From an uncultured Acidobacteriota bacterium (GTDB lineage: Bacteria > Acidobacteriota > Thermoanaerobaculia > Multivoradales > UBA5704): DNA of 64,000 nucleotides. Positions 1-64,000 of the stretch are shown piece after piece. The position numbers were made by a program, and so were the translations under genes. How positions within the stretch are numbered: position 1 is the stretch's first letter; every line of letters begins with the position of its first letter. The notes beneath the pieces are model-generated. The model ran no database searches, had not been told where the DNA came from, and saw nothing but the letters and a program-made list of their open reading frames with translations. Where the stretch lies: contig CAVYRF010000001.1 in NCBI GenBank assembly GCA_963770895.1, positions 544,001 to 608,000 of the forward strand, given 5' to 3'.

Positions 1-1545
1 CTGTTGTGTGTACAGGTGAACGGTGAAGACTCCCCAGGCGCAGAGCGCCGCCAGCAGGGCGGCGAGCAGGATGGTGGGGGCCCGCCGCCTGCGCGCCGCG
101 ACCAGCGCCGCGAGGTTGGCCAGGCCCGGCGCCAGCAGCGGCACGCAGGAGGTCATGCGGCGGGCGCCGAAGGAGTGGCCGCCCCACCAGTCGTGCACCG
201 CGGCGTTGACGTAGATCTCGGCGGCGAGCGCGATCAGCAGGACCCAGCGCCAGCGCGCCGGCAGCGGCGAGGCCCAGGGCAGCAGCAGACCCAGGACGCC
301 CAGGGCGAAGACCGGCGACCAGGTGAGCAGACCGCAGTAGCCGGAAGTGAGAAAGTCCAGCAGGTGGGGCTGCAGCCAGCGCATGTAGTCGCCGCCCTGC
401 GGGATGACCAGCCAGGCGCCGGTTTCGAGGTGCCAGACGTGGAGCTGCAGCGACACGACGGCCAGGCAGCCGGCGCCCGCCGCCGCCAGCAGCTTGACCA
501 GCTGGAGCGGCCGCGCCGGCGCGCCACGCCCGCCCAGCAGGGGTGCCAGCGGCACCCACAGCAGCAGGCCGAAGACCGCGTCCTGCCAGCGCACCAGGGC
601 GACCAGGCCCAGCGCCGCGCCGGCCAGCAGGGCGCGATGCGGCACCAGGCCCCGGTCCAGCCAGACCACGCTGGCGAGCAGCAGGCAGGCCGCCGCCGCG
701 CTGGGCAGATGCGACATGGTGTACAGCGCCGGGCCGTAGGCGGCGAGCGGAGTGCAGGTGAGCAGCGCCGCGGTGCCCAGCAGGGCAAGCCCGCGGCCGG
801 CGCCGGCGCGTTCCATGAACGCGAACAGGAACCACCCGGTGCCGGCCAGGAAGATGAGCGACAGCAGGTGCAGCGCGGCGATCTGCACCCGATCCCAGCG
901 TGCCGCGACGTCTGCTTGCGCGCCCTCCGCCCGGCTGCGGTCCGCCCGGCCGCTGTCTGTCACCTGGCTGCCTGGCGCCTGGCTTCCCTCCGCCCGGCCG
1001 CCCTCCGGCTGGACACCCACCGGCAGGCCGCCATGCATCCCGCTGCCTTTGAGCTGGGTGCTTTCCGGCAGGTCGCCCTGCGCCTGGCCGCTGCCGCGCC
1101 AGGGCAGGCCGGCGGCGTAGGCGGGCAGCCAGAGCAGGGCCGGCCCGATGCTGAAGGTGTTCTTCAGGCTGCCGGAGGGCATGGTGGCGGTGAGAAAGGT
1201 GAGCAGTTCGCGCGGCGGCAGGTGCGTGGCCAGGGCGTCGTTGCGCAGGTCGATGTCGCCGTCCTCCACCAGCGAGGAGACCTGCAGAACGTAATAGGTG
1301 TCGTCCCAGCCGGTGCGTGTGCGCACCTCGCCGAAGAGCCAACCGATGGCGAAGACCAGCAGCGCCACCGCCAGTGCGCCGCGCCGCGCTCGCCGGCCGG
1401 CACCCCACATCGTCGCCGTGTTCGCCATCTCCGCGGTCCCCGGCACGGCTCTGGCGGCGGGTCCCGGGGCGCGTTGCGCCTCCGGCCCTGCGGGGGGACC
1501 GGAGGCGGAGGCCCGATCGGGCGACGTCGTGCCGGCTCCGTTCAT
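1..1545 (-). CDS. GT-C-fold polytopic membrane glycosyltransferase-like protein (3' end runs off the window)
   Basis: Not in the ORF track because it has no stop in the window. Read manually from ATG 1545: MNGAGTTS...LAVALLVFAIGWLFGEVRTRTGWDDTYYVLQVSSLVEDGDIDLRND...NTFSIGPALLWLPAY, still in frame at base 1 (ALLAALCAWGVFTVHLYTQQ). An acidic DD after TM1 plus many TM helices is typical of GT-C enzymes. Confidence 0.7.
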   Translation of the reverse strand, partial: MNGAGTTSPDRASASGPPAGPEAQRAPGPAARAVPGTAEMANTATMWGAGRRARRGALAVALLVFAIGWLFGEVRTRTGWDDTYYVLQVSSLVEDGDIDLRNDALATHLPPRELLTFLTATMPSGSLKNTFSIGPALLWLPAYAAGLPWRGSGQAQGDLPESTQLKGSGMHGGLPVGVQPEGGRAEGSQAPGSQVTDSGRADRSRAEGAQADVAARWDRVQIAALHLLSLIFLAGTGWFLFAFMERAGAGRGLALLGTAALLTCTPLAAYGPALYTMSHLPSAAAACLLLASVVWLDRGLVPHRALLAGAALGLVALVRWQDAVFGLLLWVPLAPLLGGRGAPARPLQLVKLLAAAGAGCLAVVSLQLHVWHLETGAWLVIPQGGDYMRWLQPHLLDFLTSGYCGLLTWSPVFALGVLGLLLPWASPLPARWRWVLLIALAAEIYVNAAVHDWWGGHSFGARRMTSCVPLLAPGLANLAALVAARRRRAPTILLAALLAALCAWGVFTVHLYTQQ

Positions 1546-1644
1546 GGGGCGAGACTTTGGCGCATGGTCGATGAGAAGGAGGCGGCGGCGCACGCGGATC
1601 GCTGAGGATGCCTGTGGCTGCCCGCGGGGCCGGCGCGGACGCCG

Positions 1645-2652
1645 CTACTGCGGTGGCAGGAGGCCGCCGGAGATGCCATCGCCGGTCGCGTCGCCCGGCA
1701 GCGTGCCGCCGCCCGTGGCGCCGCCGCCGGTCCGCACGCCGGGCTTGCCGGCGGGGGGCGACCAGATCGACAGACCCGCCTGGGCGCGGCGGCGCAGGAA
1801 GGCGGCCGACCCGACCGGCGGCGTGCCGGCGCCCCTGGCCTGGGCGGACAGGTCGCGCGCGGTGCCGCGCTTGTCGATGCGCGCGCACGCGGGGCAGCGG
1901 AAGACTTCGTAGCGCACGTCGCCCACCAGCTGCTCGGTGCGCTCGGCCATGTCCAGCTCGGCGAACGCGGCTTCACGATCCAGCCGCAGCAGGGTCGCTC
2001 CGCAGTCCGGGCAGCGGCGCGGCCGCCGCCGCCAGAGCAGGCGCCCGACCAGCAGGGCGGCGGCCAGCACCGCCGGCAGCAACCACAGATACGACGACAC
2101 GCCGCCGTTCGCGGCTCGATTGGCCCGAGCGGCCGGAAAGGTGGGGCGCGGCAAGCCCGCCGCGGCTGCCCGGCCTGGCGTGGTTGGCGCCATGGGCGCC
2201 ATGGGCACCGTGGCCGCCGACGGCGATGCCGGCGTCGCGGTCGCGGCCGTCGGCGACGGGGTGGTCCCGGCGGGCGCGCCGGTGGTGGGCGCCGTCGCCG
2301 GCGGGCTGGTCTGGCCGGACTGGCTGGGTGGGTTGGGCACCAGGGTGACGCTGAACACCTGCGGCTGGTCGGCGTCGGCCTTGGCGCTACCGGCGGCGGT
2401 AGCTGCGGGAGTGGCCGCCGCCGCAGTGGTGGTGGCAGCCGCGGTGGTGGGCGCCGCGGCGGCGGCTGCAGCGGCGGTGACAGGCCGCGCCGCGATGGCG
2501 AGCAGCGCCGCCGCCCACAGCACGGCGGCAAAGAGGATCGGATGCCCGCTGGCCGGATGGCGACTGCTGCTGGCCGGGCAGTGAGAGAACGGACGGTGCC
2601 CGTTGCCGGGCGGGCGGCGAGTCCCGCTGGGCGGGCGACGGAAACCACTCAT
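1645..2652 (-). CDS. Exported/membrane protein with Ala/Pro/Thr-rich linker, TM helix and cytoplasmic zinc ribbon (CPDC...CPAC)
   Basis: Signal-like segment ILFAAVLWAAALLAIAA, TM YLWLLPAVLAAALLVGRLLW, then RRCPDCGATL...YEVFRCPAC. Start moved to ATG 2652: a TAAGAT -10-like box lies 8 nt upstream and the longer ORF crosses a 20-bp-period repeat. Confidence 0.65.
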   Translation of the reverse strand: MSGFRRPPSGTRRPPGNGHRPFSHCPASSSRHPASGHPILFAAVLWAAALLAIAARPVTAAAAAAAAPTTAAATTTAAAATPAATAAGSAKADADQPQVFSVTLVPNPPSQSGQTSPPATAPTTGAPAGTTPSPTAATATPASPSAATVPMAPMAPTTPGRAAAAGLPRPTFPAARANRAANGGVSSYLWLLPAVLAAALLVGRLLWRRRPRRCPDCGATLLRLDREAAFAELDMAERTEQLVGDVRYEVFRCPACARIDKRGTARDLSAQARGAGTPPVGSAAFLRRRAQAGLSIWSPPAGKPGVRTGGGATGGGTLPGDATGDGISGGLLPPQ

Positions 2653-2680
2653 ACCGGCAGATCTTACGCCGGCCGCGGCC

Positions 2681-2760
2681 GCGATGGCCACGGCGCGGCT
2701 GCGGTGGCCACGGCGCGGCTGCGATGGCCACGGCGCGGCCGCGAAGGCCACGGCGCGGCC
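2681..2760. repeat. Intergenic tandem repeat, 4 x 20 bp (gcgatggccacggcgcggc[t/c])
   Basis: Units begin at 2681, 2701, 2721 and 2741 with 0-2 differences each. Confidence 0.9.
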
Positions 2761-2808
2761 GGGGCGGCTGGTGTTGGCCCCACATCGGCTGCGGCGCTGG
2801 TTGCGGGC

Positions 2809-3849
2809 TCAGCAGTCGGGGCCGGGGGTGAACCAGACGGTGAGGCGCCCCTTGGCGTCCTTGAGCTCGACCCAGCCGATCGGATCGCGGGGGTCGTCCA
2901 GGCTGCGCAGGGCGCTGATCGAGAGGTAGTTGCCCTGGCGCTTGAGGGGCACGACGTCGGCGTCCAGGTGGTTGGCGCCGCCGGGCAGTGGCGAGAGGTA
3001 CGTGGCGGCGGCGCCCTTGTCGGGTTTTTCGAACAGCTTGCGCGGCCTGGCGCCGGTCAGGAAGAAGAGATCCAGCTGGTAGCACCGCCAGCTGTCGGCG
3101 TCGCCAAAGTCGAGCAGCACGACGCTGTTGGGAAAGTCGCCGTCGGGGGTGCGGCGCAGCCAGGCCTTGGCGTGGGCGGCGGGATCGAGCGCCACCTCCA
3201 CGTACATGCCCTTGCGGGCCAGCGCCGGATAGCGGCGCACCAACGCGCGGCTGCGATCGACGACCGCGTCGATGCCGATCTGGAAGCGGCTGATCGGATG
3301 GGTGCGGTCCAGCTGCAGGGCGGCGCCGGGGGTGAAGCGGTCGCCGTCCTGGTCGTAGGACTGCAGCGAGGCTTCCTTGCCGTCCGGCCCGATGCCCACC
3401 GAAAGAGTGGCGATGCCGATCATCGTGCGCAGCACCGGGTCGGAGATGTCCGCCGCCTTCACCTGGTAGGTCTCGTCGGCCGGCGTGCGGCCGCGCGGCG
3501 GTGCTGGTGGCGCCGGTTTGGCGGCCGCCGCCGTTGTCGGCGAGGTCGCCGTCGCCGGGGTCGCCGGCCGCGCCGCGCGGCCGCCGGCGCCGGCGCAGCC
3601 GCTCAAGCCCATCCCCGTTCCCAGGGCGGCGCCCAGGCCCAATCCAAGGCCCATTCGCAGGGTCCATCGGAACGCCCGCTGCGATGCCTGCGATGCCTGC
3701 GGTGCCTGCGGCGCGGGCGCCGACGGCGCCGCAGGTGGCAGTGCTGCCGCCACGGAAGGTGCTGGTATGGACAGTGCCGCCGCAGGCGACGAGCATGCGG
3801 CATCCGCGAGCAGTGAGATACGAGCAGTGTGGGAATCCCGTCGCTTCAT
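2809..3849 (-). CDS. Hypothetical lipoprotein
   Basis: Hydrophobic stretch ending in the lipobox-like GLSG-C, a Pro/Ala linker and a globular C-terminal domain with normal coding composition. Start uncertain. Confidence 0.6.
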   Translation of the reverse strand: MKRRDSHTARISLLADAACSSPAAALSIPAPSVAAALPPAAPSAPAPQAPQASQASQRAFRWTLRMGLGLGLGAALGTGMGLSGCAGAGGRAARPATPATATSPTTAAAAKPAPPAPPRGRTPADETYQVKAADISDPVLRTMIGIATLSVGIGPDGKEASLQSYDQDGDRFTPGAALQLDRTHPISRFQIGIDAVVDRSRALVRRYPALARKGMYVEVALDPAAHAKAWLRRTPDGDFPNSVVLLDFGDADSWRCYQLDLFFLTGARPRKLFEKPDKGAAATYLSPLPGGANHLDADVVPLKRQGNYLSISALRSLDDPRDPIGWVELKDAKGRLTVWFTPGPDC

Positions 3850-3974
3850 GGCGCCATTGTGCTCCGCGGCGGCGCCGGCCGCCAAGGGCCGGCCCCCGGC
3901 GGCGGGCGGCCAATTGGGCGGTGGGTCAGCCTCCTGGGTCAGGGGCGTGGGCTGGCGTCGTAGAATGAGGCGCG

Positions 3975-5261
3975 ATGCCGGATCTGAGTCTTTCCACGGC
4001 CGGCGGCGCCGACCAGGATCGCCGCGACGGAGTGCGGCCGGCGGTTGCCGCGGCGCCGCTGGTGCACGTCGACAGCGACGCGGCGCTGGCGGCGGCGGCG
4101 CGCCGCTGGCTGGCGGCGCCGGCGGTGGCGCTGGACACGGAATTCGTGCGCGAGCGCACCTTCTTTCCGCGCCTGGGCTTGATCCAGGTCGCCGACGGCG
4201 AGGCTTCGTACCTGGTCGATCCGCTGGCGATCACGGACCTGGCGCCGCTCGCCGAGCTCTGCCGCGCCAGCGCCACGGTCAAGGTGGTGCATTCGGCCAG
4301 CGAGGACGTCGAGGTGCTGCACCGCGCGCTGGGCGTGGTGCCGGCGCCGCTCTTCGATACGCAGGTGGCGGCGGGGATCGCCGGCGTCGGCCTCTGCCTG
4401 GGCTACCAGCGGCTGGTGCTGGCGCTGCTGGGGGTGGAGCTGGCCAAGGGCGAAACGCGCACCGACTGGCTGGCGCGGCCGCTGTCGGCGGCGCAGATGG
4501 CCTATGCCGCCGAAGACGTCGCCTTTCTGCTGCCGCTGTACGAACGGCTGCGCGGCGAGCTGGCGCTCCTGGGGCGGCTGGAGTGGGCGGCGCAGGATTC
4601 GGCGGCGGTGCTCGATGTCACGCGGCTGGAGGTGCCTCCCGAGGCCGCCTACCGCCGCCTGCGGGGCGCCGGCCGCCTCAACCGGCGCCAGCTGGGCGTG
4701 CTGCGGGCGCTGGCGGCGTGGCGGGAGACCGAGGCGCGCCGGCGCGATCTGCCGCGCGGCTTCGTGCTGCGCGACGAGCCGCTGCTGCAGATGGCGTCGC
4801 GGGTGCCGGTCACCGGCGAGGAGCTGCGCCGGGTGCCGGCGCTCGACGTGCAGCAGGCGGCGCGCTCGGGCGGGCAGTGGCTGGAGCTGATCCGCGCCGC
4901 TCTCAGCCAGGACCCGGCCGATCTGCCGATGGTCGCCTGGCGGCCGCCCAACTCGGCGCCGGTGCGCGACCTGGAGGGCCGCCTGCGGGAGGTGGTGCGC
5001 CAGCGCGCGGCGGCGCTCGCCCTGCCTCCCGAGCTGCTGGCGCCGCGCCGGGCGCTGGACGCCGTGCTGCGCAGCACGCTCGCCGACGGCGCGCCGCGGC
5101 TGCCGCGCGAGCTGGAAGGCTGGCGCCGCGCGGTGGTGGGCGAAGAGCTGCTCCAGGCCGCCGCCGCGACCGGTACCGCAACCGACGCCGCGCCCGATGC
5201 CGCAACCGACGCCGCGTCCGGAGCCGCATCCGACGCTACGTCCGACGAGACCGACGCCTGA
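3975..5261 (+). CDS. rnd: Ribonuclease D (DEDDy 3'-5' exonuclease + HRDC)
   Basis: Motifs ALDTEFVRERTFFPRLGLIQV, HSASED, FDTQVAA, TDWLARPLSAAQMAYAAEDV; HRDC-like WRETEARRRDLPRGFVLRD; C-terminal GWRRAVVGEEL. Confidence 0.93.
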   Translation: MPDLSLSTAGGADQDRRDGVRPAVAAAPLVHVDSDAALAAAARRWLAAPAVALDTEFVRERTFFPRLGLIQVADGEASYLVDPLAITDLAPLAELCRASATVKVVHSASEDVEVLHRALGVVPAPLFDTQVAAGIAGVGLCLGYQRLVLALLGVELAKGETRTDWLARPLSAAQMAYAAEDVAFLLPLYERLRGELALLGRLEWAAQDSAAVLDVTRLEVPPEAAYRRLRGAGRLNRRQLGVLRALAAWRETEARRRDLPRGFVLRDEPLLQMASRVPVTGEELRRVPALDVQQAARSGGQWLELIRAALSQDPADLPMVAWRPPNSAPVRDLEGRLREVVRQRAAALALPPELLAPRRALDAVLRSTLADGAPRLPRELEGWRRAVVGEELLQAAAATGTATDAAPDAATDAASGAASDATSDETDA

Positions 5262-5374
5262 CCGGCGTCAGTACGGCTTGCGGCCGTCGTCTGGCCCGTC
5301 ATCGGGCCGTCGTGCGGCCGTCGTCCGTCCGTCTGGAGTCGCATCTGTTTGGCAAAGTTCGCAAGGAGAGATTC

Positions 5375-5734
5375 ATGGAACGCATCAATCTGGCCGAAAA
5401 ATTGGCGCTGTTCAGCGATCATTTCAGTCCCAAGGTGGTGGCCGAGCTCAACGGCCAGCAGGTCAAGCTGGTCAAGTTGCAGGGGCCGTTCGTCTGGCAT
5501 CACCACGACCATGAGGACGAGCTGTTCCTGGTCGTCGCGGGCCGTTTCTGCATGGAGTTCCGCGATCGCGAGGTGTGGCTGGAGCCGGGCGAAATGATCG
5601 TCGTGCCGCGCGGCGTCGAGCACCGTCCCAACGCCCCCGCCGAAGTGGCGATCCTGCTGTTCGAGCCCGCCTCGACGCTCAACACCGGCAACGTCACGGA
5701 CTCCCGCACGGTGGCGCAGCTCGACCGCATCTGA
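5375..5734 (+). CDS. Cupin-domain protein (mannose-6-phosphate isomerase-like)
   Basis: MERINLAEKLALFSDHFSPK...FVWHHHDHEDELFLV...IVVPRGVEHRP; AAGGAGAG RBS upstream of ATG 5375. Confidence 0.92.
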   Translation: MERINLAEKLALFSDHFSPKVVAELNGQQVKLVKLQGPFVWHHHDHEDELFLVVAGRFCMEFRDREVWLEPGEMIVVPRGVEHRPNAPAEVAILLFEPASTLNTGNVTDSRTVAQLDRI

Positions 5735-5742
5735 CCGCCGTC

Positions 5743-8031
5743 CTACGGGCGGCCGTGGCCGCGCAGCACGCGCGCGATCTGGGCCGGCGTGAGCGCCGCC
5801 GGGGATTCTGGCGCGGCGGCCGCATCGACCTGGGCATCCTCCGTGGCGGCCATGGCGGCGCCGGCGCTCCGGTTCAGGCGGTCGCTTGCGGCGGGCGGCG
5901 GCAGGCGGGCGCGGGCCGCCAGCTCCGGGTCCAGGAAGTAGGGCAGGCGCAGGGCGCGGATGGGCGCGTGGCCGGCGGCGAAGACCAGCGCCTGGTCGGC
6001 GGGGAGCCGGCGCACCTCGTCGGGCGAGAGCAGCGCGCGGCCCAGCTCGCCGCGCGCCAGGCTGGTGCGCTGCGGCGCGAGCGCGCTGGCGCCGGTGTGC
6101 AGCGAGCGGCGGAACAGGTTGATGGTGCGCAGGCCGGTCATGCGGCTGAGCAGCTCGGCGGTTTCCAGGTCGGCCGGGGTGAAGGCAACCTGCAGGCCGC
6201 AGTTGGCGGTGATCGACTGGTAGGGGCCGTAGATGTCGAGCAGCTGCACCAGCGCCTGGATCGACAGGTAGACGCGGATGTCGTAGCCCCGCAGGTAGGC
6301 CAGGGCGCGGCCAAAGAAGTCCAGGCGGCCCAGGGCGGTGAACTCGTCGAGCAGCAGCAGCAGCGGCCGCCGGCGGGGCGCCTCGCCGGCGGCGCGGTCG
6401 GTGCCATGACCGGCGGCGTGTTTGGCGGCATTACCGGCGGCGTGACCCGCGGCGCCCGCGGGAGCGCCCGCGGTGGACGGCACGCGGGGCGGGGTGGTGG
6501 TCAGCGCGCGGCACAGCTGGTTGAGCACCAGGCGCAGCGGCGCGCGCAGGCGCTCCAGCTCGCCGGGCGGCAGGGTGATGTAGAGCGACACCGGGCGCTC
6601 GCCCGCCACCAGGTCCAGCGCGGCGAAATCGCAGGCCGCGGTGTTGGCCGCCAGGATGGGATCGCGGAACAGGTCCAGCTGGGCCTGGGCGGTGGCGATG
6701 ACCCCGGACGCCGTGCGCGGGTCCATGTCCAGCAGGGCGCGCGCCGCGCCGGCGACGACGGGATGGGTGGGCGTCGGCGCGCCGCGGCCGTCGCCGTCGT
6801 GCTCCTGCCAGCCGCGAGCCAGCGTCGGGTCGTGGCGCGTCGCCAGCATGGCTTCGAGCGTCCGCTGGATCGGCTGCGCGGGGTCGGACAGCAAGCGGGC
6901 GCAGCCGGCCAGGGTCTTGTCCGGCCGCGCGTACAGGACGTGGAGCAGGGTGGCGACCAGCAGCGCGTGCGCCCGCTGCTCCCAGAACGTGCGCGGCCGA
7001 TCGCGCCCGGCGGGATCGATCAGCACGTCGGCCACCGCCTGGGCGTGCTGCACGTCGGTCAGGTCGCGCGGGATGGCGAGCAGCGGGTTGTAGGCCGCCG
7101 TCGATCCGTCGGCGGCCGACGGGTCGAAGCGCAGGCAAGCCTGGCCCAGGACGCTGCGGCGATAGCCGGCGGTGTGCAGCCACAGCTCGCCCTTGATATC
7201 CAGCACGACCACCGACGAAGGCCATTCCAGCAACGTCGGGATCACCAGGCTGGTGCTCTTGCCCGAGCCGGTGGGGGCAAAGGCCAGGACGTGGCGGTCG
7301 CCGCGGTCGCGCAGGCGATGCAGCCGCCCGCCGGGGTCGCGCCAGCCTCCCAGCACCACGCCGGGAGGAGGGGCTGCCGCCGGGGGACGCCGGCGGCCGG
7401 CGCGCCGGCCGGCGACCGGCGGTGGATCGAGGAGGGCGGCGGCGGCGACTTCGCGCGGCGCCGCCCAGTGGCTGGAGCCGTGGGTGTCGCCGGTTTCAGC
7501 CAGGTGGCGCAGCCGCTCCCAGGCCAGCGCCAGCGACGCCGCGGCAAGCGTTGCCGCGGTGCCGCCCAGCACCGCCCGCGCCAGGCGCAGGTCGGCGGCC
7601 AGCGCCGGCCGGCCGCCGTAGCGCACCCCCCAGCGCAGCACGGCCAGCGGCGGGTAGAGCGGCGTCACCGCGGCCAGCCAGAGCGTCAGCACCAGCGGCA
7701 GCCCCGGCGCCGCGCCCAGGCGCCACTGCGGCCGCGCCGCCAGCCACGCCAGGGCCAGCGTGCTGGCCGCGGCGATGGCAAGCAGGCGCGGCTGCGGGTA
7801 GCTCGGCAAGCGGAGCCAGGGCGGCCCCAGCGGTGCCAGCCAGCGCCAGCGCGCCGCCAGCACGCAGGACGCGGCCAGCAGCGCCGCGCCCAGGTCTGCC
7901 GCCAGCGCGGCCGCGACGGCGCCGGCGATGCGCCGCGCGCGGCCCGGTTCGTACGTCGGCAGCCGGTACAGGGTCTCCACAGGCTCGCCGGCGGCCGTGC
8001 CCGGCGGGCCGTTTGACTGCCGAGCGGTCAT
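5743..8031 (-). CDS. virD4: Type IV coupling protein, VirD4/TraG family
   Basis: THGSSHWA, Walker A APTGSGKST, VVLDIKGELW..TAGYR, YNPL, Walker B LLLLDEF, SIQALVQLLDIYG, RALLSPDEV. True start ATG 8031 overlaps the traF stop. Confidence 0.92.
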   Translation of the reverse strand: MTARQSNGPPGTAAGEPVETLYRLPTYEPGRARRIAGAVAAALAADLGAALLAASCVLAARWRWLAPLGPPWLRLPSYPQPRLLAIAAASTLALAWLAARPQWRLGAAPGLPLVLTLWLAAVTPLYPPLAVLRWGVRYGGRPALAADLRLARAVLGGTAATLAAASLALAWERLRHLAETGDTHGSSHWAAPREVAAAALLDPPPVAGRRAGRRRPPAAAPPPGVVLGGWRDPGGRLHRLRDRGDRHVLAFAPTGSGKSTSLVIPTLLEWPSSVVVLDIKGELWLHTAGYRRSVLGQACLRFDPSAADGSTAAYNPLLAIPRDLTDVQHAQAVADVLIDPAGRDRPRTFWEQRAHALLVATLLHVLYARPDKTLAGCARLLSDPAQPIQRTLEAMLATRHDPTLARGWQEHDGDGRGAPTPTHPVVAGAARALLDMDPRTASGVIATAQAQLDLFRDPILAANTAACDFAALDLVAGERPVSLYITLPPGELERLRAPLRLVLNQLCRALTTTPPRVPSTAGAPAGAAGHAAGNAAKHAAGHGTDRAAGEAPRRRPLLLLLDEFTALGRLDFFGRALAYLRGYDIRVYLSIQALVQLLDIYGPYQSITANCGLQVAFTPADLETAELLSRMTGLRTINLFRRSLHTGASALAPQRTSLARGELGRALLSPDEVRRLPADQALVFAAGHAPIRALRLPYFLDPELAARARLPPPAASDRLNRSAGAAMAATEDAQVDAAAAPESPAALTPAQIARVLRGHGRP

Positions 8032-8861
8032 GGCCGGGGCGGCGGTTTCGCCACCGCGCCCAACCGCCGCGAAGGTGAACGTGGAGGTGAAGGCGAAGGT
8101 GGGGTGGGCAGGCGGGCTTTGGCCGCGCTGGCGCCGGCGTCGACCGCTCCGACGGTGCTGGCGGCGACGCTGGCGGCGGCGTCCGGGCGCGCCAGCCACA
8201 GCGGCTGGAGGGTGCCGCGCAGTGCGCCGGTGGCGGCGGGGCCGAAGTAGCGGCTGTCGAAGGAGCGAGGATGGGGCGCGTAGAGCCAGACCTCGCCCGG
8301 CGCAAGACGGCGGCGGCCGAAGGCGGCGTGCTGCAGCGGCCGGCCCGCGGCGTCGGCCGGCAGCGGCCGCGATGCCGGCACCAGGCGCCCGCCCAGGCGC
8401 AGGCCGGCCGGCGACAGCTCGACGACGTCGCCTGCCGCGGCCACCAGCAGCTTGCCGAGCGGCCGCACGCCGCCTGGACACGAGCCGGGCGCCAGGTAGC
8501 GCCGGATGCTGGCAAGCCGCGCCGCCGCGGCAGGCGGGCAGACGAGCACCAGGTCCATCCGGCCCGGCGGCGTGGCGCGCAGCAGGTAGAGGCCGCGCGG
8601 CAGCGAACCCGAGGTGTTGTAGCGGACCCCGACCGCGGCGGCGATCGCGATGGCGGCGATGACGAGCACGCCGGCGCCGATCGCGATCGCCGTCCCCGCC
8701 GCCGGTGCGCGAGCGGCAGCGCGGCGCAGGATCGCCCGCCCGCGCCGCAGGATCGACAGCCCGCGGCGCAGGATCGCCCGCCCGCGGCAGCGGCGCCGCC
8801 AGCGGTCGCGCCAGCAGGCCGCTCGCCGCGGAAGCCACGCTGGGCAGGGGGAGCGGTTCAT
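8028..8861 (-). CDS. traF: Conjugative transfer signal peptidase, TraF/S26 family
   Basis: NTSGSLPRGLY (catalytic Ser), CP...RRYLAPGSCPGGVRPLGK (Lys), SFDSRYFGP. Start ATG 8861 overlaps the relaxase stop. Confidence 0.88.
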   Translation of the reverse strand: MNRSPCPAWLPRRAACWRDRWRRRCRGRAILRRGLSILRRGRAILRRAAARAPAAGTAIAIGAGVLVIAAIAIAAAVGVRYNTSGSLPRGLYLLRATPPGRMDLVLVCPPAAAARLASIRRYLAPGSCPGGVRPLGKLLVAAAGDVVELSPAGLRLGGRLVPASRPLPADAAGRPLQHAAFGRRRLAPGEVWLYAPHPRSFDSRYFGPAATGALRGTLQPLWLARPDAAASVAASTVGAVDAGASAAKARLPTPPSPSPPRSPSRRLGAVAKPPPRP

Positions 8862-11800
8862 GGCGCCGGCACTTCGAGAGCTGCCGTCCTGGACAGGGCC
8901 GCGGCGCGCGCGGCGCCCAGCTGCGCGGCGAGCTCGGTCAGGCGCGTCGCCAGGCAGCGCGGCAGGCCGGGGCCGGTCGCGGCGGCGCGCGCCAGCCACG
9001 CCGCGGCCTGCTCGGCGGGCAGGCCCTGGCGGGCGGCATGCGTGGCCCAGGTGAGCACCGCGACGTGGGGCCGCCGGCTCGGCGCTTCCGGGTCCAGGAA
9101 CGCCGCCAGCGGCAGGACGCGGTGAGCCGCCAGCGCCGGCTGCGCCAGCCGCCGGTGCAGATCCGCGTCCGCCGCCTGGTAGCGCGCCACCGCCGCGCCC
9201 AGCCGCGCGACGCTCTGCCAGGCCGGGACTGCGCGGGCGCCACCCGCGGCGCGCGGCGCGCCAATGTCGCCCGTCGCTCGTGCGGCGCGAAGCAGCTCCG
9301 CCCGCGCCGCCCGGTACTCGGCCAGCGACGCGGCGCAGCCGTCCGGCCCGGCCCGGCCGTCCTGGCGCGCCGGCGGGTCCTGGTGCGGCGATGGCGCCGG
9401 CGCCGGTGGAGAGGTGGGTGCGGCGCGCGGATTGGTGCGCAGGGCACCGGCCGGCCGCTCGCTTTCCGCGGACGCCAAGCGCACGCTGGCGAGCAGCGCG
9501 ACGCCGGCGGCTAGCCGGTTGACCGCCTCTGGGGTCAGATCGCCGCGCCGCGCGCGGTCGACTGCCCAGGCCAGGCCGGGCAACGCGCCGTCGCGGCTCC
9601 GCGGCGCGGCGGGCGGCGAGCTGTCCAGGCGCAGCGCCAGGGCGCTTTCCGCCGCGCCATGGCGTGCCAGCGCCGCGTGCAGCTCGCCCGGCACCGGCAA
9701 GGTCGTGCAGGTTGGCGGCGTTTGCACCGCGGGCGTTCTTCGCTGCGCGGGCGCTGTCGGCGGCGCGGGCGTCGTTGGCGGCATGGGCGTCGTTTGCGGC
9801 ATTCGCGGCATTTGCAGCATCGGCGGTATTGCCGGCATGGGTGGCATGGGTGGTGTTGGCGGCTGCAGGGCCGCCACAACCTGGTGACCCGCGCGGCGCA
9901 ACACGGCGCGCGCCTGACGCCGGCCGGCCGCGTCGTGGTCGAGCGCGGCGCGGTTTTCGAGACCGTAGACCTGGAGGCCGGCGGCGCGGAAGCTCGCCAC
10001 GGCGGCGGCGGAAGGACCGTTGAGCAGCTCCGCGGCGGCGCGCTCGAACCGCTGCCGTGCCGCGGCCTGATGCGCCGGCGTTTGCCGCGGCGCCGGCCGC
10101 TCCGCGGCGGCGAGGCGCAGCAGCCGCGCGGCGCGGCCCAGCGCGGCGCCGCTGGGGCGCACGGCCAGGGTGGCTTCGACGCGCTCCAGGTCGCGTCCCA
10201 GCCGGTGGCGGCTCAGGGCGCAAAGCGCCACCGTCAGCTCGCGCTGCCAGGCGTCGGCGCGGCGCAGCCAGCGCAGGCTCCGCGGCTGCCGCCTGGGAGC
10301 GCGACGCGACGGAGAGCCGTAGCCGACCGCGACCACCGCTCGAGATTGCGGCGCCGTCAGCCCGGCGCTGGCCCGCGCCGGTGCCGCGGCCGCATCAGGC
10401 GCTGCGAGTGGACCGGGCACTCCGGGTGCCGCAGGCACACCGGGAGCCGGCGCCACGTCGGGCGGTCTGAGCGCAGCGGGCATCCCAGGCGCGATGGAGC
10501 CGTTGAGCGCAGCAGGTGGCGCCGCCAAGGGCGCCCCGGGCGGACCAGATCCTTCGGTCGCGCTTGGCGCCGCGGCCATGCCGGGTGCCGTGAGCTCGCC
10601 GAGTATCTCTGCCGGCGCCGTCCGTGGGCGCGGCGCGGCAGCAAGGGCCGCCTCTTGCCTGGCGTCGCGGGCGGCGACCAGCTGGCGCAGGGTGCGCTGC
10701 AGCTGCTCTTCGCGGGATTCGAGCGTCAGCTCGGCGGTCACCAGGGCGCCCAGCGCGCTCTGGCGGCGCCGCAGGCCGCCGGCGGTGTCGCGCGCCGCCG
10801 GGCTGCCGGCGGCCAGGGCGCCCAGGGCGGCCAGGCGGCGTGCCGCGTGGCGATGGGCGGCGAACAGCGCGGCGATCTCCGGTCCGGGCGGGCGCCTGGT
10901 GGTGAGGACCGGCGGCGCGCCGGCCGCGCCCGCGGCTGCCGCGCCAGGTGCGGCCGGCACGGCGGGGGGCTCGCGGTCGGAGAGGATCGGCGGCGCCGCG
11001 GGAAGCGACGGACGGAAGCCGTGCGCGGTGGCGAAGTCGTTCAGGCTGCCGCGCAGGCTGCGCCAGGCGGCGGCGGCTTCATGCAGCTGGTTGCCCGGTG
11101 CGGTGGCGGCAAGCGCGGCTGCCTGGTGGAAGCGTGCGGCGGCGGCCAGGGCGATCTCGCGCTGCCGCACGTAGCGCGCGATCTCGCCCGCGGCCAGACG
11201 CGGTGGCAGGGGCGCCTGGCCGACCAGGTCTTCGACCGCGCGCTCGGCCTGCCGCAGGCGGCGCCAGGAATCGACCAGTCTGCCGGCCTCCTGCAGGTCG
11301 CCGGCCAGGTCGCGCGCGGCGGCGCAGCGCGGGGCCAGCTGCTGCCTGGCGCGGGCGTGGTCGTCGCGGGCCAGGCCGAGCCGCAGCACCGCCTGTTCGA
11401 CGGCGGCGCGGTCGGCCCGCGGCGGCAGGGTCAGGCCCAGGCGGTTGGCGGCAAACCGTGTCGCCAGGTCGTCCAGCGCGGCGTGCCATGCGGCTCCGCC
11501 GTCGCCGTCCAGCGGCGCCAGCCCGGCGGCTCCGGCGGCCTCGACGCTCCCGGCGGCCCCGGTAACCCCGGCGGCTCCGGCGATCACCGCGCCGGTGTCC
11601 TGGATCGCCGCCCGCTCGGCCTCCGCGCGCGCCGCCTGCTCGTCCTGCCGGGCGCGCTGGCGCGCCTCCGCGGCGAGCGTGGCGGCGCGGGCGAAGACGC
11701 CTCCGGTCGCCGACAGCAGCCGGCTGACCGGCACGCTGTCCAGGTTGCCGAGCCGCCGCGCGAATGGCGACGGCAGCCCCGCCAGGTGGCCGAACGGCGG

Positions 11801-13144
11801 CGCCGCGGGCGGCGGGCCGGTGCCCAAAGCGCGCGCCGCCGCGGCGTCGAAGATGCGCCGCTCGCCGGCGGTCAGGGCCGCCGCGGCCGGGCCGCCGCGC
11901 AGCCACACCTCGCACGGCGCGTCGGCGCCGGCGCTCGCCGCCACCACCGCGGCCGCCTCGAAGCCGCGCTGGCGCGCCCGCGCCAGGCGGCCGGGCCGCA
12001 CCCCGGTCAGCAGCACCAGGCCGCACGTCTGCGCCGGCCGGATCAGCACTTCGGCGCCGCTGCGGCCGTCCTGGGCCAGGCGCGGCAGCTGCGCCAGCAG
12101 GCGGTCGCGCTCGCATTCCAGCCACAGCTCGCGGGTGCTGCCGCTGGCCGCGTCCAGCACCATGAGGTCGAAGCTCGGGCTGTGCAGCGCCGCCAGCTGG
12201 CTGCCGGCGGTCGCCAGCAGCGCCGCCTGGTCCGGGACGGCCGCGCCGGCGGCCGCCGGTGCCACGCCGGGGTCGGCGCCGGCGCCGGTAGCGCCAGCGG
12301 TGCGCGTGCCGCCGCCGTGGTCGCCGCGGTTGCCGGGGCGCGGCCCGCGCCCGCGGGCGGTGAAGCGATCGCGCGCCGCCAGGGCCAGAGGCAGATCGCG
12401 GACGGGATCGAAGCGCCAGCCGCGGCTGCGCTCCAGCTCGCGCCAGCGAAACAGCGGCCCCAGGCGATGGTCGCGAAAGTGGCGGCCGTCCAGCTCGTAG
12501 ACCATGGCATGCAGCGCGGCGCCCGCGGTCAGCAGCGGCAGCACCTCGACGCCGCGCCGCCGCAGTTCGGCGAAGTAGCTGGAGCAGCCGGTCGCGGCCC
12601 GTGCGGCGGCGGCGATGGCGCTCTGCAAACGGCGGGTCAGCGGCGCCGGCGCGCCGCTCGGCGGCCGCCGTGCCTCGCCGCCGGTGAGCGCGCCGACGCC
12701 CAGGTTCTCGGTCGGCCGCAGGCCGTAGTCGCGCTCGATCCGTGCCTTGACCTGCGCCACGACGGGCAGGGACGGGCCGGTGGCCTGGCAGCGCCCAAAG
12801 TAGGAGATCTCGCAGGCCAGGACGTGGACGTGGCCGTGGCCGGAATCGCGATGCCGATAGACCACGTAGGGGCAGCTCCAGCAGCAGAACGCGCACAGCA
12901 GGCGCTCGACCACCGCGCACCACTGGTGGTCGGCCAGGTGCTCGTCCGGCGCCAGGCGCAGCGCCAGGTGGCGGATCGCGTGGCGCCGGCTCCGCTGCAG
13001 CGCCATCACCAGCTGGAATTCGCCCACCAGCTCGGCGGCGTTGACGCCCGCCATGTTGCCGCCGATGCGCACCGCGCCCGCCTGGCCGGTGACGTACTCG
13101 ACGCTGCGCGCCGCGTCGGCGCTGCGCGCCAGCCGCAGGATCAT
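8858..13144 (-). CDS. MOB-P-type relaxase fused to a RepB'-like primase domain and a long Ala/Arg-rich tail
   Basis: N-terminal EY (Tyr17), IGGNM, HLALRLAPDEHL, 3H motif HRDSGHGHVH, IERDYGL. Central region (~12232-11610) resembles RSF1010 RepB'. Confidence 0.85.
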   Translation of the reverse strand: MILRLARSADAARSVEYVTGQAGAVRIGGNMAGVNAAELVGEFQLVMALQRSRRHAIRHLALRLAPDEHLADHQWCAVVERLLCAFCCWSCPYVVYRHRDSGHGHVHVLACEISYFGRCQATGPSLPVVAQVKARIERDYGLRPTENLGVGALTGGEARRPPSGAPAPLTRRLQSAIAAAARAATGCSSYFAELRRRGVEVLPLLTAGAALHAMVYELDGRHFRDHRLGPLFRWRELERSRGWRFDPVRDLPLALAARDRFTARGRGPRPGNRGDHGGGTRTAGATGAGADPGVAPAAAGAAVPDQAALLATAGSQLAALHSPSFDLMVLDAASGSTRELWLECERDRLLAQLPRLAQDGRSGAEVLIRPAQTCGLVLLTGVRPGRLARARQRGFEAAAVVAASAGADAPCEVWLRGGPAAAALTAGERRIFDAAAARALGTGPPPAAPPFGHLAGLPSPFARRLGNLDSVPVSRLLSATGGVFARAATLAAEARQRARQDEQAARAEAERAAIQDTGAVIAGAAGVTGAAGSVEAAGAAGLAPLDGDGGAAWHAALDDLATRFAANRLGLTLPPRADRAAVEQAVLRLGLARDDHARARQQLAPRCAAARDLAGDLQEAGRLVDSWRRLRQAERAVEDLVGQAPLPPRLAAGEIARYVRQREIALAAAARFHQAAALAATAPGNQLHEAAAAWRSLRGSLNDFATAHGFRPSLPAAPPILSDREPPAVPAAPGAAAAGAAGAPPVLTTRRPPGPEIAALFAAHRHAARRLAALGALAAGSPAARDTAGGLRRRQSALGALVTAELTLESREEQLQRTLRQLVAARDARQEAALAAAPRPRTAPAEILGELTAPGMAAAPSATEGSGPPGAPLAAPPAALNGSIAPGMPAALRPPDVAPAPGVPAAPGVPGPLAAPDAAAAPARASAGLTAPQSRAVVAVGYGSPSRRAPRRQPRSLRWLRRADAWQRELTVALCALSRHRLGRDLERVEATLAVRPSGAALGRAARLLRLAAAERPAPRQTPAHQAAARQRFERAAAELLNGPSAAAVASFRAAGLQVYGLENRAALDHDAAGRRQARAVLRRAGHQVVAALQPPTPPMPPMPAIPPMLQMPRMPQTTPMPPTTPAPPTAPAQRRTPAVQTPPTCTTLPVPGELHAALARHGAAESALALRLDSSPPAAPRSRDGALPGLAWAVDRARRGDLTPEAVNRLAAGVALLASVRLASAESERPAGALRTNPRAAPTSPPAPAPSPHQDPPARQDGRAGPDGCAASLAEYRAARAELLRAARATGDIGAPRAAGGARAVPAWQSVARLGAAVARYQAADADLHRRLAQPALAAHRVLPLAAFLDPEAPSRRPHVAVLTWATHAARQGLPAEQAAAWLARAAATGPGLPRCLATRLTELAAQLGAARAAALSRTAALEVPAP

Positions 13145-13500
13145 GGCCGGTCTCCGGCTTCGGCGCGGCGCGGGGCAGCTGCAGCTGCCGCAAAGCCGAG
13201 CAGCCGGCGGCGGGCGACGACGACGGCATCGGCGATGCGCTCCACCAGGGCAAGATTTTCGGCGCCGCCGCCCCCCTGGCGCGCCAGGCTCGCCGCCAGC
13301 TCCGCCAGCGCCTGGCCGATCTCCGCCAGGCTGCCGGCGACCGCGGCCGCGGCGACCGGCGCCGCCGGCGGCGGCTCGCCGCCGTCCAGGGCCGCCGCGC
13401 GCAAGTACGCCGACAGCGACAGGTGGGCGCGGCGCGCCCGGCTGCGCAAGCGCAGGAGCTGTTCGGGGGGCAACCTGAAACTGATTCCGGCGGAACGCAT
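13141..13500 (-). CDS. mobC: MobC-like relaxosome accessory protein (ribbon-helix-helix)
   Basis: ISFRLPPEQLLRLRSRARRAHLSLSAYLRAAAL; stop overlaps the relaxase start; TAGATT box 7 nt upstream of ATG 13500. Confidence 0.8.
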   Translation of the reverse strand: MRSAGISFRLPPEQLLRLRSRARRAHLSLSAYLRAAALDGGEPPPAAPVAAAAVAGSLAEIGQALAELAASLARQGGGGAENLALVERIADAVVVARRRLLGFAAAAAAPRRAEAGDRP

Positions 13501-13553
13501 GCCGCCCAATCTAGACCGCCGGCCGCTTGCAACGGAGGGAGGGGCGGCGGGGC

Positions 13554-13571
13554 ATTTTCACGCGTGAAAAT
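13554..13571. promoter_or_regulatory. Perfect 18-bp palindrome ATTTTCACGCGTGAAAAT, copy 1 (operator/oriT-like site)
   Basis: Self-reverse-complementary and AT-rich in a GC-rich background; lies just upstream of the mobC promoter; recurs at 32590-32607. Confidence 0.7.
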
Positions 13572-13663
13572 AGTGACGATGCGATGTGGCGGTGCGCAAC
13601 GACAGAGGATGCGCAGTCCTGTGCCTGCAACGGCGGCAGCGCGGCGCCGCCCGCCCCGGTGCT

Positions 13664-15334
13664 TCAGTCGCCGCCGGTGAGACCCTGCCGGCCGGCGACC
13701 AGCAGGCGGTCGGCCAGCAGCTGCAGGTCGGCGATCAGGGGAGACCGGTCACCCTTGCTTGTGACTTCTCCCTGCTCTCTCTGATCCTTCTGATCTCTCG
13801 GACCTCTCCGATCGCTCTGATCTCGCTGGTTTCTCTGATCTTCCAGGTTTTCCTGTTCTCCCTGGCCTCCCTGGCGTCCCTGGTCGCCGGCGTAGATCGC
13901 GTCGCTCGCAGCGCCTGTATAGCCTGGATTGAAGGTATGGGCGGCAGGGGCGGCATGAGTGGCATCGGCGACATTGCCGGCATCGCCGGCGAGCGGCGCC
14001 AAACAAGCCGGCAGCGCCAATCCCAACGGCACACGCAACTCGCGGTGCGCCACGGTGAGCGCGGCGCCGCGGTCGCCCGCGGCGTCGCCATCCATGTCGA
14101 TCGCGGCCAGGCGCCGTGCCCGCGCCGCGGCGGCCGGACAGCCGGGGAAGGCGGCCAGCAGGTCGGCGGCCAGGTCGGCGCTGCGGCCTGGGTGCTGCGC
14201 CCGCAGGCGCAGCTGCGCCTGCTCGAGCGAGCAGGCGGCGGCCTCGGCCAGGCTGCCGGTGCACAACAGGGCGCGGCGCGCCCGGTCGAGCATCGCCTCC
14301 GCCGGCTCGTATTGGCGGTCGAGGGCGGCGATGCGCGCCTCCCACCACAGCCGGAAGGCTTCCTCGCCGGCATCCGCGGCGGCGGCGTAGAGGCCGCGTG
14401 CGGCGCGCAGGCGCTCCCGCGCCTGCTGGCAGTGCCCGGCCAGGGCGTTGCACCAGGCGAGCGCCAGTGCGGCGCGGGCGGCGAGGGCCGGCGCCAGCTC
14501 GGCGTCGATCTGCAGGTGCCCCAGGCTGAGCTCGACGGCGGCCTGCGCGGGGAGCCCCTGCGCCACCAGCACGAATCCCGCCTGCACCCGGCAGGCAGCC
14601 TCGCCCTGGCGCTCGGCGGCGCCGGCGAAGAGGCGCGCCGCCTGGACGAACAGGCCGGCGGCATCGTCCAGCCGCGCCGCCTGCCAGGCGAGCTGCGCGC
14701 CGGCGCCGAACAGCGCGGCGCGCTCTTCGTCGGCGTCGGCCGGCGCCGCTGCAACGAACAGGAGGGCAGACCGATACGCCGCGCCGGCCGCTGCCGGCGC
14801 CCCCCGGCGAACGCGGCCGCGGGCCAGGTGCCAGAAGCCGCGCAGCAGCACCTTGAGGTGGCGCCCGTCGGGTTCCAGGACCCACGGCGTCAGAATGTCG
14901 ATGGCGGTCTGCGCCAGCCGTTCGCCGTACGCGGGATCGTCCAGGGCCTGGTCGGCGCGGGCCAGCAGGGCGCGCGCCACCAGCGGCGGTGGCGCATCCA
15001 GGGCGGCCGCTGGCGCCGCGGCGTCGCCGGCAAGCCCGAGATCCGCGGTCACGGCTGGTACCGCGTCGACCACGGCTGGGGCCGACAGGGCGATGCTGGC
15101 GGGGGCCGGCAGGGCGACTCCGGCGGGGGCCGGCAGGGCGATTCCGGCGGAGGCCGGCCGGGCGATTCCGGCGGAGGCCGGCCGGGCGGCAGAGGCAGGG
15201 ACAAGCTGGTCGGCGCGGGCGAAGGCGGCGCGGATCCGGCGCGCCATCTGGACCAGGTCGAGCGCCGCGATGCCGTCGCAGGCGCCGAGCGCGCCGGCTG
15301 CGTCGTGGGCGGATCGATGCCCGAGCGTCTTCAT
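13664..15334 (-). CDS. TPR-like helical-repeat protein (divergent paralog 1, no zinc finger)
   Basis: GGAGAGG RBS; Ala/Leu helical repeats; shares ALLARA...LA and WWEARIA...AEAMLDRARRALL with the other paralogs; low-complexity PAPAGVAL repeats and a DQR-rich tail. Confidence 0.7.
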   Translation of the reverse strand: MKTLGHRSAHDAAGALGACDGIAALDLVQMARRIRAAFARADQLVPASAARPASAGIARPASAGIALPAPAGVALPAPASIALSAPAVVDAVPAVTADLGLAGDAAAPAAALDAPPPLVARALLARADQALDDPAYGERLAQTAIDILTPWVLEPDGRHLKVLLRGFWHLARGRVRRGAPAAAGAAYRSALLFVAAAPADADEERAALFGAGAQLAWQAARLDDAAGLFVQAARLFAGAAERQGEAACRVQAGFVLVAQGLPAQAAVELSLGHLQIDAELAPALAARAALALAWCNALAGHCQQARERLRAARGLYAAAADAGEEAFRLWWEARIAALDRQYEPAEAMLDRARRALLCTGSLAEAAACSLEQAQLRLRAQHPGRSADLAADLLAAFPGCPAAAARARRLAAIDMDGDAAGDRGAALTVAHRELRVPLGLALPACLAPLAGDAGNVADATHAAPAAHTFNPGYTGAASDAIYAGDQGRQGGQGEQENLEDQRNQRDQSDRRGPRDQKDQREQGEVTSKGDRSPLIADLQLLADRLLVAGRQGLTGGD

Positions 15335-15584
15335 CTGGTTCCTCTCCGCAAAACCACATCACCCAATCCGGCAGCGTGGAGCCCGCGCGTCCGCCAGAAG
15401 GCGCATCGAAGTGTCACACCAGAGACAAATTCTTACAACATATAAGGCAATTCGTCAAATCGACATCATTGAAGTCGGGCATTTGCCCAGAATTCATGTC
15501 CTCCTTCGCGGCATGATTTGTTGCCGCAGCGGTCACGTTAGTCCTTAACTCGCGCACCTATTAAAGCAAGGCCGCCGGGGTCGG

Positions 15585-15613
15585 TTGACTTGATTGCGCG
15601 CTTGCGTTAAAAG
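15585..15613 (+). promoter_or_regulatory. Possible sigma70 promoter for the peptide gene (TTGACT-N17-TAAAAG)
   Basis: Lies in the AT-rich divergent spacer 15400-15630; -35 matches 5/6, -10 matches 4/6. Confidence 0.35.
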
Positions 15614-15737
15614 TTCAACTTAGGCGATGCGGGCGACATCTGGTTTCGCGACCGGCCGGCAACTCGGGTACGAATGCCGTGGGCGGGCGCGGCCATGTCC
15701 GGTCGCGTCCGGCCTGCGGAGTAGGGAGGGATCTCTC

Positions 15738-16070
15738 ATGTCAAAGTCAGGATTTCGGGTCAGTGTTGTCGTCCTTGCTCTCGCCCTGGCGGCGTCGATG
15801 GTGAGTCCAGGGCAGGCTGCCCAGCGTGCGGCGGCGGCGTCGCAGCCGGCCTCTCACTCATTGCTGGATCGCCTGGTCGAAGGCCTGCCAAGCGGCCTTT
15901 TGCGCCTGCTCGGCCTGCCGGAGCCCGCGGCGCGCGGTGCGTCCGGCGCGCACGTGACCAAAGGCGCGACCGGAGCGGGCAGGGTGTTGGCGTCGCCGAC
16001 GTCCACGGCCAGCTCCGGCGCGGGCAGCAATCCCAACGACTCGGGCGCCTGGATCGATCCAAACGGCTGA
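15738..16070 (+). CDS. Small secreted protein / candidate signalling-peptide precursor 1 (110 aa, ends NDSGAWIDPNG)
   Basis: AGGGAGGG RBS; Sec signal MSKSGFRVSVVVLALALAASMVSPGQA; amphipathic SLLDRLVEGLPSGLLRLLG; Gly/Ser linker; distinctive C-terminus. Confidence 0.8.
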   Translation: MSKSGFRVSVVVLALALAASMVSPGQAAQRAAAASQPASHSLLDRLVEGLPSGLLRLLGLPEPAARGASGAHVTKGATGAGRVLASPTSTASSGAGSNPNDSGAWIDPNG

Positions 16071-16110
16071 GCGTGGCAACGACCGCGGCAAGCTGCGCAG
16101 CGGTTTCCGT

Positions 16111-16156
16111 CCAGAGCTCCTTGGGCAGGGGGCAATGTGCCCCTGCCCGCCTCTGG
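16111..16156 (+). terminator. GC-rich hairpin between the peptide gene and the ZAS-TPR gene
   Basis: gggcagggg (16123-16131) pairs with cccctgccc (16140-16148); outer ccagag pairs with ctctgg. No U-tract, so it may be a stabiliser or attenuator. Confidence 0.45.
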
Positions 16157-16229
16157 GCAAGGCAATACAGTTTGTGAGAGAATATTGAGCAGCGCAAGTA
16201 TCCTGATTACCTGGGAGGGAAACTTGAGC

Positions 16230-17606
16230 ATGCACGAAGAGCACCCATCTGATGCAGTTTTGCAGCGCTTCGTCCGCGGCGAGCTGACCCGCGACGCCGC
16301 CAAGGCGGTGGTCGCGCACCTGCTCGCAAAGTGCGACGTGTGCCTTGCCCACATTGAAACGCTGGAAATCGAGGCGCGCTGTCACGTCTCCCTGCCTGGC
16401 CGGCGTGCAGCCCCCGATCCGACCTCCGAAAGCGCGTACGACATGGCGATCGATCGCGCTGTCGCGGGTCTGTTCCTGCACGGCGACGGGGTGCTGCAGA
16501 AAAAGCAGCAGGCCGGGCAGCTCAAGCAGCTGCTGGCCCAGGGAGGTCTGCGCAAGGCGCGCGAGCATCCGATGTGGGGTGCCACCTTCGCGGCGTACGA
16601 CGCCCTGCTCAGCCGCGCCTGGGAGATCCGCTATGCCCGCATCGGGGAAATGATCGAGCTCACGCGGCTCGCCTGTTTCGTCGCACCCAAGCTCGGGCGC
16701 GAGGGGTACACCCCGCGCCAGGTCGCGGACTTCAGTGCCAGGGCCTGGGGCGAACACGGCAATGCGCTGCGTATCGCCGACCGCTTCGGCGAAGCCGAAG
16801 AGTGCCTGGACCGGGCGATCAGCTGCTGGCTCGAAGGGACGCGCGATCGCTTCCAGCAGGCCCGCCTGATGCATTTCACCGCCTCCCTGCTGGGCGATCA
16901 GCGGCGCATCGCGGAGGCGACGCAGTACATGACCGAGGTGTGCGACCTCTACCTCGACCTGGGAGATCGCCACAGCGCCGGCAAGGCCGTGGTCAACCTG
17001 AGCCTGTACGTCGGCGAAACCGGGGATGCCGTCGAAGCGACGCGGTTGGCCGACCGTGCGCTGTCGCTCCTCGATCCGCGGCAGGAACCCGAGCTGCAGG
17101 CCTTCGCCCTCTACAACAAGCTGCACTTCCTGGTGGAGGGGGGGAGCTTCCGCGAAGCGCGTTCCGGTCTCTGGAAGCACCGCCGTCAGATCGCGGAGCT
17201 AGGCCAGGCCGGTCAGATCAACAACGTCAAACTGTCGTACCTGGAGGGCCGCATCAACGCCGGGCTGGGGGAACTGGACCGGGCCGAGCGCCAACTGAAA
17301 CAGGCGCTGGCGGACCTTGAAGCCAAGGAGATCCCGCTGTTGCAGTCGATCGTCTCGCTGGAGCTGGCCGCGGTCTGGATGCTGCAGGGACGCGCCGAAG
17401 AGGCACGCGCCCTGGCCGTGGAGACGGCGGACCGCCTGTTGCGTCTGGGTCTCGCCGGCGAAGCCGCCAGGGCCCTCCCCATCCTGCGCCGCGCGCTGGA
17501 GCGCCAGGCCGTCACGGTGGGCCTGTTCCACGACGTCGTGCGCTTCCTGCGGCGCGAAGACCACGCCTCCTACGCGCGCTTGAGCCACGACCGCTGCAGC
17601 GGCTAG
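16230..17606 (+). CDS. zf-HC2 (ZAS anti-sigma-like) + TPR protein (paralog 2)
   Basis: GGGAGGGA RBS; MHEEHPSDAVLQRFVRGELTRDAAKAVVAHLLAKCDVC; then ALLSRAWEIRY, DFSARAWGEHGNALRI, YLEGRINAGLG, VSLELAAVW. Confidence 0.85.
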   Translation: MHEEHPSDAVLQRFVRGELTRDAAKAVVAHLLAKCDVCLAHIETLEIEARCHVSLPGRRAAPDPTSESAYDMAIDRAVAGLFLHGDGVLQKKQQAGQLKQLLAQGGLRKAREHPMWGATFAAYDALLSRAWEIRYARIGEMIELTRLACFVAPKLGREGYTPRQVADFSARAWGEHGNALRIADRFGEAEECLDRAISCWLEGTRDRFQQARLMHFTASLLGDQRRIAEATQYMTEVCDLYLDLGDRHSAGKAVVNLSLYVGETGDAVEATRLADRALSLLDPRQEPELQAFALYNKLHFLVEGGSFREARSGLWKHRRQIAELGQAGQINNVKLSYLEGRINAGLGELDRAERQLKQALADLEAKEIPLLQSIVSLELAAVWMLQGRAEEARALAVETADRLLRLGLAGEAARALPILRRALERQAVTVGLFHDVVRFLRREDHASYARLSHDRCSG

Positions 17607-17623
17607 TACAGGTAAAGCCGGCC

Positions 17624-17695
17624 GATCGGCCGGCAGGGTGCAGGCAAGGTGGTGAACGTCGATCGCCGGCAGGGTGCCGGCAGGTGGTGAACGTC
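17624..17695. repeat. Imperfect tandem duplication (~36 bp x 2) between convergent genes
   Basis: gatcggccggcagggtgcaggcaaggtggtgaacgtc followed by gatcgccggcagggtgccggcaggtggtgaacgtc. Confidence 0.8.
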
Positions 17696-18125
17696 AGTCG
17701 CGCTCGGTCGCGGCGCCCTCGCGCTCACCGCGATCGCCGCGCTCACCCCTCTCACCCCTCTCATCCCTCTCACCCCTCTCACCCCTCTCACCCCTCTCAG
17801 GCATCGAGTGCGGCATGTCGGCCGCGCGCAAAGCGGTGAGCAGCTCCACCTGGGTGTTGATCTTGCGCACCAGCGCGCTGGGTTCGGGACTGCTGGCAAA
17901 GACCATCTTCATCACTTCCAGGGGGTGGATCTCGATCGCGTCGGCGAGCTCGAACAGCTGCCCGATCTTCAAGCTGGCATCGCCTTGCAGCACGCGCCGG
18001 ACCAGGTATTCACGCCCGTTGTGAAGGCGCCGGCCGATCTCCCGCTGGGTGAGTCCGGAGAGCCCGATCAGCGTCTGCAGCACCTCAAGAACTCGCTGGA
18101 CTCTGGGGTCGTCGTTCTCGCGCAT
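17694..18125 (-). CDS. XRE-family HTH regulator with an (ERG)n tail
   Basis: LQTLIGLSGLTQREIGRRL...VRRVLQGDASLKIGQLFELADAIEIHP; a 9-bp ctcacccct microsatellite encodes the tail. Confidence 0.8.
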   Translation of the reverse strand: MRENDDPRVQRVLEVLQTLIGLSGLTQREIGRRLHNGREYLVRRVLQGDASLKIGQLFELADAIEIHPLEVMKMVFASSPEPSALVRKINTQVELLTALRAADMPHSMPERGERGERGERDERGERGERGDRGEREGAATERD

Positions 18126-18276
18126 GACTAGTCAAGTCTAAGCCAGCACTGGCACTTTGTCGAGAACTGCCTAAGTTTTCAGGCAGCTGCGAAGAGGGCC
18201 ATTTTGTCGCCGCTCGTGCCATGCGAATGAACCGTGCGGGGCACCAGCACGATGCGGCGGTCTATGATGCGCTGCG

Positions 18277-20160
18277 ATGAATCCTTCGAGCGATGGCGTG
18301 GCGCGGGGCGGGGCGGCGCCGTCGCCCCGCCGGCTGCCGGCCGGGCTGGCGTTGTTGCTGGGCGCGGTCGCGGCGTGGGGTGGATGGTTTGTGTTCCGGT
18401 CGTCGCTGCTGGTCGGCGGGCGGCGGGTGTTCTGCCTGTTCGACGACGCGATGATCTCGATGACCTATGCGCGCAACCTGGTCGAAGGGCACGGCCTCAA
18501 TTGGGCGCGCCGCGGCGCGCCGGTGGAAGGTTTCACCCATCCGCTGTGGACGGCGATGATGGTGCCGGTGCAGCTGCTGCCTCTGCCGCTCGACCGCCGG
18601 GCGCTGGTGGTGCAGGCCGTCGCGCTGGCCGTCCTGCTGCTCCACGTGGTCGTCGTGCGGCGGCTGGTGCTGCGGCATTTCAGCCTGCCGCTGGCGCGCC
18701 ACTGGGCGCCGGCCGCGGTGGCCACGGCGTTTTACTTTCCGCTGGCCTTCTGGACTCTGATCGGCATGGAGACCGGCCTGCAATCGCTGCTCACCACGAT
18801 CTCGGTGCTGCTGGCCCTGGACATCGTGCACCGCCGCCGCGACCGCCGCTGGGCGTTGGCCCTGACCGGCGTGGCGGCGGTGCTGCTGCGCCTGGACATG
18901 CTGGTGTGGGTGCTCGCCGTGCAGGGATACGTCGCCGTGTGCGGCCGCCGCACCGATCCTCCACGGCCGCCGGCGCCGCGTTCGTCGACGTCGCCAGAAA
19001 CCGTGCGGCCGCCGGCGGCCGCGCTGCCCGCGGTGCGCGGCACCTGGCGGCTGGGCGTGACGCTGCCGCTGGCGGCGCTGGCTGCCTACGGGGTGTTCCG
19101 CTGGGTCTACTTTGGCGCCCTGCTGCCCAACACCTATTACCTGAAGCTGGGCGGTGTGCCGCTCGCGGTGCGCCTGCTGCGCGGCGGCAGCACGCTGCTC
19201 GATACGCTGCGCGCGTACGGCCCGCTGCTGCTGGTGGTGGCGGTGGGGGTGATGCCGCCGCTCGCCGCCCTGCGCCGCTCCGCCGCCGCCCGCGCCGGCA
19301 CCGCGCAACGCCGGTGGGGCGAGCGGCTGGCGCTGCCGGCGCTGCTCTTCGTGCTCGCCTGCGCCTACAGCGTCTATGTCGGCGGTGACGCGTGGGAGGG
19401 CGAAGTGAGCGCCAACCGGTTCGTTGCCTTCGCCATGCCGCTGGTGTTCGTGCTGGCCAACGGCCTGCTCAACCGGGCGCTGGCGGCGTGCGTGGCGCTC
19501 GCCCGCGCCGCGCGGTGTCTGCGTCGGCGTCAGCGCCGTCAGGGCGGCGGCGCGGCGGCGGCGGGCCAGGCTCCGCCGGTGCGCTACGCCGTCGTCGTCG
19601 CCACCGTGGCGCTGCTGTTCGCGGCCGACGGGTTGGGCAGCCGCGCCACCGCGGGCGAAGCCTGGCGGCGCCTGGCGGTGATCACGCCGCCGCTGCACGC
19701 CGCCAACTACGAGCAGCTCCTCACCCAGCTGCGTCAACTGCAAACCTATGCCGATCCGACTGCCGCGGTGGCTGTGACGTGGGCCGGCACCACCGCCTAT
19801 TTCAGCGATTTTCAGATGATCGATCAGCTGGGCTACAACGACAGCTATATCGCACACCGCCCGCCGGCGCTGGCCTTGAGCGAAGACAACTTCGGCGATT
19901 TCGTGCCCGGCCACGTCAAGTGGGACATCGCCTACGTCCTGGACCGGCAGCGCCCGGACGCCTTGCTGGGAATCTGGGGCGACGAACCCACCCGGCAGGC
20001 GCTGCTGGCGCACGGTTATCTGCGCCTGGACGGCACCTGGGTCAACCCCGACTCGCCCAAGCTGCACCTTTCGCTCGATGCCGTCGGTCGCCTTGATGAT
20101 GGCGATGACGACGACACCGGCGGCGACGCCGCCGCCGGGTCCGGGTCAGGGTCGGATTAG
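18277..20160 (+). CDS. GT-C membrane glycosyltransferase (AftB-like)
   Basis: DDAMISMTYARNLVEGHGLNW...VEGFTHPLW, GMETGL, LLRLD, LLPNTYYLK, VGGDAW, IDQLGYND..IAH, PGHVKWD. Confidence 0.85.
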   Translation: MNPSSDGVARGGAAPSPRRLPAGLALLLGAVAAWGGWFVFRSSLLVGGRRVFCLFDDAMISMTYARNLVEGHGLNWARRGAPVEGFTHPLWTAMMVPVQLLPLPLDRRALVVQAVALAVLLLHVVVVRRLVLRHFSLPLARHWAPAAVATAFYFPLAFWTLIGMETGLQSLLTTISVLLALDIVHRRRDRRWALALTGVAAVLLRLDMLVWVLAVQGYVAVCGRRTDPPRPPAPRSSTSPETVRPPAAALPAVRGTWRLGVTLPLAALAAYGVFRWVYFGALLPNTYYLKLGGVPLAVRLLRGGSTLLDTLRAYGPLLLVVAVGVMPPLAALRRSAAARAGTAQRRWGERLALPALLFVLACAYSVYVGGDAWEGEVSANRFVAFAMPLVFVLANGLLNRALAACVALARAARCLRRRQRRQGGGAAAAGQAPPVRYAVVVATVALLFAADGLGSRATAGEAWRRLAVITPPLHAANYEQLLTQLRQLQTYADPTAAVAVTWAGTTAYFSDFQMIDQLGYNDSYIAHRPPALALSEDNFGDFVPGHVKWDIAYVLDRQRPDALLGIWGDEPTRQALLAHGYLRLDGTWVNPDSPKLHLSLDAVGRLDDGDDDDTGGDAAAGSGSGSD

Positions 20161-20170
20161 ACGCGTCCGG

Positions 20171-20383
20171 TCAGGCGCGGGTGCTGCGGCCCTTGTGGCG
20201 GGCCAGCTCGATCGCCGACAGGCCGATGGGGAGATTGGAGCCCTGATATTCGAACTGGTTGCGCAGCTGGCGCCGCGCCCCATGGTCGAGGAACTTCTCA
20301 CCCCAATCCAACGATTGGCGCTCCTCCATCTCAAACTGAGGTTGGAGAGCCGAAAAAAGCATCGCGTGAGTGAGCCTGCTCAT
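20171..20383 (-). CDS. Small hypothetical protein (70 aa)
   Basis: GGAG RBS upstream of ATG 20383; lower-GC segment; no recognisable domain. Confidence 0.4.
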   Translation of the reverse strand: MSRLTHAMLFSALQPQFEMEERQSLDWGEKFLDHGARRQLRNQFEYQGSNLPIGLSAIELARHKGRSTRA

Positions 20384-20673
20384 GGTCGATTCTCCTGGGA
20401 TCGGGAAGGTGTGCAACAGTCCAATCCCACTCCTTATCAATTAGCAAGAAGCGGGCCATAATTCCCGCCGGCGCCCTGCCACTACAATGGCGGCCGCGCG
20501 GACCGTGAGGGCCGTGCTGGACGCTCGCCGAGCTGGTCGCTGACTGCGCTGGTCGCTGATGAATTTGGCCGCTGGCGGCGGTGGTTGCTGGCGCTGCTGG
20601 CCGCTGGCCGCGGCCGCCGCGCCGGCCGCGAACGGCCGCGATTGAGGACGACGCTGTTCTCGGAGGTGCCTGC

Positions 20674-20839
20674 CTAGTGCCCCGCACGGTTCATTCGCAT
20701 GGTAGTCGCGCCGCAATCCGGTCCTCTGGCCAGGCGCGCCGACGCAGGCATAGTCGAAACGTATGTCGAGGAGGCGCAACGCCGCCAGGGGGCCGGAGGG
20801 CAAGCGAATGCCATGCGAATTAGCCGTGCAGGGCACTAG
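20674..20839 (+). ncRNA. Candidate structured RNA: ~165-nt rod-like hairpin
   Basis: 20674-20704 pairs with 20809-20839 (31 positions, 2 G-U, 2 mismatches); 20717-20730 pairs with 20784-20797 (14 bp, 2 G-U); inner stems gcgcc/ggcgc and ggcata/tatgtc. Confidence 0.55.
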
Positions 20840-20840
20840 C

Positions 20841-22646
20841 ATGGATGCCCCAGCCTCGCCGCGACCCGGTGCGACCCGCGTCGCCCCCCCTGCCGACGGC
20901 GCCGGCGAGACCAGTAAAGGTAGGGGCAGCGGTGGCAGCGCTGGCATTGCCGGCACTGCCGCCATCGCCGGTATCGCGGTCGTCGGCGCCTGGGTGGTGA
21001 TCGCGGCGATCCTTGCCGCTCGCCTGGCCGGCATGAGCCTGGACGACTTTTACATTACCTATCGCTATGCCTTGCACCTTGCGCACGGCCAGGGCTTCGT
21101 CTTCAATCCGGGCGAGCGGATCTTCGGCCTCACCAATCCCGGCTTGGCGCTGCTGCTGGCGGCGGCGGCCTGGCTGACGCGGGTGCCGGTGCCGGCGCTG
21201 GCGACCGCGGTGTCGGGCGGTGCGCTGGTGATCCTGGCCGGCCTGCTGCTGCGGAGCGCCGCGCGGACCGGGCGGTTCGTTGAAGCCGCCGGCGCCGGGA
21301 CGCTGGCGGTCACCTCGTCCTACCTGTGGGCGCTCCAGGGCGGCGAGGGTCTGCCGATGCTGGCGCTGCTCGCCGGCGCCGCCGAGCTTGCCGCGGCGCA
21401 CCCGCTGGCGGCCGGAGCGCTGGCCGGAATGGCCGTCTGGTTCCGGCCCGAAGCGGCGCTGGGCGCCGGTCTGCTCTGCCTGCTGGTGTGGCGCCAGGAG
21501 CGCCGGATGCCGTGGCAGCTGGCCGGCGCGGCTGGTCTCGTCGTCGCCCTGGGGCTGGCGGCGGCGGCGCTGTACTTTCGCACGCCGATCCCCAGCTCGC
21601 TGGCCGCCAAGCAGGCGATGGCGGCGGCGGGAGTGGCCGGCGCGCAGGCGGGGCCGGTGCGGTTCTGGCTGCGCTCGGTGCGCCTGGTGGCGCACCATTT
21701 CGGACCGCTCTGGCCGCTGCTGGTGGCGCTGGGGCTTGCCGGCCTGGCGCCTCTCTACGCCGCCGGCGGGCGCGCCGGCAAGCTGCTGGTGCTCTTCGCG
21801 CTGGCCCTGGCGGTCTTCTATCCGTTGAGCGGCGTGCCGTGGTTTCCGTGGTACACGCTGCCGGTCGTGGTGGCGCTGCTCTACGGAATGGCTTTCGCGT
21901 TGGGCGCTGTCGTTCGCTGGGGTTGCTCGGGCCGCTGGGGGCGCTGGCGTCGCTGGAGCCTCTGGGGCGCCGGCCAGCCGCGCCCGCGTCCGCGCCCCGC
22001 AGGCGCCGGGCGCGGGCGGCGCCCTGTGCTGGCGACGCTTCTGGCGCTGGCTCTGGCGGCGCCGATCGGCGTGTCGCTGGCGCCCGCCTGCTGGGGCTGG
22101 CACCGCGCCTTCGACTGGCCGCCGTTCATGCGGCGCTACCGCGCCGCCGGCCAGTGGCTCGCCGGTCACACGCCGCCTGGCGCCAGCGTCGCCTACTACG
22201 AGGTCGGCGCGCTGGGGTATTGGAGCGATCGCACCGTCGTCGACCTGCTGGGCATCGTGACGCCCGCTCTCCTGCCGTACGTGCGCCAGGGAGACCTGGC
22301 CGGCGCGTTTCTGGCGCGGCCGGCCGACTACGCGGTGTTCGATACGGCGCGCGGCGGACTGATGCCGGTGGCGGCGGCGTGGTTTCAGGCCGCCTATGCG
22401 CCGGTCGCCCGCTTCGGCGAGCTCACCATCTTTGCGCGCCGGCCCGGCGTCGCGCTGCCGCCACCCGCGGCGCCAGTCCAATCGGGCGCGCCGCCACGGC
22501 ACGCGGCGGCAGTCCAATTGGGCGCGCCTCCCCGGCACGCGGCGGCAGTCCAATCGGGCGTGCCGCCGCCACAGGCGGCGGCGCTTAGCGCGGCACCGGC
22601 GAGCGCAGGAACTGCTCCGCCTCGGCCGGCGGCACCGGCGGACTGA
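20841..22646 (+). CDS. GT-C membrane glycosyltransferase (AftB-like paralog)
   Basis: DDFYITYRYALHLAHGQGFVFNPGERIFGLTNP, WFRPE, PIPSSLAAK, EVGALGYWSDRTVVDLLGIVTP. Start uncertain. Confidence 0.82.
   Translation: MDAPASPRPGATRVAPPADGAGETSKGRGSGGSAGIAGTAAIAGIAVVGAWVVIAAILAARLAGMSLDDFYITYRYALHLAHGQGFVFNPGERIFGLTNPGLALLLAAAAWLTRVPVPALATAVSGGALVILAGLLLRSAARTGRFVEAAGAGTLAVTSSYLWALQGGEGLPMLALLAGAAELAAAHPLAAGALAGMAVWFRPEAALGAGLLCLLVWRQERRMPWQLAGAAGLVVALGLAAAALYFRTPIPSSLAAKQAMAAAGVAGAQAGPVRFWLRSVRLVAHHFGPLWPLLVALGLAGLAPLYAAGGRAGKLLVLFALALAVFYPLSGVPWFPWYTLPVVVALLYGMAFALGAVVRWGCSGRWGRWRRWSLWGAGQPRPRPRPAGAGRGRRPVLATLLALALAAPIGVSLAPACWGWHRAFDWPPFMRRYRAAGQWLAGHTPPGASVAYYEVGALGYWSDRTVVDLLGIVTPALLPYVRQGDLAGAFLARPADYAVFDTARGGLMPVAAAWFQAAYAPVARFGELTIFARRPGVALPPPAAPVQSGAPPRHAAAVQLGAPPRHAAAVQSGVPPPQAAALSAAPASAGTAPPRPAAPAD
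22474..22581 (+). repeat. Intragenic tandem repeat, 3 x 36 bp (VQSGAPPRHAAA)
   Basis: cagtccaa(t)...gcggcgg units at 22474, 22510 and 22546. Confidence 0.85.
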
Positions 22647-25600
22647 TCAGAAAACCCTGGTAGGCGTCGCACAGGCGGGTGGCGAGAAAGTGGCGCTGCT
22701 CTTCGGTTTCCACCCCTTCGGCGACGACTTCCAGGTCGAGGCCGTGGCCGAGGTCGATGATGGCGTTGACGATGGCGCGGCTGCCGCGCACCGACGACAG
22801 GCCCGCCACGAAGGCGCGATCGATCTTGAGCGCGTCGATTTCGAACTGCTGCAGATAGACCAGCGCGGCGTGGCCGGTGCCGAAGTCGTCGATGGCGATG
22901 CGCATGCCCATTTCGCGCAGGGCGGCGACCACCTCGACTGTGCGCTCGACGTTCTGCATCGCGGTGCCCTCGGTGATCTCGAGCGTCAGGCAGGTCGGCG
23001 CCAGGCCGCTCTCTTCCAGGATGGCGGCGACGCGCGGCACCAGGTCCTTCTGCTGGAACTGGCGCGGCGACAGGTTGACCGCCACCTGCGGCGCGGTCAG
23101 GCCGCGCGCCTGCCACTGGCGCAGCTGGCGGCAGGCGGTGGCGATGACCCATTCGCCGATCGGCACGATCAGGCGCGCCTCTTCGGCGACGGTGATGAAG
23201 CGGTCGGGCAGGATGATCTCGCCCATCGAGTGGCGCCAGCGCAGCAGCGCTTCGAAGCCGCGGGTGTGGCCTGAAACCAGGTCGATCTGCGGCTGGTAGA
23301 ACAGCATCAGCTCGTCGCGTTCGAGCGCCAGCCGCAGCTCCTGCTCCAGGGTGAGGCGCACCAGCGCCTTGGCGCTCATCGCCGGAGTGCACAGCTGGTA
23401 GCCGTTGCCGCCCAGGTCCTTGGCGCGATACATGGCGATGTCGGCGCTGGTCAAGAGCCCCTCGGCGTCGGCGCCGTCGGCGGGGAAGATGCTGATGCCG
23501 ATGCTGGTGGTGAGAAAGATCCGCTGGTCGTCGATTTCAGCCGGCAGGCTGACGGCGGCCAGGATGAGCTGCGCCACCCGCGCCGCGTCGTCGGCGTGGG
23601 CGATGTGCGGCAGCAGGATGGTGAATTCGTCGCCGCCGACGCGCGCCACGGTGTCCTCGGCGCGCAGGCTGGCGGCCAGGCGCTCGGCCACCTCCTGCAA
23701 CAGGCGGTCGCCGGCGCTGTGGCCCAGGGTGTCGTTGACCAGCTTGAATTCGTCCAGGTCCATGAACAGCACCGCCAGGCCGTGCGAATGGCGGCGCGCC
23801 TGCGCCAGCGCCTGCGTCAGCCGGTCGTGGAACAGCAGGCGGTTGGGCAGGTCGGTCAACGCGTCGTGATACGCCTGGTAGACGATCTGGCTTTCGGCGG
23901 CCTTGCGCTGGGTGATGTCCACCAGCGTGCCCTCGATGATTTCCGCTTCGCCGTCGCGGCGGTCGAGCCAGGTGAGGTTGGCGAGCACCCAGACCGAGCT
24001 GCCGTCGACGCGGCGCAGCGCGATCTCTTCGTTGGTGACGCTGCCCCTGGCACGCAGCCGGTTGAGCATCGAATCGCGCTGCTGCGGGTCCAGGTAGAGG
24101 TCGTTGACGGTGGTGCCGATGCACTCGCGCCGCGAGTTGTAGCCCAGGATCTTGGCGAAGGCGTTGTTGCAGTCGAGGGTGCGGCCGTCGGGCGAGTTGC
24201 GGAACACGCCCGCCAGGTTGCGCTCGAACAGCAGGCGGTAGCGCCGCTCGGAGGCGCGCAGCGCCTGCTCGGCCTGGCGGCGATCCAGGGCGCTGGCGAA
24301 CATCTCGGCGGCGATGCGCAGCAGCGCCACGTTGTCTTCGCTCCAGCGCTTTTCCGCCTGGCGGGTGCAGAAGCCCAGCACGCCGCGGCAGGCGCCGCCG
24401 AACAGCAGCGGCACCATCAGGAGCGACCGTACGCCGGCGTCGCGCAGCACCTGGCGGTCGGCGGCCGCCTCTTCGCCCAGCGCTTCGACGCGCGGCAGGT
24501 TGAGAAAGCCCAGCTGGGCCAGCTGGCGCGCCGCCCAGCCGCCGTGGCGGCCGGCGAGCGCCTCGGCGCTGCGCGCCGACAGCGCCAGCTCGCCGGTGTA
24601 CCAGGCGCGCGTGCGGTGCGAGGCGGTTTCGGCGCCGCCGAACAGGTAGGCGAACGAGCTGTCGACGACCGAGAACTCGCCGACCGCGCGGATGGCGTCG
24701 TAGATCGCGTCGTCGAGCTGGTCGGGGGCGAGGTTGATGAAGCGCGCCGAAATGGACGTGATCAGGCGCTCGAAGCGCAGCCGCTCCTGCAGCGCGATCT
24801 CGGCCTGCAGCCGTTCGGTCACGTCCAGGGCGAAGGCGATGACGCCGACGATCTCGCCGTCTTCGTTGCGATAGGGCACCTTGTCGGTCTGCACCCAGCG
24901 GTCGCCGCTCTTGGTGTGCAGGGTCTCGACGATGCCCAGCTTGGGCCTGCCGCTGGCGATCACCTCCTGGTCGTCGCGGTGGTAGTCGTCGGCCTGGTCG
25001 GGGTACAGGTCGCCGGTGGCGGAGCCCTCGACGTCGGCGACCCGCAGCCCGATCGAATCGGCGGCCATGCGGTTGGCGCGCAGGATGCGGTTGTGCTGGT
25101 CCTTGTACCAGATCATCGCCGGCACCGAGTTGAAGATCACCGTCTGTTCGATCTGCAAGCGGCGCAGCGAATCTTCGGTGCGCTTGCGCTCGGTCACGTC
25201 GCGGAAGCTCCAGACGCGCCCGGCCGCCTGGCCGTCGAGCAGCTGCGGCTGCGAATAGCGCTCGAACACGCGGCCGTCGCGGAAGCGCAGCACGTCGAAG
25301 CTCTCGGCCTCGGGATGCGCGTAGAGCTCGCGCACCTTGTGGGTGAACGCTTCCGGATCGACCAGCTGGGCGACGACGTGGCGCAGCGCCGCCTGGTCGT
25401 CGCCGCCTTCGACGACTGCGGCCGGCAGGTTCCACAGGCGCAGGAACCGCTGGTTGTAAGACCGGATGCGGCCCGCCAGATCGACCGCCAGGATGCCGTC
25501 GGTGGTCGATTCCAGCGTCGAGCGCAGCAGCGACAGCGACTGCCGCGCCTGCTCCTCGGCCTGCTCGCGCTGGGCGGTTGCCGCGGTCACGTCGCGGGCG

Positions 25601-26013
25601 TACAGGATGCGCGCAGGCCGGCCGGCGAACTCGATGGCGGCGGCGGTCAGCTCCACGGCGATCGTGGTGCCGTCGCCGCGGCAGATCCATGCCGAGGCGG
25701 CGCGCGGCGTCACGATCGCGCCGGGCAGCTGCTCGACCGAGCGGGCCAGGAACTGCTCGCGCGACAGCTCGAACAGATCCAGCGCCGCGTCGTTGACGGC
25801 CAGGAAGCGGCCGCTGTCGGCGTCGGCGACCGCCGCGGCCAGGGGGCTGTCGTGGAACAGGCGGGCAAACGCCGCCTGGTCGCCCGCTGCCACCTGGTCC
25901 CCGGCAGGGGTCGCGGCTGCAGCCGCGGCCGGGCCGGCTGCGGCGGCGGGTGCGGGAGACGGCGTGCGGCGGCTGGCCGGTCGGCGGGTGTTGGGAGTCG
26001 AGGGTTTGCTCAT
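22585..26013 (-). CDS. Multi-PAS/GAF diguanylate cyclase-phosphodiesterase (GGDEF-EAL)
   Basis: Four PAS-like segments and a GAF; AYHDALTDLPNR, RAED I-site, RVGGDEF; YQPQ, GFEALLRW, LEITE, DDFGTG, KIDRAFV, VVAEGVE. Confidence 0.95.
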   Translation of the reverse strand: MSKPSTPNTRRPASRRTPSPAPAAAAGPAAAAAATPAGDQVAAGDQAAFARLFHDSPLAAAVADADSGRFLAVNDAALDLFELSREQFLARSVEQLPGAIVTPRAASAWICRGDGTTIAVELTAAAIEFAGRPARILYARDVTAATAQREQAEEQARQSLSLLRSTLESTTDGILAVDLAGRIRSYNQRFLRLWNLPAAVVEGGDDQAALRHVVAQLVDPEAFTHKVRELYAHPEAESFDVLRFRDGRVFERYSQPQLLDGQAAGRVWSFRDVTERKRTEDSLRRLQIEQTVIFNSVPAMIWYKDQHNRILRANRMAADSIGLRVADVEGSATGDLYPDQADDYHRDDQEVIASGRPKLGIVETLHTKSGDRWVQTDKVPYRNEDGEIVGVIAFALDVTERLQAEIALQERLRFERLITSISARFINLAPDQLDDAIYDAIRAVGEFSVVDSSFAYLFGGAETASHRTRAWYTGELALSARSAEALAGRHGGWAARQLAQLGFLNLPRVEALGEEAAADRQVLRDAGVRSLLMVPLLFGGACRGVLGFCTRQAEKRWSEDNVALLRIAAEMFASALDRRQAEQALRASERRYRLLFERNLAGVFRNSPDGRTLDCNNAFAKILGYNSRRECIGTTVNDLYLDPQQRDSMLNRLRARGSVTNEEIALRRVDGSSVWVLANLTWLDRRDGEAEIIEGTLVDITQRKAAESQIVYQAYHDALTDLPNRLLFHDRLTQALAQARRHSHGLAVLFMDLDEFKLVNDTLGHSAGDRLLQEVAERLAASLRAEDTVARVGGDEFTILLPHIAHADDAARVAQLILAAVSLPAEIDDQRIFLTTSIGISIFPADGADAEGLLTSADIAMYRAKDLGGNGYQLCTPAMSAKALVRLTLEQELRLALERDELMLFYQPQIDLVSGHTRGFEALLRWRHSMGEIILPDRFITVAEEARLIVPIGEWVIATACRQLRQWQARGLTAPQVAVNLSPRQFQQKDLVPRVAAILEESGLAPTCLTLEITEGTAMQNVERTVEVVAALREMGMRIAIDDFGTGHAALVYLQQFEIDALKIDRAFVAGLSSVRGSRAIVNAIIDLGHGLDLEVVAEGVETEEQRHFLATRLCDAYQGFLISPPVPPAEAEQFLRSPVPR

Positions 26014-26087
26014 TCGCTCGAGGCGGCCTGCTCGGCGCCCGAGAGGACAGGCTGCTACCAGGGTTGCGGCGAGGCCGGAGCCTCTCC

Positions 26088-26093
26088 ATTATA
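26088..26093 (-). promoter_or_regulatory. Consensus -10 box (TATAAT) upstream of the GGDEF-EAL gene
   Basis: attata on the + strand, ~75 bp upstream of ATG 26013. Confidence 0.5.
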
Positions 26094-26155
26094 GCGACTA
26101 TAGCGACAGATTGACCGCTGCGCTGCCGGCGCTCGCCGCCGGCCCCTGGCGGTCG

Positions 26156-27904
26156 TCAGCGGTGCGCGATCAGCAGCAGGGTGCGGGCGCGTCGCTTGAG
26201 GGCGGCCAGGACCTGGCGGGCCGTATCCGGATCGAGCGCCGCGATGGACTCGTCCAGGATCAGCACCCGGGGGTGCTGGAGCAGGGCGCGTGCCAGCAGG
26301 ACGCGGCAGGCCTCGCCCTGGGAAAGCGCCCAGCCGGCCTCGCCCACCGGCTGGTGCAGACCCTGGGGCATGCGGTCGAGGAGGCCTCCCAGGCCCAGCT
26401 CGCGGCAGACGGCTGCCGCCTCGGCGAGCGCCGGCGGGTTCGCAGTGCCGGGGGTGCTCAGCAGCAGGTTGCGCGCCAGGCTGGCGGCGAACAGGTGGTT
26501 GTCGCCCGGCGGCGGCACGGCGACCACCTGCCGCCGCCAGGCGGCCTTGCTCAAGGTGGCGGCGGCGGTGCCGCCCAGCAGCAGCAGGCCCGCATCGGCG
26601 GCCAGCGTGCCGCCCAGCAGCGCGGCCAGGGCGGACTTGCCGCCGCCCGACGGCCCGCCCAGCAGCACCCGATCGCCGTGCCGCAAGGTCAGCGAGCAGG
26701 CGTCGAGCAGCGGCGCCGTGCGGCCGGGCAGCCGCAGGCACAACCGGATGGCGGCGAGCGGCGGTGTGGTGGCAGGGGCGCAAGGCGTGGTGGGTAGGGT
26801 GGGCACGGTGGGCGCGGTCGCTGCCGCGGATATGGCGAGTGCAGTTGGCGCGGTAGGGGTGGGCACGGTGGGCGCGCCGGGTGCGGTGGAAGGGGTGGAT
26901 GGGGTGGGCACGGCAGGTGCGCTGGGTGCGGCTGGGCGTGCCGCTCCGGCGCGGCGGGCCGCGGCGGCGGAGCCGCTGACCGACAGCAGCGGCGCAACCG
27001 CTGGCCAGGCCGCCGCGGCCGCGGCCAGGTCCACCAGGCCGGCGCCCAGGCGCGACAGGGCTGCGGCGGTCAGGAAGACCGCCGCCAGCTGTGCGATGGG
27101 CGCGGCAGCCGACGGCAAAAAGCTGGCGAGCGCCGCGGTCAGCCAGCAGCGCGGCAGCACGGTGCGCAGGACGATCGCCGTCGCGTCCATCGGCAGGGCC
27201 AGGCGCTGGCTGGCGGCGAGCGCCGCGTCTTCGGCGGTGTGGCGGCGTGCGGGCGGCTCCTGGGCGCGATGGGTGCGCCAGGCGGCGAGCGCGTCCAGCA
27301 GCTGGTGGGTGAGCGCGCGGTGGGCGGCCGTCCAGGCGCGCCGGGCTCTGGCATGGCGCAGGCCGGCGGCGAGCGCGGCGACAATGGCGATGGGAGCGAT
27401 GAGGGCGGCGGTGCGCTCCGGCGGGCGCCAGGCTGTGGCAGGGTGCGGCCGGCTGCCGCTGCCGCCCGGCGCGGCGACCAGCGCCCAGGCCACGCCGAGC
27501 TCGAGCGCGGCCAGGGCGACGGCCACGGCGCCGTCGCGCGCGTGGATTTCGGCGGTCTCCAGGGCGAACGCCGCGCCCGCCAGACGGTCGGCATCGCCGG
27601 CAGGTTCGGTGCCGCTGCCGTGCACCAGGCCGTCGAAGAGGGCGGCGCGCAGCCGCGCGCCGGCGCCGGCGGCGAAGCGGGCGCCCGTCGCTGCCTCCAG
27701 CGCCCGCAGCGGCGCCTGGGCGAAAAGCAGCAGCGCCCAGGCGGCGAGCGGCGCCGCGCCATCCTGGCCCTGCCACAGTGCGGAAACCAGCAGCGCCCAG
27801 GCCGCTCCGACGGCAAGGCGCCGCCACACGGTGAGCGCCACGAGCGTCGCCGCGGCGCGCAGCCAGGGCCGGCGCCAGGGTGGGGGAGCCGGCGGCAGCC
27901 TCAC
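26156..27904 (-). CDS. ABC exporter subunit (TMD + NBD), partner of the PCAT
   Basis: GTG start overlaps the upstream stop (GTGA); TM helices; Walker A GPSGGGKS, VGEAGWALSQGE, VLILDES, IAHR. Confidence 0.8.
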   Translation of the reverse strand: MRLPPAPPPWRRPWLRAAATLVALTVWRRLAVGAAWALLVSALWQGQDGAAPLAAWALLLFAQAPLRALEAATGARFAAGAGARLRAALFDGLVHGSGTEPAGDADRLAGAAFALETAEIHARDGAVAVALAALELGVAWALVAAPGGSGSRPHPATAWRPPERTAALIAPIAIVAALAAGLRHARARRAWTAAHRALTHQLLDALAAWRTHRAQEPPARRHTAEDAALAASQRLALPMDATAIVLRTVLPRCWLTAALASFLPSAAAPIAQLAAVFLTAAALSRLGAGLVDLAAAAAAWPAVAPLLSVSGSAAAARRAGAARPAAPSAPAVPTPSTPSTAPGAPTVPTPTAPTALAISAAATAPTVPTLPTTPCAPATTPPLAAIRLCLRLPGRTAPLLDACSLTLRHGDRVLLGGPSGGGKSALAALLGGTLAADAGLLLLGGTAAATLSKAAWRRQVVAVPPPGDNHLFAASLARNLLLSTPGTANPPALAEAAAVCRELGLGGLLDRMPQGLHQPVGEAGWALSQGEACRVLLARALLQHPRVLILDESIAALDPDTARQVLAALKRRARTLLLIAHR

Positions 27905-30801
27905 GGAGCGCGGCGCTCGCGGGCGATGCGGCCGCCGGCCAGCCGCAGCCGGCGCCACCCGCGCCCCTGCCACAGCTCGGCGGCCAGCCGGCGTTCGGCG
28001 GCAAGCAGCCGGGCGAAGTGGGAATCGGGGAGGGCGGCGAGGTCGCGCGGCGCGCCCTGCTCGACGATCCTGCCGGCGGCCAGGACCAGCACGCGGTCGA
28101 AGGCCAGGGCCTGGCCCACGTCGTGGGTGGCGCAGAGCAGGGTGCACGCCGCCCAGCGCCGGCGGGCGGCGGCCAGCAGGCGCGCGCGTTGCGCGCTGTC
28201 GAGGCCGCGAAACGGCTCGTCGAGCAGCGCCAGGCGGACGGCGCCGCGGGCGCAGGCGCGGCCGAAGCGCACGCGTTGCGCCTCGCCGGCGGCAAGCCGG
28301 CCGCCGCCCGCGCCCACACCCTCGCCCACCACCGTCGCCAGGCCGGAGGGCAGGCGCAGCGCCAGCTCCACCAGCTCGGCCTGCCGCAGCGTGTCGCCGG
28401 CGACGGTGGGGGCGCCCGCGGGGCTGCCGTAGATGAGGTTTTCCGCCAGCGAGCTGCGCCACAGCCGCACCTCGGGGGACACCCACGCCGTGGCGCGCCG
28501 CAGCGCGTCAAGCTCCGGCGGCAGGCCGTCGATCCGCAGCTCGCCCGCGCTCGCCTCGAACCATCCGAGCAGCAGGCCCAGCAGGGTCGATTTGCCGGCG
28601 CCGGAGGGCCCGACCAGCGCGGTATGGCTGCCGGGCGCAAGGTCCAGGTCGATCCCCGCCAGCAGCGAGCATCCGCCCAGTTCCACGATCAGCCCGCGCG
28701 CCTGAATGGCGACGCCGGGTGACCTGGCGCCTGCCCCGGCGCCGGCGTCCCCGCTTGTGTCCGGTGCCGGAGGGGGAGGGTGGATGGCCGGATGGTGGAC
28801 CGGCTGGCCGGCTGCCGGGGGCGCCTCCAGCTCGTCGCTGACCAGCGGTTCGAGCAGGCGGCGGGCCTGGTTGCGCAGCGCCGGCAGGCGCGCCGTCGCG
28901 GCGTCGCCCAGGCGCTGGCCCAGGCCGGCGATCTGCGACAGCCACAGGACGAGCAGCGGCGTGCCGGCGTCCAGGCCGTGGCGGGCCGCGTGGCGCAGCA
29001 CCATGGCGGTGCTCACGCCGGCGATCGCCCCCTGCGCCGCCAGCTCGCAAAGGGCGGCCCGCGCCGCCAGCCGCTCGTGCGCACGCGTCCATGCGGCCAG
29101 CAACTCGCCGTGCTGGCGCGTGACCGCAGCCTGGGCGCCGTGAGCGCGGATCGCGGCCCGCCCGGCGGCGGCATCGCGCCACGCCGTGTCGAGCGCCGCC
29201 GCGGCGCGGTGGCAGTCCTCCTCGCAATCGCGCAGGCCGGCCGCCGCCCCCGCCAGCAGCGGCAGCACGAGCACCGCCGCGGCGGCCGCCACCGCCAGCG
29301 GCGTCCCCGCCGGGTCGAGCCAGACGATCGCCGCCGTCGCCAGCGCCAGCTCCAGCGCCCCCCGCGCCACCTCGGCGGCAAGCTCGGGAGCGCGGCGCAC
29401 CAAATGGATGCCAAAGGCGCGCCGCGCCAGGTCGGCCGTCAGCCGGCTGGCAAAATAACTGTCGGCCAGCTGTCCCAGCCGCCGCCGCCAGAGCATGCCC
29501 AGCAGCGTCTCCAGCCGCCGCCCCAAAAGCGCCGCGCCGGCGGCGATCGCCGTTTCGGCCAGCAGCAGCGCCAGGCAAAGGGCGACCGGAATGACCAGCA
29601 CGTCGCGCCGCAGCCAGCCGGAACCCAGGGCCGGGATCACCTCGGCGGTGCGCCACAGCACCGCCGGCTCCGCCACCGCGGCGACGCTCGCCACCGCCAA
29701 GGCGATGGTCGCGGCGACCGCCGCAGCCGTGACCGCGGTTCCTGCCACCGGCGCCTGGCCCGTCATTAATACTGTGGCGAGGTGTCGCAACGGACGGGCC
29801 AGGGGATCGCTATACGTCCGGCTGGCGGGCAGGTCGGATGCGGCAGCCGCCGCCGCTGTCGCCGAGGTACTGCGCACGGTCACCAGGACCGCACCGCGGA
29901 CGGCCAGCAGCGGCTCGCCCGCGGCGCCAGATGGCTCTGCGTTGCCGGGCGCCCCGGGCGGGGCCGGCGAGGCCGCCTTCGCCGCCGCTGCCACCGGCCG
30001 CGCCGGCTGGCGGGCGCTGTCGTCGCCGGACAGCGCCGGCATCACGAACCAGCATCGGATGGGGATTCCGTACAGCGCGGGTGCGGTGGCTGGAGCGGCG
30101 GAGGCCAGGGCGGTCAGGGCCTGCAAGGCGCTGCCGGCCGCGGCGCCGCGCCGCAGGCCGCCGTCGCGGCAGAGCTGTGCGACGTGGCGCGCGGCCGCGT
30201 CCAGGGCGGCGATCGGCAGCCAGCCGGGGTGTGCCAGCGCCGCCGCGATGGCCCGCCGTGCCGCCGGGGCGCCGATCCCCAGCGCCGCCAGGCGCGCCGC
30301 CAGCGGCGCGGTGAAATCGTCGGTTGCCGCCCATGCACGCCAGGCCGCGGCCGGCACCTCCGCACGGTGCACGTACAGGTGCTCCAGCAAGCGGCTCGCC
30401 GGCGGCCAGCGGCGGCCGCGCGCCGGGTCCATCACCTGCGTGCGTCCGTACCCGCTGCGCCAGAGGACGACGAAGTGGGTGAGATGCGGCCCCTGGCGCA
30501 CCACCGCCACCGCCGGCAATGTCTGCGCCTCCGGCTGCAGCACGTGATCGACCGGCACCAGCACCTGCCGCGCCTCCAGCCCGTATCGGCGTGCCACCTG
30601 CTCCAGGACGTCGGTGGAGCTGCCGTCGCGGCCGACCGCGCACTGCCGCCGCAGCCGCTGGCGGTCCGCCGCGACGCCGTAGCCGCCCAGCAGCGCCTGC
30701 AAAGCCGCCGGCCCGCAGTCCAGCGCCGACGCCTGCATCACCACCGGCACCAACCGCTTGCGCCGGCGCCGGGCGCCAAGCTCAGCGTGAGACCCATGCA
30801 T
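27901..30801 (-). CDS. Peptidase C39-containing ABC transporter (PCAT)
   Basis: VMQASALDCGPAAL (Cys), THFVVL (His), VMDPARG (Asp); TMD; GPSGAGKST, signature LAAGE, LALLDEP, ATHD. Confidence 0.88.
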   Translation of the reverse strand: MHGSHAELGARRRRKRLVPVVMQASALDCGPAALQALLGGYGVAADRQRLRRQCAVGRDGSSTDVLEQVARRYGLEARQVLVPVDHVLQPEAQTLPAVAVVRQGPHLTHFVVLWRSGYGRTQVMDPARGRRWPPASRLLEHLYVHRAEVPAAAWRAWAATDDFTAPLAARLAALGIGAPAARRAIAAALAHPGWLPIAALDAAARHVAQLCRDGGLRRGAAAGSALQALTALASAAPATAPALYGIPIRCWFVMPALSGDDSARQPARPVAAAAKAASPAPPGAPGNAEPSGAAGEPLLAVRGAVLVTVRSTSATAAAAAASDLPASRTYSDPLARPLRHLATVLMTGQAPVAGTAVTAAAVAATIALAVASVAAVAEPAVLWRTAEVIPALGSGWLRRDVLVIPVALCLALLLAETAIAAGAALLGRRLETLLGMLWRRRLGQLADSYFASRLTADLARRAFGIHLVRRAPELAAEVARGALELALATAAIVWLDPAGTPLAVAAAAAVLVLPLLAGAAAGLRDCEEDCHRAAAALDTAWRDAAAGRAAIRAHGAQAAVTRQHGELLAAWTRAHERLAARAALCELAAQGAIAGVSTAMVLRHAARHGLDAGTPLLVLWLSQIAGLGQRLGDAATARLPALRNQARRLLEPLVSDELEAPPAAGQPVHHPAIHPPPPAPDTSGDAGAGAGARSPGVAIQARGLIVELGGCSLLAGIDLDLAPGSHTALVGPSGAGKSTLLGLLLGWFEASAGELRIDGLPPELDALRRATAWVSPEVRLWRSSLAENLIYGSPAGAPTVAGDTLRQAELVELALRLPSGLATVVGEGVGAGGGRLAAGEAQRVRFGRACARGAVRLALLDEPFRGLDSAQRARLLAAARRRWAACTLLCATHDVGQALAFDRVLVLAAGRIVEQGAPRDLAALPDSHFARLLAAERRLAAELWQGRGWRRLRLAGGRIARERRAP

Positions 30802-32044
30802 GGTCAGGGGAAACGAGACCGCGCCAAAGAACGGCGATCGGCGCCTGGCGTCCCACCTCGATTTCGAGCGCGGCAAGGCCTTCGCCGTGCCGCAGGGGCG
30901 GCGCGGCCGGCGGCGTGGCCTGGCGCGAGCTGCCTGACGCGACCAGGGCGAGCTCGACGCGCAGGCCGCCGTCGTGTGCCTCGCCGGCCACGGCGGTGAC
31001 GGCGGCCGGCACGCCGCGGCAGCCCGGCGGCGGGCAGCGGCGCGGCCAGAAGAGAGCAGGTTGCCCGGCACGGACCCGCCCCAGGGCGCCGGCGTCCAGA
31101 GTGCCGACAATCTTCAGTGGGCCCGCCGGTACCAGCACGGCCAGCGGCTGGCCGGCCGCCACCGTGGAGCCGGCCGGCAGCGCCGCGACGGTGGCCAGCA
31201 GGCCGTCGCACGGCGCGCGCAGGCGCAGGCGTTCCAGCTGGGCCGCCCAGCGGGCGGCGCCCGCCGCCGCCACGGCAGCCTCGCCGCGCACGGCGGCCAG
31301 CTGCCGCTCCAGCTCGGCCACGGCCGCCGCCCGCGTCATGCTTGCGCCCTGGTCCTGGAGCTCGCGACGCCGGCCGGCGGCGGTCGCCGCCAGCGCCGCC
31401 TGCCGGCGCTCCTCGGCCTCGGTGCGCGCCTGCGCCAGTGCCGCGTCCGGCGCCAGGCCAAGCGCTTGCAGCTGCGCCGAGCGGGCGGCGCGATCCGCCG
31501 CCAGGCCGGCTGCCGCCGCCGCTTCCGCCGTGGCCGCCGCGGCTTGCGCCGCCGCCGCGCGGCTCTCCATCCGGCCGCTGCGCTCGCCGCCGCCGGCTGC
31601 CGCCAGCTGCCGCGCCAAGGCGGCGGCCTGCGCCGCGCACGATGCGGCGCGGGCGGCGTCCTGCCTCCAGGCGGCGAGCAGCTCGGGCGGCGGCTCCAGC
31701 TGGACCAGCACGTCGCCCGCCCGCACCGTCGCGCCCAGCCGCAGGGCGGTGGCGCCGATCCGAGCCGTCGCCGCGGCGACCAGCTCCAGCGCACCCGCGG
31801 CGGCTTCCACGTGGGCTTCGGACGCCTGTTCGACCTGGGGCGCCGGCAGCACCGCCACGACGCCGGCCGCCGCCAGGCAGAGCACCGCCGCCAAAGCGAG
31901 CAGCAGCGCCCGCCACGCCGGCCGGCGCTCCGCCGCCAGCGCGTCGAGCGTCGCCGGGAATGCAAGAGTCGGCGTCGTTGCCGCCGCCGCCGCCGTGCGG
32001 CGCCTGGCGCGGCGACCGCCGCCCGCGTGCCGATGCATCCCCAT
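30782..32044 (-). CDS. HlyD-family membrane fusion protein
   Basis: One N-terminal TM; lipoyl half-motifs LGATVRAGDVLVQL and LRAPCDGLLA...GSTVAAGQPLAVLVP flanking a coiled coil; TAGACT box 8 nt upstream of ATG 32044. Confidence 0.85.
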   Translation of the reverse strand: MGMHRHAGGGRRARRRTAAAAATTPTLAFPATLDALAAERRPAWRALLLALAAVLCLAAAGVVAVLPAPQVEQASEAHVEAAAGALELVAAATARIGATALRLGATVRAGDVLVQLEPPPELLAAWRQDAARAASCAAQAAALARQLAAAGGGERSGRMESRAAAAQAAAATAEAAAAAGLAADRAARSAQLQALGLAPDAALAQARTEAEERRQAALAATAAGRRRELQDQGASMTRAAAVAELERQLAAVRGEAAVAAAGAARWAAQLERLRLRAPCDGLLATVAALPAGSTVAAGQPLAVLVPAGPLKIVGTLDAGALGRVRAGQPALFWPRRCPPPGCRGVPAAVTAVAGEAHDGGLRVELALVASGSSRQATPPAAPPLRHGEGLAALEIEVGRQAPIAVLWRGLVSPDHAWVSR

Positions 32045-32149
32045 CGCGCGCCAGTCTAGGGACGGTGCACCCGGAACAGAGGGACCCAGCGCAAGGTCCT
32101 CTCGATCGCACCTCCGGCGGCGCCCAGATCCGCCGCAACGGTTGCCCGT

Positions 32150-32270
32150 CGCCAGGGGTGGCTGGCGCCGTCGCGATCCACCGTCCAGGTCGCCCGCCGC
32201 CAGGGGGGCGTCGTCGTCGCGATCTGCTGCCCCAGGTAGCCGCCAGGGATCGCCGTCGCTGTCGCGATCT
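32150..32270. repeat. Three imperfect ~45-bp direct repeats (CGCCAGGG...GTCGCGATC) in the divergent spacer
   Basis: CGCCAGGG at 32150, 32198, 32241; GTCGCGATC at 32170, 32216, 32261. Confidence 0.7.
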
Positions 32271-32454
32271 GCCGCTGCGGCCGCCGCCGCATGGTCGCCC
32301 TCGCCGCGCGCTCGGTCGCCGCCGCCCGCCGTCGCCGGGGCGCCCACCTCGGTCCCGCCCTCGATCCGCCGCGCCTCGCGCCTAGCCTTCGCCCGTGGGC
32401 ACCGGCCGGCCTGATCGCGAGCCGCCCAGGCGGCGCGAAAGGAGGTGAGCGACC

Positions 32455-32508
32455 ATGCCGATCCAGCTCAACGTGAAAGCCGGTTTGAAGGCCGAGCGCG
32501 TCCAGTGA
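32455..32508 (+). CDS. 17-aa micro-ORF MPIQLNVKAGLKAERVQ, candidate PCAT substrate
   Basis: AAAGGAGGTGA Shine-Dalgarno at 32438-32448, ATG 32455, TGA 32506-32508; divergent from the HlyD-PCAT operon. Confidence 0.7.
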   Translation: MPIQLNVKAGLKAERVQ

Positions 32509-32588
32509 ACCGAGCCCCCACCCGCCGCGCATGACCGCCGGCCGGTGCCCACGCCCGCCCGCCCCAGCCGGTCCGGTCCGGCCGGCCG

Positions 32589-32608
32589 CATTTTCACGCG
32601 TGAAAATG
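32589..32608. promoter_or_regulatory. Perfect 20-bp palindrome CATTTTCACGCGTGAAAATG, copy 2
   Basis: Same 18-bp core as 13554-13571; lies between the micro-ORF and the 3' end of a ZAS-TPR gene. Confidence 0.7.
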
Positions 32609-32640
32609 GCCCGCCGCCGGCGCCACCGCCGGCCGGCCGT

Positions 32641-34080
32641 CTATGGCTCGATCCGAAACGGCGGCGCGGCGGCGGGGAACGGCAGCGAGCGGCGCCAGGC
32701 GCGGCGGAAGTACAGCGCCATGTCGCGGGTGAGCGCCTGGGCGCGCTCGGCTTGCCCCGCGGCGGCTTCCATCAGCAGCAACCAGGCGGCGATGCCTTCG
32801 GTGTGCATCCGCCAGTGGCGCAGGATGGCGTGGAAGGTCTTGAGCAGCCGGATGGCGTGGCGGCTCTTGCCCTGGGCGATGTAGGTTTCGGCCAGGTCGA
32901 GGCTGACCAGGGTCAGCTCCTGGTGAAAGCCGGCCTGGCGGAATTGGTGCCAGACCGCCACCAGCCCGCGCTCGGCGGCGGGGAGCTGGCCCAGCTGGCG
33001 GCAGATTCGCGCCTCCAGCCAGGGCAGCAGCAGGCGCGGCTGGCTGTCGCCCAGCTGGCGGTAGAGCGGCCGGGAGCGTTCCAGCAGGTCGAGCGCCTGC
33101 CAGCTATGGCCGCTGTCGTTGAGGAACCAGATGTAGGCGTGGCGCGCCGCAAGCTCCAGCTGGGGCTCGCGGCTGGGGTCGATCAGCGCCAGGGCGCGCT
33201 TGGCCAGGGCGGCCCCTTTCAGGGAGTCCGCGTAGCCGACCGCGAGCGCCATCTTCTGCAGGGTGCGGCCCTCAAGGTGACCGTCGCGGCACAGCCGGTA
33301 GATCGCCGCCGCCGGCCGCAGCAGATCGGCGGTGCCATCCAGGTCTCCCAGGCTGAACCGCAGGTTGGCCGCGACGCGCAGCAGCGCGGCGTGTTCCAGC
33401 GGTTCGCCGGTGCCTTCTTCCAGCGCCTCCCAGGCCCGCTCCAGGGTTGCGCCCGCGGCTTCCAGCTGGTCGTCGAGGCGCAGCGTGTCGGCCAGCGCGC
33501 CCAACGCGCGAGCGTGCAGGTCGTTGGCCAGTCCGGCTGGGTAGACGCCGGCCGGCAGCAGCTGGTGGACGATCGCCAGCGCCAGCCGGCAGGCCTCCAG
33601 GCCGCGGCCGGTGTCGCGCCAGTGGTATTCGCCGGCGGTGGCGAGCAGCCGATGCACGATGCGGTGGTTGCGGTAGCGCGGATCGCTCTGCACCCGCGGC
33701 AGGCGCTGCGCCGGCGGCGTGCCCTCCAGGATGGCCCACAGCGAGGTGGCTTCCAGCTCCGCGGCGCGGATGGTGGCCAGGCCGGCGGCGCTCAGCTCCA
33801 GGCTGGACGTGAACGCCGCGTCGTAGACGGCGGGAGTGCCGCCCTCGTCAGCGCCGCCGGCGCCGCCAGCCGTGGCGCCGGCGCCGCCAGCGCGGCGGAG
33901 ATGGCGGCCCAGGCTCCGCACCTGACCGCGGGCGCCGCGTATGTAGCTCCAGCACGGATCGCAAAAGGTGGCGAGGTGCGCGATGACCTGCCTTTTCGCG
34001 CTCTCGTGCAGGGTGCCGTCGAGGAGCTGGTCCATGGTCTGCACATCGGGATGGCTGAGATCGTGGCGGTCGAGGGGCAC
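32641..34080 (-). CDS. zf-HC2 (ZAS) + TPR protein (paralog 3), divergent from the ECF sigma
   Basis: Likely GTG 34080; SHPDVQTMDQLLDGTLHESAKRQVIAHLATFCDPC; DLHARALGALADTLRL, EGTGEPLE, LIDPSREPQLEL, PWLEARICRQLG, VSLDLAETY. Confidence 0.85.
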   Translation of the reverse strand: MPLDRHDLSHPDVQTMDQLLDGTLHESAKRQVIAHLATFCDPCWSYIRGARGQVRSLGRHLRRAGGAGATAGGAGGADEGGTPAVYDAAFTSSLELSAAGLATIRAAELEATSLWAILEGTPPAQRLPRVQSDPRYRNHRIVHRLLATAGEYHWRDTGRGLEACRLALAIVHQLLPAGVYPAGLANDLHARALGALADTLRLDDQLEAAGATLERAWEALEEGTGEPLEHAALLRVAANLRFSLGDLDGTADLLRPAAAIYRLCRDGHLEGRTLQKMALAVGYADSLKGAALAKRALALIDPSREPQLELAARHAYIWFLNDSGHSWQALDLLERSRPLYRQLGDSQPRLLLPWLEARICRQLGQLPAAERGLVAVWHQFRQAGFHQELTLVSLDLAETYIAQGKSRHAIRLLKTFHAILRHWRMHTEGIAAWLLLMEAAAGQAERAQALTRDMALYFRRAWRRSLPFPAAAPPFRIEP

Positions 34081-34252
34081 GGTCGGGTTACCTCGCTTCT
34101 GGTCTCGATGGGCCGGGATGCCGGCTACAGATCTAGTTACCGGGTGGAGGCATTTTGGGACAGGAAAATCGGCTCTCGCGGGCGCGGCGCCGCCGCCGCA
34201 GGCTAGCTCTTGTGCAATACGTGCAAGTACTCTACACTCCCTTGAGCGAACT

Positions 34253-34795
34253 GTGAGCGAACGCCCAATTCTGCCGCCTGCGTCGCCGGCTGGGGATCGT
34301 CCCACCGAGCGGGAGCTATTGGCCGTCCTCGGCCGCGTCAAGCCGGCCTTGCGCGCTCTGTTCTGGACCCAGAACGTCGGACCGGCGGACGCCGAAGACA
34401 TCGTGCAGGAGGCGCTCGTCGTGCTGGTCAAGCGGTGGGCAGGCGTCGACGACCCGGCCGGCTTCCTGATGGGCACGGTCAAAAAGCGGCTGCAAACTCA
34501 TTTCCGCCGCCGGCGCAGCGACCGGTCGGTGCCCCTCGACGCCGCGGACCTGGAGCGGGCCGGTGCCGGGCCGCCGCCGCAGCGCCAGGTCGAATGCCGC
34601 CAGGACGCGCGCAAGCTCCTGGCCCGGCTGCCGGAACGCTCGAGCCAGATCGTCGGCATGCGCTACGGCGAAGAGCTGTCCCCGCGCGAAATCGCGCAGG
34701 AGCAGGGCGGCTCCGAAAGCGGCGTGCGCAAGACCGCCAACCGCGGCCTGCGGCGCCTGCGGCACCTGGTCAAGGCTGGCCGGTCTGGCGCCTGA
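34253..34795 (+). CDS. ECF-type RNA polymerase sigma factor
   Basis: Region 2 DAEDIVQEALVVLVKRW...DPAGFL; region 4 LLARLPERSSQIVGMRYGEELSPREIAQEQGGSESGVRK...RGLRRL. Start approximate. Confidence 0.88.
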   Translation: MSERPILPPASPAGDRPTERELLAVLGRVKPALRALFWTQNVGPADAEDIVQEALVVLVKRWAGVDDPAGFLMGTVKKRLQTHFRRRRSDRSVPLDAADLERAGAGPPPQRQVECRQDARKLLARLPERSSQIVGMRYGEELSPREIAQEQGGSESGVRKTANRGLRRLRHLVKAGRSGA

Positions 34796-34806
34796 GGATC
34801 GTCCGC

Positions 34807-35244
34807 ATGGCAGGCAAGGGCACCACCGTTCAGATCGCCACCGCGGACATGGTGTTTTTGAGCCGCCGCGGCGCGCGCTCGCACCGCGGCGGCGGCACCT
34901 TCAGCCGCAGCGTCGTGCTGCACCGGTCGCTGCAGGCGTTGCGCGACGTCCTGGATCGCTCCGACCCGCGTCTGACCCGCGGCATGTCGCAGGAAATGCA
35001 CCGGCTGATCGCCCGCCTGCTGCCCGAGCCGTGGGCGCTCAAGGTGTTCGAGGTGGAGCAGATGTCGACGCTGCTGGCGCGCGTGCCGGCCTTCGCCGCG
35101 GCGGCGGCCGACGCCGGAGTGGACCCCGACGCTCTGCTGACGCTGGTATCGCAGCTCAACTTCAGCGAGAAGATGGCCCTGGTCGACCATGCGCTGCAGG
35201 AGCAGGCACCGGCGGCGGCCGCGGCGATGCCCGAAGAGGCGTGA
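34807..35244 (+). CDS. Hypothetical protein, possible N-terminal ribbon-helix-helix
   Basis: ATG 11 nt after the sigma stop; TTVQIATADMVFL...FSRSVVLHRSL strand-helix-helix pattern; coding-like codon usage. Confidence 0.6.
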   Translation: MAGKGTTVQIATADMVFLSRRGARSHRGGGTFSRSVVLHRSLQALRDVLDRSDPRLTRGMSQEMHRLIARLLPEPWALKVFEVEQMSTLLARVPAFAAAAADAGVDPDALLTLVSQLNFSEKMALVDHALQEQAPAAAAAMPEEA

Positions 35245-35419
35245 TCCCGTGGCAGCGTCCACGGAATATGGCGCTGCAGCATCGCGCAATGCATCGTTGA
35301 TGCCGAAGGAGCCATGTAAAGCCGCATCGATGGTCAATGTGGCTGAAAAGATGGCTATCGCGTTGCCGTAAAGTGCGCTATCATTCCGCGAAACTGAAGG
35401 GAGAGGTTCGAAAAGTCAT

Positions 35420-35947
35420 ATGAAAAAGTCAAGACGCCAAACTGGAACATGGGAAGAAGGCGGCGGGTCGGGCAACCCCCGCGACCTGTCCAAGGCGGAA
35501 GGTGCGCGCATCACTGCGATGCTGCAGTCGGCCATTCGGCTCTCCAACCTCACCTATCGCGACGTCGAGCGCGAGCTGGGCTGGAGCGTCGGCACCATCA
35601 CCCGCCTGATGCGCGGTGGGCTTGAATTCAAGTTGAAGCACCTGTTGAGCATTTTGCGCGTCATCCACTTCTCGCCGGCCAGGCTGCTCGCGGTGGCCTA
35701 TCCGTTCACGCGCGGCGAGAACCCCGGCGAAGACCGCCTGCAGCGGCTGCTCGAAAACATGCACGGCGAACCCGACTCGTGGGAAAAGGTCGTGCCGCAG
35801 GCGATGGCGCCGGCCGCTGCCGCGACGCAGCGGCCCAAGCAGGCCGTGACCCAGGAAGACGTCGACTCGATGGTCATGGTTTCGCTGCGCAAGCTGATCC
35901 GCGGCGTCGAAGGCCGCGCCGAAGGCGCCGGCGGCGACAAGGATTAG
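35420..35947 (+). CDS. XRE-family HTH regulator (paralog of 17694-18125)
   Basis: LQSAIRLSNLTYRDVERELGWSVGTITRLMRGGLEFKLKHLLSILRVIHFSP; GGGAGAGG upstream. Confidence 0.85.
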   Translation: MKKSRRQTGTWEEGGGSGNPRDLSKAEGARITAMLQSAIRLSNLTYRDVERELGWSVGTITRLMRGGLEFKLKHLLSILRVIHFSPARLLAVAYPFTRGENPGEDRLQRLLENMHGEPDSWEKVVPQAMAPAAAATQRPKQAVTQEDVDSMVMVSLRKLIRGVEGRAEGAGGDKD

Positions 35948-36064
35948 CCGCACCGCCGGCGATCCGGCGCTGCACCGGATCGCCGGCGCCAGCCGTCCAC
36001 CGCCGGCCGGCACCCGCCCGCCTGCAAAATATTGCCGGCGCGGCCCCCTCTTCGCCCGCGCGCC

Positions 36065-37243
36065 CTACTCGCGGCCGAAGAAGGCTTGCAAGGTCGTCTT
36101 GCGATCGATGCGGGCCGCGGTCAAAAACGCCGACACGCGGTCGTACTGGGTGATGTCGCCGCCCAGGCGGAAGCGCAAGCTGGTCTTGAGCAGCAGCATG
36201 GCGCGCGCCACCTCCTGCGACACGTCCAGGTGCAGCACGTGGTCGGCCGTCTCGCCTGCCAGCTCGCGCGCCCCCTCGGGGTCGTAGCCCGCCGAGAGCA
36301 CGGCGCACAGCTCAAAGCTGATGCAGGCGGCGCTGAAGTCGTCGCCGCGCGCCAGCGACGCGCGCCGCGCGTCGTCGAAAGCCGCCGCGGCGCGCGCTGG
36401 TTCGCCGCATCCGGCGTGCACGCGTCCCTGCAGCCAGCGCAGGATGTTGCGGCCGTTGCGCCCCTTGTAGCGATCGTAGAGCGGCTCGCTCCAGGCCAGC
36501 CGGCGGGAAGCCTCCCGATAGTTGCCGGCATCCACCAGCGCCATGCTGAGAGTGTGGTTGACCACCCAGGTGGAGGCGGGGTCCTTGTCGGGATCGGATA
36601 GCTCCACCGCCCGGCGAAGCACCGTGGCCGCTTCGTGCGGCCGGCCGGCGCAGGTGATGAGCAGCCCCTTGTTGAGCAGGGCGGCGCTGACCAGGTGCGG
36701 CTGGCGTTCCTTGCCGTAGGCCGCCACCGCCGAATCGAGCGCGGCCATGGCGCCGCCCAGGTTGCCGCTGCTGGCAAGCAGAATCCCCTGCACGTTGGCA
36801 AGCCGCGCGGCGAGCAACGACGCGTGAGTGCCGCCGGCAAAGTGCTGGAGCGCCGCGTCGAAGCAGCGCCACGCCGCGGGCAGGTCGCCGTTGACGCGAT
36901 AGGCGTTGGCCAGCTCCAGGCTGGACAGGCAGCGAATGTCGCGCACGTGACGGGGGCCGTGCGTGCGCGGGCAGAGGCCCTCCGCCAGGGTTGCCGCCAG
37001 CTCGCACAGCACCTGCATCTGGCGGATGTCGCTGAAGCGCAGCGCCCAGCTGCGCCGCAGCAGCGCCTCGCAGGTGATGATGCGGCCCGGCCCGCCGTTC
37101 CAGCGCACCGCCGCGGCGCCGCGCTCTTCGATGCGGCGTGCCATGCGCCGCACCTGGCCGCGGCGCTGGGTGGTTGGGGGACCGAACCTGAACGGGATCG
37201 ACAGCGGCAACGCGCTGCCGGCGGCACGCGAGGCGCTCATCAC
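36065..37243 (-). CDS. TPR protein lacking the zinc finger (paralog 4)
   Basis: EALLRRSWALRFSDIRQMQVLCELA, ELANAYRV, WLQGRVHAGCG, AMLLLKTSLRFRL; closely similar to the upstream paralog. Start uncertain. Confidence 0.8.
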   Translation of the reverse strand: MMSASRAAGSALPLSIPFRFGPPTTQRRGQVRRMARRIEERGAAAVRWNGGPGRIITCEALLRRSWALRFSDIRQMQVLCELAATLAEGLCPRTHGPRHVRDIRCLSSLELANAYRVNGDLPAAWRCFDAALQHFAGGTHASLLAARLANVQGILLASSGNLGGAMAALDSAVAAYGKERQPHLVSAALLNKGLLITCAGRPHEAATVLRRAVELSDPDKDPASTWVVNHTLSMALVDAGNYREASRRLAWSEPLYDRYKGRNGRNILRWLQGRVHAGCGEPARAAAAFDDARRASLARGDDFSAACISFELCAVLSAGYDPEGARELAGETADHVLHLDVSQEVARAMLLLKTSLRFRLGGDITQYDRVSAFLTAARIDRKTTLQAFFGRE

Positions 37244-37288
37244 CGCCCGCGGAGGAGAGGCAAGTGTCGAGCTGCGCCGCCGGAGGGC

Positions 37289-38812
37289 TCAGGACAGGAC
37301 GCGGTGAAAGCTGACCTGAGGATCATGCTCGGCTGCGCGCATGAACTGCGCCATCTCGTCTAACAGTACGCCGGTCGTTGCCAGGCGGAATTTGAAGGTC
37401 GATTTGAGCAACATCATCGCCACCGCGGCTTCGCGCCCGATGCTGAGGGTGAGAAAGATATCCGCCGCTTCCAGGGCTTCGCGGCGCGCGTCTTCGTCGC
37501 GCCCCTGGCGGATGTGCAGCGCCGCCAGGTCGAGCAGCACCAGGGTTGCCATGTAGGGCTGGCCGATCTCGAGGAACCCGCGGCGCGCCTCTTCGAGGTC
37601 GCGGATGGCGCGCTCGGCGTCGCCCAGCCCCGAATGGATGCGTCCCTCCAGCATGCGCAGCTTGAGGCGCAGCACCCGGCCGGCGAACTGGTTGTAAAGC
37701 GGCAGGTTGCGCCATACCAGCGCGCGCGCTTCGCGATACTTGGCGCAATCGACCAGGATGGTGGCGATGTTGTGGACGGCGAGCAAGGTGAGATCGGGAT
37801 GGGTCTGCGGATCGATCAGGTCCAGCCCTTCGCCGAGCAGCTTGAGCGCCTCTTCGGTGCGGCAGGCGAAGCCGCAGCAGACGCCCTTCTTGATCAGGGT
37901 GTCGCCGACCTGGTAGGGCTCGCCGCAGCGACGGTAGATCTGGATCGCGCTGTCGAACGCCGCCAGCGCCGTATCGAAGTTGCGGCGGTCGCCCGAGACG
38001 TGGCCCTGGATGACGAACATGCGCGCCGCCATCATGTGGTCCTGCGTCCCCATGCGGAAGTGTTCCAGCGCTTCGTTGATGCTGGCCTGCGCCTCTTCGG
38101 TGCGGCTGGTGATGCGATAGGCGTTGGCCAGCTCGATTGCGGCCCGGCACTGCAGATCGCGGACCCGCTCGCAGTCGTAGAGGCGCGGGTTGAGGCCGGT
38201 GGCGACCACCGTCGCCAGCTCGCAAAGCCGCACCATCTGCAGCGGATCGTCGTGCCGCAAGCTCCAGCTGCGCTGCAGCAACGCTTCGAAGCCGGCGGTG
38301 CCGCGCAGGTGGCGGGGCAGCTCGCAGAAGCCGGCGATCCCTGCCTGTTCGAGGACGGCGAGGACCTGTTCGATCTTTCTGGATTCGCGGCCGGCCCGCG
38401 CGCCGCAGGGCGCGGCAACCGTTCCGGCATGGTGAAGCTCCGGTTGGGTGGCGGCTTCGTCGGGCTCCTCCGCCGCGAGCGCGTCGGGTGGCGGCAGTGC
38501 TGGGAGCGCGGGGAGCGCGGGGAGCGCGGGCAGTGTGGCGAGGCCAGTCAGGTGGCGCAGGGCGGTCGGCCGGGAAGCCGGAGCGCTGTGCGCGCCGTGC
38601 GCAGAAATGGCGGCCAGGCAGGGATCGGACACCTGCTGATGGTGCGCCGCGGGCGGCGAGTGCGGGAACAGGAGCGCTGCCTGGGCCGAGATCAGGGCGC
38701 GGCAGGTGGCGCACCCCGTCCAAAGATGACGCACGACGACGCGTCGATCCTCGTGAGCCAGCCCTCCAGCCAGAAGCCTTGCAAGCTCTGCTGTCGTCGG
38801 ATGTTCACCCAC
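37289..38812 (-). CDS. zf-HC2 (ZAS) + TPR protein (paralog 5)
   Basis: MGEHPTTAELARLLAGGLAHEDRRVVVRHLWTGCATC; EALLQRSWSLRHDDPLQMVRLCELA, DLQCRAAIELANAYRI, LEGRIHSGLG, VLLDLAALH. Confidence 0.85.
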   Translation of the reverse strand: MGEHPTTAELARLLAGGLAHEDRRVVVRHLWTGCATCRALISAQAALLFPHSPPAAHHQQVSDPCLAAISAHGAHSAPASRPTALRHLTGLATLPALPALPALPALPPPDALAAEEPDEAATQPELHHAGTVAAPCGARAGRESRKIEQVLAVLEQAGIAGFCELPRHLRGTAGFEALLQRSWSLRHDDPLQMVRLCELATVVATGLNPRLYDCERVRDLQCRAAIELANAYRITSRTEEAQASINEALEHFRMGTQDHMMAARMFVIQGHVSGDRRNFDTALAAFDSAIQIYRRCGEPYQVGDTLIKKGVCCGFACRTEEALKLLGEGLDLIDPQTHPDLTLLAVHNIATILVDCAKYREARALVWRNLPLYNQFAGRVLRLKLRMLEGRIHSGLGDAERAIRDLEEARRGFLEIGQPYMATLVLLDLAALHIRQGRDEDARREALEAADIFLTLSIGREAAVAMMLLKSTFKFRLATTGVLLDEMAQFMRAAEHDPQVSFHRVLS

Positions 38813-38883
38813 GCGGCACCCCCAGGGTTTGGTGAAGCGAAGTTACGGCGTTTTGAGGCGCAATCGCGAAGCAACAATCGCCG

Positions 38884-39150
38884 CTAGTTCGCCTCCACTG
38901 CCGCGGCCCTGGTCCCCCCGTCGCTGGTGTGCGCCGGACCGAACTTGGAAAGACGGTTCGGCGGCGGCGTCGGGGTGCCCGCGAAGACACTGTGAAGGAA
39001 GTTGAGCGCCTTGGTCCACAGGCCGGCGCCCGGCAGGTTGGTTGAGTTCAAGCCCAGTGTGACCGCATGGGCTTTGCCCGGCAAGGCCAGGGTGAGGGCG
39101 GTCACGACCAGCAGTGCCACGACAATTCTCTTCACATTTGCGCTAAACAT
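38884..39150 (-). CDS. Small secreted protein / candidate signalling-peptide precursor 2 (88 aa)
   Basis: GAGGAGG RBS; signal MFSANVKRIVVALLVVTALTLALPGKAHA; amphipathic GLWTKALNFLHSVF; Pro linker; SKFGPAHTSDG motif. Confidence 0.8.
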   Translation of the reverse strand: MFSANVKRIVVALLVVTALTLALPGKAHAVTLGLNSTNLPGAGLWTKALNFLHSVFAGTPTPPPNRLSKFGPAHTSDGGTRAAAVEAN

Positions 39151-39447
39151 TGATTCCTCCTCGATCGCTCGACCGTGGTGCCGTCGGGATGCGCGAGAAA
39201 CCTCGTACGGAGCATCCCACCGGACCTTGGCGGTCCTCTTGCGCTCGCTCGCACGGTCGATCAAACCGGCGATCGAACCGCTGCGTCCCAGCTCCGAGTG
39301 CCGCCGCACTCGGCAGCCAAAGATGCATGCTGAGGTCCAGTATAACGCTTTCTCGTTGTCAAGGAGCAATCTCGCTGTCAACTTCGTGTCGAAAAACTGC
39401 TGGCCGGCCAGCCGGCGTGCGGGCGCTATACTCGCCGGGACGTCACC

Positions 39448-40314
39448 ATGCGCGATGGCGATGCGAACAGCCAGGCGGCGAAAACCGTCGAGATCCGGCC
39501 CCCGTCGGCGAGGGCCGAGGCCTGGCACGTGCTGCGGGTCGCCGCCCTGATCGTCCTGGCCACCTGGATCTATCTTGCCGACACCACCGGCCCGCCCGGC
39601 GGTGGAATCAGTGCTGGCAGCGGTTTTGGCAGCGGCCCTGGCGGCGGTGCCGGCAGCGGCGCCGGGGCGTTGCCGGCGGCCGGTTCTGCCGGCGGCGGGG
39701 CCGGCGCGCCCATGGGCGCGGGCGCCGGTGGCTCGCCGGTGAGTGGCGTCGGCGGGGTCGCGGGGGCGGTGGGAGCGGCGGCGAGCGAGCGCGACCTCAT
39801 GCCTTATCAAAAGCTTTTTCGCGACTGCGATAGCGTCGCGCAGCGCATGTTCCGCGAGCTGCAGGAAGGTCTGCTGGAAGCCGAAAACCGGCGTTCGGCG
39901 ACCGCCGCCTGGCCGTCGCCGCAGGACCTGGCGGCGGCCGGCGTGCCGCCGTTCGCCGACCGCGCCGGCGGGCGCCGCGGCGCGTACCGATGGGAGCTGC
40001 GCCGCGCGGGCCTCGCCGTCAACTACCTGGGCGTGCCGCAAGGCGGCGGCGCTCAGTTTCTGCTGCTCATCCAGGAGCCGGACCCGCTGGCGCCGGATGC
40101 GACGGCGCCGCCCGCCGGTGCGCCGATCCCGGCGACGGACGAAGTGCACCAGCGCCTGGCGGACGGCACCCTGTTGCATGTTTCGACATGGATGCGGGTG
40201 GGGTCGGCGGCGGCTGCTGCTGCTCCTGCGCCGGCGGCAGCTCCGCCCGGCGTTCTCGCCATGCCGGCGGAGGTGGGCTGGACGCAGATCCTGGCCGGCG
40301 CCAGCCGGCCCTGA
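39448..40314 (+). CDS. FpvK/DUF6162-like membrane protein
   Basis: IRPPSARAEAWHVL + TM, QRMFRELQEGLLEA, WPSPQDLAAAGVPPFA, RRGAYRW, YLG. Resembles (from memory) the gene preceding fpvC in Pseudomonas. Confidence 0.6.
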   Translation: MRDGDANSQAAKTVEIRPPSARAEAWHVLRVAALIVLATWIYLADTTGPPGGGISAGSGFGSGPGGGAGSGAGALPAAGSAGGGAGAPMGAGAGGSPVSGVGGVAGAVGAAASERDLMPYQKLFRDCDSVAQRMFRELQEGLLEAENRRSATAAWPSPQDLAAAGVPPFADRAGGRRGAYRWELRRAGLAVNYLGVPQGGGAQFLLLIQEPDPLAPDATAPPAGAPIPATDEVHQRLADGTLLHVSTWMRVGSAAAAAAPAPAAAPPGVLAMPAEVGWTQILAGASRP

Positions 40315-40344
40315 GCGGTGCGATGCCTTTTCATGGAGACCACG

Positions 40345-41370
40345 ATGTCGATGTCGAAACCTTTCTATTCCAGCCGCCGCCGGCAGCGCCCGCGGCTCTC
40401 GCGGCAGCCGTCCGGCGCCACGCTCGCGATGCTCGCCCTGGCGGTCCTCTGCCTGGGGTCCGCGGCGGCAGCGCGCCTGCATGCCGCGCCTCCGGCGCTG
40501 GCGCCGGTGCCGGCACAGACGCCAAAGGCATCGCCGCCGGCAACCGCCGCGGCGACGGCGCCGCTCAAGATCGGCGTCACGCTGCACCCCTACTATTCGT
40601 GGACCAAAAACATCGTCGGCGACCTGCCGGGCTTCGAGGTGCGGCCTATCCTGCCGGGAGAGATCGACGCCGGCGACTACCAGCCGCGGCCGGAGGACAT
40701 CCGCAAGCTCGCCGACCTGGACGCGCTGGTGATCAACGGCATCGGCCACGACGATTTCATCCTGCCGATGCTCAAAGCGTCGGGCAACCGCAAGGTCGTG
40801 CTGATCCGCCCCAACGACGTGACGCCGCAGATCCGCTCGGTGCACGGCACGGCGGTCAACTCGCACACCTTCATCTCGTTCACCAACGCCGTGCAGCAGA
40901 CCTACGCCATCGAAAGGGCGCTGGCGGCGCTGCGGCCGCAGGCGGCGGCGGCGTTGCAAAAGAACGCCGAAGACTACGCGCGGCGCCTGCGGCTGATCAA
41001 GGCGCGCGCCGCCGACCAGCTGGCCGCGGCCAGGATCACGCGCGTCGTCACCGTCCACGACGGCTACGGCTACCTGCTCCAGGAGTTCGGCCTTGAGGTC
41101 GCCGGCGTGGTGCAGCCGGCGCACGGCCTCACCCCCTCGGCGGCGGAGCTGCGCGACATGGTGAAGCTGCTGCGGCGCGAGCACATCCGCGTCGTCTTCA
41201 GCGAGGAGAGCTTCCCGCAGCCGCTGCTCGACGTGCTGCGCAACGAAGGCGGCGCGCGGGTCTACATCATCAGTCACATCGCCTCCGGCGCCTACACCGC
41301 CGACAAGTTCGAAAAGGAGATGCAGAAAAACGTCGACACCATGATCCAGGCCCTGGTCAAGGACGCCTGA
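40345..41370 (+). CDS. Metal ABC transporter substrate-binding protein, cluster A-I (FpvC-like)
   Basis: KIGVTLHPYYSW, YQPRPEDIRKL, NGIGHDDF, VNSHTFIS, TVHDGYGYL, PAHGLTPSAAEL, VFSE, SHI. Confidence 0.9.
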   Translation: MSMSKPFYSSRRRQRPRLSRQPSGATLAMLALAVLCLGSAAAARLHAAPPALAPVPAQTPKASPPATAAATAPLKIGVTLHPYYSWTKNIVGDLPGFEVRPILPGEIDAGDYQPRPEDIRKLADLDALVINGIGHDDFILPMLKASGNRKVVLIRPNDVTPQIRSVHGTAVNSHTFISFTNAVQQTYAIERALAALRPQAAAALQKNAEDYARRLRLIKARAADQLAAARITRVVTVHDGYGYLLQEFGLEVAGVVQPAHGLTPSAAELRDMVKLLRREHIRVVFSEESFPQPLLDVLRNEGGARVYIISHIASGAYTADKFEKEMQKNVDTMIQALVKDA

Positions 41371-41373
41371 GCG

Positions 41374-42213
41374 GTGACCGAGCCGCAGCGCGACAGCGAG
41401 CCCGCGGATGGATCCGCGCCCGACGGCGGCCCTCGGCGCCAGCCGCGGCCGCAGGCCCCGCCGCTGCTGGAGCTGCGGCAGCTGACCGTGGCGCGCGGCG
41501 GCGAGACGTTGCTCTCGGGCGTCGACCTGGTGGTGGCGCGCGGCGATCTGCACGTCGTGGTCGGCGCCAACGGCGCCGGCAAGAGCACGCTGCTGGCCGC
41601 CATCCTGGGTCAGATCGCGTTTGCCGGCCGCATCGTCGCCCACTGGCGCGCCGGCGGCCGCATCGGCTTCGTGCCGCAGACCTTCGCCGTCGATCGCACG
41701 CTGCCGGTGACGGTCGCCGACTTCCTGGCGCTCACCCGCCAGCGGCGGCCGGTCTGCCTGGGGATCACGCCGGAGGCGCGCCGGCGCGTCGCCGCGCTCC
41801 TCGCCCGCGTCGGTCTCGATTCCCTGGCGGCGCGCCCGCTGTCGGTGCTGTCGGGAGGCGAGCTGCGGCGGGTGCTGCTGGCGCACGCGCTCGACCCGCT
41901 GCCGGAGCTGCTGCTGCTCGACGAGCCGGCGAGCGGCCTCGATCCGGCGGCGGGCCAATGGCTGGAGCAGCTGCTGGTCGAGCTCTGCCGGCGGCAGGGC
42001 GTCACCGTGTTGATGGTCTCGCACGACCTGGCGCAGGCGCGGCGCCTGGCCGATCGCGTGACCGTGCTGGCGCGCGGCGTCCGCGCCGACGGACCGCCGG
42101 GCCAGGTGCTCACCGGGGCGCTGCCTGAGGCGCCACCGCCGGACTCGGCGCCCGCGGCGACCCAGCCTGCGCCAGTGGCACCGCCGGCCCTCTCCATGGG
42201 CTTGGCGGGGTAG
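41374..42213 (+). CDS. Metal ABC transporter ATP-binding protein (ZnuC/FpvD-like)
   Basis: GANGAGKST, IGFVPQTFAVDRTLPVTVADF, LSGGE, LLLLDEP, VSHD. Confidence 0.92.
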   Translation: MTEPQRDSEPADGSAPDGGPRRQPRPQAPPLLELRQLTVARGGETLLSGVDLVVARGDLHVVVGANGAGKSTLLAAILGQIAFAGRIVAHWRAGGRIGFVPQTFAVDRTLPVTVADFLALTRQRRPVCLGITPEARRRVAALLARVGLDSLAARPLSVLSGGELRRVLLAHALDPLPELLLLDEPASGLDPAAGQWLEQLLVELCRRQGVTVLMVSHDLAQARRLADRVTVLARGVRADGPPGQVLTGALPEAPPPDSAPAATQPAPVAPPALSMGLAG

Positions 42214-42229
42214 GGGAGCGGGCGGCGGG

Positions 42230-43132
42230 ATGTTCGAGCGCTTCTACGGCTGGGTGGCGGAGCTGGCGCGGGCGGGCCACCTGCCGGCGGATTTTCAATA
42301 TCCGTTCCTGGTGCGCGGCTTTCTCGCCGTGCTGGTGCTGGCGCCGCTGCTCGGCGGCCTGTCCCACCTGGTGGTGGCGCGGCGCATGGCGTTTTTCAGC
42401 GCCGCCCTGGGCCAGGCGGCGCTCACCGGCCTGTCGCTCGGCCTGCTGCTCGGCGAGCCGCTCAACGCGCCCTATGGCGGCATCTTCAGCTTCTGCCTGC
42501 TGTCGGCCCTCGGCATGGTGTACGTCAAGCGGCGTTCGGCGCTGCCGCCCGACACCCTGATCGGGGTGTTCCTGGCGCTGACCCTGGGCCTGGGCATCTG
42601 CCTGCTGGTCGCGGTGACGCGGCGCTTCAACATCCACCAGGTCGAATCGGTGATGTTCGGCAGCCTGCTGACGGTGACCGACGGCGACCTGCTGCTGCTG
42701 CTGGCGGCGGGAGCCTGGATCGCGGTGCTGCTGGCGCGCCAGTACAACGGCCTGCTGCTCGACAGCCTGAGCCCGCCGATCGCCGGCGCCGCGGGCGTCG
42801 ACAGCGCCTACGTCGAGTACCTGTTCGCGGTCATCCTGACCACCGCCATCGTGGTGGCGCTCAAGATCATCGGCGCGCTGCTGGTCGAGGCGCTGGTGGT
42901 GGTGCCGGCGGCGGCGGCGCGCAACCTGGCGCGCGGCGCGCGCAGCTACCTGCTGGCCAGCGTCGCCATCGCCTTCCTGGCCGGCGCCGGCGGCCTGGGC
43001 ATCTCCACCCGCCTGCTGGTGCCGACGGGCGGCGCCGTCGTCCTGGCCGCCAGCCTGCTGTTCTTCGCCACCCTGGCGCTGGGCGCCCTGCTGCAACGCC
43101 GCGGCCGCCGCGCCGGAGGAGGAGGCGCGTGA
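42230..43132 (+). CDS. Metal ABC transporter permease (ZnuB/FpvE-like)
   Basis: VVARRMAFFSAALGQAALTG, PDTLIGVFL, MFGSLLTV, KIIGALLVEALVVVPAAAA. Confidence 0.92.
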   Translation: MFERFYGWVAELARAGHLPADFQYPFLVRGFLAVLVLAPLLGGLSHLVVARRMAFFSAALGQAALTGLSLGLLLGEPLNAPYGGIFSFCLLSALGMVYVKRRSALPPDTLIGVFLALTLGLGICLLVAVTRRFNIHQVESVMFGSLLTVTDGDLLLLLAAGAWIAVLLARQYNGLLLDSLSPPIAGAAGVDSAYVEYLFAVILTTAIVVALKIIGALLVEALVVVPAAAARNLARGARSYLLASVAIAFLAGAGGLGISTRLLVPTGGAVVLAASLLFFATLALGALLQRRGRRAGGGGA

Positions 43133-44226
43133 CCGCGTGCTATCGTGCCGCGCTGGATCGAGCTGGGGGAGCGGTGATGAGCGAGCGAGCAGGGGCGGTC
43201 GGCCTGGCGGCGCTCGCGCTCTGCCTGGCGGCCAGCGGCGCGAGCGGCTGCGGGCGGGCGGCGCAGGCGCCGCTTGGGGCCGCGGAGGTGCCGCCGATCG
43301 CCGTCCTGGCGCCGGGGGCTGCCGAGATGCTGGACGCCCTGGGCCTCCTCGATCGCGTGGTGGCGGTGGGCGACTACGTGGACTGGCCGCCGGCGATGCG
43401 CGCCCTGCCGCGGCTGGGAGCCTACGACGCACCCAACGAAGAGCGCGTCCTGGCGCTCGGAGTGAAGGTCCTGATCACCAGCCTGGGCAGGGAAGGCGCC
43501 TCACGCTTGAGCCATCTGGAAAGCCTGGGCGTCACCGTCCTGCGGCTCGACCTCAGCACCTTCGACGGCTCCTTCGGCGCCATCGAGCAGCTGGGCGCCC
43601 GCTTCGACCGGCGCGAGCGGGCGCGGGCGGTGCAGAGCGACATGCGCCAGCGCCTCGCGCGCGTGCAGCGCGCGGCTGCCGGCGCGCCGCGGCGGCGCGT
43701 GCTTTTCGTCGTCGGGCGCGATCCGCTCTACGTCGCCGGCGCCGGCTCCCACCTCGACCGCCTGATCCAGCTGGCCGGCGGCACCAACCTCGCCGCCGAC
43801 TCGCGCGCCCCCTACGAGCTGACCTCCTTCGAAGTCGTGCTGCGCCGCCGGCCCGAAGTCATCGTCGACACCGCGGAGAACCGCCCCGGCAGCGCCGTCG
43901 GCCGCCTGCTGGGAGATTGGCGCCAGTGGCCCTTCCTGCCCGCCGTGCGCGATCGCCGCGTCTATCACGTCGACCCCTGGCGGCTCAACGTCCCCGGCCC
44001 GCGCCTGCCGCAGATGGCCGAGCTGATGGGCAAGCTGATCCACCCTGAAATCTTCGGCGAAGCCGCGCCGGCGGCCCTGGCGGCGCCGGACGCGGCCAGC
44101 GCGGCGCCGGCTCCCAACGCGGCGACCGCAGCGGCTGCGCCGACCGCTGCACCCGCGGCGACCGCTGTGCCCGCAGCAGCTGCGGCGACCGCGACGCCTG
44201 CCGGGACCGCGGCAAGCGGACACTGA
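43129..44226 (+). CDS. BtuF-like helical-backbone binding lipoprotein (cobalamin/siderophore/heme)
   Basis: Lipobox ASG-C; LAPGAAEMLDALG, DYVDWPP, PNEERVLAL, LIQLAGGTN, PAVRDRRVY, PGPRL. Start may instead be ATG 43177. Confidence 0.85.
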   Translation: MTACYRAALDRAGGAVMSERAGAVGLAALALCLAASGASGCGRAAQAPLGAAEVPPIAVLAPGAAEMLDALGLLDRVVAVGDYVDWPPAMRALPRLGAYDAPNEERVLALGVKVLITSLGREGASRLSHLESLGVTVLRLDLSTFDGSFGAIEQLGARFDRRERARAVQSDMRQRLARVQRAAAGAPRRRVLFVVGRDPLYVAGAGSHLDRLIQLAGGTNLAADSRAPYELTSFEVVLRRRPEVIVDTAENRPGSAVGRLLGDWRQWPFLPAVRDRRVYHVDPWRLNVPGPRLPQMAELMGKLIHPEIFGEAAPAALAAPDAASAAPAPNAATAAAAPTAAPAATAVPAAAAATATPAGTAASGH

Positions 44227-45278
44227 TGGCGGCTCCGCTCGCTCCCCGGCGGTTGGTCGCCTGGTGCGCCGGGTTGGCCCTGCTGCTGGCCCTGGCCATC
44301 ATCCTGGGAGCCACCTTCGGCGCCGGTGGCACCGCCTCGCCCGCCCAGCTCCTCGGGTGGGGCGCGCCGCTCGGCCGCGTCGATGCCGCCATCCTGCTGC
44401 GCGTGCGGCTGCCGCGCGTGCTGCTCGCCGCCGTCCTGGGCGGCGCGCTCACCAGCGCCGGCGTCGCCTTCCAGGCGCTGCTGCGCAACCCCCTGGCCGA
44501 TCCCTACGTCCTGGGCGTCTCGGGAGGCGCCAGCGTCGGCGGGGTGCTGGCGCTGCTCTTCGGGCTGGGAGCCGTGCGCCTGCCGCTCGTCGGCCCCCTG
44601 GGCGTGCCCGCCTGCGCCTTTCTGGGCGCCCTGGGCGCGCTCTGGCTGATCGAATGGATCGCCACCGTCGACGGGCGCCTCACCGTCTACACCATCCTGC
44701 TCACCGGCGCGATCTTCAACGCCTTCAGCGGCGCGGTGATCTACTTCCTGCAGAGCATCGCGTCGCTCCAGGAGCTGCACCAGATCGTCTTCTACCTGAT
44801 GGGGTCCGTCCCGTCCTACGGCTACCCCGCGGTGGCCGCCCTGGCCGCCGTGTCGCTGCTGGCCACCCTGGGCCTGCTCGCCCAGGGCCGGCAGTTCAAC
44901 GCCCTCAGCATGGGCGAAGAGGGCGCCATGCAGCTGGGCGTCGACGTCGAGCGCTTGAAGCGCACGACGTTTCTGCTGGGAGCGCTTCTCACCGGCATGG
45001 CCGTCGCCGCCGCCGGCATGATCGGCTTCGTCGGCCTGATCGTGCCGCACCTGTTGCGCCTGGTCCTGGGACCCGACCACCGCCTGCTCCTGCCCGCCGG
45101 CTTCCTGGGCGGCGCCGCCTTCCTGGTCGTCGCCGACCTGCTGGCGCGCGTGCTCGCTGCGCCCAGCGAGATCCCCGTCGGCGTCGTCACCGCCCTGGTC
45201 GGGGGCCCCTTCTTTCTCTATTTGATGCGTCGCGGCGGCGGCCGGGGCCGGGGCCGAGGCCGCGAAGGCGTGCTCTGA
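44226..45278 (+). CDS. FecCD/BtuC-family permease
   Basis: VRLPRVLLA, FQALLRNPLADPYVLGVSGGA, GMIGFVGLIVPH, EIPVGVVTALVGGPFF. Confidence 0.94.
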   Translation: MAAPLAPRRLVAWCAGLALLLALAIILGATFGAGGTASPAQLLGWGAPLGRVDAAILLRVRLPRVLLAAVLGGALTSAGVAFQALLRNPLADPYVLGVSGGASVGGVLALLFGLGAVRLPLVGPLGVPACAFLGALGALWLIEWIATVDGRLTVYTILLTGAIFNAFSGAVIYFLQSIASLQELHQIVFYLMGSVPSYGYPAVAALAAVSLLATLGLLAQGRQFNALSMGEEGAMQLGVDVERLKRTTFLLGALLTGMAVAAAGMIGFVGLIVPHLLRLVLGPDHRLLLPAGFLGGAAFLVVADLLARVLAAPSEIPVGVVTALVGGPFFLYLMRRGGGRGRGRGREGVL

Positions 45279-45285
45279 AGGTCGC

Positions 45286-46134
45286 TTGGTGATGGCACCC
45301 CCGGATCGTCCCGCCATGCCTGACGTGTCGCCGGTGGCGCCCCTGGTCGCCGTCGAAGGGCTCGGCTATGCCTATCGCCAGGCGCCGGTGCTCGAAGACG
45401 TCCACCTGCACGTCGGCGCCGGCGAGGTCGTGGGACTCCTGGGACCCAACGGCTCGGGCAAGAGCACGCTCATCAAGGCCGTGTCCGGAATCCTGCCCGG
45501 CTACCGCGGCACCGTGCGCCTGGGCGGCAGCGACCTGCACGGCCTGTCGCGGCGGGACGTGGCCCGTTTCCTGGCGGTCGTCCCGCAGGAACCCACCTTC
45601 ACCTTCCCCTTTTCGGTGTTGGAGGTCGTCCTGATGGGCCGCCACCCCCACCTGGGCGCCTTCGAATTCGAATCGCGGGCCGACCTGGAAGCCGCCCGCA
45701 GCGCCCTGGCCCGCTGCGCCGCCGGCCACCTGGCCGACCGCACCATCCAGGAGCTCTCCGCCGGCGAGCGCCAGCGCGTCGTCTTCGCCCGCGGACTGGC
45801 CCAGTCCCCTCGCCTCCTGCTGCTCGACGAGCCCGCCAGCCACCTCGACATCCGCCACCAGGTCGAGATCTACGACCTGGTCCGCGAGCTCGCCCGGCAG
45901 CAAGGCCTGGGCATTCTCACCGTCCTCCACGAGCTCAACCTGGCCGCCGAATACTGCGACCGCGTCTACCTCCTCCGCAACGGCCGCGTCGCCCTGGACG
46001 GCCCCACGGCGCAGGTCTTCACCTACCAGAACCTGACCCACGTCTTCGAAGTCGACCTCTACGTCACCACCAACGACCTCACCGGCCGCCTCCTCATCGC
46101 CCCCCTCCCCGGCCACGCCCGCAAGCCCCTGTAG
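45286..46134 (+). CDS. FecE/BtuD-family ABC ATP-binding protein
   Basis: GPNGSGKST, VLMGRHPH, LSAGERQR, LLLLDEP, VLHELNLAAEYCD. Confidence 0.93.
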   Translation: MVMAPPDRPAMPDVSPVAPLVAVEGLGYAYRQAPVLEDVHLHVGAGEVVGLLGPNGSGKSTLIKAVSGILPGYRGTVRLGGSDLHGLSRRDVARFLAVVPQEPTFTFPFSVLEVVLMGRHPHLGAFEFESRADLEAARSALARCAAGHLADRTIQELSAGERQRVVFARGLAQSPRLLLLDEPASHLDIRHQVEIYDLVRELARQQGLGILTVLHELNLAAEYCDRVYLLRNGRVALDGPTAQVFTYQNLTHVFEVDLYVTTNDLTGRLLIAPLPGHARKPL

Positions 46135-46217
46135 CCCCTCTGCGTCCCTGCCGCGCTCGGAAGGCCTGGCCCGAGTGGCTTTCTGATGCGGCCGCCTCGT
46201 GCAAACAGGCCCAAAGC

Positions 46218-46766
<549 letters not shown>

Positions 46767-46802
46767 TACGCAAGTCTACCGCCGATGGGAAGGCGAGCAA
46801 AG

Positions 46803-47063
46803 TCAGCCTGGCTCTGGAGGTTCGGTTTCCTGTATGGGGTTCGCGGCAACAAAGGCTCTGCCTTTGTCCGTGATGAAGTATTTTGGTTGGGGGTGCTTTT
46901 CGGGAGGCACCGCGACGACGAAGCCGTTTTGTTTCAGGTATTGCAGGCAGTGCATGACGTCAGGTCCCCCGACAAGTCCAAAAAGACTCATGGAGCGATC
47001 GACCTGATACCAAGTCAGTTGGCCGTCGTGCTTCGCGATCAGGTATGCAATGACACTCATCAT
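46803..47063 (-). CDS. Small protein directly after the Rhs gene; candidate immunity protein (winged-helix-like)
   Basis: Starts 4 nt after the Rhs stop; lower GC; LTWYQVDR...LQYLKQNGFV...PKYFITDKGR. Confidence 0.6.
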   Translation of the reverse strand: MMSVIAYLIAKHDGQLTWYQVDRSMSLFGLVGGPDVMHCLQYLKQNGFVVAVPPEKHPQPKYFITDKGRAFVAANPIQETEPPEPG

Positions 47064-47067
47064 GCGA

Positions 47068-50000
47068 TCACTTTTTGAAAACCTTGATGGCGTCTGGGTG
47101 GTAGAGTTGTCCATTTTCGCCAGGGCCTCCAAGTCCATAGTCTTCCAGGGTGGCGGTGTGGGCATTGTTCCATAGATCGTGTGCTTCCAGCTCATCCACT
47201 GGTTCTCCACTCTCCCAGCCAAGTTTGCGGTAGCGAGTATACTCAGTCAGCTCATGGCTGTAAAAGTTGCGATCTACCGGGGTGGCCTCGATTTCGCCTC
47301 TGGCAATCGACCGCAGACGCTCGACCATGACTTGGTTAGCTGGGTCAGGGCCAAATCTTGACAGGTGGCGCTCGACAACCGCGATCCCATTGTCTTGAAT
47401 CTTGATCTTGTCGGCGGACAGATTGCGAACTGGACCGCCCGCGGCGTCCGGATCGAAGGGGCGATTGCTGGCGGGCCCGCGCGCACCCAATGGACGGCTT
47501 GGCTCCGGCACCGCGCTCTTGGTGGTTTCGGGGGCTCCAGCCTCGACTCCGGCGCCTTCGCTGCTTTCGGCGACCGTCGACGATTGGACGGTGTCCTGTG
47601 TGGCGGTGGCCTCGGCCGTCGCGGCTCCGCGCGAGGCCGCGGCGGTTTCCGTTGCGGTGGCGCTTTCGGCGGCAGCGGCACCTTCGGTGACCGCTGCGCC
47701 TTCTGTCACGGCGGCGCCTTCGGCGGCTGCCGCGGCGCTCTCGGTGGTCGCGGCGCCCGCGGCGGCTCCGGAGGCGGGGATCAATCCTGCCTTGGCGGCG
47801 GGTGCGGCGACCAGCAACGCGGTGCTGGCGATCTGCCCGACGCCGCCCAACAGCTCGCCGGTGGCTTGCAGTGCCTTTTCAGGATCGCCTTCGGCGACGG
47901 CTTCGCCGAAGTGCGTCCCAGCCTGTTGAATCTGGGTGACGCCGGTCAGCTGTTTGAGGTGCTCGACCTTGTCCGGAGCGTCTGAGAAACCGAGCGTGAC
48001 CACATGGGCGCGCTCCTTGAGCGTGCTGACCTCGGACGCGGCCTGCGCTTTCTCTACCAGGCTGCCCTTGGTGTGCTGGAAGGTCTTGACCTGTTTCTCC
48101 AGGGCGCTGATTTCGCCCACGGTGGCCAGGTCAAGGATGCCGGCGCCGATCTTGACGACGGATTTGACGTTGTTCTTGGTGAACTCCGTTGCGACGTCGG
48201 CGACCTGGTTGAGGTCCTTTTGGAACTCCTCCAAGCTGTAAAGGCCGTCCGGGTCGACGTATACGCTGGGATTGGCGAAGGCGTACAGGTACCGGTGCAG
48301 GCTGGGGGGAGTGTCGATGTTGCCTTCGACCGGGTCCTCGGTCAGGAAGCGCCCCACCGCCGGGTCGTAGTAGCGTGCCTTGAAGTAGTACAGGCCGGTT
48401 TCGCTGTCGCGCTCCTGGCCGGTGAAACCGAAGGCGCTGAAGGTGCTGCCGCCGGTGGCGCGGAAGTTGCCCCAGACGTCGTACTTGTAGGTAGCACGCA
48501 GGGCGCCGCTGGAAGTCGTCAGGTCGGTGACCGAGCCCAGCGAATCGAAGAGATAGAACGATCTACCCTCGGCCTGCTGATTTTGCGACAGCAGGCGGTC
48601 CGGACCGTAGTCGTATTTGGCCAGGGTCGTGCCGCTGGCATCGGTTTCCAGCAGGACGCTCTTGTCGTCGTAGGCGTAGTGGATGTAGCCCAGGGCGCCC
48701 TGCTTGAGGATCCGCAGGCCCTTGTAGTCGTACTCGTAGGTGCCCAGGGTGGAGGAGCCCTGGAGGACGGCGGTGAGCTGGGCGCGGACGTCGAACTGGA
48801 AGGTGGTGGTGGTGCCGTTCTGGGATTTGGACGTCTGGTTGCCGTTGGCGTCGTAGGTGTAGGCGACGCTCTGGGCAGGATTGATGTTGTCGGTGATGGT
48901 GGTCAGCTGGTGGCGCGCGTTGTAGGCCAGCAGGTGATTGGTCAGGGCGGTGCCGGCGGTGGCGGTGGCGACGGCGCTTTCGGTCAGCCGGTCGCCCACC
49001 CGGTCGTAGGTGTAGGCGACCTTCTGGTCGGCGTAGGTGGCGCCGGTCAGGCGGTCGGCGGCGTCGTACGCGTAGGTTGTCGTCTCCCCGCCGGCGGCAC
49101 CGTTGGCGCGAATCTCCAGCTGCTGGGTGCGGTTGCCGTCGGGGTCGTATTGATATTCAAAGTGCGACAGGACGACCGGCACCGCGTTGGGCGGCGAGCT
49201 TGGCGTCTCGCGGTTTTCCAGCACCTGGACCCTGGCGGCGGCGTCGTAGGTGGTGGCCTCGACGGCGCCGTTGGGGTAGGTGACGGTTTTCAGGCGGCTG
49301 TCGCGGAAATAGTCGTAGTTGCTGATGCCGGCGCTCGGGATGTTGACGGCGGTCAGCCGGTTCAAGGCGTCGTAGGTGTAGCGGGTGACGTTGCCGTCGG
49401 GGTCCTGCAGGCTGGTGCGGTTGCCGATCGGGTCGTAGGTGTAGGCCAGGGTGAGGTTGTAGCGATCGGTGACGCTCTGCAGGCGATCGAACAGGTCGTA
49501 GCCGCGGACGGTCTGGCGCGTCGCGGGGGTGCCGGTCCAGGTTTCGGTGATCGCGGTGGGGTTGTTGTTGGGGTCGTAGGTGAAGGCGATGCCGGACAGG
49601 TCGTCGCCGGTGGGGGCGGCCGGCAGGGGATAGGCGGCGGCGGCCTGGCGGTCGAGATTGTCGTAGGAGTAGCCAATGGTCTGGCCGTCGGCATCCTGCA
49701 GGCTGATGCGGTTGCCGTTGGGGTCGTAGCCGTAGTGCTCGGCCGCCGTATCGGGATAGGTCTTGCTGGTGGCGCGGTTGAGCGCGTCAAAGGCCCATTG
49801 GGTGGTGCGGCTTTCGGCGTCGGTGACGGCGGTGCGGTTGCTGTTGAGGTCGTAGGTGTAGGTCGTCAGGTTGCCGAGCGGGTCCTGCACCTGGGTCAGG
49901 CGGTTGGCGCCGTCGTAGGTGTACGTCCAGGGCTTCCCCGCAAAGGCCGGCCGCTGCTTTTGCAGGCGGTTGCCGACGCCGTCGTAGGTATAGGTGGTGG

Positions 50001-53000
50001 TGTCGCCTGCATTGTCGGTGTCGGTCAGCATGCGCCGCCGCAGGTCGTAGGTGTGGGTGGTGACGCGCAGCTCGGGGTCGGTGACCGTCAGGCGGTCGCC
50101 CATGTTGTCCAAGGTGTAGGTGGTGACCGCCGCCAGCGGACGGCTTTCGATCAGCACCAGGTTGCGCTCGTCGTATTGATAGCCGGTGATGTTGCCGTCG
50201 GCGTCAGTGACAAATTGCCGGTTGCCGTTGGCGTCGTACTGGATGCCTTGCAGGACGATGCCGGCCTTGGTGTTGGCGATCAGCCGTCCTTCGGGGTCGT
50301 AATTGAATTGGCTCAGGGTGCCGCGGCGGTCGACGTCGGTCACCTTGTTGCCCAGGCCGTCGTAGCTGAAGGTCTGGGTGTAGTTGAGCGGCGCCGGAGC
50401 GCTGGTCTGCACCAGGCGATTGAGACTGTTGTAGGCGAAGCCGGTGGTGTTGCCGCGGCGGTCGGTCTGCGAAATGCGATTGCCGGCGGCGTCATAGCCG
50501 ATCGCCGTGGTGTAGCCGAAGGGCGCCGGATCGGTGGTCTGCACCAGGCGGTCCAGGCGGTCGTATTGATAGGCGGTGGTGTTGCCGTTGGGGTCGGTCT
50601 CGGCGACGCGGTTGCCGGCGACGTCGTAGGCTAAGAGGACCTTGCGGCTGAGCGGCAGGTCCTGCTCGACGATGCGGTGCAGCGCATCAAAGTGATCGGT
50701 GGTCAGATTGCCGTTGGCATCGGTCGTGGTCAGCGCATCGCCGCTGGCGTCGTAGGTGGTGGCGCTCACCGGACCCTGGCTGTCGCTGGTGGCCAGCGGC
50801 CGATTGAGTGGATCGTAGGTGTGGGTAAAGACGTTGCCGTTGGGGAGCTGCTCGCTCACCCGGTTGTTGGCCCGGTCGTAGGTGTAGTTGGTGAACAGGG
50901 TGCGCGCTGGACGGGTGATGCGGGTCAGCTGCACGACTTTCTGCGTCATCCGGTTGCGCGCGTCGTAGCTCCAGGTGGCGACGTTTTGCAGCGGATCGAT
51001 CTGCTGCAAAAGGTTGCCCACCGCGTCGTAGGCCAAGCTGAGAGTGGCGCCCAGGGAATCGGACTTCAAGACCGCCCGGTTGAGCGGGTCGTAGACCGCG
51101 GTGTGCACGCGATCCTGCGGCACGTTGCGCCGGGTCTCTTTGAGCAGATTGCCGTTGCCGTCGTACTGGTTGACCGTTTCGCTGGGATGGCCCGTGGCCC
51201 AGGCCGGCTCGTCCTTCTGGATCAACCGGTTGAGCTCGTCGTACTTCTGCGTGGTGAGGCGCCCCAGCGGATCCTGGATCTGCACGTGGTTGCCATTGCC
51301 GTCCAGGGTCCATAGCATCGAAACTAGGCCGCTGTCGCCGGTGCGGTCGGTGCGGATGCGCCGATTGAGCGCGTCATAGGAGTGCGCGGTGATGCGCGGC
51401 ACGAAGTTTGAGCTCGCCCCCGGACCCGCCGCCCCGGCGTCGGTAATGGATTCGGTGGTGACGTTGCCGACGCCGTCGTAGGCGTATTGGGTGACCCGCC
51501 CCAGCGGCTCGTCGCGCTCGACCAACCGCTCGGCATCGTCGTACTGGAAGGTGGTGTCGTGCTCCGGGCTTGTCGAGTCGAACCAGTCGCTTTCCAGCGT
51601 CCTGTTGCCGGCCAGGTCGTAGGTGAAGACCTTCGCCGCACCTGCCGCGTCCTGGATCTTCACCGTCCTGCCCTGCAGGTCCATGCTGGTGATGGTGACC
51701 CGTCCCTCCGCGTCGGTCGAGGTGACCTGATCCAGGGCGTCGTCGTAGGCCAGGGTTTCTCCCGCCGTGGTCGAACCGACCTTGGGGTAGGTCTTGCCGG
51801 TCTGCCGGTCCAGCGTGTCGTAGGTGTAGCTGGTGAGGTTGTTCAGCGCATCCGTGTGGGTCAACGGCAGGCTGCGCACGCTCCAGGTGCTGGTCGCGAC
51901 GAAGCGCAGCGGGTCGGTGGTCGAAGCCAGGTTGCCGTAGGGATCGTAGGTGTAGAACGTCGGGTAGCCGCGGGCGTCGACCATCGAGGCCCGATCGCCG
52001 TTCTGGTAGTAGGTGTAGGCGACGGTGTTGGTCGACGTGCCGCCGCCGGCGTCGTGGACGGTGACCTGCTTTTGGGTCAGGTTGCCGGTGGGGTCGTAGG
52101 TGTACGACGTGGTGGTGCCGTTGCGATCGATGCGGGTCTGCACGCGGTCCTTGATGTAGGGCGGCGTGAAGGTGCTGGGCGGCCAATAGGTGGTCTGGAT
52201 CGAATAGGCGTGGGCCTGCCCCTGCACGTCGACGACGTTGATCGATTGGCTCAGCTCGTTGCCGAACCCGTCGTAGGTGTAGGCGGTGGCGTTGCCGTTG
52301 CCGTCGGTGCGGCCGGTCATCACAACGTCGTTGGCCGCCCAGGTGGTCTGCGTGGTGTCGTGGAGCGCGTCGACGATCTGCACCGCGCTGCCGTACTGGT
52401 TGAGGCTGTAGGTGGTCGCCTTGCCGAGCGGGTCGGTGACGCCGACGGTGAGCACCGGCGACGCGCGGCTCGACAGGCTGGGCAGGTCGTAGTTGAACTG
52501 GGTGACGCCGCCCGCGGGCTCGGTCAGCTGGATGACGTTGTAGGCCGGCACCAGGACGTTGCCCTGCAGGCCGATCGCCGCGAATTGATATAGATAGGTG
52601 GTGGTGGCGCCGTCCAGCTCGTTCTTGACCGTCAGCAGCTTGTGCCGCAGCTTGAGGTCGTAGTTGGGCGGCACGGCGTAGGTGTAGCTTTCGATACGGC
52701 TGCCCCCTTCGCGGCTGGCCTGCGTCATGTTGCCGTAGGGGTCGTACTGATAGGTCATGCTCATGCCGTCGGGGCCGTCGATCTCGCTGATCAGCGAACG
52801 CGGCTCGCCGGTCAGCGCCAGCGTCTGGCGCTGGTATTGAAAGCTCAGGGTGCGGCCGGAATCGTCGGCGACGGTGAGCAGCAGCGGCGGCTGCGTCGCG
52901 TCGCTGTTGTCGTAGGTGAGGCGTGTGGTCAGGCCGTTGGGATCTTTGATGTAGGTCAGCGGGAACTCGTTGTTGTTGCCGGGGATGAAGTGATATTGGC

Positions 53001-56000
53001 GCCCCGACTTGGCGTAGAAGTCGATGCTGTTGTCGGTGGTATTGGCCACCAGGCTGCCGTGGTAGCCCTTGAGCGGCACGTAGTTGCCCTGGCCGTCGCC
53101 GACGAAGCGCATGCCGGAGCCCTCGCCGCCGATGACGATGATGTCGCCGCAGGGCGTGATCACCGCCTTGGAGTCGAAGCTGTGGCTCCAGCCGACTCCC
53201 AGCGGCCCCGGCTCGTCTCCCGAGTTGCTGGCGTAGCCGCGCGTCAGCTCGAGCGCCGGACCGTGGCCGGGCAGCGAGATGTCGCTGCGCTGCACCGCGA
53301 CGTGGCCGTCGAACAGGTCGACGCCCTTGACGATCATGTGGCCTACCGGCAGCGAGTCGTGCGAGCGGTATTCCGAGATGATGGTGCCGGTGGCGTCCTC
53401 GGTCGAGCCGTCGTAGTCGCTGACCGCGTGCAGCTTGTACTGGTAGGTGCCCGGCGCCAGCTGGTAGCCGCCGGGGAGCCCTCCCGCCGGGCTGATCGCC
53501 ACGCTCTGCTGACCGACGCCGTAATCGGTGCTGTCGAAGAGCGTCTGTTCCGGGTCGGTGTTGGCCGAGCCGTCGGTGTTGACGCTGCTGATCTGCGCCA
53601 CGGTCAGCTTGATCTTGGCCGCCTGCGCCTGCGTCCAGCTGAGCGGCGCCACGTTGGAGCAGAAGCGCTGGTTGAGCACGTCGACGTCCTGCGACACGTA
53701 CACCGCCGCCGAGTGCTGCGCAAAGATCCCCTGGTGCAGCGGCAGGGTGAACAGGTCGGAGCGCGTCTCCCATGCCGCGCCGGCGTTGACCACCAGCTGC
53801 GCCTGGTTGGTGTCCGCGACCTTGAGCGTGGTGCCGCGCGGGATGTAGACGCTGCCGCCGCCGCTGCCCGGCACCACGGTCGCCACCGCGGTGCGGGTCA
53901 CCTGGCCGTTGACCAGCACGTTGAGCAGGTTGTAAGGCGCGTCGTAGGCCGCCGGCGGCACCTGGAACTGCACCTGGGTGTCGGCCGCCACCTGGCTGTT
54001 GGTGTCGAGCGCGATCGGCTGCGGGTCGGTGGCGGTCACCTGGGGATCGATGCCCCAGAAACCGAGCACGCGCGGATTGAGCATCGGCGGGAAGTTGTCG
54101 GTGAAGCTGCCCAGCTCGACCGCGCCGCCGTTGACCTGCGGGTATTGATAGTTGATCGTCGCCTGCACGGTCGCGGTGTTGAAGCCCGGCGCCGGCCCGG
54201 CGGTCAGCTGCGAGAGGTAGCCGTGCGTCCCCGAATCGTAGACGCCGGCCGCGGCGCTGCCGCCGTTGCTGACCGATACCTGCACCGTGCCCTGATCGGT
54301 CACCCAGGTCCCGGTCGGCAGGAAGAACAGGTAGGGATTGCCGTTGCTGTTGAAGCGCACCTGGTAGTCCGGCATCCAGCTCAGCAGCGTGACCGTCAGC
54401 GGCTGGCCGCAGGCCTGGCCGATCTTTGCCGTCACCTCGACCTGCAGCTTGACGTCCTGGGACTGCCAGACCACATAGCCGTCCGTCGCGATCGGCACGC
54501 AGTCCTTGGCTTCGTCAGGCAGGGTGCCGACGAACAGCTGGCCGGCCGAGGGGTAGAAGGGGTAGCTGATCGGTCCCAGGCCGTCGGCCGACGTCTTCAC
54601 GGTGTAGACCTGGGTCACGTCGTTGCCCAGGATGACGCCGCCGACGGCGCCGTAGCTGGACGACAGGACGGTTACCGTGGGGCTGCCGCACTGCCCGATC
54701 ATCGGGCTTGGCAAATTGCCGCAGCCGTCGTTGTCCGCGTCGAAGACGGCGGCGCCCATGGCCTGGCTGCCGCTGCCGCCGTTGCCGCTGCCGCTGCCGC
54801 TGCTGGCATTGGTGCACACCAGGTCGTTGCGCGCCGCGTTGCTGGAGGCGTCGAACAGCACCGGCACGTTGGAGACCGGATTGCCGTACTGGTCCTGGAC
54901 GACCACCCAGATGTCGCCGGCGTACATGCCCGGCATGCCGCCATAGCTGGTGCCGGCCGGATTGAACGTGTCCACCAGCTGGGTGGGCGTGTCCGGCATG
55001 CCGTACATGGTGAAGGCGCCCTGGTCGACGCCCATCGCGCCCTGGTGGGTGCTGACCGAGGCATCGATCAGCTGCGCCAGCGCCAGCGTCACGTGCACGT
55101 CGCCGGGATTGCGTTCCAGGTAGGTGGGGCTGTCGCTGGTCAGCTGGTCGAGCACCGCCGACACCGAGGCGCGGCCCAGCTGGTCGGCCTGCACGGTGAC
55201 GCTGTCGCTCTGCGTGCCGGTCACCGGATCGATCAGCTTTCCCACCGACTGCTTGGTGGTAAAGGTGACCGATGCCCCCACCACGGGCCGCCCCTGCGCA
55301 TCGCGCACCAAAACGGCGAGCGGGATCGGCAGCGTCTTGCCCACCGTGCCGGTCTGCTGGTCGGTCGCCGACACCTTGATCATGCTGGCCGCCGCCAGCG
55401 CGTCGGTGTTGGGCTGCGAGCCGTAGGGGTCGGCCAGGGCGTTCTTGAGGAAATCGAGCGTCCACTGGTCGGGCGATTGTGCCGTGGCGCCGCCGGCAAG
55501 GCCGCCGGCGATCATGTAGGCGCCGCCGCCGCTGGCCGGGTCTTCCACCCGCCACACCGCCCCGGTCCAGGCAAAGCGGCCGATCGGCGCGATGGGCGCG
55601 TCCACGGTCATGCCCAGCCGCAGCCAGTTCTGGATGTCGGCCACGACCGTCGCCGGCAGCTGCAGCGTCGGCACCAGCTGCGCCCCGTTCTGCGCCGTCA
55701 GGTGCAGCACCGCGACGTTCGCCTGCGCCGCCACCCCCAGCCCCTTGTCGGCGGAGATCGAATCCACCTCGAAGTCGCCTTCGAACGTGGTGTGCTCCAG
55801 GGCCGAGCCTTCGAGCGCCGAAAGGCGCATCCAGTCGAAGGCGGTGGTGGCGTCGGCGCCGCGCGCGAAGGGTTCGGCGACGCGCAGCGGCGCGTCCAGC
55901 GTCACCCCCTGCCAGCGCAGGGCGTAGGGGAGCGATTCCACCTGGTCGATCGCCACCGCGTCGGCGACCACCGCCAGCGACGGCAGCGGCCGCACGATGC

Positions 56001-58713
56001 CGACGTCGAGCAGCCCGCCCAGCTCGATTTCCGCCTGGTCCCAGCTCTGGCTGTAGTTGACGGCTTCCTGGGCCAGCAGGTGGGCGCCCTCGGATTCGGC
56101 GTCGGACGGGTCGGGCGGCGCGCCGGCGGGCAGCGCCGGCGGCGCGATGGCCTGCTCGGCGCCGACGGCGATCGCGTAGTAGCTGCCGGCGGTCAGCGTC
56201 TCGTCGATCGTCTCGCTGCCGAACGGCCCGAGGAGCGTCACCTCCAGCCGGTGCGCGACGCCCATCGGCACCGGCGTTTCGCCGACCACGGTGGCCACGC
56301 CGTCGACGTTGAGCTGCGGCAGCAGCTGCACCAGGTAGACCGGCACCGCGTCCAGGCCGCCAAACAATTCGACCGTGAGCTGGTCGTCGGCGGTGGCGGG
56401 GATGTACGACAGGGTGAAGCGCTCGCCGGCCACCTGCCAGACCGGCAGCGTCGCCTGCAAGCTCTCGGCGTCGGTCGGATCGGGGCCGACGCGCGCCACC
56501 AGGTTGATCTGGTGCGCCACCGCCGCCGCCACCTGCGGCGCTTCCGACGTCACCGCCACGACCGGCGCCGGCATGGTGTTGGGCAGCAGGCCCAGGGTCA
56601 CCGCGTGCACCGCTCGCGAGCCCAGCTGCTGCGCGTACGGCGGCGTGCCCGGCTGCTGCGCCAGGAACGCGTTGACCGCCTGGCGCAGCGCCGCCAGCGG
56701 GTCCTCCACCTGCGGCGCGGCCAGCGTCGAGGCGATCAGCCCGTCGACCGAAAATCCCATCTGGCGCAGCACGCCGGTCGGCGGCACGTCGTCCACCGCC
56801 TTGATCGCCGGCGCCAGCGGCACCCAGGCGGCCCCCGACACGTCGACCACGGCGCCGCGGTAGTTGTTGTACGGCAGGTACGCCTCGACCCAGGTGTGAT
56901 CGATGGTGAACGCCGCCACCTGGCCGCCGGCGATCACCGGCGCGTGCGCCACGCCGGCGCGCGACAGCACCGTGTCGACGACCGCCGCGGTGGCCGTCGC
57001 CGCCGGCGAGTCCGCCACCCCCAGGCTGACCGCCAGCGCCGCCACCGGCAGCTGCACCACGCCGTGCACGTAGCGCGCGCCGCCGCCGCTGGCGCGCAGC
57101 AGCGCGATCAGCAGGCTGGCCTGGTCGACGTCGTTGCCCGCCCCCTGCCGCAGGGTGCCGATGGCCCCCTTCATCGAGCCGGCGTACCATTCGGTGCGCA
57201 CCTGGTTGCGCACCCACTGGAAGATCTGCACGTAGTCGAAGCCCAGCGACGACGCCTGGGCGACGATTTCGGGCGCCAGCGGCGCCTCGGGCGTGCCCGC
57301 CAGGTCGGCGGCGCCGGCCGCCGCGGCGTTGGGGTCGCCGTAGGCCGGCGTCACCGTCGGGCTGGTGACCGGCGCCGCCGGCGCCAGGCCCTCGCGGCGG
57401 TAGGGGAGCCCGGCGCGCAGCCGCGCCCGCGGCGGCACCGCCAGGGCCTGCGCCAGCGCCGGCTGGACCGCCGCCAGCGCCTTGGCCACCGCCGCCTGCC
57501 CGGCGGCCGCCACCGGCTTGCCGGCGGCGACGGCCTGCCGCACCGCCTCGACCGGCGCCGACATCGGCCCCAGTACCTGCGCCATGGCGGCCGCGTAGGT
57601 CTCCTGGGCCGCCGCCAGCCGCGCGGCGATGACGCGGCTCGATTTCGCCTTGGCCAGCTGCGCCCCGATCGCGGCAAACCGCCGCTGCATCTGCGCGTCG
57701 GCGGCGCGCAGCCGGTCGTACGCCGCCACGGTTGCCGCCAGGTCGACCGCCGCCGGTACTGCATTGGCCGCGGGCGCTGCATTGGCCGCGGGCGCTGCAT
57801 TGGCCGCGGGCGCCCCGTTGGCCGCCTGCGCCCTGCCCGCTGCCAGGCCCGGCGCTTCGCCCGGCGCGACGAAGCCAATTTCGGGCATGCGGCGCATCCC
57901 CGCCGCCGTGGCCACGCCGGCGAGCGCCGCGTTGACCTGCGCTTCCGCGCCGCTGCCGTCGGTCGTGCCCGTCCCGCCGGCGCCGCCGCCCGCGGCCCCG
58001 GCGCCCGCCCCGGCGCCTGAGCCCGCCGCGGCCTGGTCCTGGCTGGTCGCCCCATCCGGCGACGTGGCCTGCAACGACCCGACCGGCGAGGCCGACCTGG
58101 ACGGCGTGAGCGGCGTCCCATGCGCCTTGGGCGTCCTGCCGCCCGTTTTGGCGGTGGGCAGCGGACGCGGCTGTACCGGAGTCAGGTCGAACTTCCCGTC
58201 CAGGTGATACACGTGCAGCGGCACAAAACCGCGTGCCGGCCCGCCGCGCCCGGAGTCGCGCCGCTCCGGCCGCGCCGTGGTGGCGGAGCGACCGGCGGAC
58301 GCTTTACCTGCCGAACCTGCCGCTCCGGCTGTTCCGGCTGTTCCGGCTGTTGCGCCGGCCACCGCCGCGCCCGGCCGGGCCGTCGCGCCGGCCGGCGCCG
58401 CACTCGCTTTGGCCGCCGGCGTGCTTCCCTGCGGGCCTGCCGCCACCTGGCCGGTTGACCCCGCAGGCGGCGCGGACCGGCTAGGCGCTGTTGCTGCCGC
58501 CCTGCCTGCCGCCCGCTGGCCACCCCCAAATGCCGGACCGGCGGCTGGATGCCCGCCCGCGTGCCGCGCCGGCCCCGGCCGCTCGCCCCTCGCGCCCGCC
58601 TCCCGCGCCAGCAACCTCCCCGCCGGCACCGCGCAGCCGAGCGCCACGCCCAGGACGGCTGCTTGCCAGCCGGCCGTCCGCCAGATCCTGCCTGCCGCCC
58701 TTGTCGTGCCCAT
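47068..58713 (-). CDS. Giant Rhs/YD-repeat polymorphic toxin (~3,880 aa) with transglutaminase-like and Ig-like N-terminal domains
   Basis: Start ATG 58713, just after the upstream stop; signal-like N-terminus; [18 protein letters not shown]...[17 protein letters not shown]; many YTYD-GN repeats; core [34 protein letters not shown]...[11 protein letters not shown]; variable C-terminus. Confidence 0.93.
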   Translation of the reverse strand: [3881 protein letters not shown]

Positions 58714-58727
58714 GCCGCGCGCGCTCC

Positions 58728-61700
58728 TCAGTGTCCTACCGGCAGGCAGCCGGTGAAGAGATCCTGGTTGAACTGGCCGCCGCCGCTGACGGAGGCGCCG
58801 ACCAGGGTGCCGTTGACGTTGCCGTTGCTGAAGTTGACCGCGGCCCGCGGCGCCAGCACCGTCGCCGGCACGCCGATGCCGGACAGCTTGAGGCTGGTCG
58901 CCTGGTAGAAGTTGAGCACCACGCCGCCGTTGCTGACGCCGGCGAGCTGGAAGCCGAAGTTCTGCATCTGGTCGCTGGTACCGTCGACGTTGACCAGCGC
59001 CGTCGAGCCGCTGGGCACCTGGATGCTGACGCCGACCGATACCGCCAGGTCGCTGCCGTGGACGCTGAAGACGTTGAGCGTCGGGTCGCTCCCCACCAGG
59101 TTGATCTGCTTCCACGGCTGCACGGTGGTGGTGCCGTTGGCCGCCAGCGTCGCCCAGTAGCTGGACAGGATGCCCAGGTTGCGGCTGGCGCCGGCGAAGT
59201 CGACCGGCTGGTCCTGCCGTGCCGCGCCGTTGGGGATGTTGACGCTGGTCAGCGCCACCGTGCCGCCGTAGACCAGGTTGCCGTGGCTCACCGTGCCGCC
59301 GTTGAAGCTCAGCGCGCCGCCGGCGATCAGCACGTCGTCGCTGCCGCCGGTCGCGGTCAGCGACTGGCCGACGCTGTAGCTGGACAGCGTCACGTTGCCG
59401 GCCGCCGCCAGGCGCCCCGCGGTGTCGGTGCCGCTCTGCGTCACGGCGCCCAGCGCGAACAGGTTGAAGCGCCCGACGACGCCCAGCGGTTCGGCGCTGC
59501 ACACCAGCGGGCAGGTGGCGCTGTCGTACGAGGTTAGCGCCGACGTCAGGCTGGCTGCCGTCTGCGCGTCGCTCGACCCCAGCACGCTGCCCAGCGGGTG
59601 CTGGCTCAGGAAGGTGTCGGCGTTGGCCGCCGGCGTCGACCCCGCGGCCGGCGCCCCCGCCGCCAGGTCGAGCCGCGTCGCCGCCAGCTGCTGGGCCAGC
59701 AGGTAGAGCGGGTCGCTGCCCTGGTACCGCAGCAGCCACAGCGCCGCGGTGGCGCTATATCCGGCGCCGCCCAGCGTCACGTTGGACAGCGTCCAGCTCT
59801 CCGGGTGATGGCGCCAGTAGCTGGGCGGCTGGGCGCAGAACGGCCGCGGCAGCAGCCTTACCTCGGCCTCGCCGCGGGCCAGCGTCGCGCCGGTGGGCGC
59901 GGTCAGCGCCAGGTCGAACACCCGGTCCACCTGGTCGGAGGCCAGACCCAGCGCCACCAGCGGCACGTCCTGCTCGACGCTGCCGGGCGAAAAGACCAGC
60001 GTCCCCGACGCCGCCTGGTAATCGGTGCCGGCCACCGCGGTGTCGTCGACGGTGGCGTAGTGCACGGAGACCGTCTGCGTCGCCGCGCACGACAGCAGCA
60101 CCCGCACCGACAGCGCCTGCTGCTGGCCGGCCGCCGGCGTCGCCGCCGCCGCGTCCAGCGCCGCCAGCGTCGGGGTGGCGACCGAGGTCAGCGACAGGCC
60201 GTCGAACAGCGCCTGGCCGCCGCCCCCCGCCGGCAGGCCCGACAGCAGCCGCACGCGGATCCAGCGCGTGCCGGCCGGCGCCGCCCGCTGGTCGGTCACC
60301 TGCGTCCAGGTGCCGGCGCTGGCGATCGGGCCGGAATCGAACGTGCCGAGCACGTTCTGATCGGTCAAGTCGCGGTACTCGACGACGATGCGCGCCGTGC
60401 TCGCCGCCGCGCCGCCGCCGGCGTTGACGGTGCGCACCTGGCCGCTGAACGCGAAGCTCTGGCCCGCCGCCCCCTGGATCTGCGCCGCGTAGGCGAGCAG
60501 ATCCGCGTCCTGCTTGAGCTCGCCCGCCGCGTCGCTGGTGGCGAAGTCGGCGTCGCCGTCGAACGCCGGCGGCGTGCCGCCGCCCACCTGCCAGGCGCTC
60601 CCCGTCACCACGTCCCATCCGGGGATCAGGTTGGACACCGCCGGCAGCTCGGCGCCCGGATTGACCAGCAGGTTGGCGCTGGTGCACGCCGGCGCCGGCG
60701 CAATGGTGCCGGTCGCCGTCGCCCGCGCCAGGCTGGCCCCCTGCGGCTGCGACAGCTGCACGGTGAACGTCGCGTCGGCGCCCAGCAGCGCATCCGCCAG
60801 CACCGGCACGCTCACCGTCTGTGCCGTCACCCCCGGCGCAAAGTTGAGCACGCCGCCGACCGGCAGGAAATCGACGCCTGCGATCGCCGTGCCGGCGGCC
60901 GTCAGGTAGTTGACGCTCACCGTGCCGCTGGCCGGCGACGACAGCGTCACCGGGAACTGCGCCGCCACCTCGCCGCTCGCCGGCTGCGTCACCGTCACGT
61001 CGGCGATCGACAGCGCGGCCGCCGCCGCCGCGATGGTGAAGCCGACGCTCTCCTGCGCCTGGTTGCCCGCCGCATCGGTCGCCGTCACCGCCAGCATGTA
61101 GCTGCCCGCGGCGCTCACCGTCGTGCCGGAGGTGAACGGCTGGCCGTTCAACGTGATCGCCTGCGTCCCCGGATGCGCATCGGTCACCGTCACCACCGGC
61201 GTCACCGGCGCCGCGTAGGTGCCGCCGTTGCTCACTCCGGTGACGCTGATCGCCGGCGGCGTCTTGTCGATCGTGAACGTGATCGTGGCGCTCGCCGTAT
61301 TGCCGGCCGCATCGGTGGCCGACACCGCCAGCGTGTAGCTGCCTTCCGCCGACACCGCCGTGCCCGACGTGAACGGCTGCCCGTTCAAGGTGATCGTGGT
61401 CTGGGTCACCGGCTGCGCGTCGGTCACCGTGATCACCGGCGTGACCGTGGCGTTGTACAGCCCGCCGTTGGTCACCCCGGTGACGCCGATCGCCGGCGCC
61501 GTCTTGTCGATCGTGAACGCGATCGTCGCGTTCGCCGTGTTGCCCGCCGCGTCGGTCGCCGCCACCGCCAGCGTGTAGCTGCCCGCCGCCGACACCGGGG
61601 TCCCGGAGGTAAACGGTTGCCCGTTCAAAGTGATCGTCTGCGTCCCCGGATGCGCATCCGTCACCGTGATCGCCGGCGTCACGGTGGCGTTGTAGACCCC

Positions 61701-64000
61701 GTTGTTGCTCACCCCGGTGACCGCGATCGCCGGCGGCGTCTTGTCGATTGCGAAGGCAATCGTTGTATTCGCCGTGTTGCCGGCCGCATCCGTGGCCGCT
61801 ATCGCCAGCGTATAGCTGGCTTCCGCCGACACCGCCGTACCCGACGTGAACGGCTGCCCGTTCAAGGTGATCGTGGACTGCGTCACCGGCTGCGCGTCGT
61901 TGACGGTCACCACCGGCGTGACCGCGGCGTTGTACACCCCACCGTTGGTGACCCCGCTGACGCTGATCACCGGCGCCGTCTTGTCGATCACAAATCCGAC
62001 GGACGTGCTGGCGGTGTTGCCCGCCGTGTCGGTTGCGGTCACCGCCAGCGTGTAGCTGCCCGCCGCCGACACCGCGGTCCCCGAGGTAAACGGTTGCCCG
62101 TTCAAAGTGATCGTCTGCGTACCCGGATGCGCCTCCGTCACCGTGATCACCGGCGTCACGGTGGCGTTGTACACCCCGCCGTTGCTCACGCCGCTGACGC
62201 TGATCACCGGCGGCGTCTTGTCGATCACGAATGCGACCGTTGTGTTGGCCGTATTGCCGGCCGCGTCCGTAGCCGTCACCGCCAGCGTGTAGCTGCCTTC
62301 CGCCGACACCGGCGTCCCGGAGGCAAACGGCTGGCCATTCAGAGCGATGCTCTGCGTCCCCGGATGCGCATCGCTCACCGTCACGACCGGCGTCACCGCA
62401 CCGTTGTACACCCCGCCGTTGCTGACCCCGGTGACGGCGATCGCCGGCGGGGTGGTGTCGATGGCGAAGGTGACGCTGGCGCTGGCCTGGCTGCCCAGGG
62501 CGTCGGTCACCGCGACCGCCAGGGTGTGGCTGCCCTCCGCCGCCACCGCGGTCCCCGACGCGAACGGCTGGCCGTCCAGGGTGATGGTCGCGGTGTAGGT
62601 CGGCGTCGAGGCGGTGACGGTGACGACCGGCGTCACCGGCGCGTTGTACAGACCGCCCTGCTGGACGCCGGAGATGGCGATGGTGGGCGGCGAGGAGGCG
62701 ACGGTGAACGTCACGGTCGCGCTGCTGCCGGTGTTGCCGGCCGCGTCGGTCGCCTGCGCCTGCAGGGTGTGGCTGCCGGTGGCCAGGCCGGTCAGGCTGG
62801 CGGACCAGGTGGCGGTGGCCGGGTTGGAGATCGCCATCGCGATCGCCGCGGCGCCGTCCAGGCTCAGCGTGACGGTGGCGATCGTCGACAGCGGGTCGGT
62901 GGCGGTGACCAGCACGGTCAACGCGCTGGCCGTGGTGGCGCCGCCGGCCGGCTGCTGGATGGCGACCGTGGGCGCCGTGCGGTCGTAGACGGTGAAGCCG
63001 ACCAGCGCCAGGGTGACGGTCTGCACGCCGCCGCCGCCGCCGCCCGCCGCCGGCAGGTCGGCCTCCAGCACCGCCAGGCGGTTGCCGAGCCCCAGCGCCT
63101 TGCTATCGAAGCTGGCGCTGCCCGCGCCGCTGCCGCCCGCCGCCAGGTTGACGGTCGCGGCCTGCCGCGCCAGCTCCTGGCCGGAGGAGGCGTCCAGCAC
63201 GCGCACCCGCACCGGCAGCTGCGCCAGCGCCGCGGCGCCGCCGTTGTGCAACGTGTAGCTGGCGGCGACCGGCTGACCCCACGAGGGCGCGCGGTCGCTC
63301 AGCGCGAGCGTTCCGGTCACCGCCGTCGCCGCCGACGTCAGGCTGATCTGCGTCGCGGCGCTGGCCGCGGCCTGGCCGCCGTCGAGCACCGTCGCCGTGA
63401 CCTGGTAGGCGCCGGGGACGGCGCCGCCGCTCGCCCAATTGACGCTCACCGTCCCCTGGCCGCCCGGCAGCAGGACGCCCAGCGGCTGCGTCCAGTCGCC
63501 GACGACCGGCGGCGTGCCGCCCGTTCCCCCCGTCGCCCCCGCCGGTCCCAGCACCTGGAGGTGCACCTGCAGGCCGGCGAGCGGCGCGTTCCCCGCCGGG
63601 TAGCCGACCTGCGCCGTGACGTGGACGCCGGCCCCCACCGCGTACGAGGCGTTGTCGGTGGTCACGGCGACGGTCAGCTGCTCCGCCGCGGCGATGGCAA
63701 AGGGCGCCGTCGCCTCCGCCACGCTCTGGCCGCTGCCGTCCAGGAGCTTGACGTCGACCAGATAGGAGCCGGCGAAGGTCGAGCCGACGTTCCAGGTCAC
63801 CGCCTGGCTCAGCTGCTGGCCGTACGCCAGGTTGCCGGTGGCGATCGCCGGCAGCGTCGTCACCGCCACGCCCTGGGTGTCCTCGATCGTCACCACCAGC
63901 TGGCCGCTGAACGGATCGCTGCCGTTGAACACGGTCACCGTCGCGGTGAGCGTGGCGCCGGCGGCGTAGCTCGCCTGGTCGGTGGTCACGCCGACCACCG
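58728..64000 (-). CDS. Large surface/secreted protein with Ig-like repeats, Calx-beta domains and a C-terminal choice-of-anchor A domain (5' end outside the window)
   Basis: Tandem DKTPP repeats; Calx-beta motifs VSVNYLTAAGTAIAGVDF and VHYATVDDTAVAGTDY; terminal FNLFALG...DTAGRLAAAGN...VLNFYQAT...TVLAPRAAV. Confidence 0.88.
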   Translation of the reverse strand, partial: VVGVTTDQASYAAGATLTATVTVFNGSDPFSGQLVVTIEDTQGVAVTTLPAIATGNLAYGQQLSQAVTWNVGSTFAGSYLVDVKLLDGSGQSVAEATAPFAIAAAEQLTVAVTTDNASYAVGAGVHVTAQVGYPAGNAPLAGLQVHLQVLGPAGATGGTGGTPPVVGDWTQPLGVLLPGGQGTVSVNWASGGAVPGAYQVTATVLDGGQAAASAATQISLTSAATAVTGTLALSDRAPSWGQPVAASYTLHNGGAAALAQLPVRVRVLDASSGQELARQAATVNLAAGGSGAGSASFDSKALGLGNRLAVLEADLPAAGGGGGGVQTVTLALVGFTVYDRTAPTVAIQQPAGGATTASALTVLVTATDPLSTIATVTLSLDGAAAIAMAISNPATATWSASLTGLATGSHTLQAQATDAAGNTGSSATVTFTVASSPPTIAISGVQQGGLYNAPVTPVVTVTASTPTYTATITLDGQPFASGTAVAAEGSHTLAVAVTDALGSQASASVTFAIDTTPPAIAVTGVSNGGVYNGAVTPVVTVSDAHPGTQSIALNGQPFASGTPVSAEGSYTLAVTATDAAGNTANTTVAFVIDKTPPVISVSGVSNGGVYNATVTPVITVTEAHPGTQTITLNGQPFTSGTAVSAAGSYTLAVTATDTAGNTASTSVGFVIDKTAPVISVSGVTNGGVYNAAVTPVVTVNDAQPVTQSTITLNGQPFTSGTAVSAEASYTLAIAATDAAGNTANTTIAFAIDKTPPAIAVTGVSNNGVYNATVTPAITVTDAHPGTQTITLNGQPFTSGTPVSAAGSYTLAVAATDAAGNTANATIAFTIDKTAPAIGVTGVTNGGLYNATVTPVITVTDAQPVTQTTITLNGQPFTSGTAVSAEGSYTLAVSATDAAGNTASATITFTIDKTPPAISVTGVSNGGTYAAPVTPVVTVTDAHPGTQAITLNGQPFTSGTTVSAAGSYMLAVTATDAAGNQAQESVGFTIAAAAAALSIADVTVTQPASGEVAAQFPVTLSSPASGTVSVNYLTAAGTAIAGVDFLPVGGVLNFAPGVTAQTVSVPVLADALLGADATFTVQLSQPQGASLARATATGTIAPAPACTSANLLVNPGAELPAVSNLIPGWDVVTGSAWQVGGGTPPAFDGDADFATSDAAGELKQDADLLAYAAQIQGAAGQSFAFSGQVRTVNAGGGAAASTARIVVEYRDLTDQNVLGTFDSGPIASAGTWTQVTDQRAAPAGTRWIRVRLLSGLPAGGGGQALFDGLSLTSVATPTLAALDAAAATPAAGQQQALSVRVLLSCAATQTVSVHYATVDDTAVAGTDYQAASGTLVFSPGSVEQDVPLVALGLASDQVDRVFDLALTAPTGATLARGEAEVRLLPRPFCAQPPSYWRHHPESWTLSNVTLGGAGYSATAALWLLRYQGSDPLYLLAQQLAATRLDLAAGAPAAGSTPAANADTFLSQHPLGSVLGSSDAQTAASLTSALTSYDSATCPLVCSAEPLGVVGRFNLFALGAVTQSGTDTAGRLAAAGNVTLSSYSVGQSLTATGGSDDVLIAGGALSFNGGTVSHGNLVYGGTVALTSVNIPNGAARQDQPVDFAGASRNLGILSSYWATLAANGTTTVQPWKQINLVGSDPTLNVFSVHGSDLAVSVGVSIQVPSGSTALVNVDGTSDQMQNFGFQLAGVSNGGVVLNFYQATSLKLSGIGVPATVLAPRAAVNFSNGNVNGTLVGASVSGGGQFNQDLFTGCLPVGH
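61030..62700 (-). repeat. Seven tandem Ig-like repeats, 237-240-bp period
   Basis: gtcttgtcga (DKT) recurs at 61261, 61501, 61738, 61978 and 62215, with degenerate flanking units. Confidence 0.9.

Follow-up and report, generated by a model that had tools for sequence, protein, structure and literature searches.

The gene P0001, which lies in a 64,000-nucleotide stretch of acidobacterial DNA (the window), probably encodes the processed precursor of a peptide signal that is sensed by the adjacent TPR protein. We put the probability of this reading at about 0.55. The pair would be analogous to the RRNPP systems, and to Rap-Phr in particular, without being a member of that family.

P0001 and its family

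The protein encoded by P0001 reads MSKSGFRVSVVVLALALAASMVSPGQAAQR...NDSGAWIDPNG*. The gene and its parts are as follows.

15724..15730, + strand: ribosome-binding site GGGAGGG, 7 nt upstream of the ATG, read from the sequence
15738..16070, + strand: precursor gene P0001, 110 aa and stop codon; the homologue P0002 has identical start and length
15738..15818, + strand: Sec-type signal peptide, residues 1-27, likely cleaved after G-Q-A (own heuristic and hydropathy)
15858..15911, + strand: amphipathic helix, residues 41-58 (SLLDRLVEGLPSGLLRLL; muH 0.57; aligned family block)
15912..16043, + strand: variable Gly/Ala/Ser/Thr-rich linker, residues 59-102, of varying length among homologues
16044..16067, + strand: conserved unit GAWIDPNG, residues 103-110, candidate mature peptide (consensus in 62 and 259 instances; repeated in other precursors)

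The N-terminus has K3 and R7, a hydrophobic core of 15 residues and a G-Q-A/A site by our own n-region/h-region heuristic. The Kyte-Doolittle 19-mer maximum falls on residues 5-23, and the signal region aligns with the family block P-A-x-A-A. In the mature part the hydrophobic moment peaks only at residues 41-58. The layout described in the earlier note, a 110-aa ORF with signal, amphipathic helix, linker and GAWIDPNG end, is thus confirmed, and a ribosome-binding site precedes its ATG. P0002 is the sole close homologue of P0001 in a search of 5.8 billion proteins (JGI; 87% identity by BLASTP). SGAWIDPNG and the helix are unchanged in P0002, and the differences fall mainly in the linker. A metagenome contig search with P0001 found no relative. 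In its own genome P0001 has no whole-protein paralogues beyond chance, and its family is visible through motif and synteny only.

Judged by sequence, P0001 is a member of a large, as yet unnamed family that occurs in soil-type Acidobacteria and has a conserved GxxIDPNG end. Three blocks are conserved in this family: the signal peptide, a usually Trp-rich helix and the unit G-x-x-I-D-P-[N/D]-G. The helix of P0001 is the counterpart of the Trp-rich helix of the family (A-W-x-W-L-x-x-L-W) but lacks Trp, which together with its single unit copy makes P0001 atypical. In this genome, [DNE]P[NDY]G occurs within the last 25 residues of 19 of 1182 signal-peptide-like small ORFs, and the reversed motif in none. 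The DNA pattern for GxxIDPNG followed by a stop gave 21 matches in 61 genomes of the same family and the backwards pattern gave 0, although samples from related genomes are not independent. All 21 matches terminate signal-peptide ORFs of 64-114 aa, and relatives of P0001 span 64 to 131 aa.

A 23-member profile searched against 1.84 billion cluster representatives gave 2068 of them at E<=1e-3 and 128 at E<=1e-10. The best 150 of the 2068 are 68-203 aa long. G..[IVLM]DP[ND]G is present in 130 of these 150 and the reversed motif in 0, a count that is partly circular since the search profile itself contains the motif. At the helix position, 129 of the 150 have W-x-[WFHY]-hydrophobic. In 106 of the 150, no more than 5 residues follow the last copy of the unit. 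The signal, the helix and GxxIDPNG are kept among homologues while the middle region varies from 0 to about 70 aa, as expected from the earlier note, which had placed the conservation at the C-terminus and not in the middle. Its statement that small acidobacterial proteins end in xGxxIDPxG also proved correct, with the consensus G-x-x-I-D-P-N-G and members from Thermoanaerobaculia. Named members are annotated as "hypothetical protein [Thermoanaerobaculia bacterium]".

A chance frame in DNA of 73% G+C, ending in the motif by coincidence, is a competing account of the ORF itself. Many spurious ORFs overlap the region, and third-position G+C (0.78) is only moderately above second-position G+C (0.64). 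Such a frame would not be expected to carry a ribosome-binding site before its ATG, to have a same-length homologue (P0002) with changes concentrated in the linker, to share three conserved blocks with hundreds of clusters or to show a motif that outnumbers its reversed controls by 21 to 0 and 19 to 0. We consider this account close to negligible.

No family above cut-off was found when 28 small proteins were searched against Pfam and NCBIfam at E<=1. Three of the 28 weakly matched TrbC/VirB2 pilin (E 0.024-0.08) in the signal-peptide region, and these matches were rejected; P0001 has no such match and lacks the two membrane helices of the pilins. A C-terminal sorting signal was also rejected, as neither a membrane helix nor a basic tail follows the motif. 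The classes of sorting signal compared were LPXTG, PEP-CTERM and similar ones. In curated families and in the literature outside subscription journals, no description of the GxxIDPNG family or of acidobacterial RRNPP-type signalling was found.

Many family members carry the unit more than once. Two to five copies per precursor are frequent; at least two are present in 88 of the best 150 representatives, with identical 8-mers in 31. Examples are RGAGIDPNG, QGSAIDPNG and DKGGGIDPNG, each present twice and spaced by unrelated Pro-rich stretches, and AGIQIDGNG, present three times. The unit consensus is G(-4)-x-x-I-D-P-N-G, and G-x-x-I-D-P-[ND]-G holds for both sets of instances (62 and 259). Of the 257 instances for which the first position could be tallied, 243 begin with Gly. 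Ahead of the final Gly, 190 of the 259 instances have Asn and 67 have Asp; several copies in this genome have Tyr or Ser there. Succinimide formation at Asn-Gly, on which the earlier note had remarked, is therefore not a general feature of the unit.

The near constancy of both ends of the unit would also suit a modified or cyclic natural product, either antimicrobial or signal, for which Asx-Gly would mark the place of processing or cyclisation, by an enzyme or spontaneously, while the TPR protein would be a regulator or immunity factor. Asn or Asp before the final Gly accounts for 257 of 259 instances, and the units resemble the Gly...Asx/Gly sites of plant asparaginyl-endopeptidase-type cyclases. 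Multi-core precursors, moreover, are typical of ribosomal natural products. However, no modifying enzyme, peptidase or exporter recurs among 52 ORFs flanking the loci of relatives. In 10 of 62 units, GAWIDPNG included, the unit is the exact C-terminus with no recognition tail beyond it, and the Tyr or Ser mentioned above takes the place of Asx. We hold a natural product of this kind to be very improbable.

Linkage to the TPR gene

P0001 and the TPR gene are on the same strand with a gap of 159 bp between the stop (16070) and the ATG (16230). In this genome, a TPR paralogue is found no more than 1500 bp from 17 of 19 motif ORFs, compared with 20 of 1163 other signal-peptide-like ORFs. Where loci of relatives were fetched via the TPR protein, a signal-peptide ORF is found directly upstream on the same strand in 27 of 29, and 25 of these 27 ORFs have the motif. 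When the motif is the starting point, a TPR homologue follows within 900 nt downstream of 18 of the 21 matches.

The 52 ORFs flanking the loci of relatives are otherwise mutually unrelated, implying that precursor and TPR gene travel as a cassette. No third conserved gene recurs among them, be it a sigma factor (0 of 52), a protease or a transporter/importer. Note that the phylum-wide search scored five candidates per genome and that its counts are lower bounds. In four genomes from other orders of this class, no upstream motif ORF was found by our own heuristic. A genome contig search with the TPR protein gave one unrelated Bacteroidaceae TPR match only. Elsewhere in the window, a paralogue on the minus strand (38884-39150) keeps the helix and misses the motif, and for this reason the helix might be the functional part.

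The spacer between the two genes contains one candidate feature.

16123..16148, + strand: GC-rich hairpin with a 10 bp stem and no T-run (intergenic; weak basis)

It is a possible attenuator or partial terminator. The folding of the whole intergenic spacer is no better than that of shuffled sequences (z = -1.17), and a promoter/terminator scan found no terminator between precursor and TPR gene. Rfam gave nothing at E<=1 for 15300-18300.

A convergent HTH gene (17694-18125) was considered as a partner and rejected. None of its eight paralogues in the genome adjoins another TPR paralogue, and only 1 of the 29 loci of relatives has a counterpart. Mobilisation genes (relaxase, NikA) adjoin the cassette of P0001 and the TPR gene.

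The TPR protein as candidate receptor

The downstream gene encodes a protein of two parts.

16230..17606, + strand: zinc anti-sigma-like/TPR protein, 458 aa, cytoplasmic, candidate receptor (TPR_12; AlphaFold2)
16230..16379, + strand: N-terminal zinc anti-sigma-like domain with H5, H30, C35 and C38 (alignment and profile matches)
16431..17567, + strand: TPR superhelix, residues 68-446, candidate peptide-binding sensor (model and structure comparison)

TPR_12 is matched with 31.8 bits (cut-off 30.1), and the AlphaFold2 model is all helical with a pLDDT of 87.4. By a heuristic the protein has no transmembrane segment: its KD19 maximum (1.44) lies inside a TPR helix, and its N-terminus is taken up by the zinc domain. 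H30, C35 and C38 are invariant in all 25 aligned proteins. The canonical zinc anti-sigma motif is H-x3-C-x2-C, while the spacing here and in most relatives is H-x4-C-x2-C, with H-x3-C in 3 of 25. The N-terminal 50 residues match DdvA (8rlz, E 1.9e-6), ChrR (2q1z/2z2s, E 1.8e-3) and 3hug (E 9.7e-3), and NCBIfam ChrR is matched weakly (E 0.0069). Pfam zf-HC2 is reached at E<=1 by 7 of 25 relatives, the window protein not among them. Of the 40 Sigma70_r2 proteins of this genome, the nearest to the window TPR gene is encoded 16.7 kb away, and an ECF sigma gene lies within 1.5 kb of 3 of 19 zinc-domain paralogues.

In other paralogues an XRE helix-turn-helix replaces the zinc domain (TPR fused to HTH_3 in 7 of 7 tested). 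These XRE-TPR paralogues flank precursors with DP[ND]G units, in which three to four Cys-flanked C-x-x-DP[ND]G-x-x-C loops are found. Such loops resemble a folded, disulfide-stabilised repeat protein, and the small protein may be the regulated product instead of the signal. The TPR protein would then sense some other cytoplasmic cue and control the upstream exported protein, which would act in the periplasm or outside (e.g., a matrix, adhesion or metal-binding factor of turn repeats). The co-oriented pair with the small gene first is what an autoregulated operon looks like, and conservation extends beyond the C-terminal unit to the entire mature protein, helix included. A regulated product, however, does not explain why positions -3/-2 vary between paralogues yet are identical between copies in one precursor, why the copies are separated by unconserved Pro-rich spacers or why the regulator is kept beside one tiny target in at least 18 of 21 motif-first matches. 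The complex prediction described below, though weak, also favoured contact (0.59 against 0.01 for the best control). This explanation is possible and in our judgement rather unlikely.

The fold of the TPR protein was compared with known structures. The best match overall is eukaryotic LGN (5a6c; Z 26.7, rmsd 3.7, 326 aligned; Foldseek E 4e-7). The best bacterial match is NprR-NprX (4gpk; Z 21.7, rmsd 4.6, 290 aligned), and the phi3T Rap-pheromone complex (8rsv) gives Z 20.8 with rmsd 4.8 over 301 aligned. As Z is 19-21 for Rap, 24-27 for LGN and 18-19 for the TPR subunits of APC/C, the match does not discriminate RRNPP receptors from other TPR superhelices. No homology to Rap, NprR, PlcR, PrgX, Rgg or AimR was found; Pfam and NCBIfam gave only generic TPR and weak NsdA-like matches, and phmmer against PDB sequences gave no RRNPP receptor at E<=10.

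For the complex of TPR residues 68-458 with P0001 residues 76-110, the prediction scored 0.59 (runs 0.50, 0.68 and 0.59), the best of three controls scored 0.01, and the verdict was "weak support". Of 157 solved complexes 116 reach the mark, as do 2 of 215 mismatched pairs, but scores of 0.60 or under include 18 of the 157 solved complexes and both passing mismatches. Unless there is a good prior, passes in this band are wrong more often than right. Contact agreement between the runs was at least 43% and partner pLDDT at least 38. Since TPR-peptide complexes have been solved, resemblance to them may account for part of the pass.

The same pass applies equally to contact before export. The TPR protein would in that case read the C-terminus before its export, either as a chaperone in the cytoplasm or as a switch coupled to secretion, and the system would report export capacity, not cell density. 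Both proteins are made in the cytoplasm, making re-import unnecessary, and TPR domains often clamp C-terminal peptides. A motif within 5 residues of the end, as in 106 of the 150 best representatives, suits recognition of a free C-terminus. Internal copies far from the C-terminus are nevertheless common (88 of the 150 are multi-copy), and at least 20 paralogous pairs with differing -3/-2 in one genome would be odd for a housekeeping export sensor. We regard contact before export as improbable.

Proposed signalling and comparison with known systems

If P0001 is a signal precursor, as we favour, it would be exported by Sec and its signal peptide would be removed. Proteolysis would then free the conserved unit (here about GAWIDPNG), as conservation and repetition of the unit suggest, and two to five copies would be freed per precursor in other family members. 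The peptide would re-enter the cell, where the 458-aa protein would bind it in its TPR groove. The activity of the N-terminal module would change in response. Since this module is zinc anti-sigma-like, an ECF sigma factor is likely to be captured or released as the output, whereas XRE helix-turn-helix paralogues would bind DNA directly. Rap proteins likewise let go of a bound partner on binding Phr. The Asx-Pro-Asx-Gly core is probably a tight turn and the constant recognition element, and positions -3/-2 (A-W here) would set the specificity among the approximately 20 pairs in the genome. The genome carries two Opp/Dpp-type binding-protein genes (SBP_bac_5), an observation that is no test of peptide re-entry.

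The proposal of a released ligand such as GAWIDPNG goes back to the earlier note and is supported in part. Repeated and identical units and the tight linkage to a cytoplasmic TPR protein fit such a ligand; its release, uptake and binding are steps that we infer. A simple model of the Phr/AimP type, to which the earlier note had likened the precursor, leaves the family-wide helix unexplained.

The RRNPP signature of PMC10075063, which is based on Bacillota examples, comprises an intracellular TPR receptor of 250-500 aa, a gap of -60 to 400 bp and a Sec propeptide of 10-100 aa. Measured against this signature, the TPR protein is of the expected size and type (458 aa, TPR_12) and by the heuristic intracellular (maximum KD19 1.44), and the 159 bp gap falls within the range. 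P0001, at 110 aa, is above the limit of 100 aa, and its putative Sec signal is positive by our own heuristic and hydropathy. The window protein carries neither of the RRNPP output modules (HTH or Rap helical bundle); HTH_3 is present in the paralogues tested.

Rap-Phr, a quorum-sensing cassette of Bacillota and of their phages and plasmids, has a similar layout. It too pairs a gene for a Sec-exported propeptide, a prediction in the case of P0001, with one for a cytoplasmic TPR receptor that has no DNA-binding domain and holds its partner through an N-terminal module, as the candidate receptor here would. Many paralogous pairs occur per genome, mobilisation genes adjoin the pair here, and the fold matches Rap-pheromone complexes with Z 19-21. 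In both, the mature unit (here a candidate) lies at the C-terminal end or close to it, and some propeptides contain it twice; for Rap-Phr, PMC11343458 reports tandemly duplicated pheromones within one propeptide. The differences are that the host here is a diderm (Acidobacteriota), that the peptide gene is upstream of the receptor gene and not downstream, and that the N-terminal module is zinc anti-sigma-like instead of the Rap three-helix bundle. The precursor is also longer (110 aa), and RRNPP propeptides have nothing that corresponds to its conserved amphipathic helix. Sequence homology to Rap families was not detected, and the function proposed here is putative.

The fusion of TPR and HTH is the layout of PlcR, NprR and AimR. 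It is shared by the TPR paralogues with N-terminal HTH_3 that lie beside DP[ND]G precursors, recalling NprR-NprX, PlcR-PapR and AimR-AimP, but not by the window TPR protein, which has no HTH domain. NprR-NprX is the best bacterial structural match, yet its Z of 21.7 is barely above that of unrelated TPR superhelices (18-19). LGN/Pins also has a TPR superhelix, whose inner groove encloses extended peptides, but these are eukaryotic polarity proteins with 15-18% identity, and the likeness is of fold, not of system. With ChrR, DdvA and zf-HC2 anti-sigma factors the window protein shares N-terminal profile matches and the conserved His/His/Cys/Cys, and a minority of its paralogues are beside ECF sigma genes. 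It differs in the mostly H-x4-C-x2-C spacing, in not reaching zf-HC2 at E<=1 and in having no adjacent sigma gene at this locus. DdvA is transmembrane according to PMC11506125, while the window protein is soluble and fused to a TPR sensor.

A more elaborate version of the signal is a long shot. The unit could become a head-to-tail heptapeptide, cyclo-GAWIDPN, by Asx-specific transpeptidation, with its ends set by Gly -4 and Asx-Gly, or Asn-Gly deamidation could be a clock that limits the lifetime of the signal. Either would gate a soluble anti-sigma factor, and in each genome of this Acidobacteriota class about 20 orthogonal channels would lead to ECF sigma factors or XRE regulators. If true, it would be the first quorum sensing by peptide and cytoplasmic receptor in a diderm phylum.

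In PMC10075063, signalling through an exported, genetically encoded peptide and a cytoplasmic TPR receptor counts as a speciality of the Bacillota and their mobile elements. If P0001 is indeed a peptide-signal precursor sensed by the adjacent TPR protein, the logic of such signalling would extend to Acidobacteriota, which are abundant and poorly understood diderm bacteria. It would also have a new output, an anti-sigma-like domain, i.e., peptide-gated control of a sigma factor. The peptide signature GxxIDP[ND]G would be unusually clean and searchable, and each genome would provide dozens of natural, presumably orthogonal pairs of peptide and sensor.

The proposed precursor and its family

15738-16070, + strand: open reading frame of P0001 (110 codons), a small, probably exported protein

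As read from the sequence, GGGAGGG sits 7 nt 5' of the P0001 start codon (ATG); the window is 72.7% G+C and the genome is 8.16 Mb in 3 contigs. The N-terminus of P0001 is Sec-signal-like by our heuristic, with K3/R7, a hydrophobic core of 15 residues and G-Q-A|A. The protein has only one amphipathic stretch (residues 41-58, muH 0.57), also has a Gly/Ala/Ser/Thr-rich stretch, and ends in ...NDSGAWIDPNG. Whole-length searches find no paralogue in its own genome and, in a set of 5.8 billion proteins, one homologue, P0002 (87% identity, BLASTP). The earlier note had set conservation of the C-terminus against conservation of the middle region; in P0002 the helix and SGAWIDPNG are identical and the changes fall mainly in the linker.

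An alignment of 35 proteins (8 of this genome, and 27 of relatives in which their genes precede TPR genes) has three conserved blocks: a signal peptide, an amphipathic helix that usually reads A-W-x-W-L-x-x-L-W, and [D/E/K/Q]-x-G-x-x-I-D-P-N-G. The linker that joins the second block to the third has anywhere between 0 and about 70 residues. P0001 is atypical, having a single copy of the C-terminal unit (GAWIDPNG) and a helix without Trp. Of 62 instances of the motif, 40 have Gly at position -4, 27 have Ile at -1 and 52 have the Asp; the residue before the final Gly is Asn (38) or Asp (16) in most, and the unit forms the very end of the protein in 10. An Asx-Pro-Asx-Gly sequence favours a tight turn, and of all residue pairs Asn-Gly deamidates most readily. 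Succinimide formation at Asn-Gly, raised earlier for this site, does not hold as the motif's general point: Asn chemistry cannot serve as such, because Asp, occasionally Tyr or Ser, stands in for Asn.

In the genome, [DNE]P[NDY]G occurs within the final 25 residues of 19 of 1182 signal-peptide-like small ORFs, and the reversed motif in 0. A DNA pattern for G-x-x-I-D-P-N-G-stop, applied to 61 genomes of the same taxonomic family, gives 21 matches in 16 genomes (the window's own locus included) and 0 for the backwards control, which bears out the earlier note's mention of small proteins ending in xGxxIDPxG in Acidobacteria. All 21 matches terminate ORFs of 64-114 aa with a signal-peptide-like start.

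None of 28 family members reaches a Pfam or NCBIfam model. Four of seven members looked up are named in databases, all as "hypothetical protein" (two as "hypothetical protein [Thermoanaerobaculia bacterium]"), and a literature search found nothing on this precursor family. Those two names, together with a protein-atlas look-up of the gene next to P0001, assign the genome to Acidobacteriota. A profile built from 23 members and searched against 1.84 billion cluster representatives gives 2068 matches at E<=1e-3, 128 at E<=1e-10 and 0 at E<=1e-30. The best 150 of these 2068 are all 68-203 aa long, and 129 have the helix mark W-x-[WFHY]-hydrophobic. The motif is present in 147 of the 150 and G..[IVLM]DP[ND]G in 130 (reversed, 0), counts that are partly circular because the profile itself contains the motif. 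Within the same 150, the unit occurs in 2-5 copies per precursor in 88, at least two identical 8-mers are found in 31, and the last copy lies within 5 residues of the C-terminus in 106. Repeated units (e.g., RGAGIDPNG, QGSAIDPNG, DGICIDPNG and DKGGGIDPNG, each x2) are separated by unrelated Pro-rich spacers. A Pro-to-Gly variant, AGIQIDGNG, forms three identical units in one precursor (Pro is otherwise invariant) at the related locus L085 (G018:C103), where the ORF ends 653 nt upstream of a TPR match.

Association with a TPR gene

16230-17606, + strand: TPR protein, 458 aa, the next gene, starting 159 bp downstream of P0001 on the same strand

The TPR protein has 44 matches in its own genome, with N-termini of zinc type or XRE type; HTH_3 is above cut-off in all 7 XRE-type proteins tested. 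A TPR paralogue lies <1500 bp from 17 of the 19 motif ORFs, as against 20 of 1163 other signal-peptide-like ORFs, and a motif ORF lies <1500 bp from 23 of the 44 TPR matches. The TPR protein is matched at E<=1e-20 in 35 of 40 related genomes (24/24 in the same family). At 27 of 29 relative loci the TPR start is preceded, at a distance of 54-440 nt, by the end of a signal-peptide-like ORF in the same orientation, where chance would give roughly one locus in ten by our estimate from the density of such ORFs in this genome; 25 of these 27 carry the motif. Taken from the motif side, a TPR homologue (tblastn E<=1e-5) begins within 900 nt downstream in 18 of the 21 pattern matches, and one of the three misses is followed by only 154 nt of sequence. 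The 52 other flanking ORFs are of mixed kinds, and neither a sigma factor nor a protease nor a transporter recurs among them; therefore, the precursor and TPR gene behave as a self-contained cassette. In a phylum sample (five candidates per genome scored), the TPR profile is matched at E<=1e-30 in at least 9 of 301 genomes, all of the same class. By our heuristic, an upstream motif ORF was not found in four genomes of this class but of other orders.

8858-13144, - strand: MobA/VirD2-type relaxase, 1428 aa, with a very long Ala/Pro-rich tail, just upstream of the cassette
13141-13509, - strand: NikA-like gene, overlapping the relaxase gene

These two genes form a mobilisation module 2 kb away from the cassette. 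Among 9 same-genus genomes, one has a TPR-protein match at 51% identity and the best listed in any other is at most 41%. Because of these neighbours and low identities, the focal cassette may be accessory and mobile, and in this it may be likened to many Rap-Phr cassettes. The window also contains:

13664-15334, - strand: Ala-rich protein, 556 aa, encoded divergently from the precursor, with a repeated ASAGIARP/ALPAPAG stretch and no Pfam or NCBIfam match
17694-18125, - strand: convergent 143-aa helix-turn-helix-like protein with C-terminal (E/D)RGERG repeats and a weak collagen-like match; none of its 8 genome paralogues is beside a TPR paralogue
22588-26088, - strand: 1167-aa PAS/GAF-GGDEF-EAL protein (cyclic-di-GMP turnover)
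47068-59754 and 58728-63998, - strand: very long open frames (4228 aa and >1750 aa), third-position G+C coding-like

The TPR protein as a candidate receptor

Pfam finds only generic TPRs in the TPR protein, NCBIfam gives weak NsdA-like and ChrR-like matches, and hydropathy predicts no membrane-spanning segment. An AlphaFold2 model (alignment of 25 relatives; pLDDT 87.4, confident) has a small N-terminal helical domain, disordered residues 50-67, one long helix and a TPR superhelix. Within the N-terminal 50 residues, H30, C35 and C38 are invariant in 25/25 relatives and H5 is nearly so. As a profile, these residues match the solved anti-sigma factors DdvA (E 1.9e-6), ChrR (E 1.8e-3) and 3hug (E 9.7e-3). 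The canonical zinc anti-sigma spacing is H-x3-C-x2-C, and that of most members is H-x4-C-x2-C; Pfam zf-HC2 is touched at E<=1 by 7 of 25 relatives, the window protein not among them.

The best fold match of the TPR part is eukaryotic LGN (Foldseek E 4e-7; Z up to 26.7), followed by NprR-NprX (Z 21.7, rmsd 4.6, 290 aligned) and several Rap-pheromone complexes (Z 19-21). Since unrelated TPR superhelices reach Z 18-19, the predicted fold is compatible with, and not diagnostic of, a receptor of the RRNPP class, which includes Rap-Phr and NprR-NprX. Complex prediction pairing TPR residues 68-458 with the C-terminal 35 residues of P0001 gives 0.59 (runs 0.50, 0.68 and 0.59; best control 0.01), rated "weak support", a range in which (0.60 or under) just 18 of 157 solved complexes pass, plus both mismatches that passed. 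Of 157 solved complexes 116 attain the mark, as do 2 of 215 mismatched pairs. Between-run contact agreement is at least 43% and partner pLDDT at least 38; solved TPR-peptide complexes may have raised the score.

The output at the focal locus would be a sigma factor captured or released by the zinc anti-sigma-like domain. An ECF sigma gene lies within 1.5 kb of 3 of 19 zinc-type paralogues (for one, the genes form a sigma-precursor-sigma-TPR cluster), and none lies within 16.7 kb of the focal locus.

about 34343-34516, + strand: Sigma70_r2 (ECF sigma) match, divergent from a zinc-type TPR paralogue in ORF 32641-34497 (- strand), one of the 3/19
G000:C2:5716541-5721348, - strand, same genome: three Sigma70_r2 matches, a 67-aa precursor ending in FGISMDPNGGG and a zinc-type TPR gene

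The latter cluster is the best place to seek the sigma partner of zinc-type receptors.

Variant precursors and relation to known peptide signalling

38884-39150, - strand: second family precursor, 88 aa, with a signal peptide and LWTKALNFLHSVF helix, without DPxG
37292-38842 (zinc type) and 36068-37288, - strand: tandem TPR paralogues downstream of the 88-aa precursor
G000 C2:3839122-3839592, C2:5556236-5556703, C2:1901571-1901996, C1:2039148-2039573 and C2:4269756-4270250: Cys-flanked precursors, 141-164 aa, with 2-4 units KPQN-x-C-x-x-DP[NDS]G-x-x-C, beside or between XRE-HTH/TPR paralogues

Since the 88-aa precursor keeps the helix without DPxG, the family helix, which has no counterpart in known propeptides, may itself have a function: it may tether the protein to the membrane, be recognised during processing or even be the ligand. 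XRE-linked precursors have 3-4 Cys-flanked loops, which might just as well make up a folded repeat protein.

Five features of this layout fit RRNPP-type peptide signalling. The precursor is exported (Sec-like by heuristic). The short unit is a conserved module that many precursors carry in several copies. Its -3/-2 residues vary among paralogues and are shared by the copies of a single precursor. The neighbouring gene encodes a cytoplasmic TPR protein. The exchange of zinc anti-sigma-like and XRE HTH domains between homologous sensors singles out the N-terminus as the output module. Duplicated pheromones within one propeptide are described for Rap-Phr (PMC11343458). The P0001 unit would be cleaved from its precursor, exit the outer membrane, re-enter the cell and bind the TPR protein. 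The genome has two Opp/Dpp-type binding proteins, whose presence is not evidence of uptake.

The published RRNPP signature (PMC10075063) covers receptor length, TPRs, intracellular location, gene distance and a Sec propeptide of <=100 aa. The focal pair agrees in receptor length, TPR content, intracellular location and gene distance, and P0001 has a Sec signal by our heuristic only. At 110 aa, P0001 exceeds the propeptide limit, and validated receptors have no detectable sequence homology to the TPR protein and differ in output domain. An RRNPP survey treats peptide systems as a Bacillota trait. For these reasons of propeptide length, receptor homology and output domain, the acidobacterial pair is not a member, and by analogy it would work like an RRNPP/Rap-Phr system.
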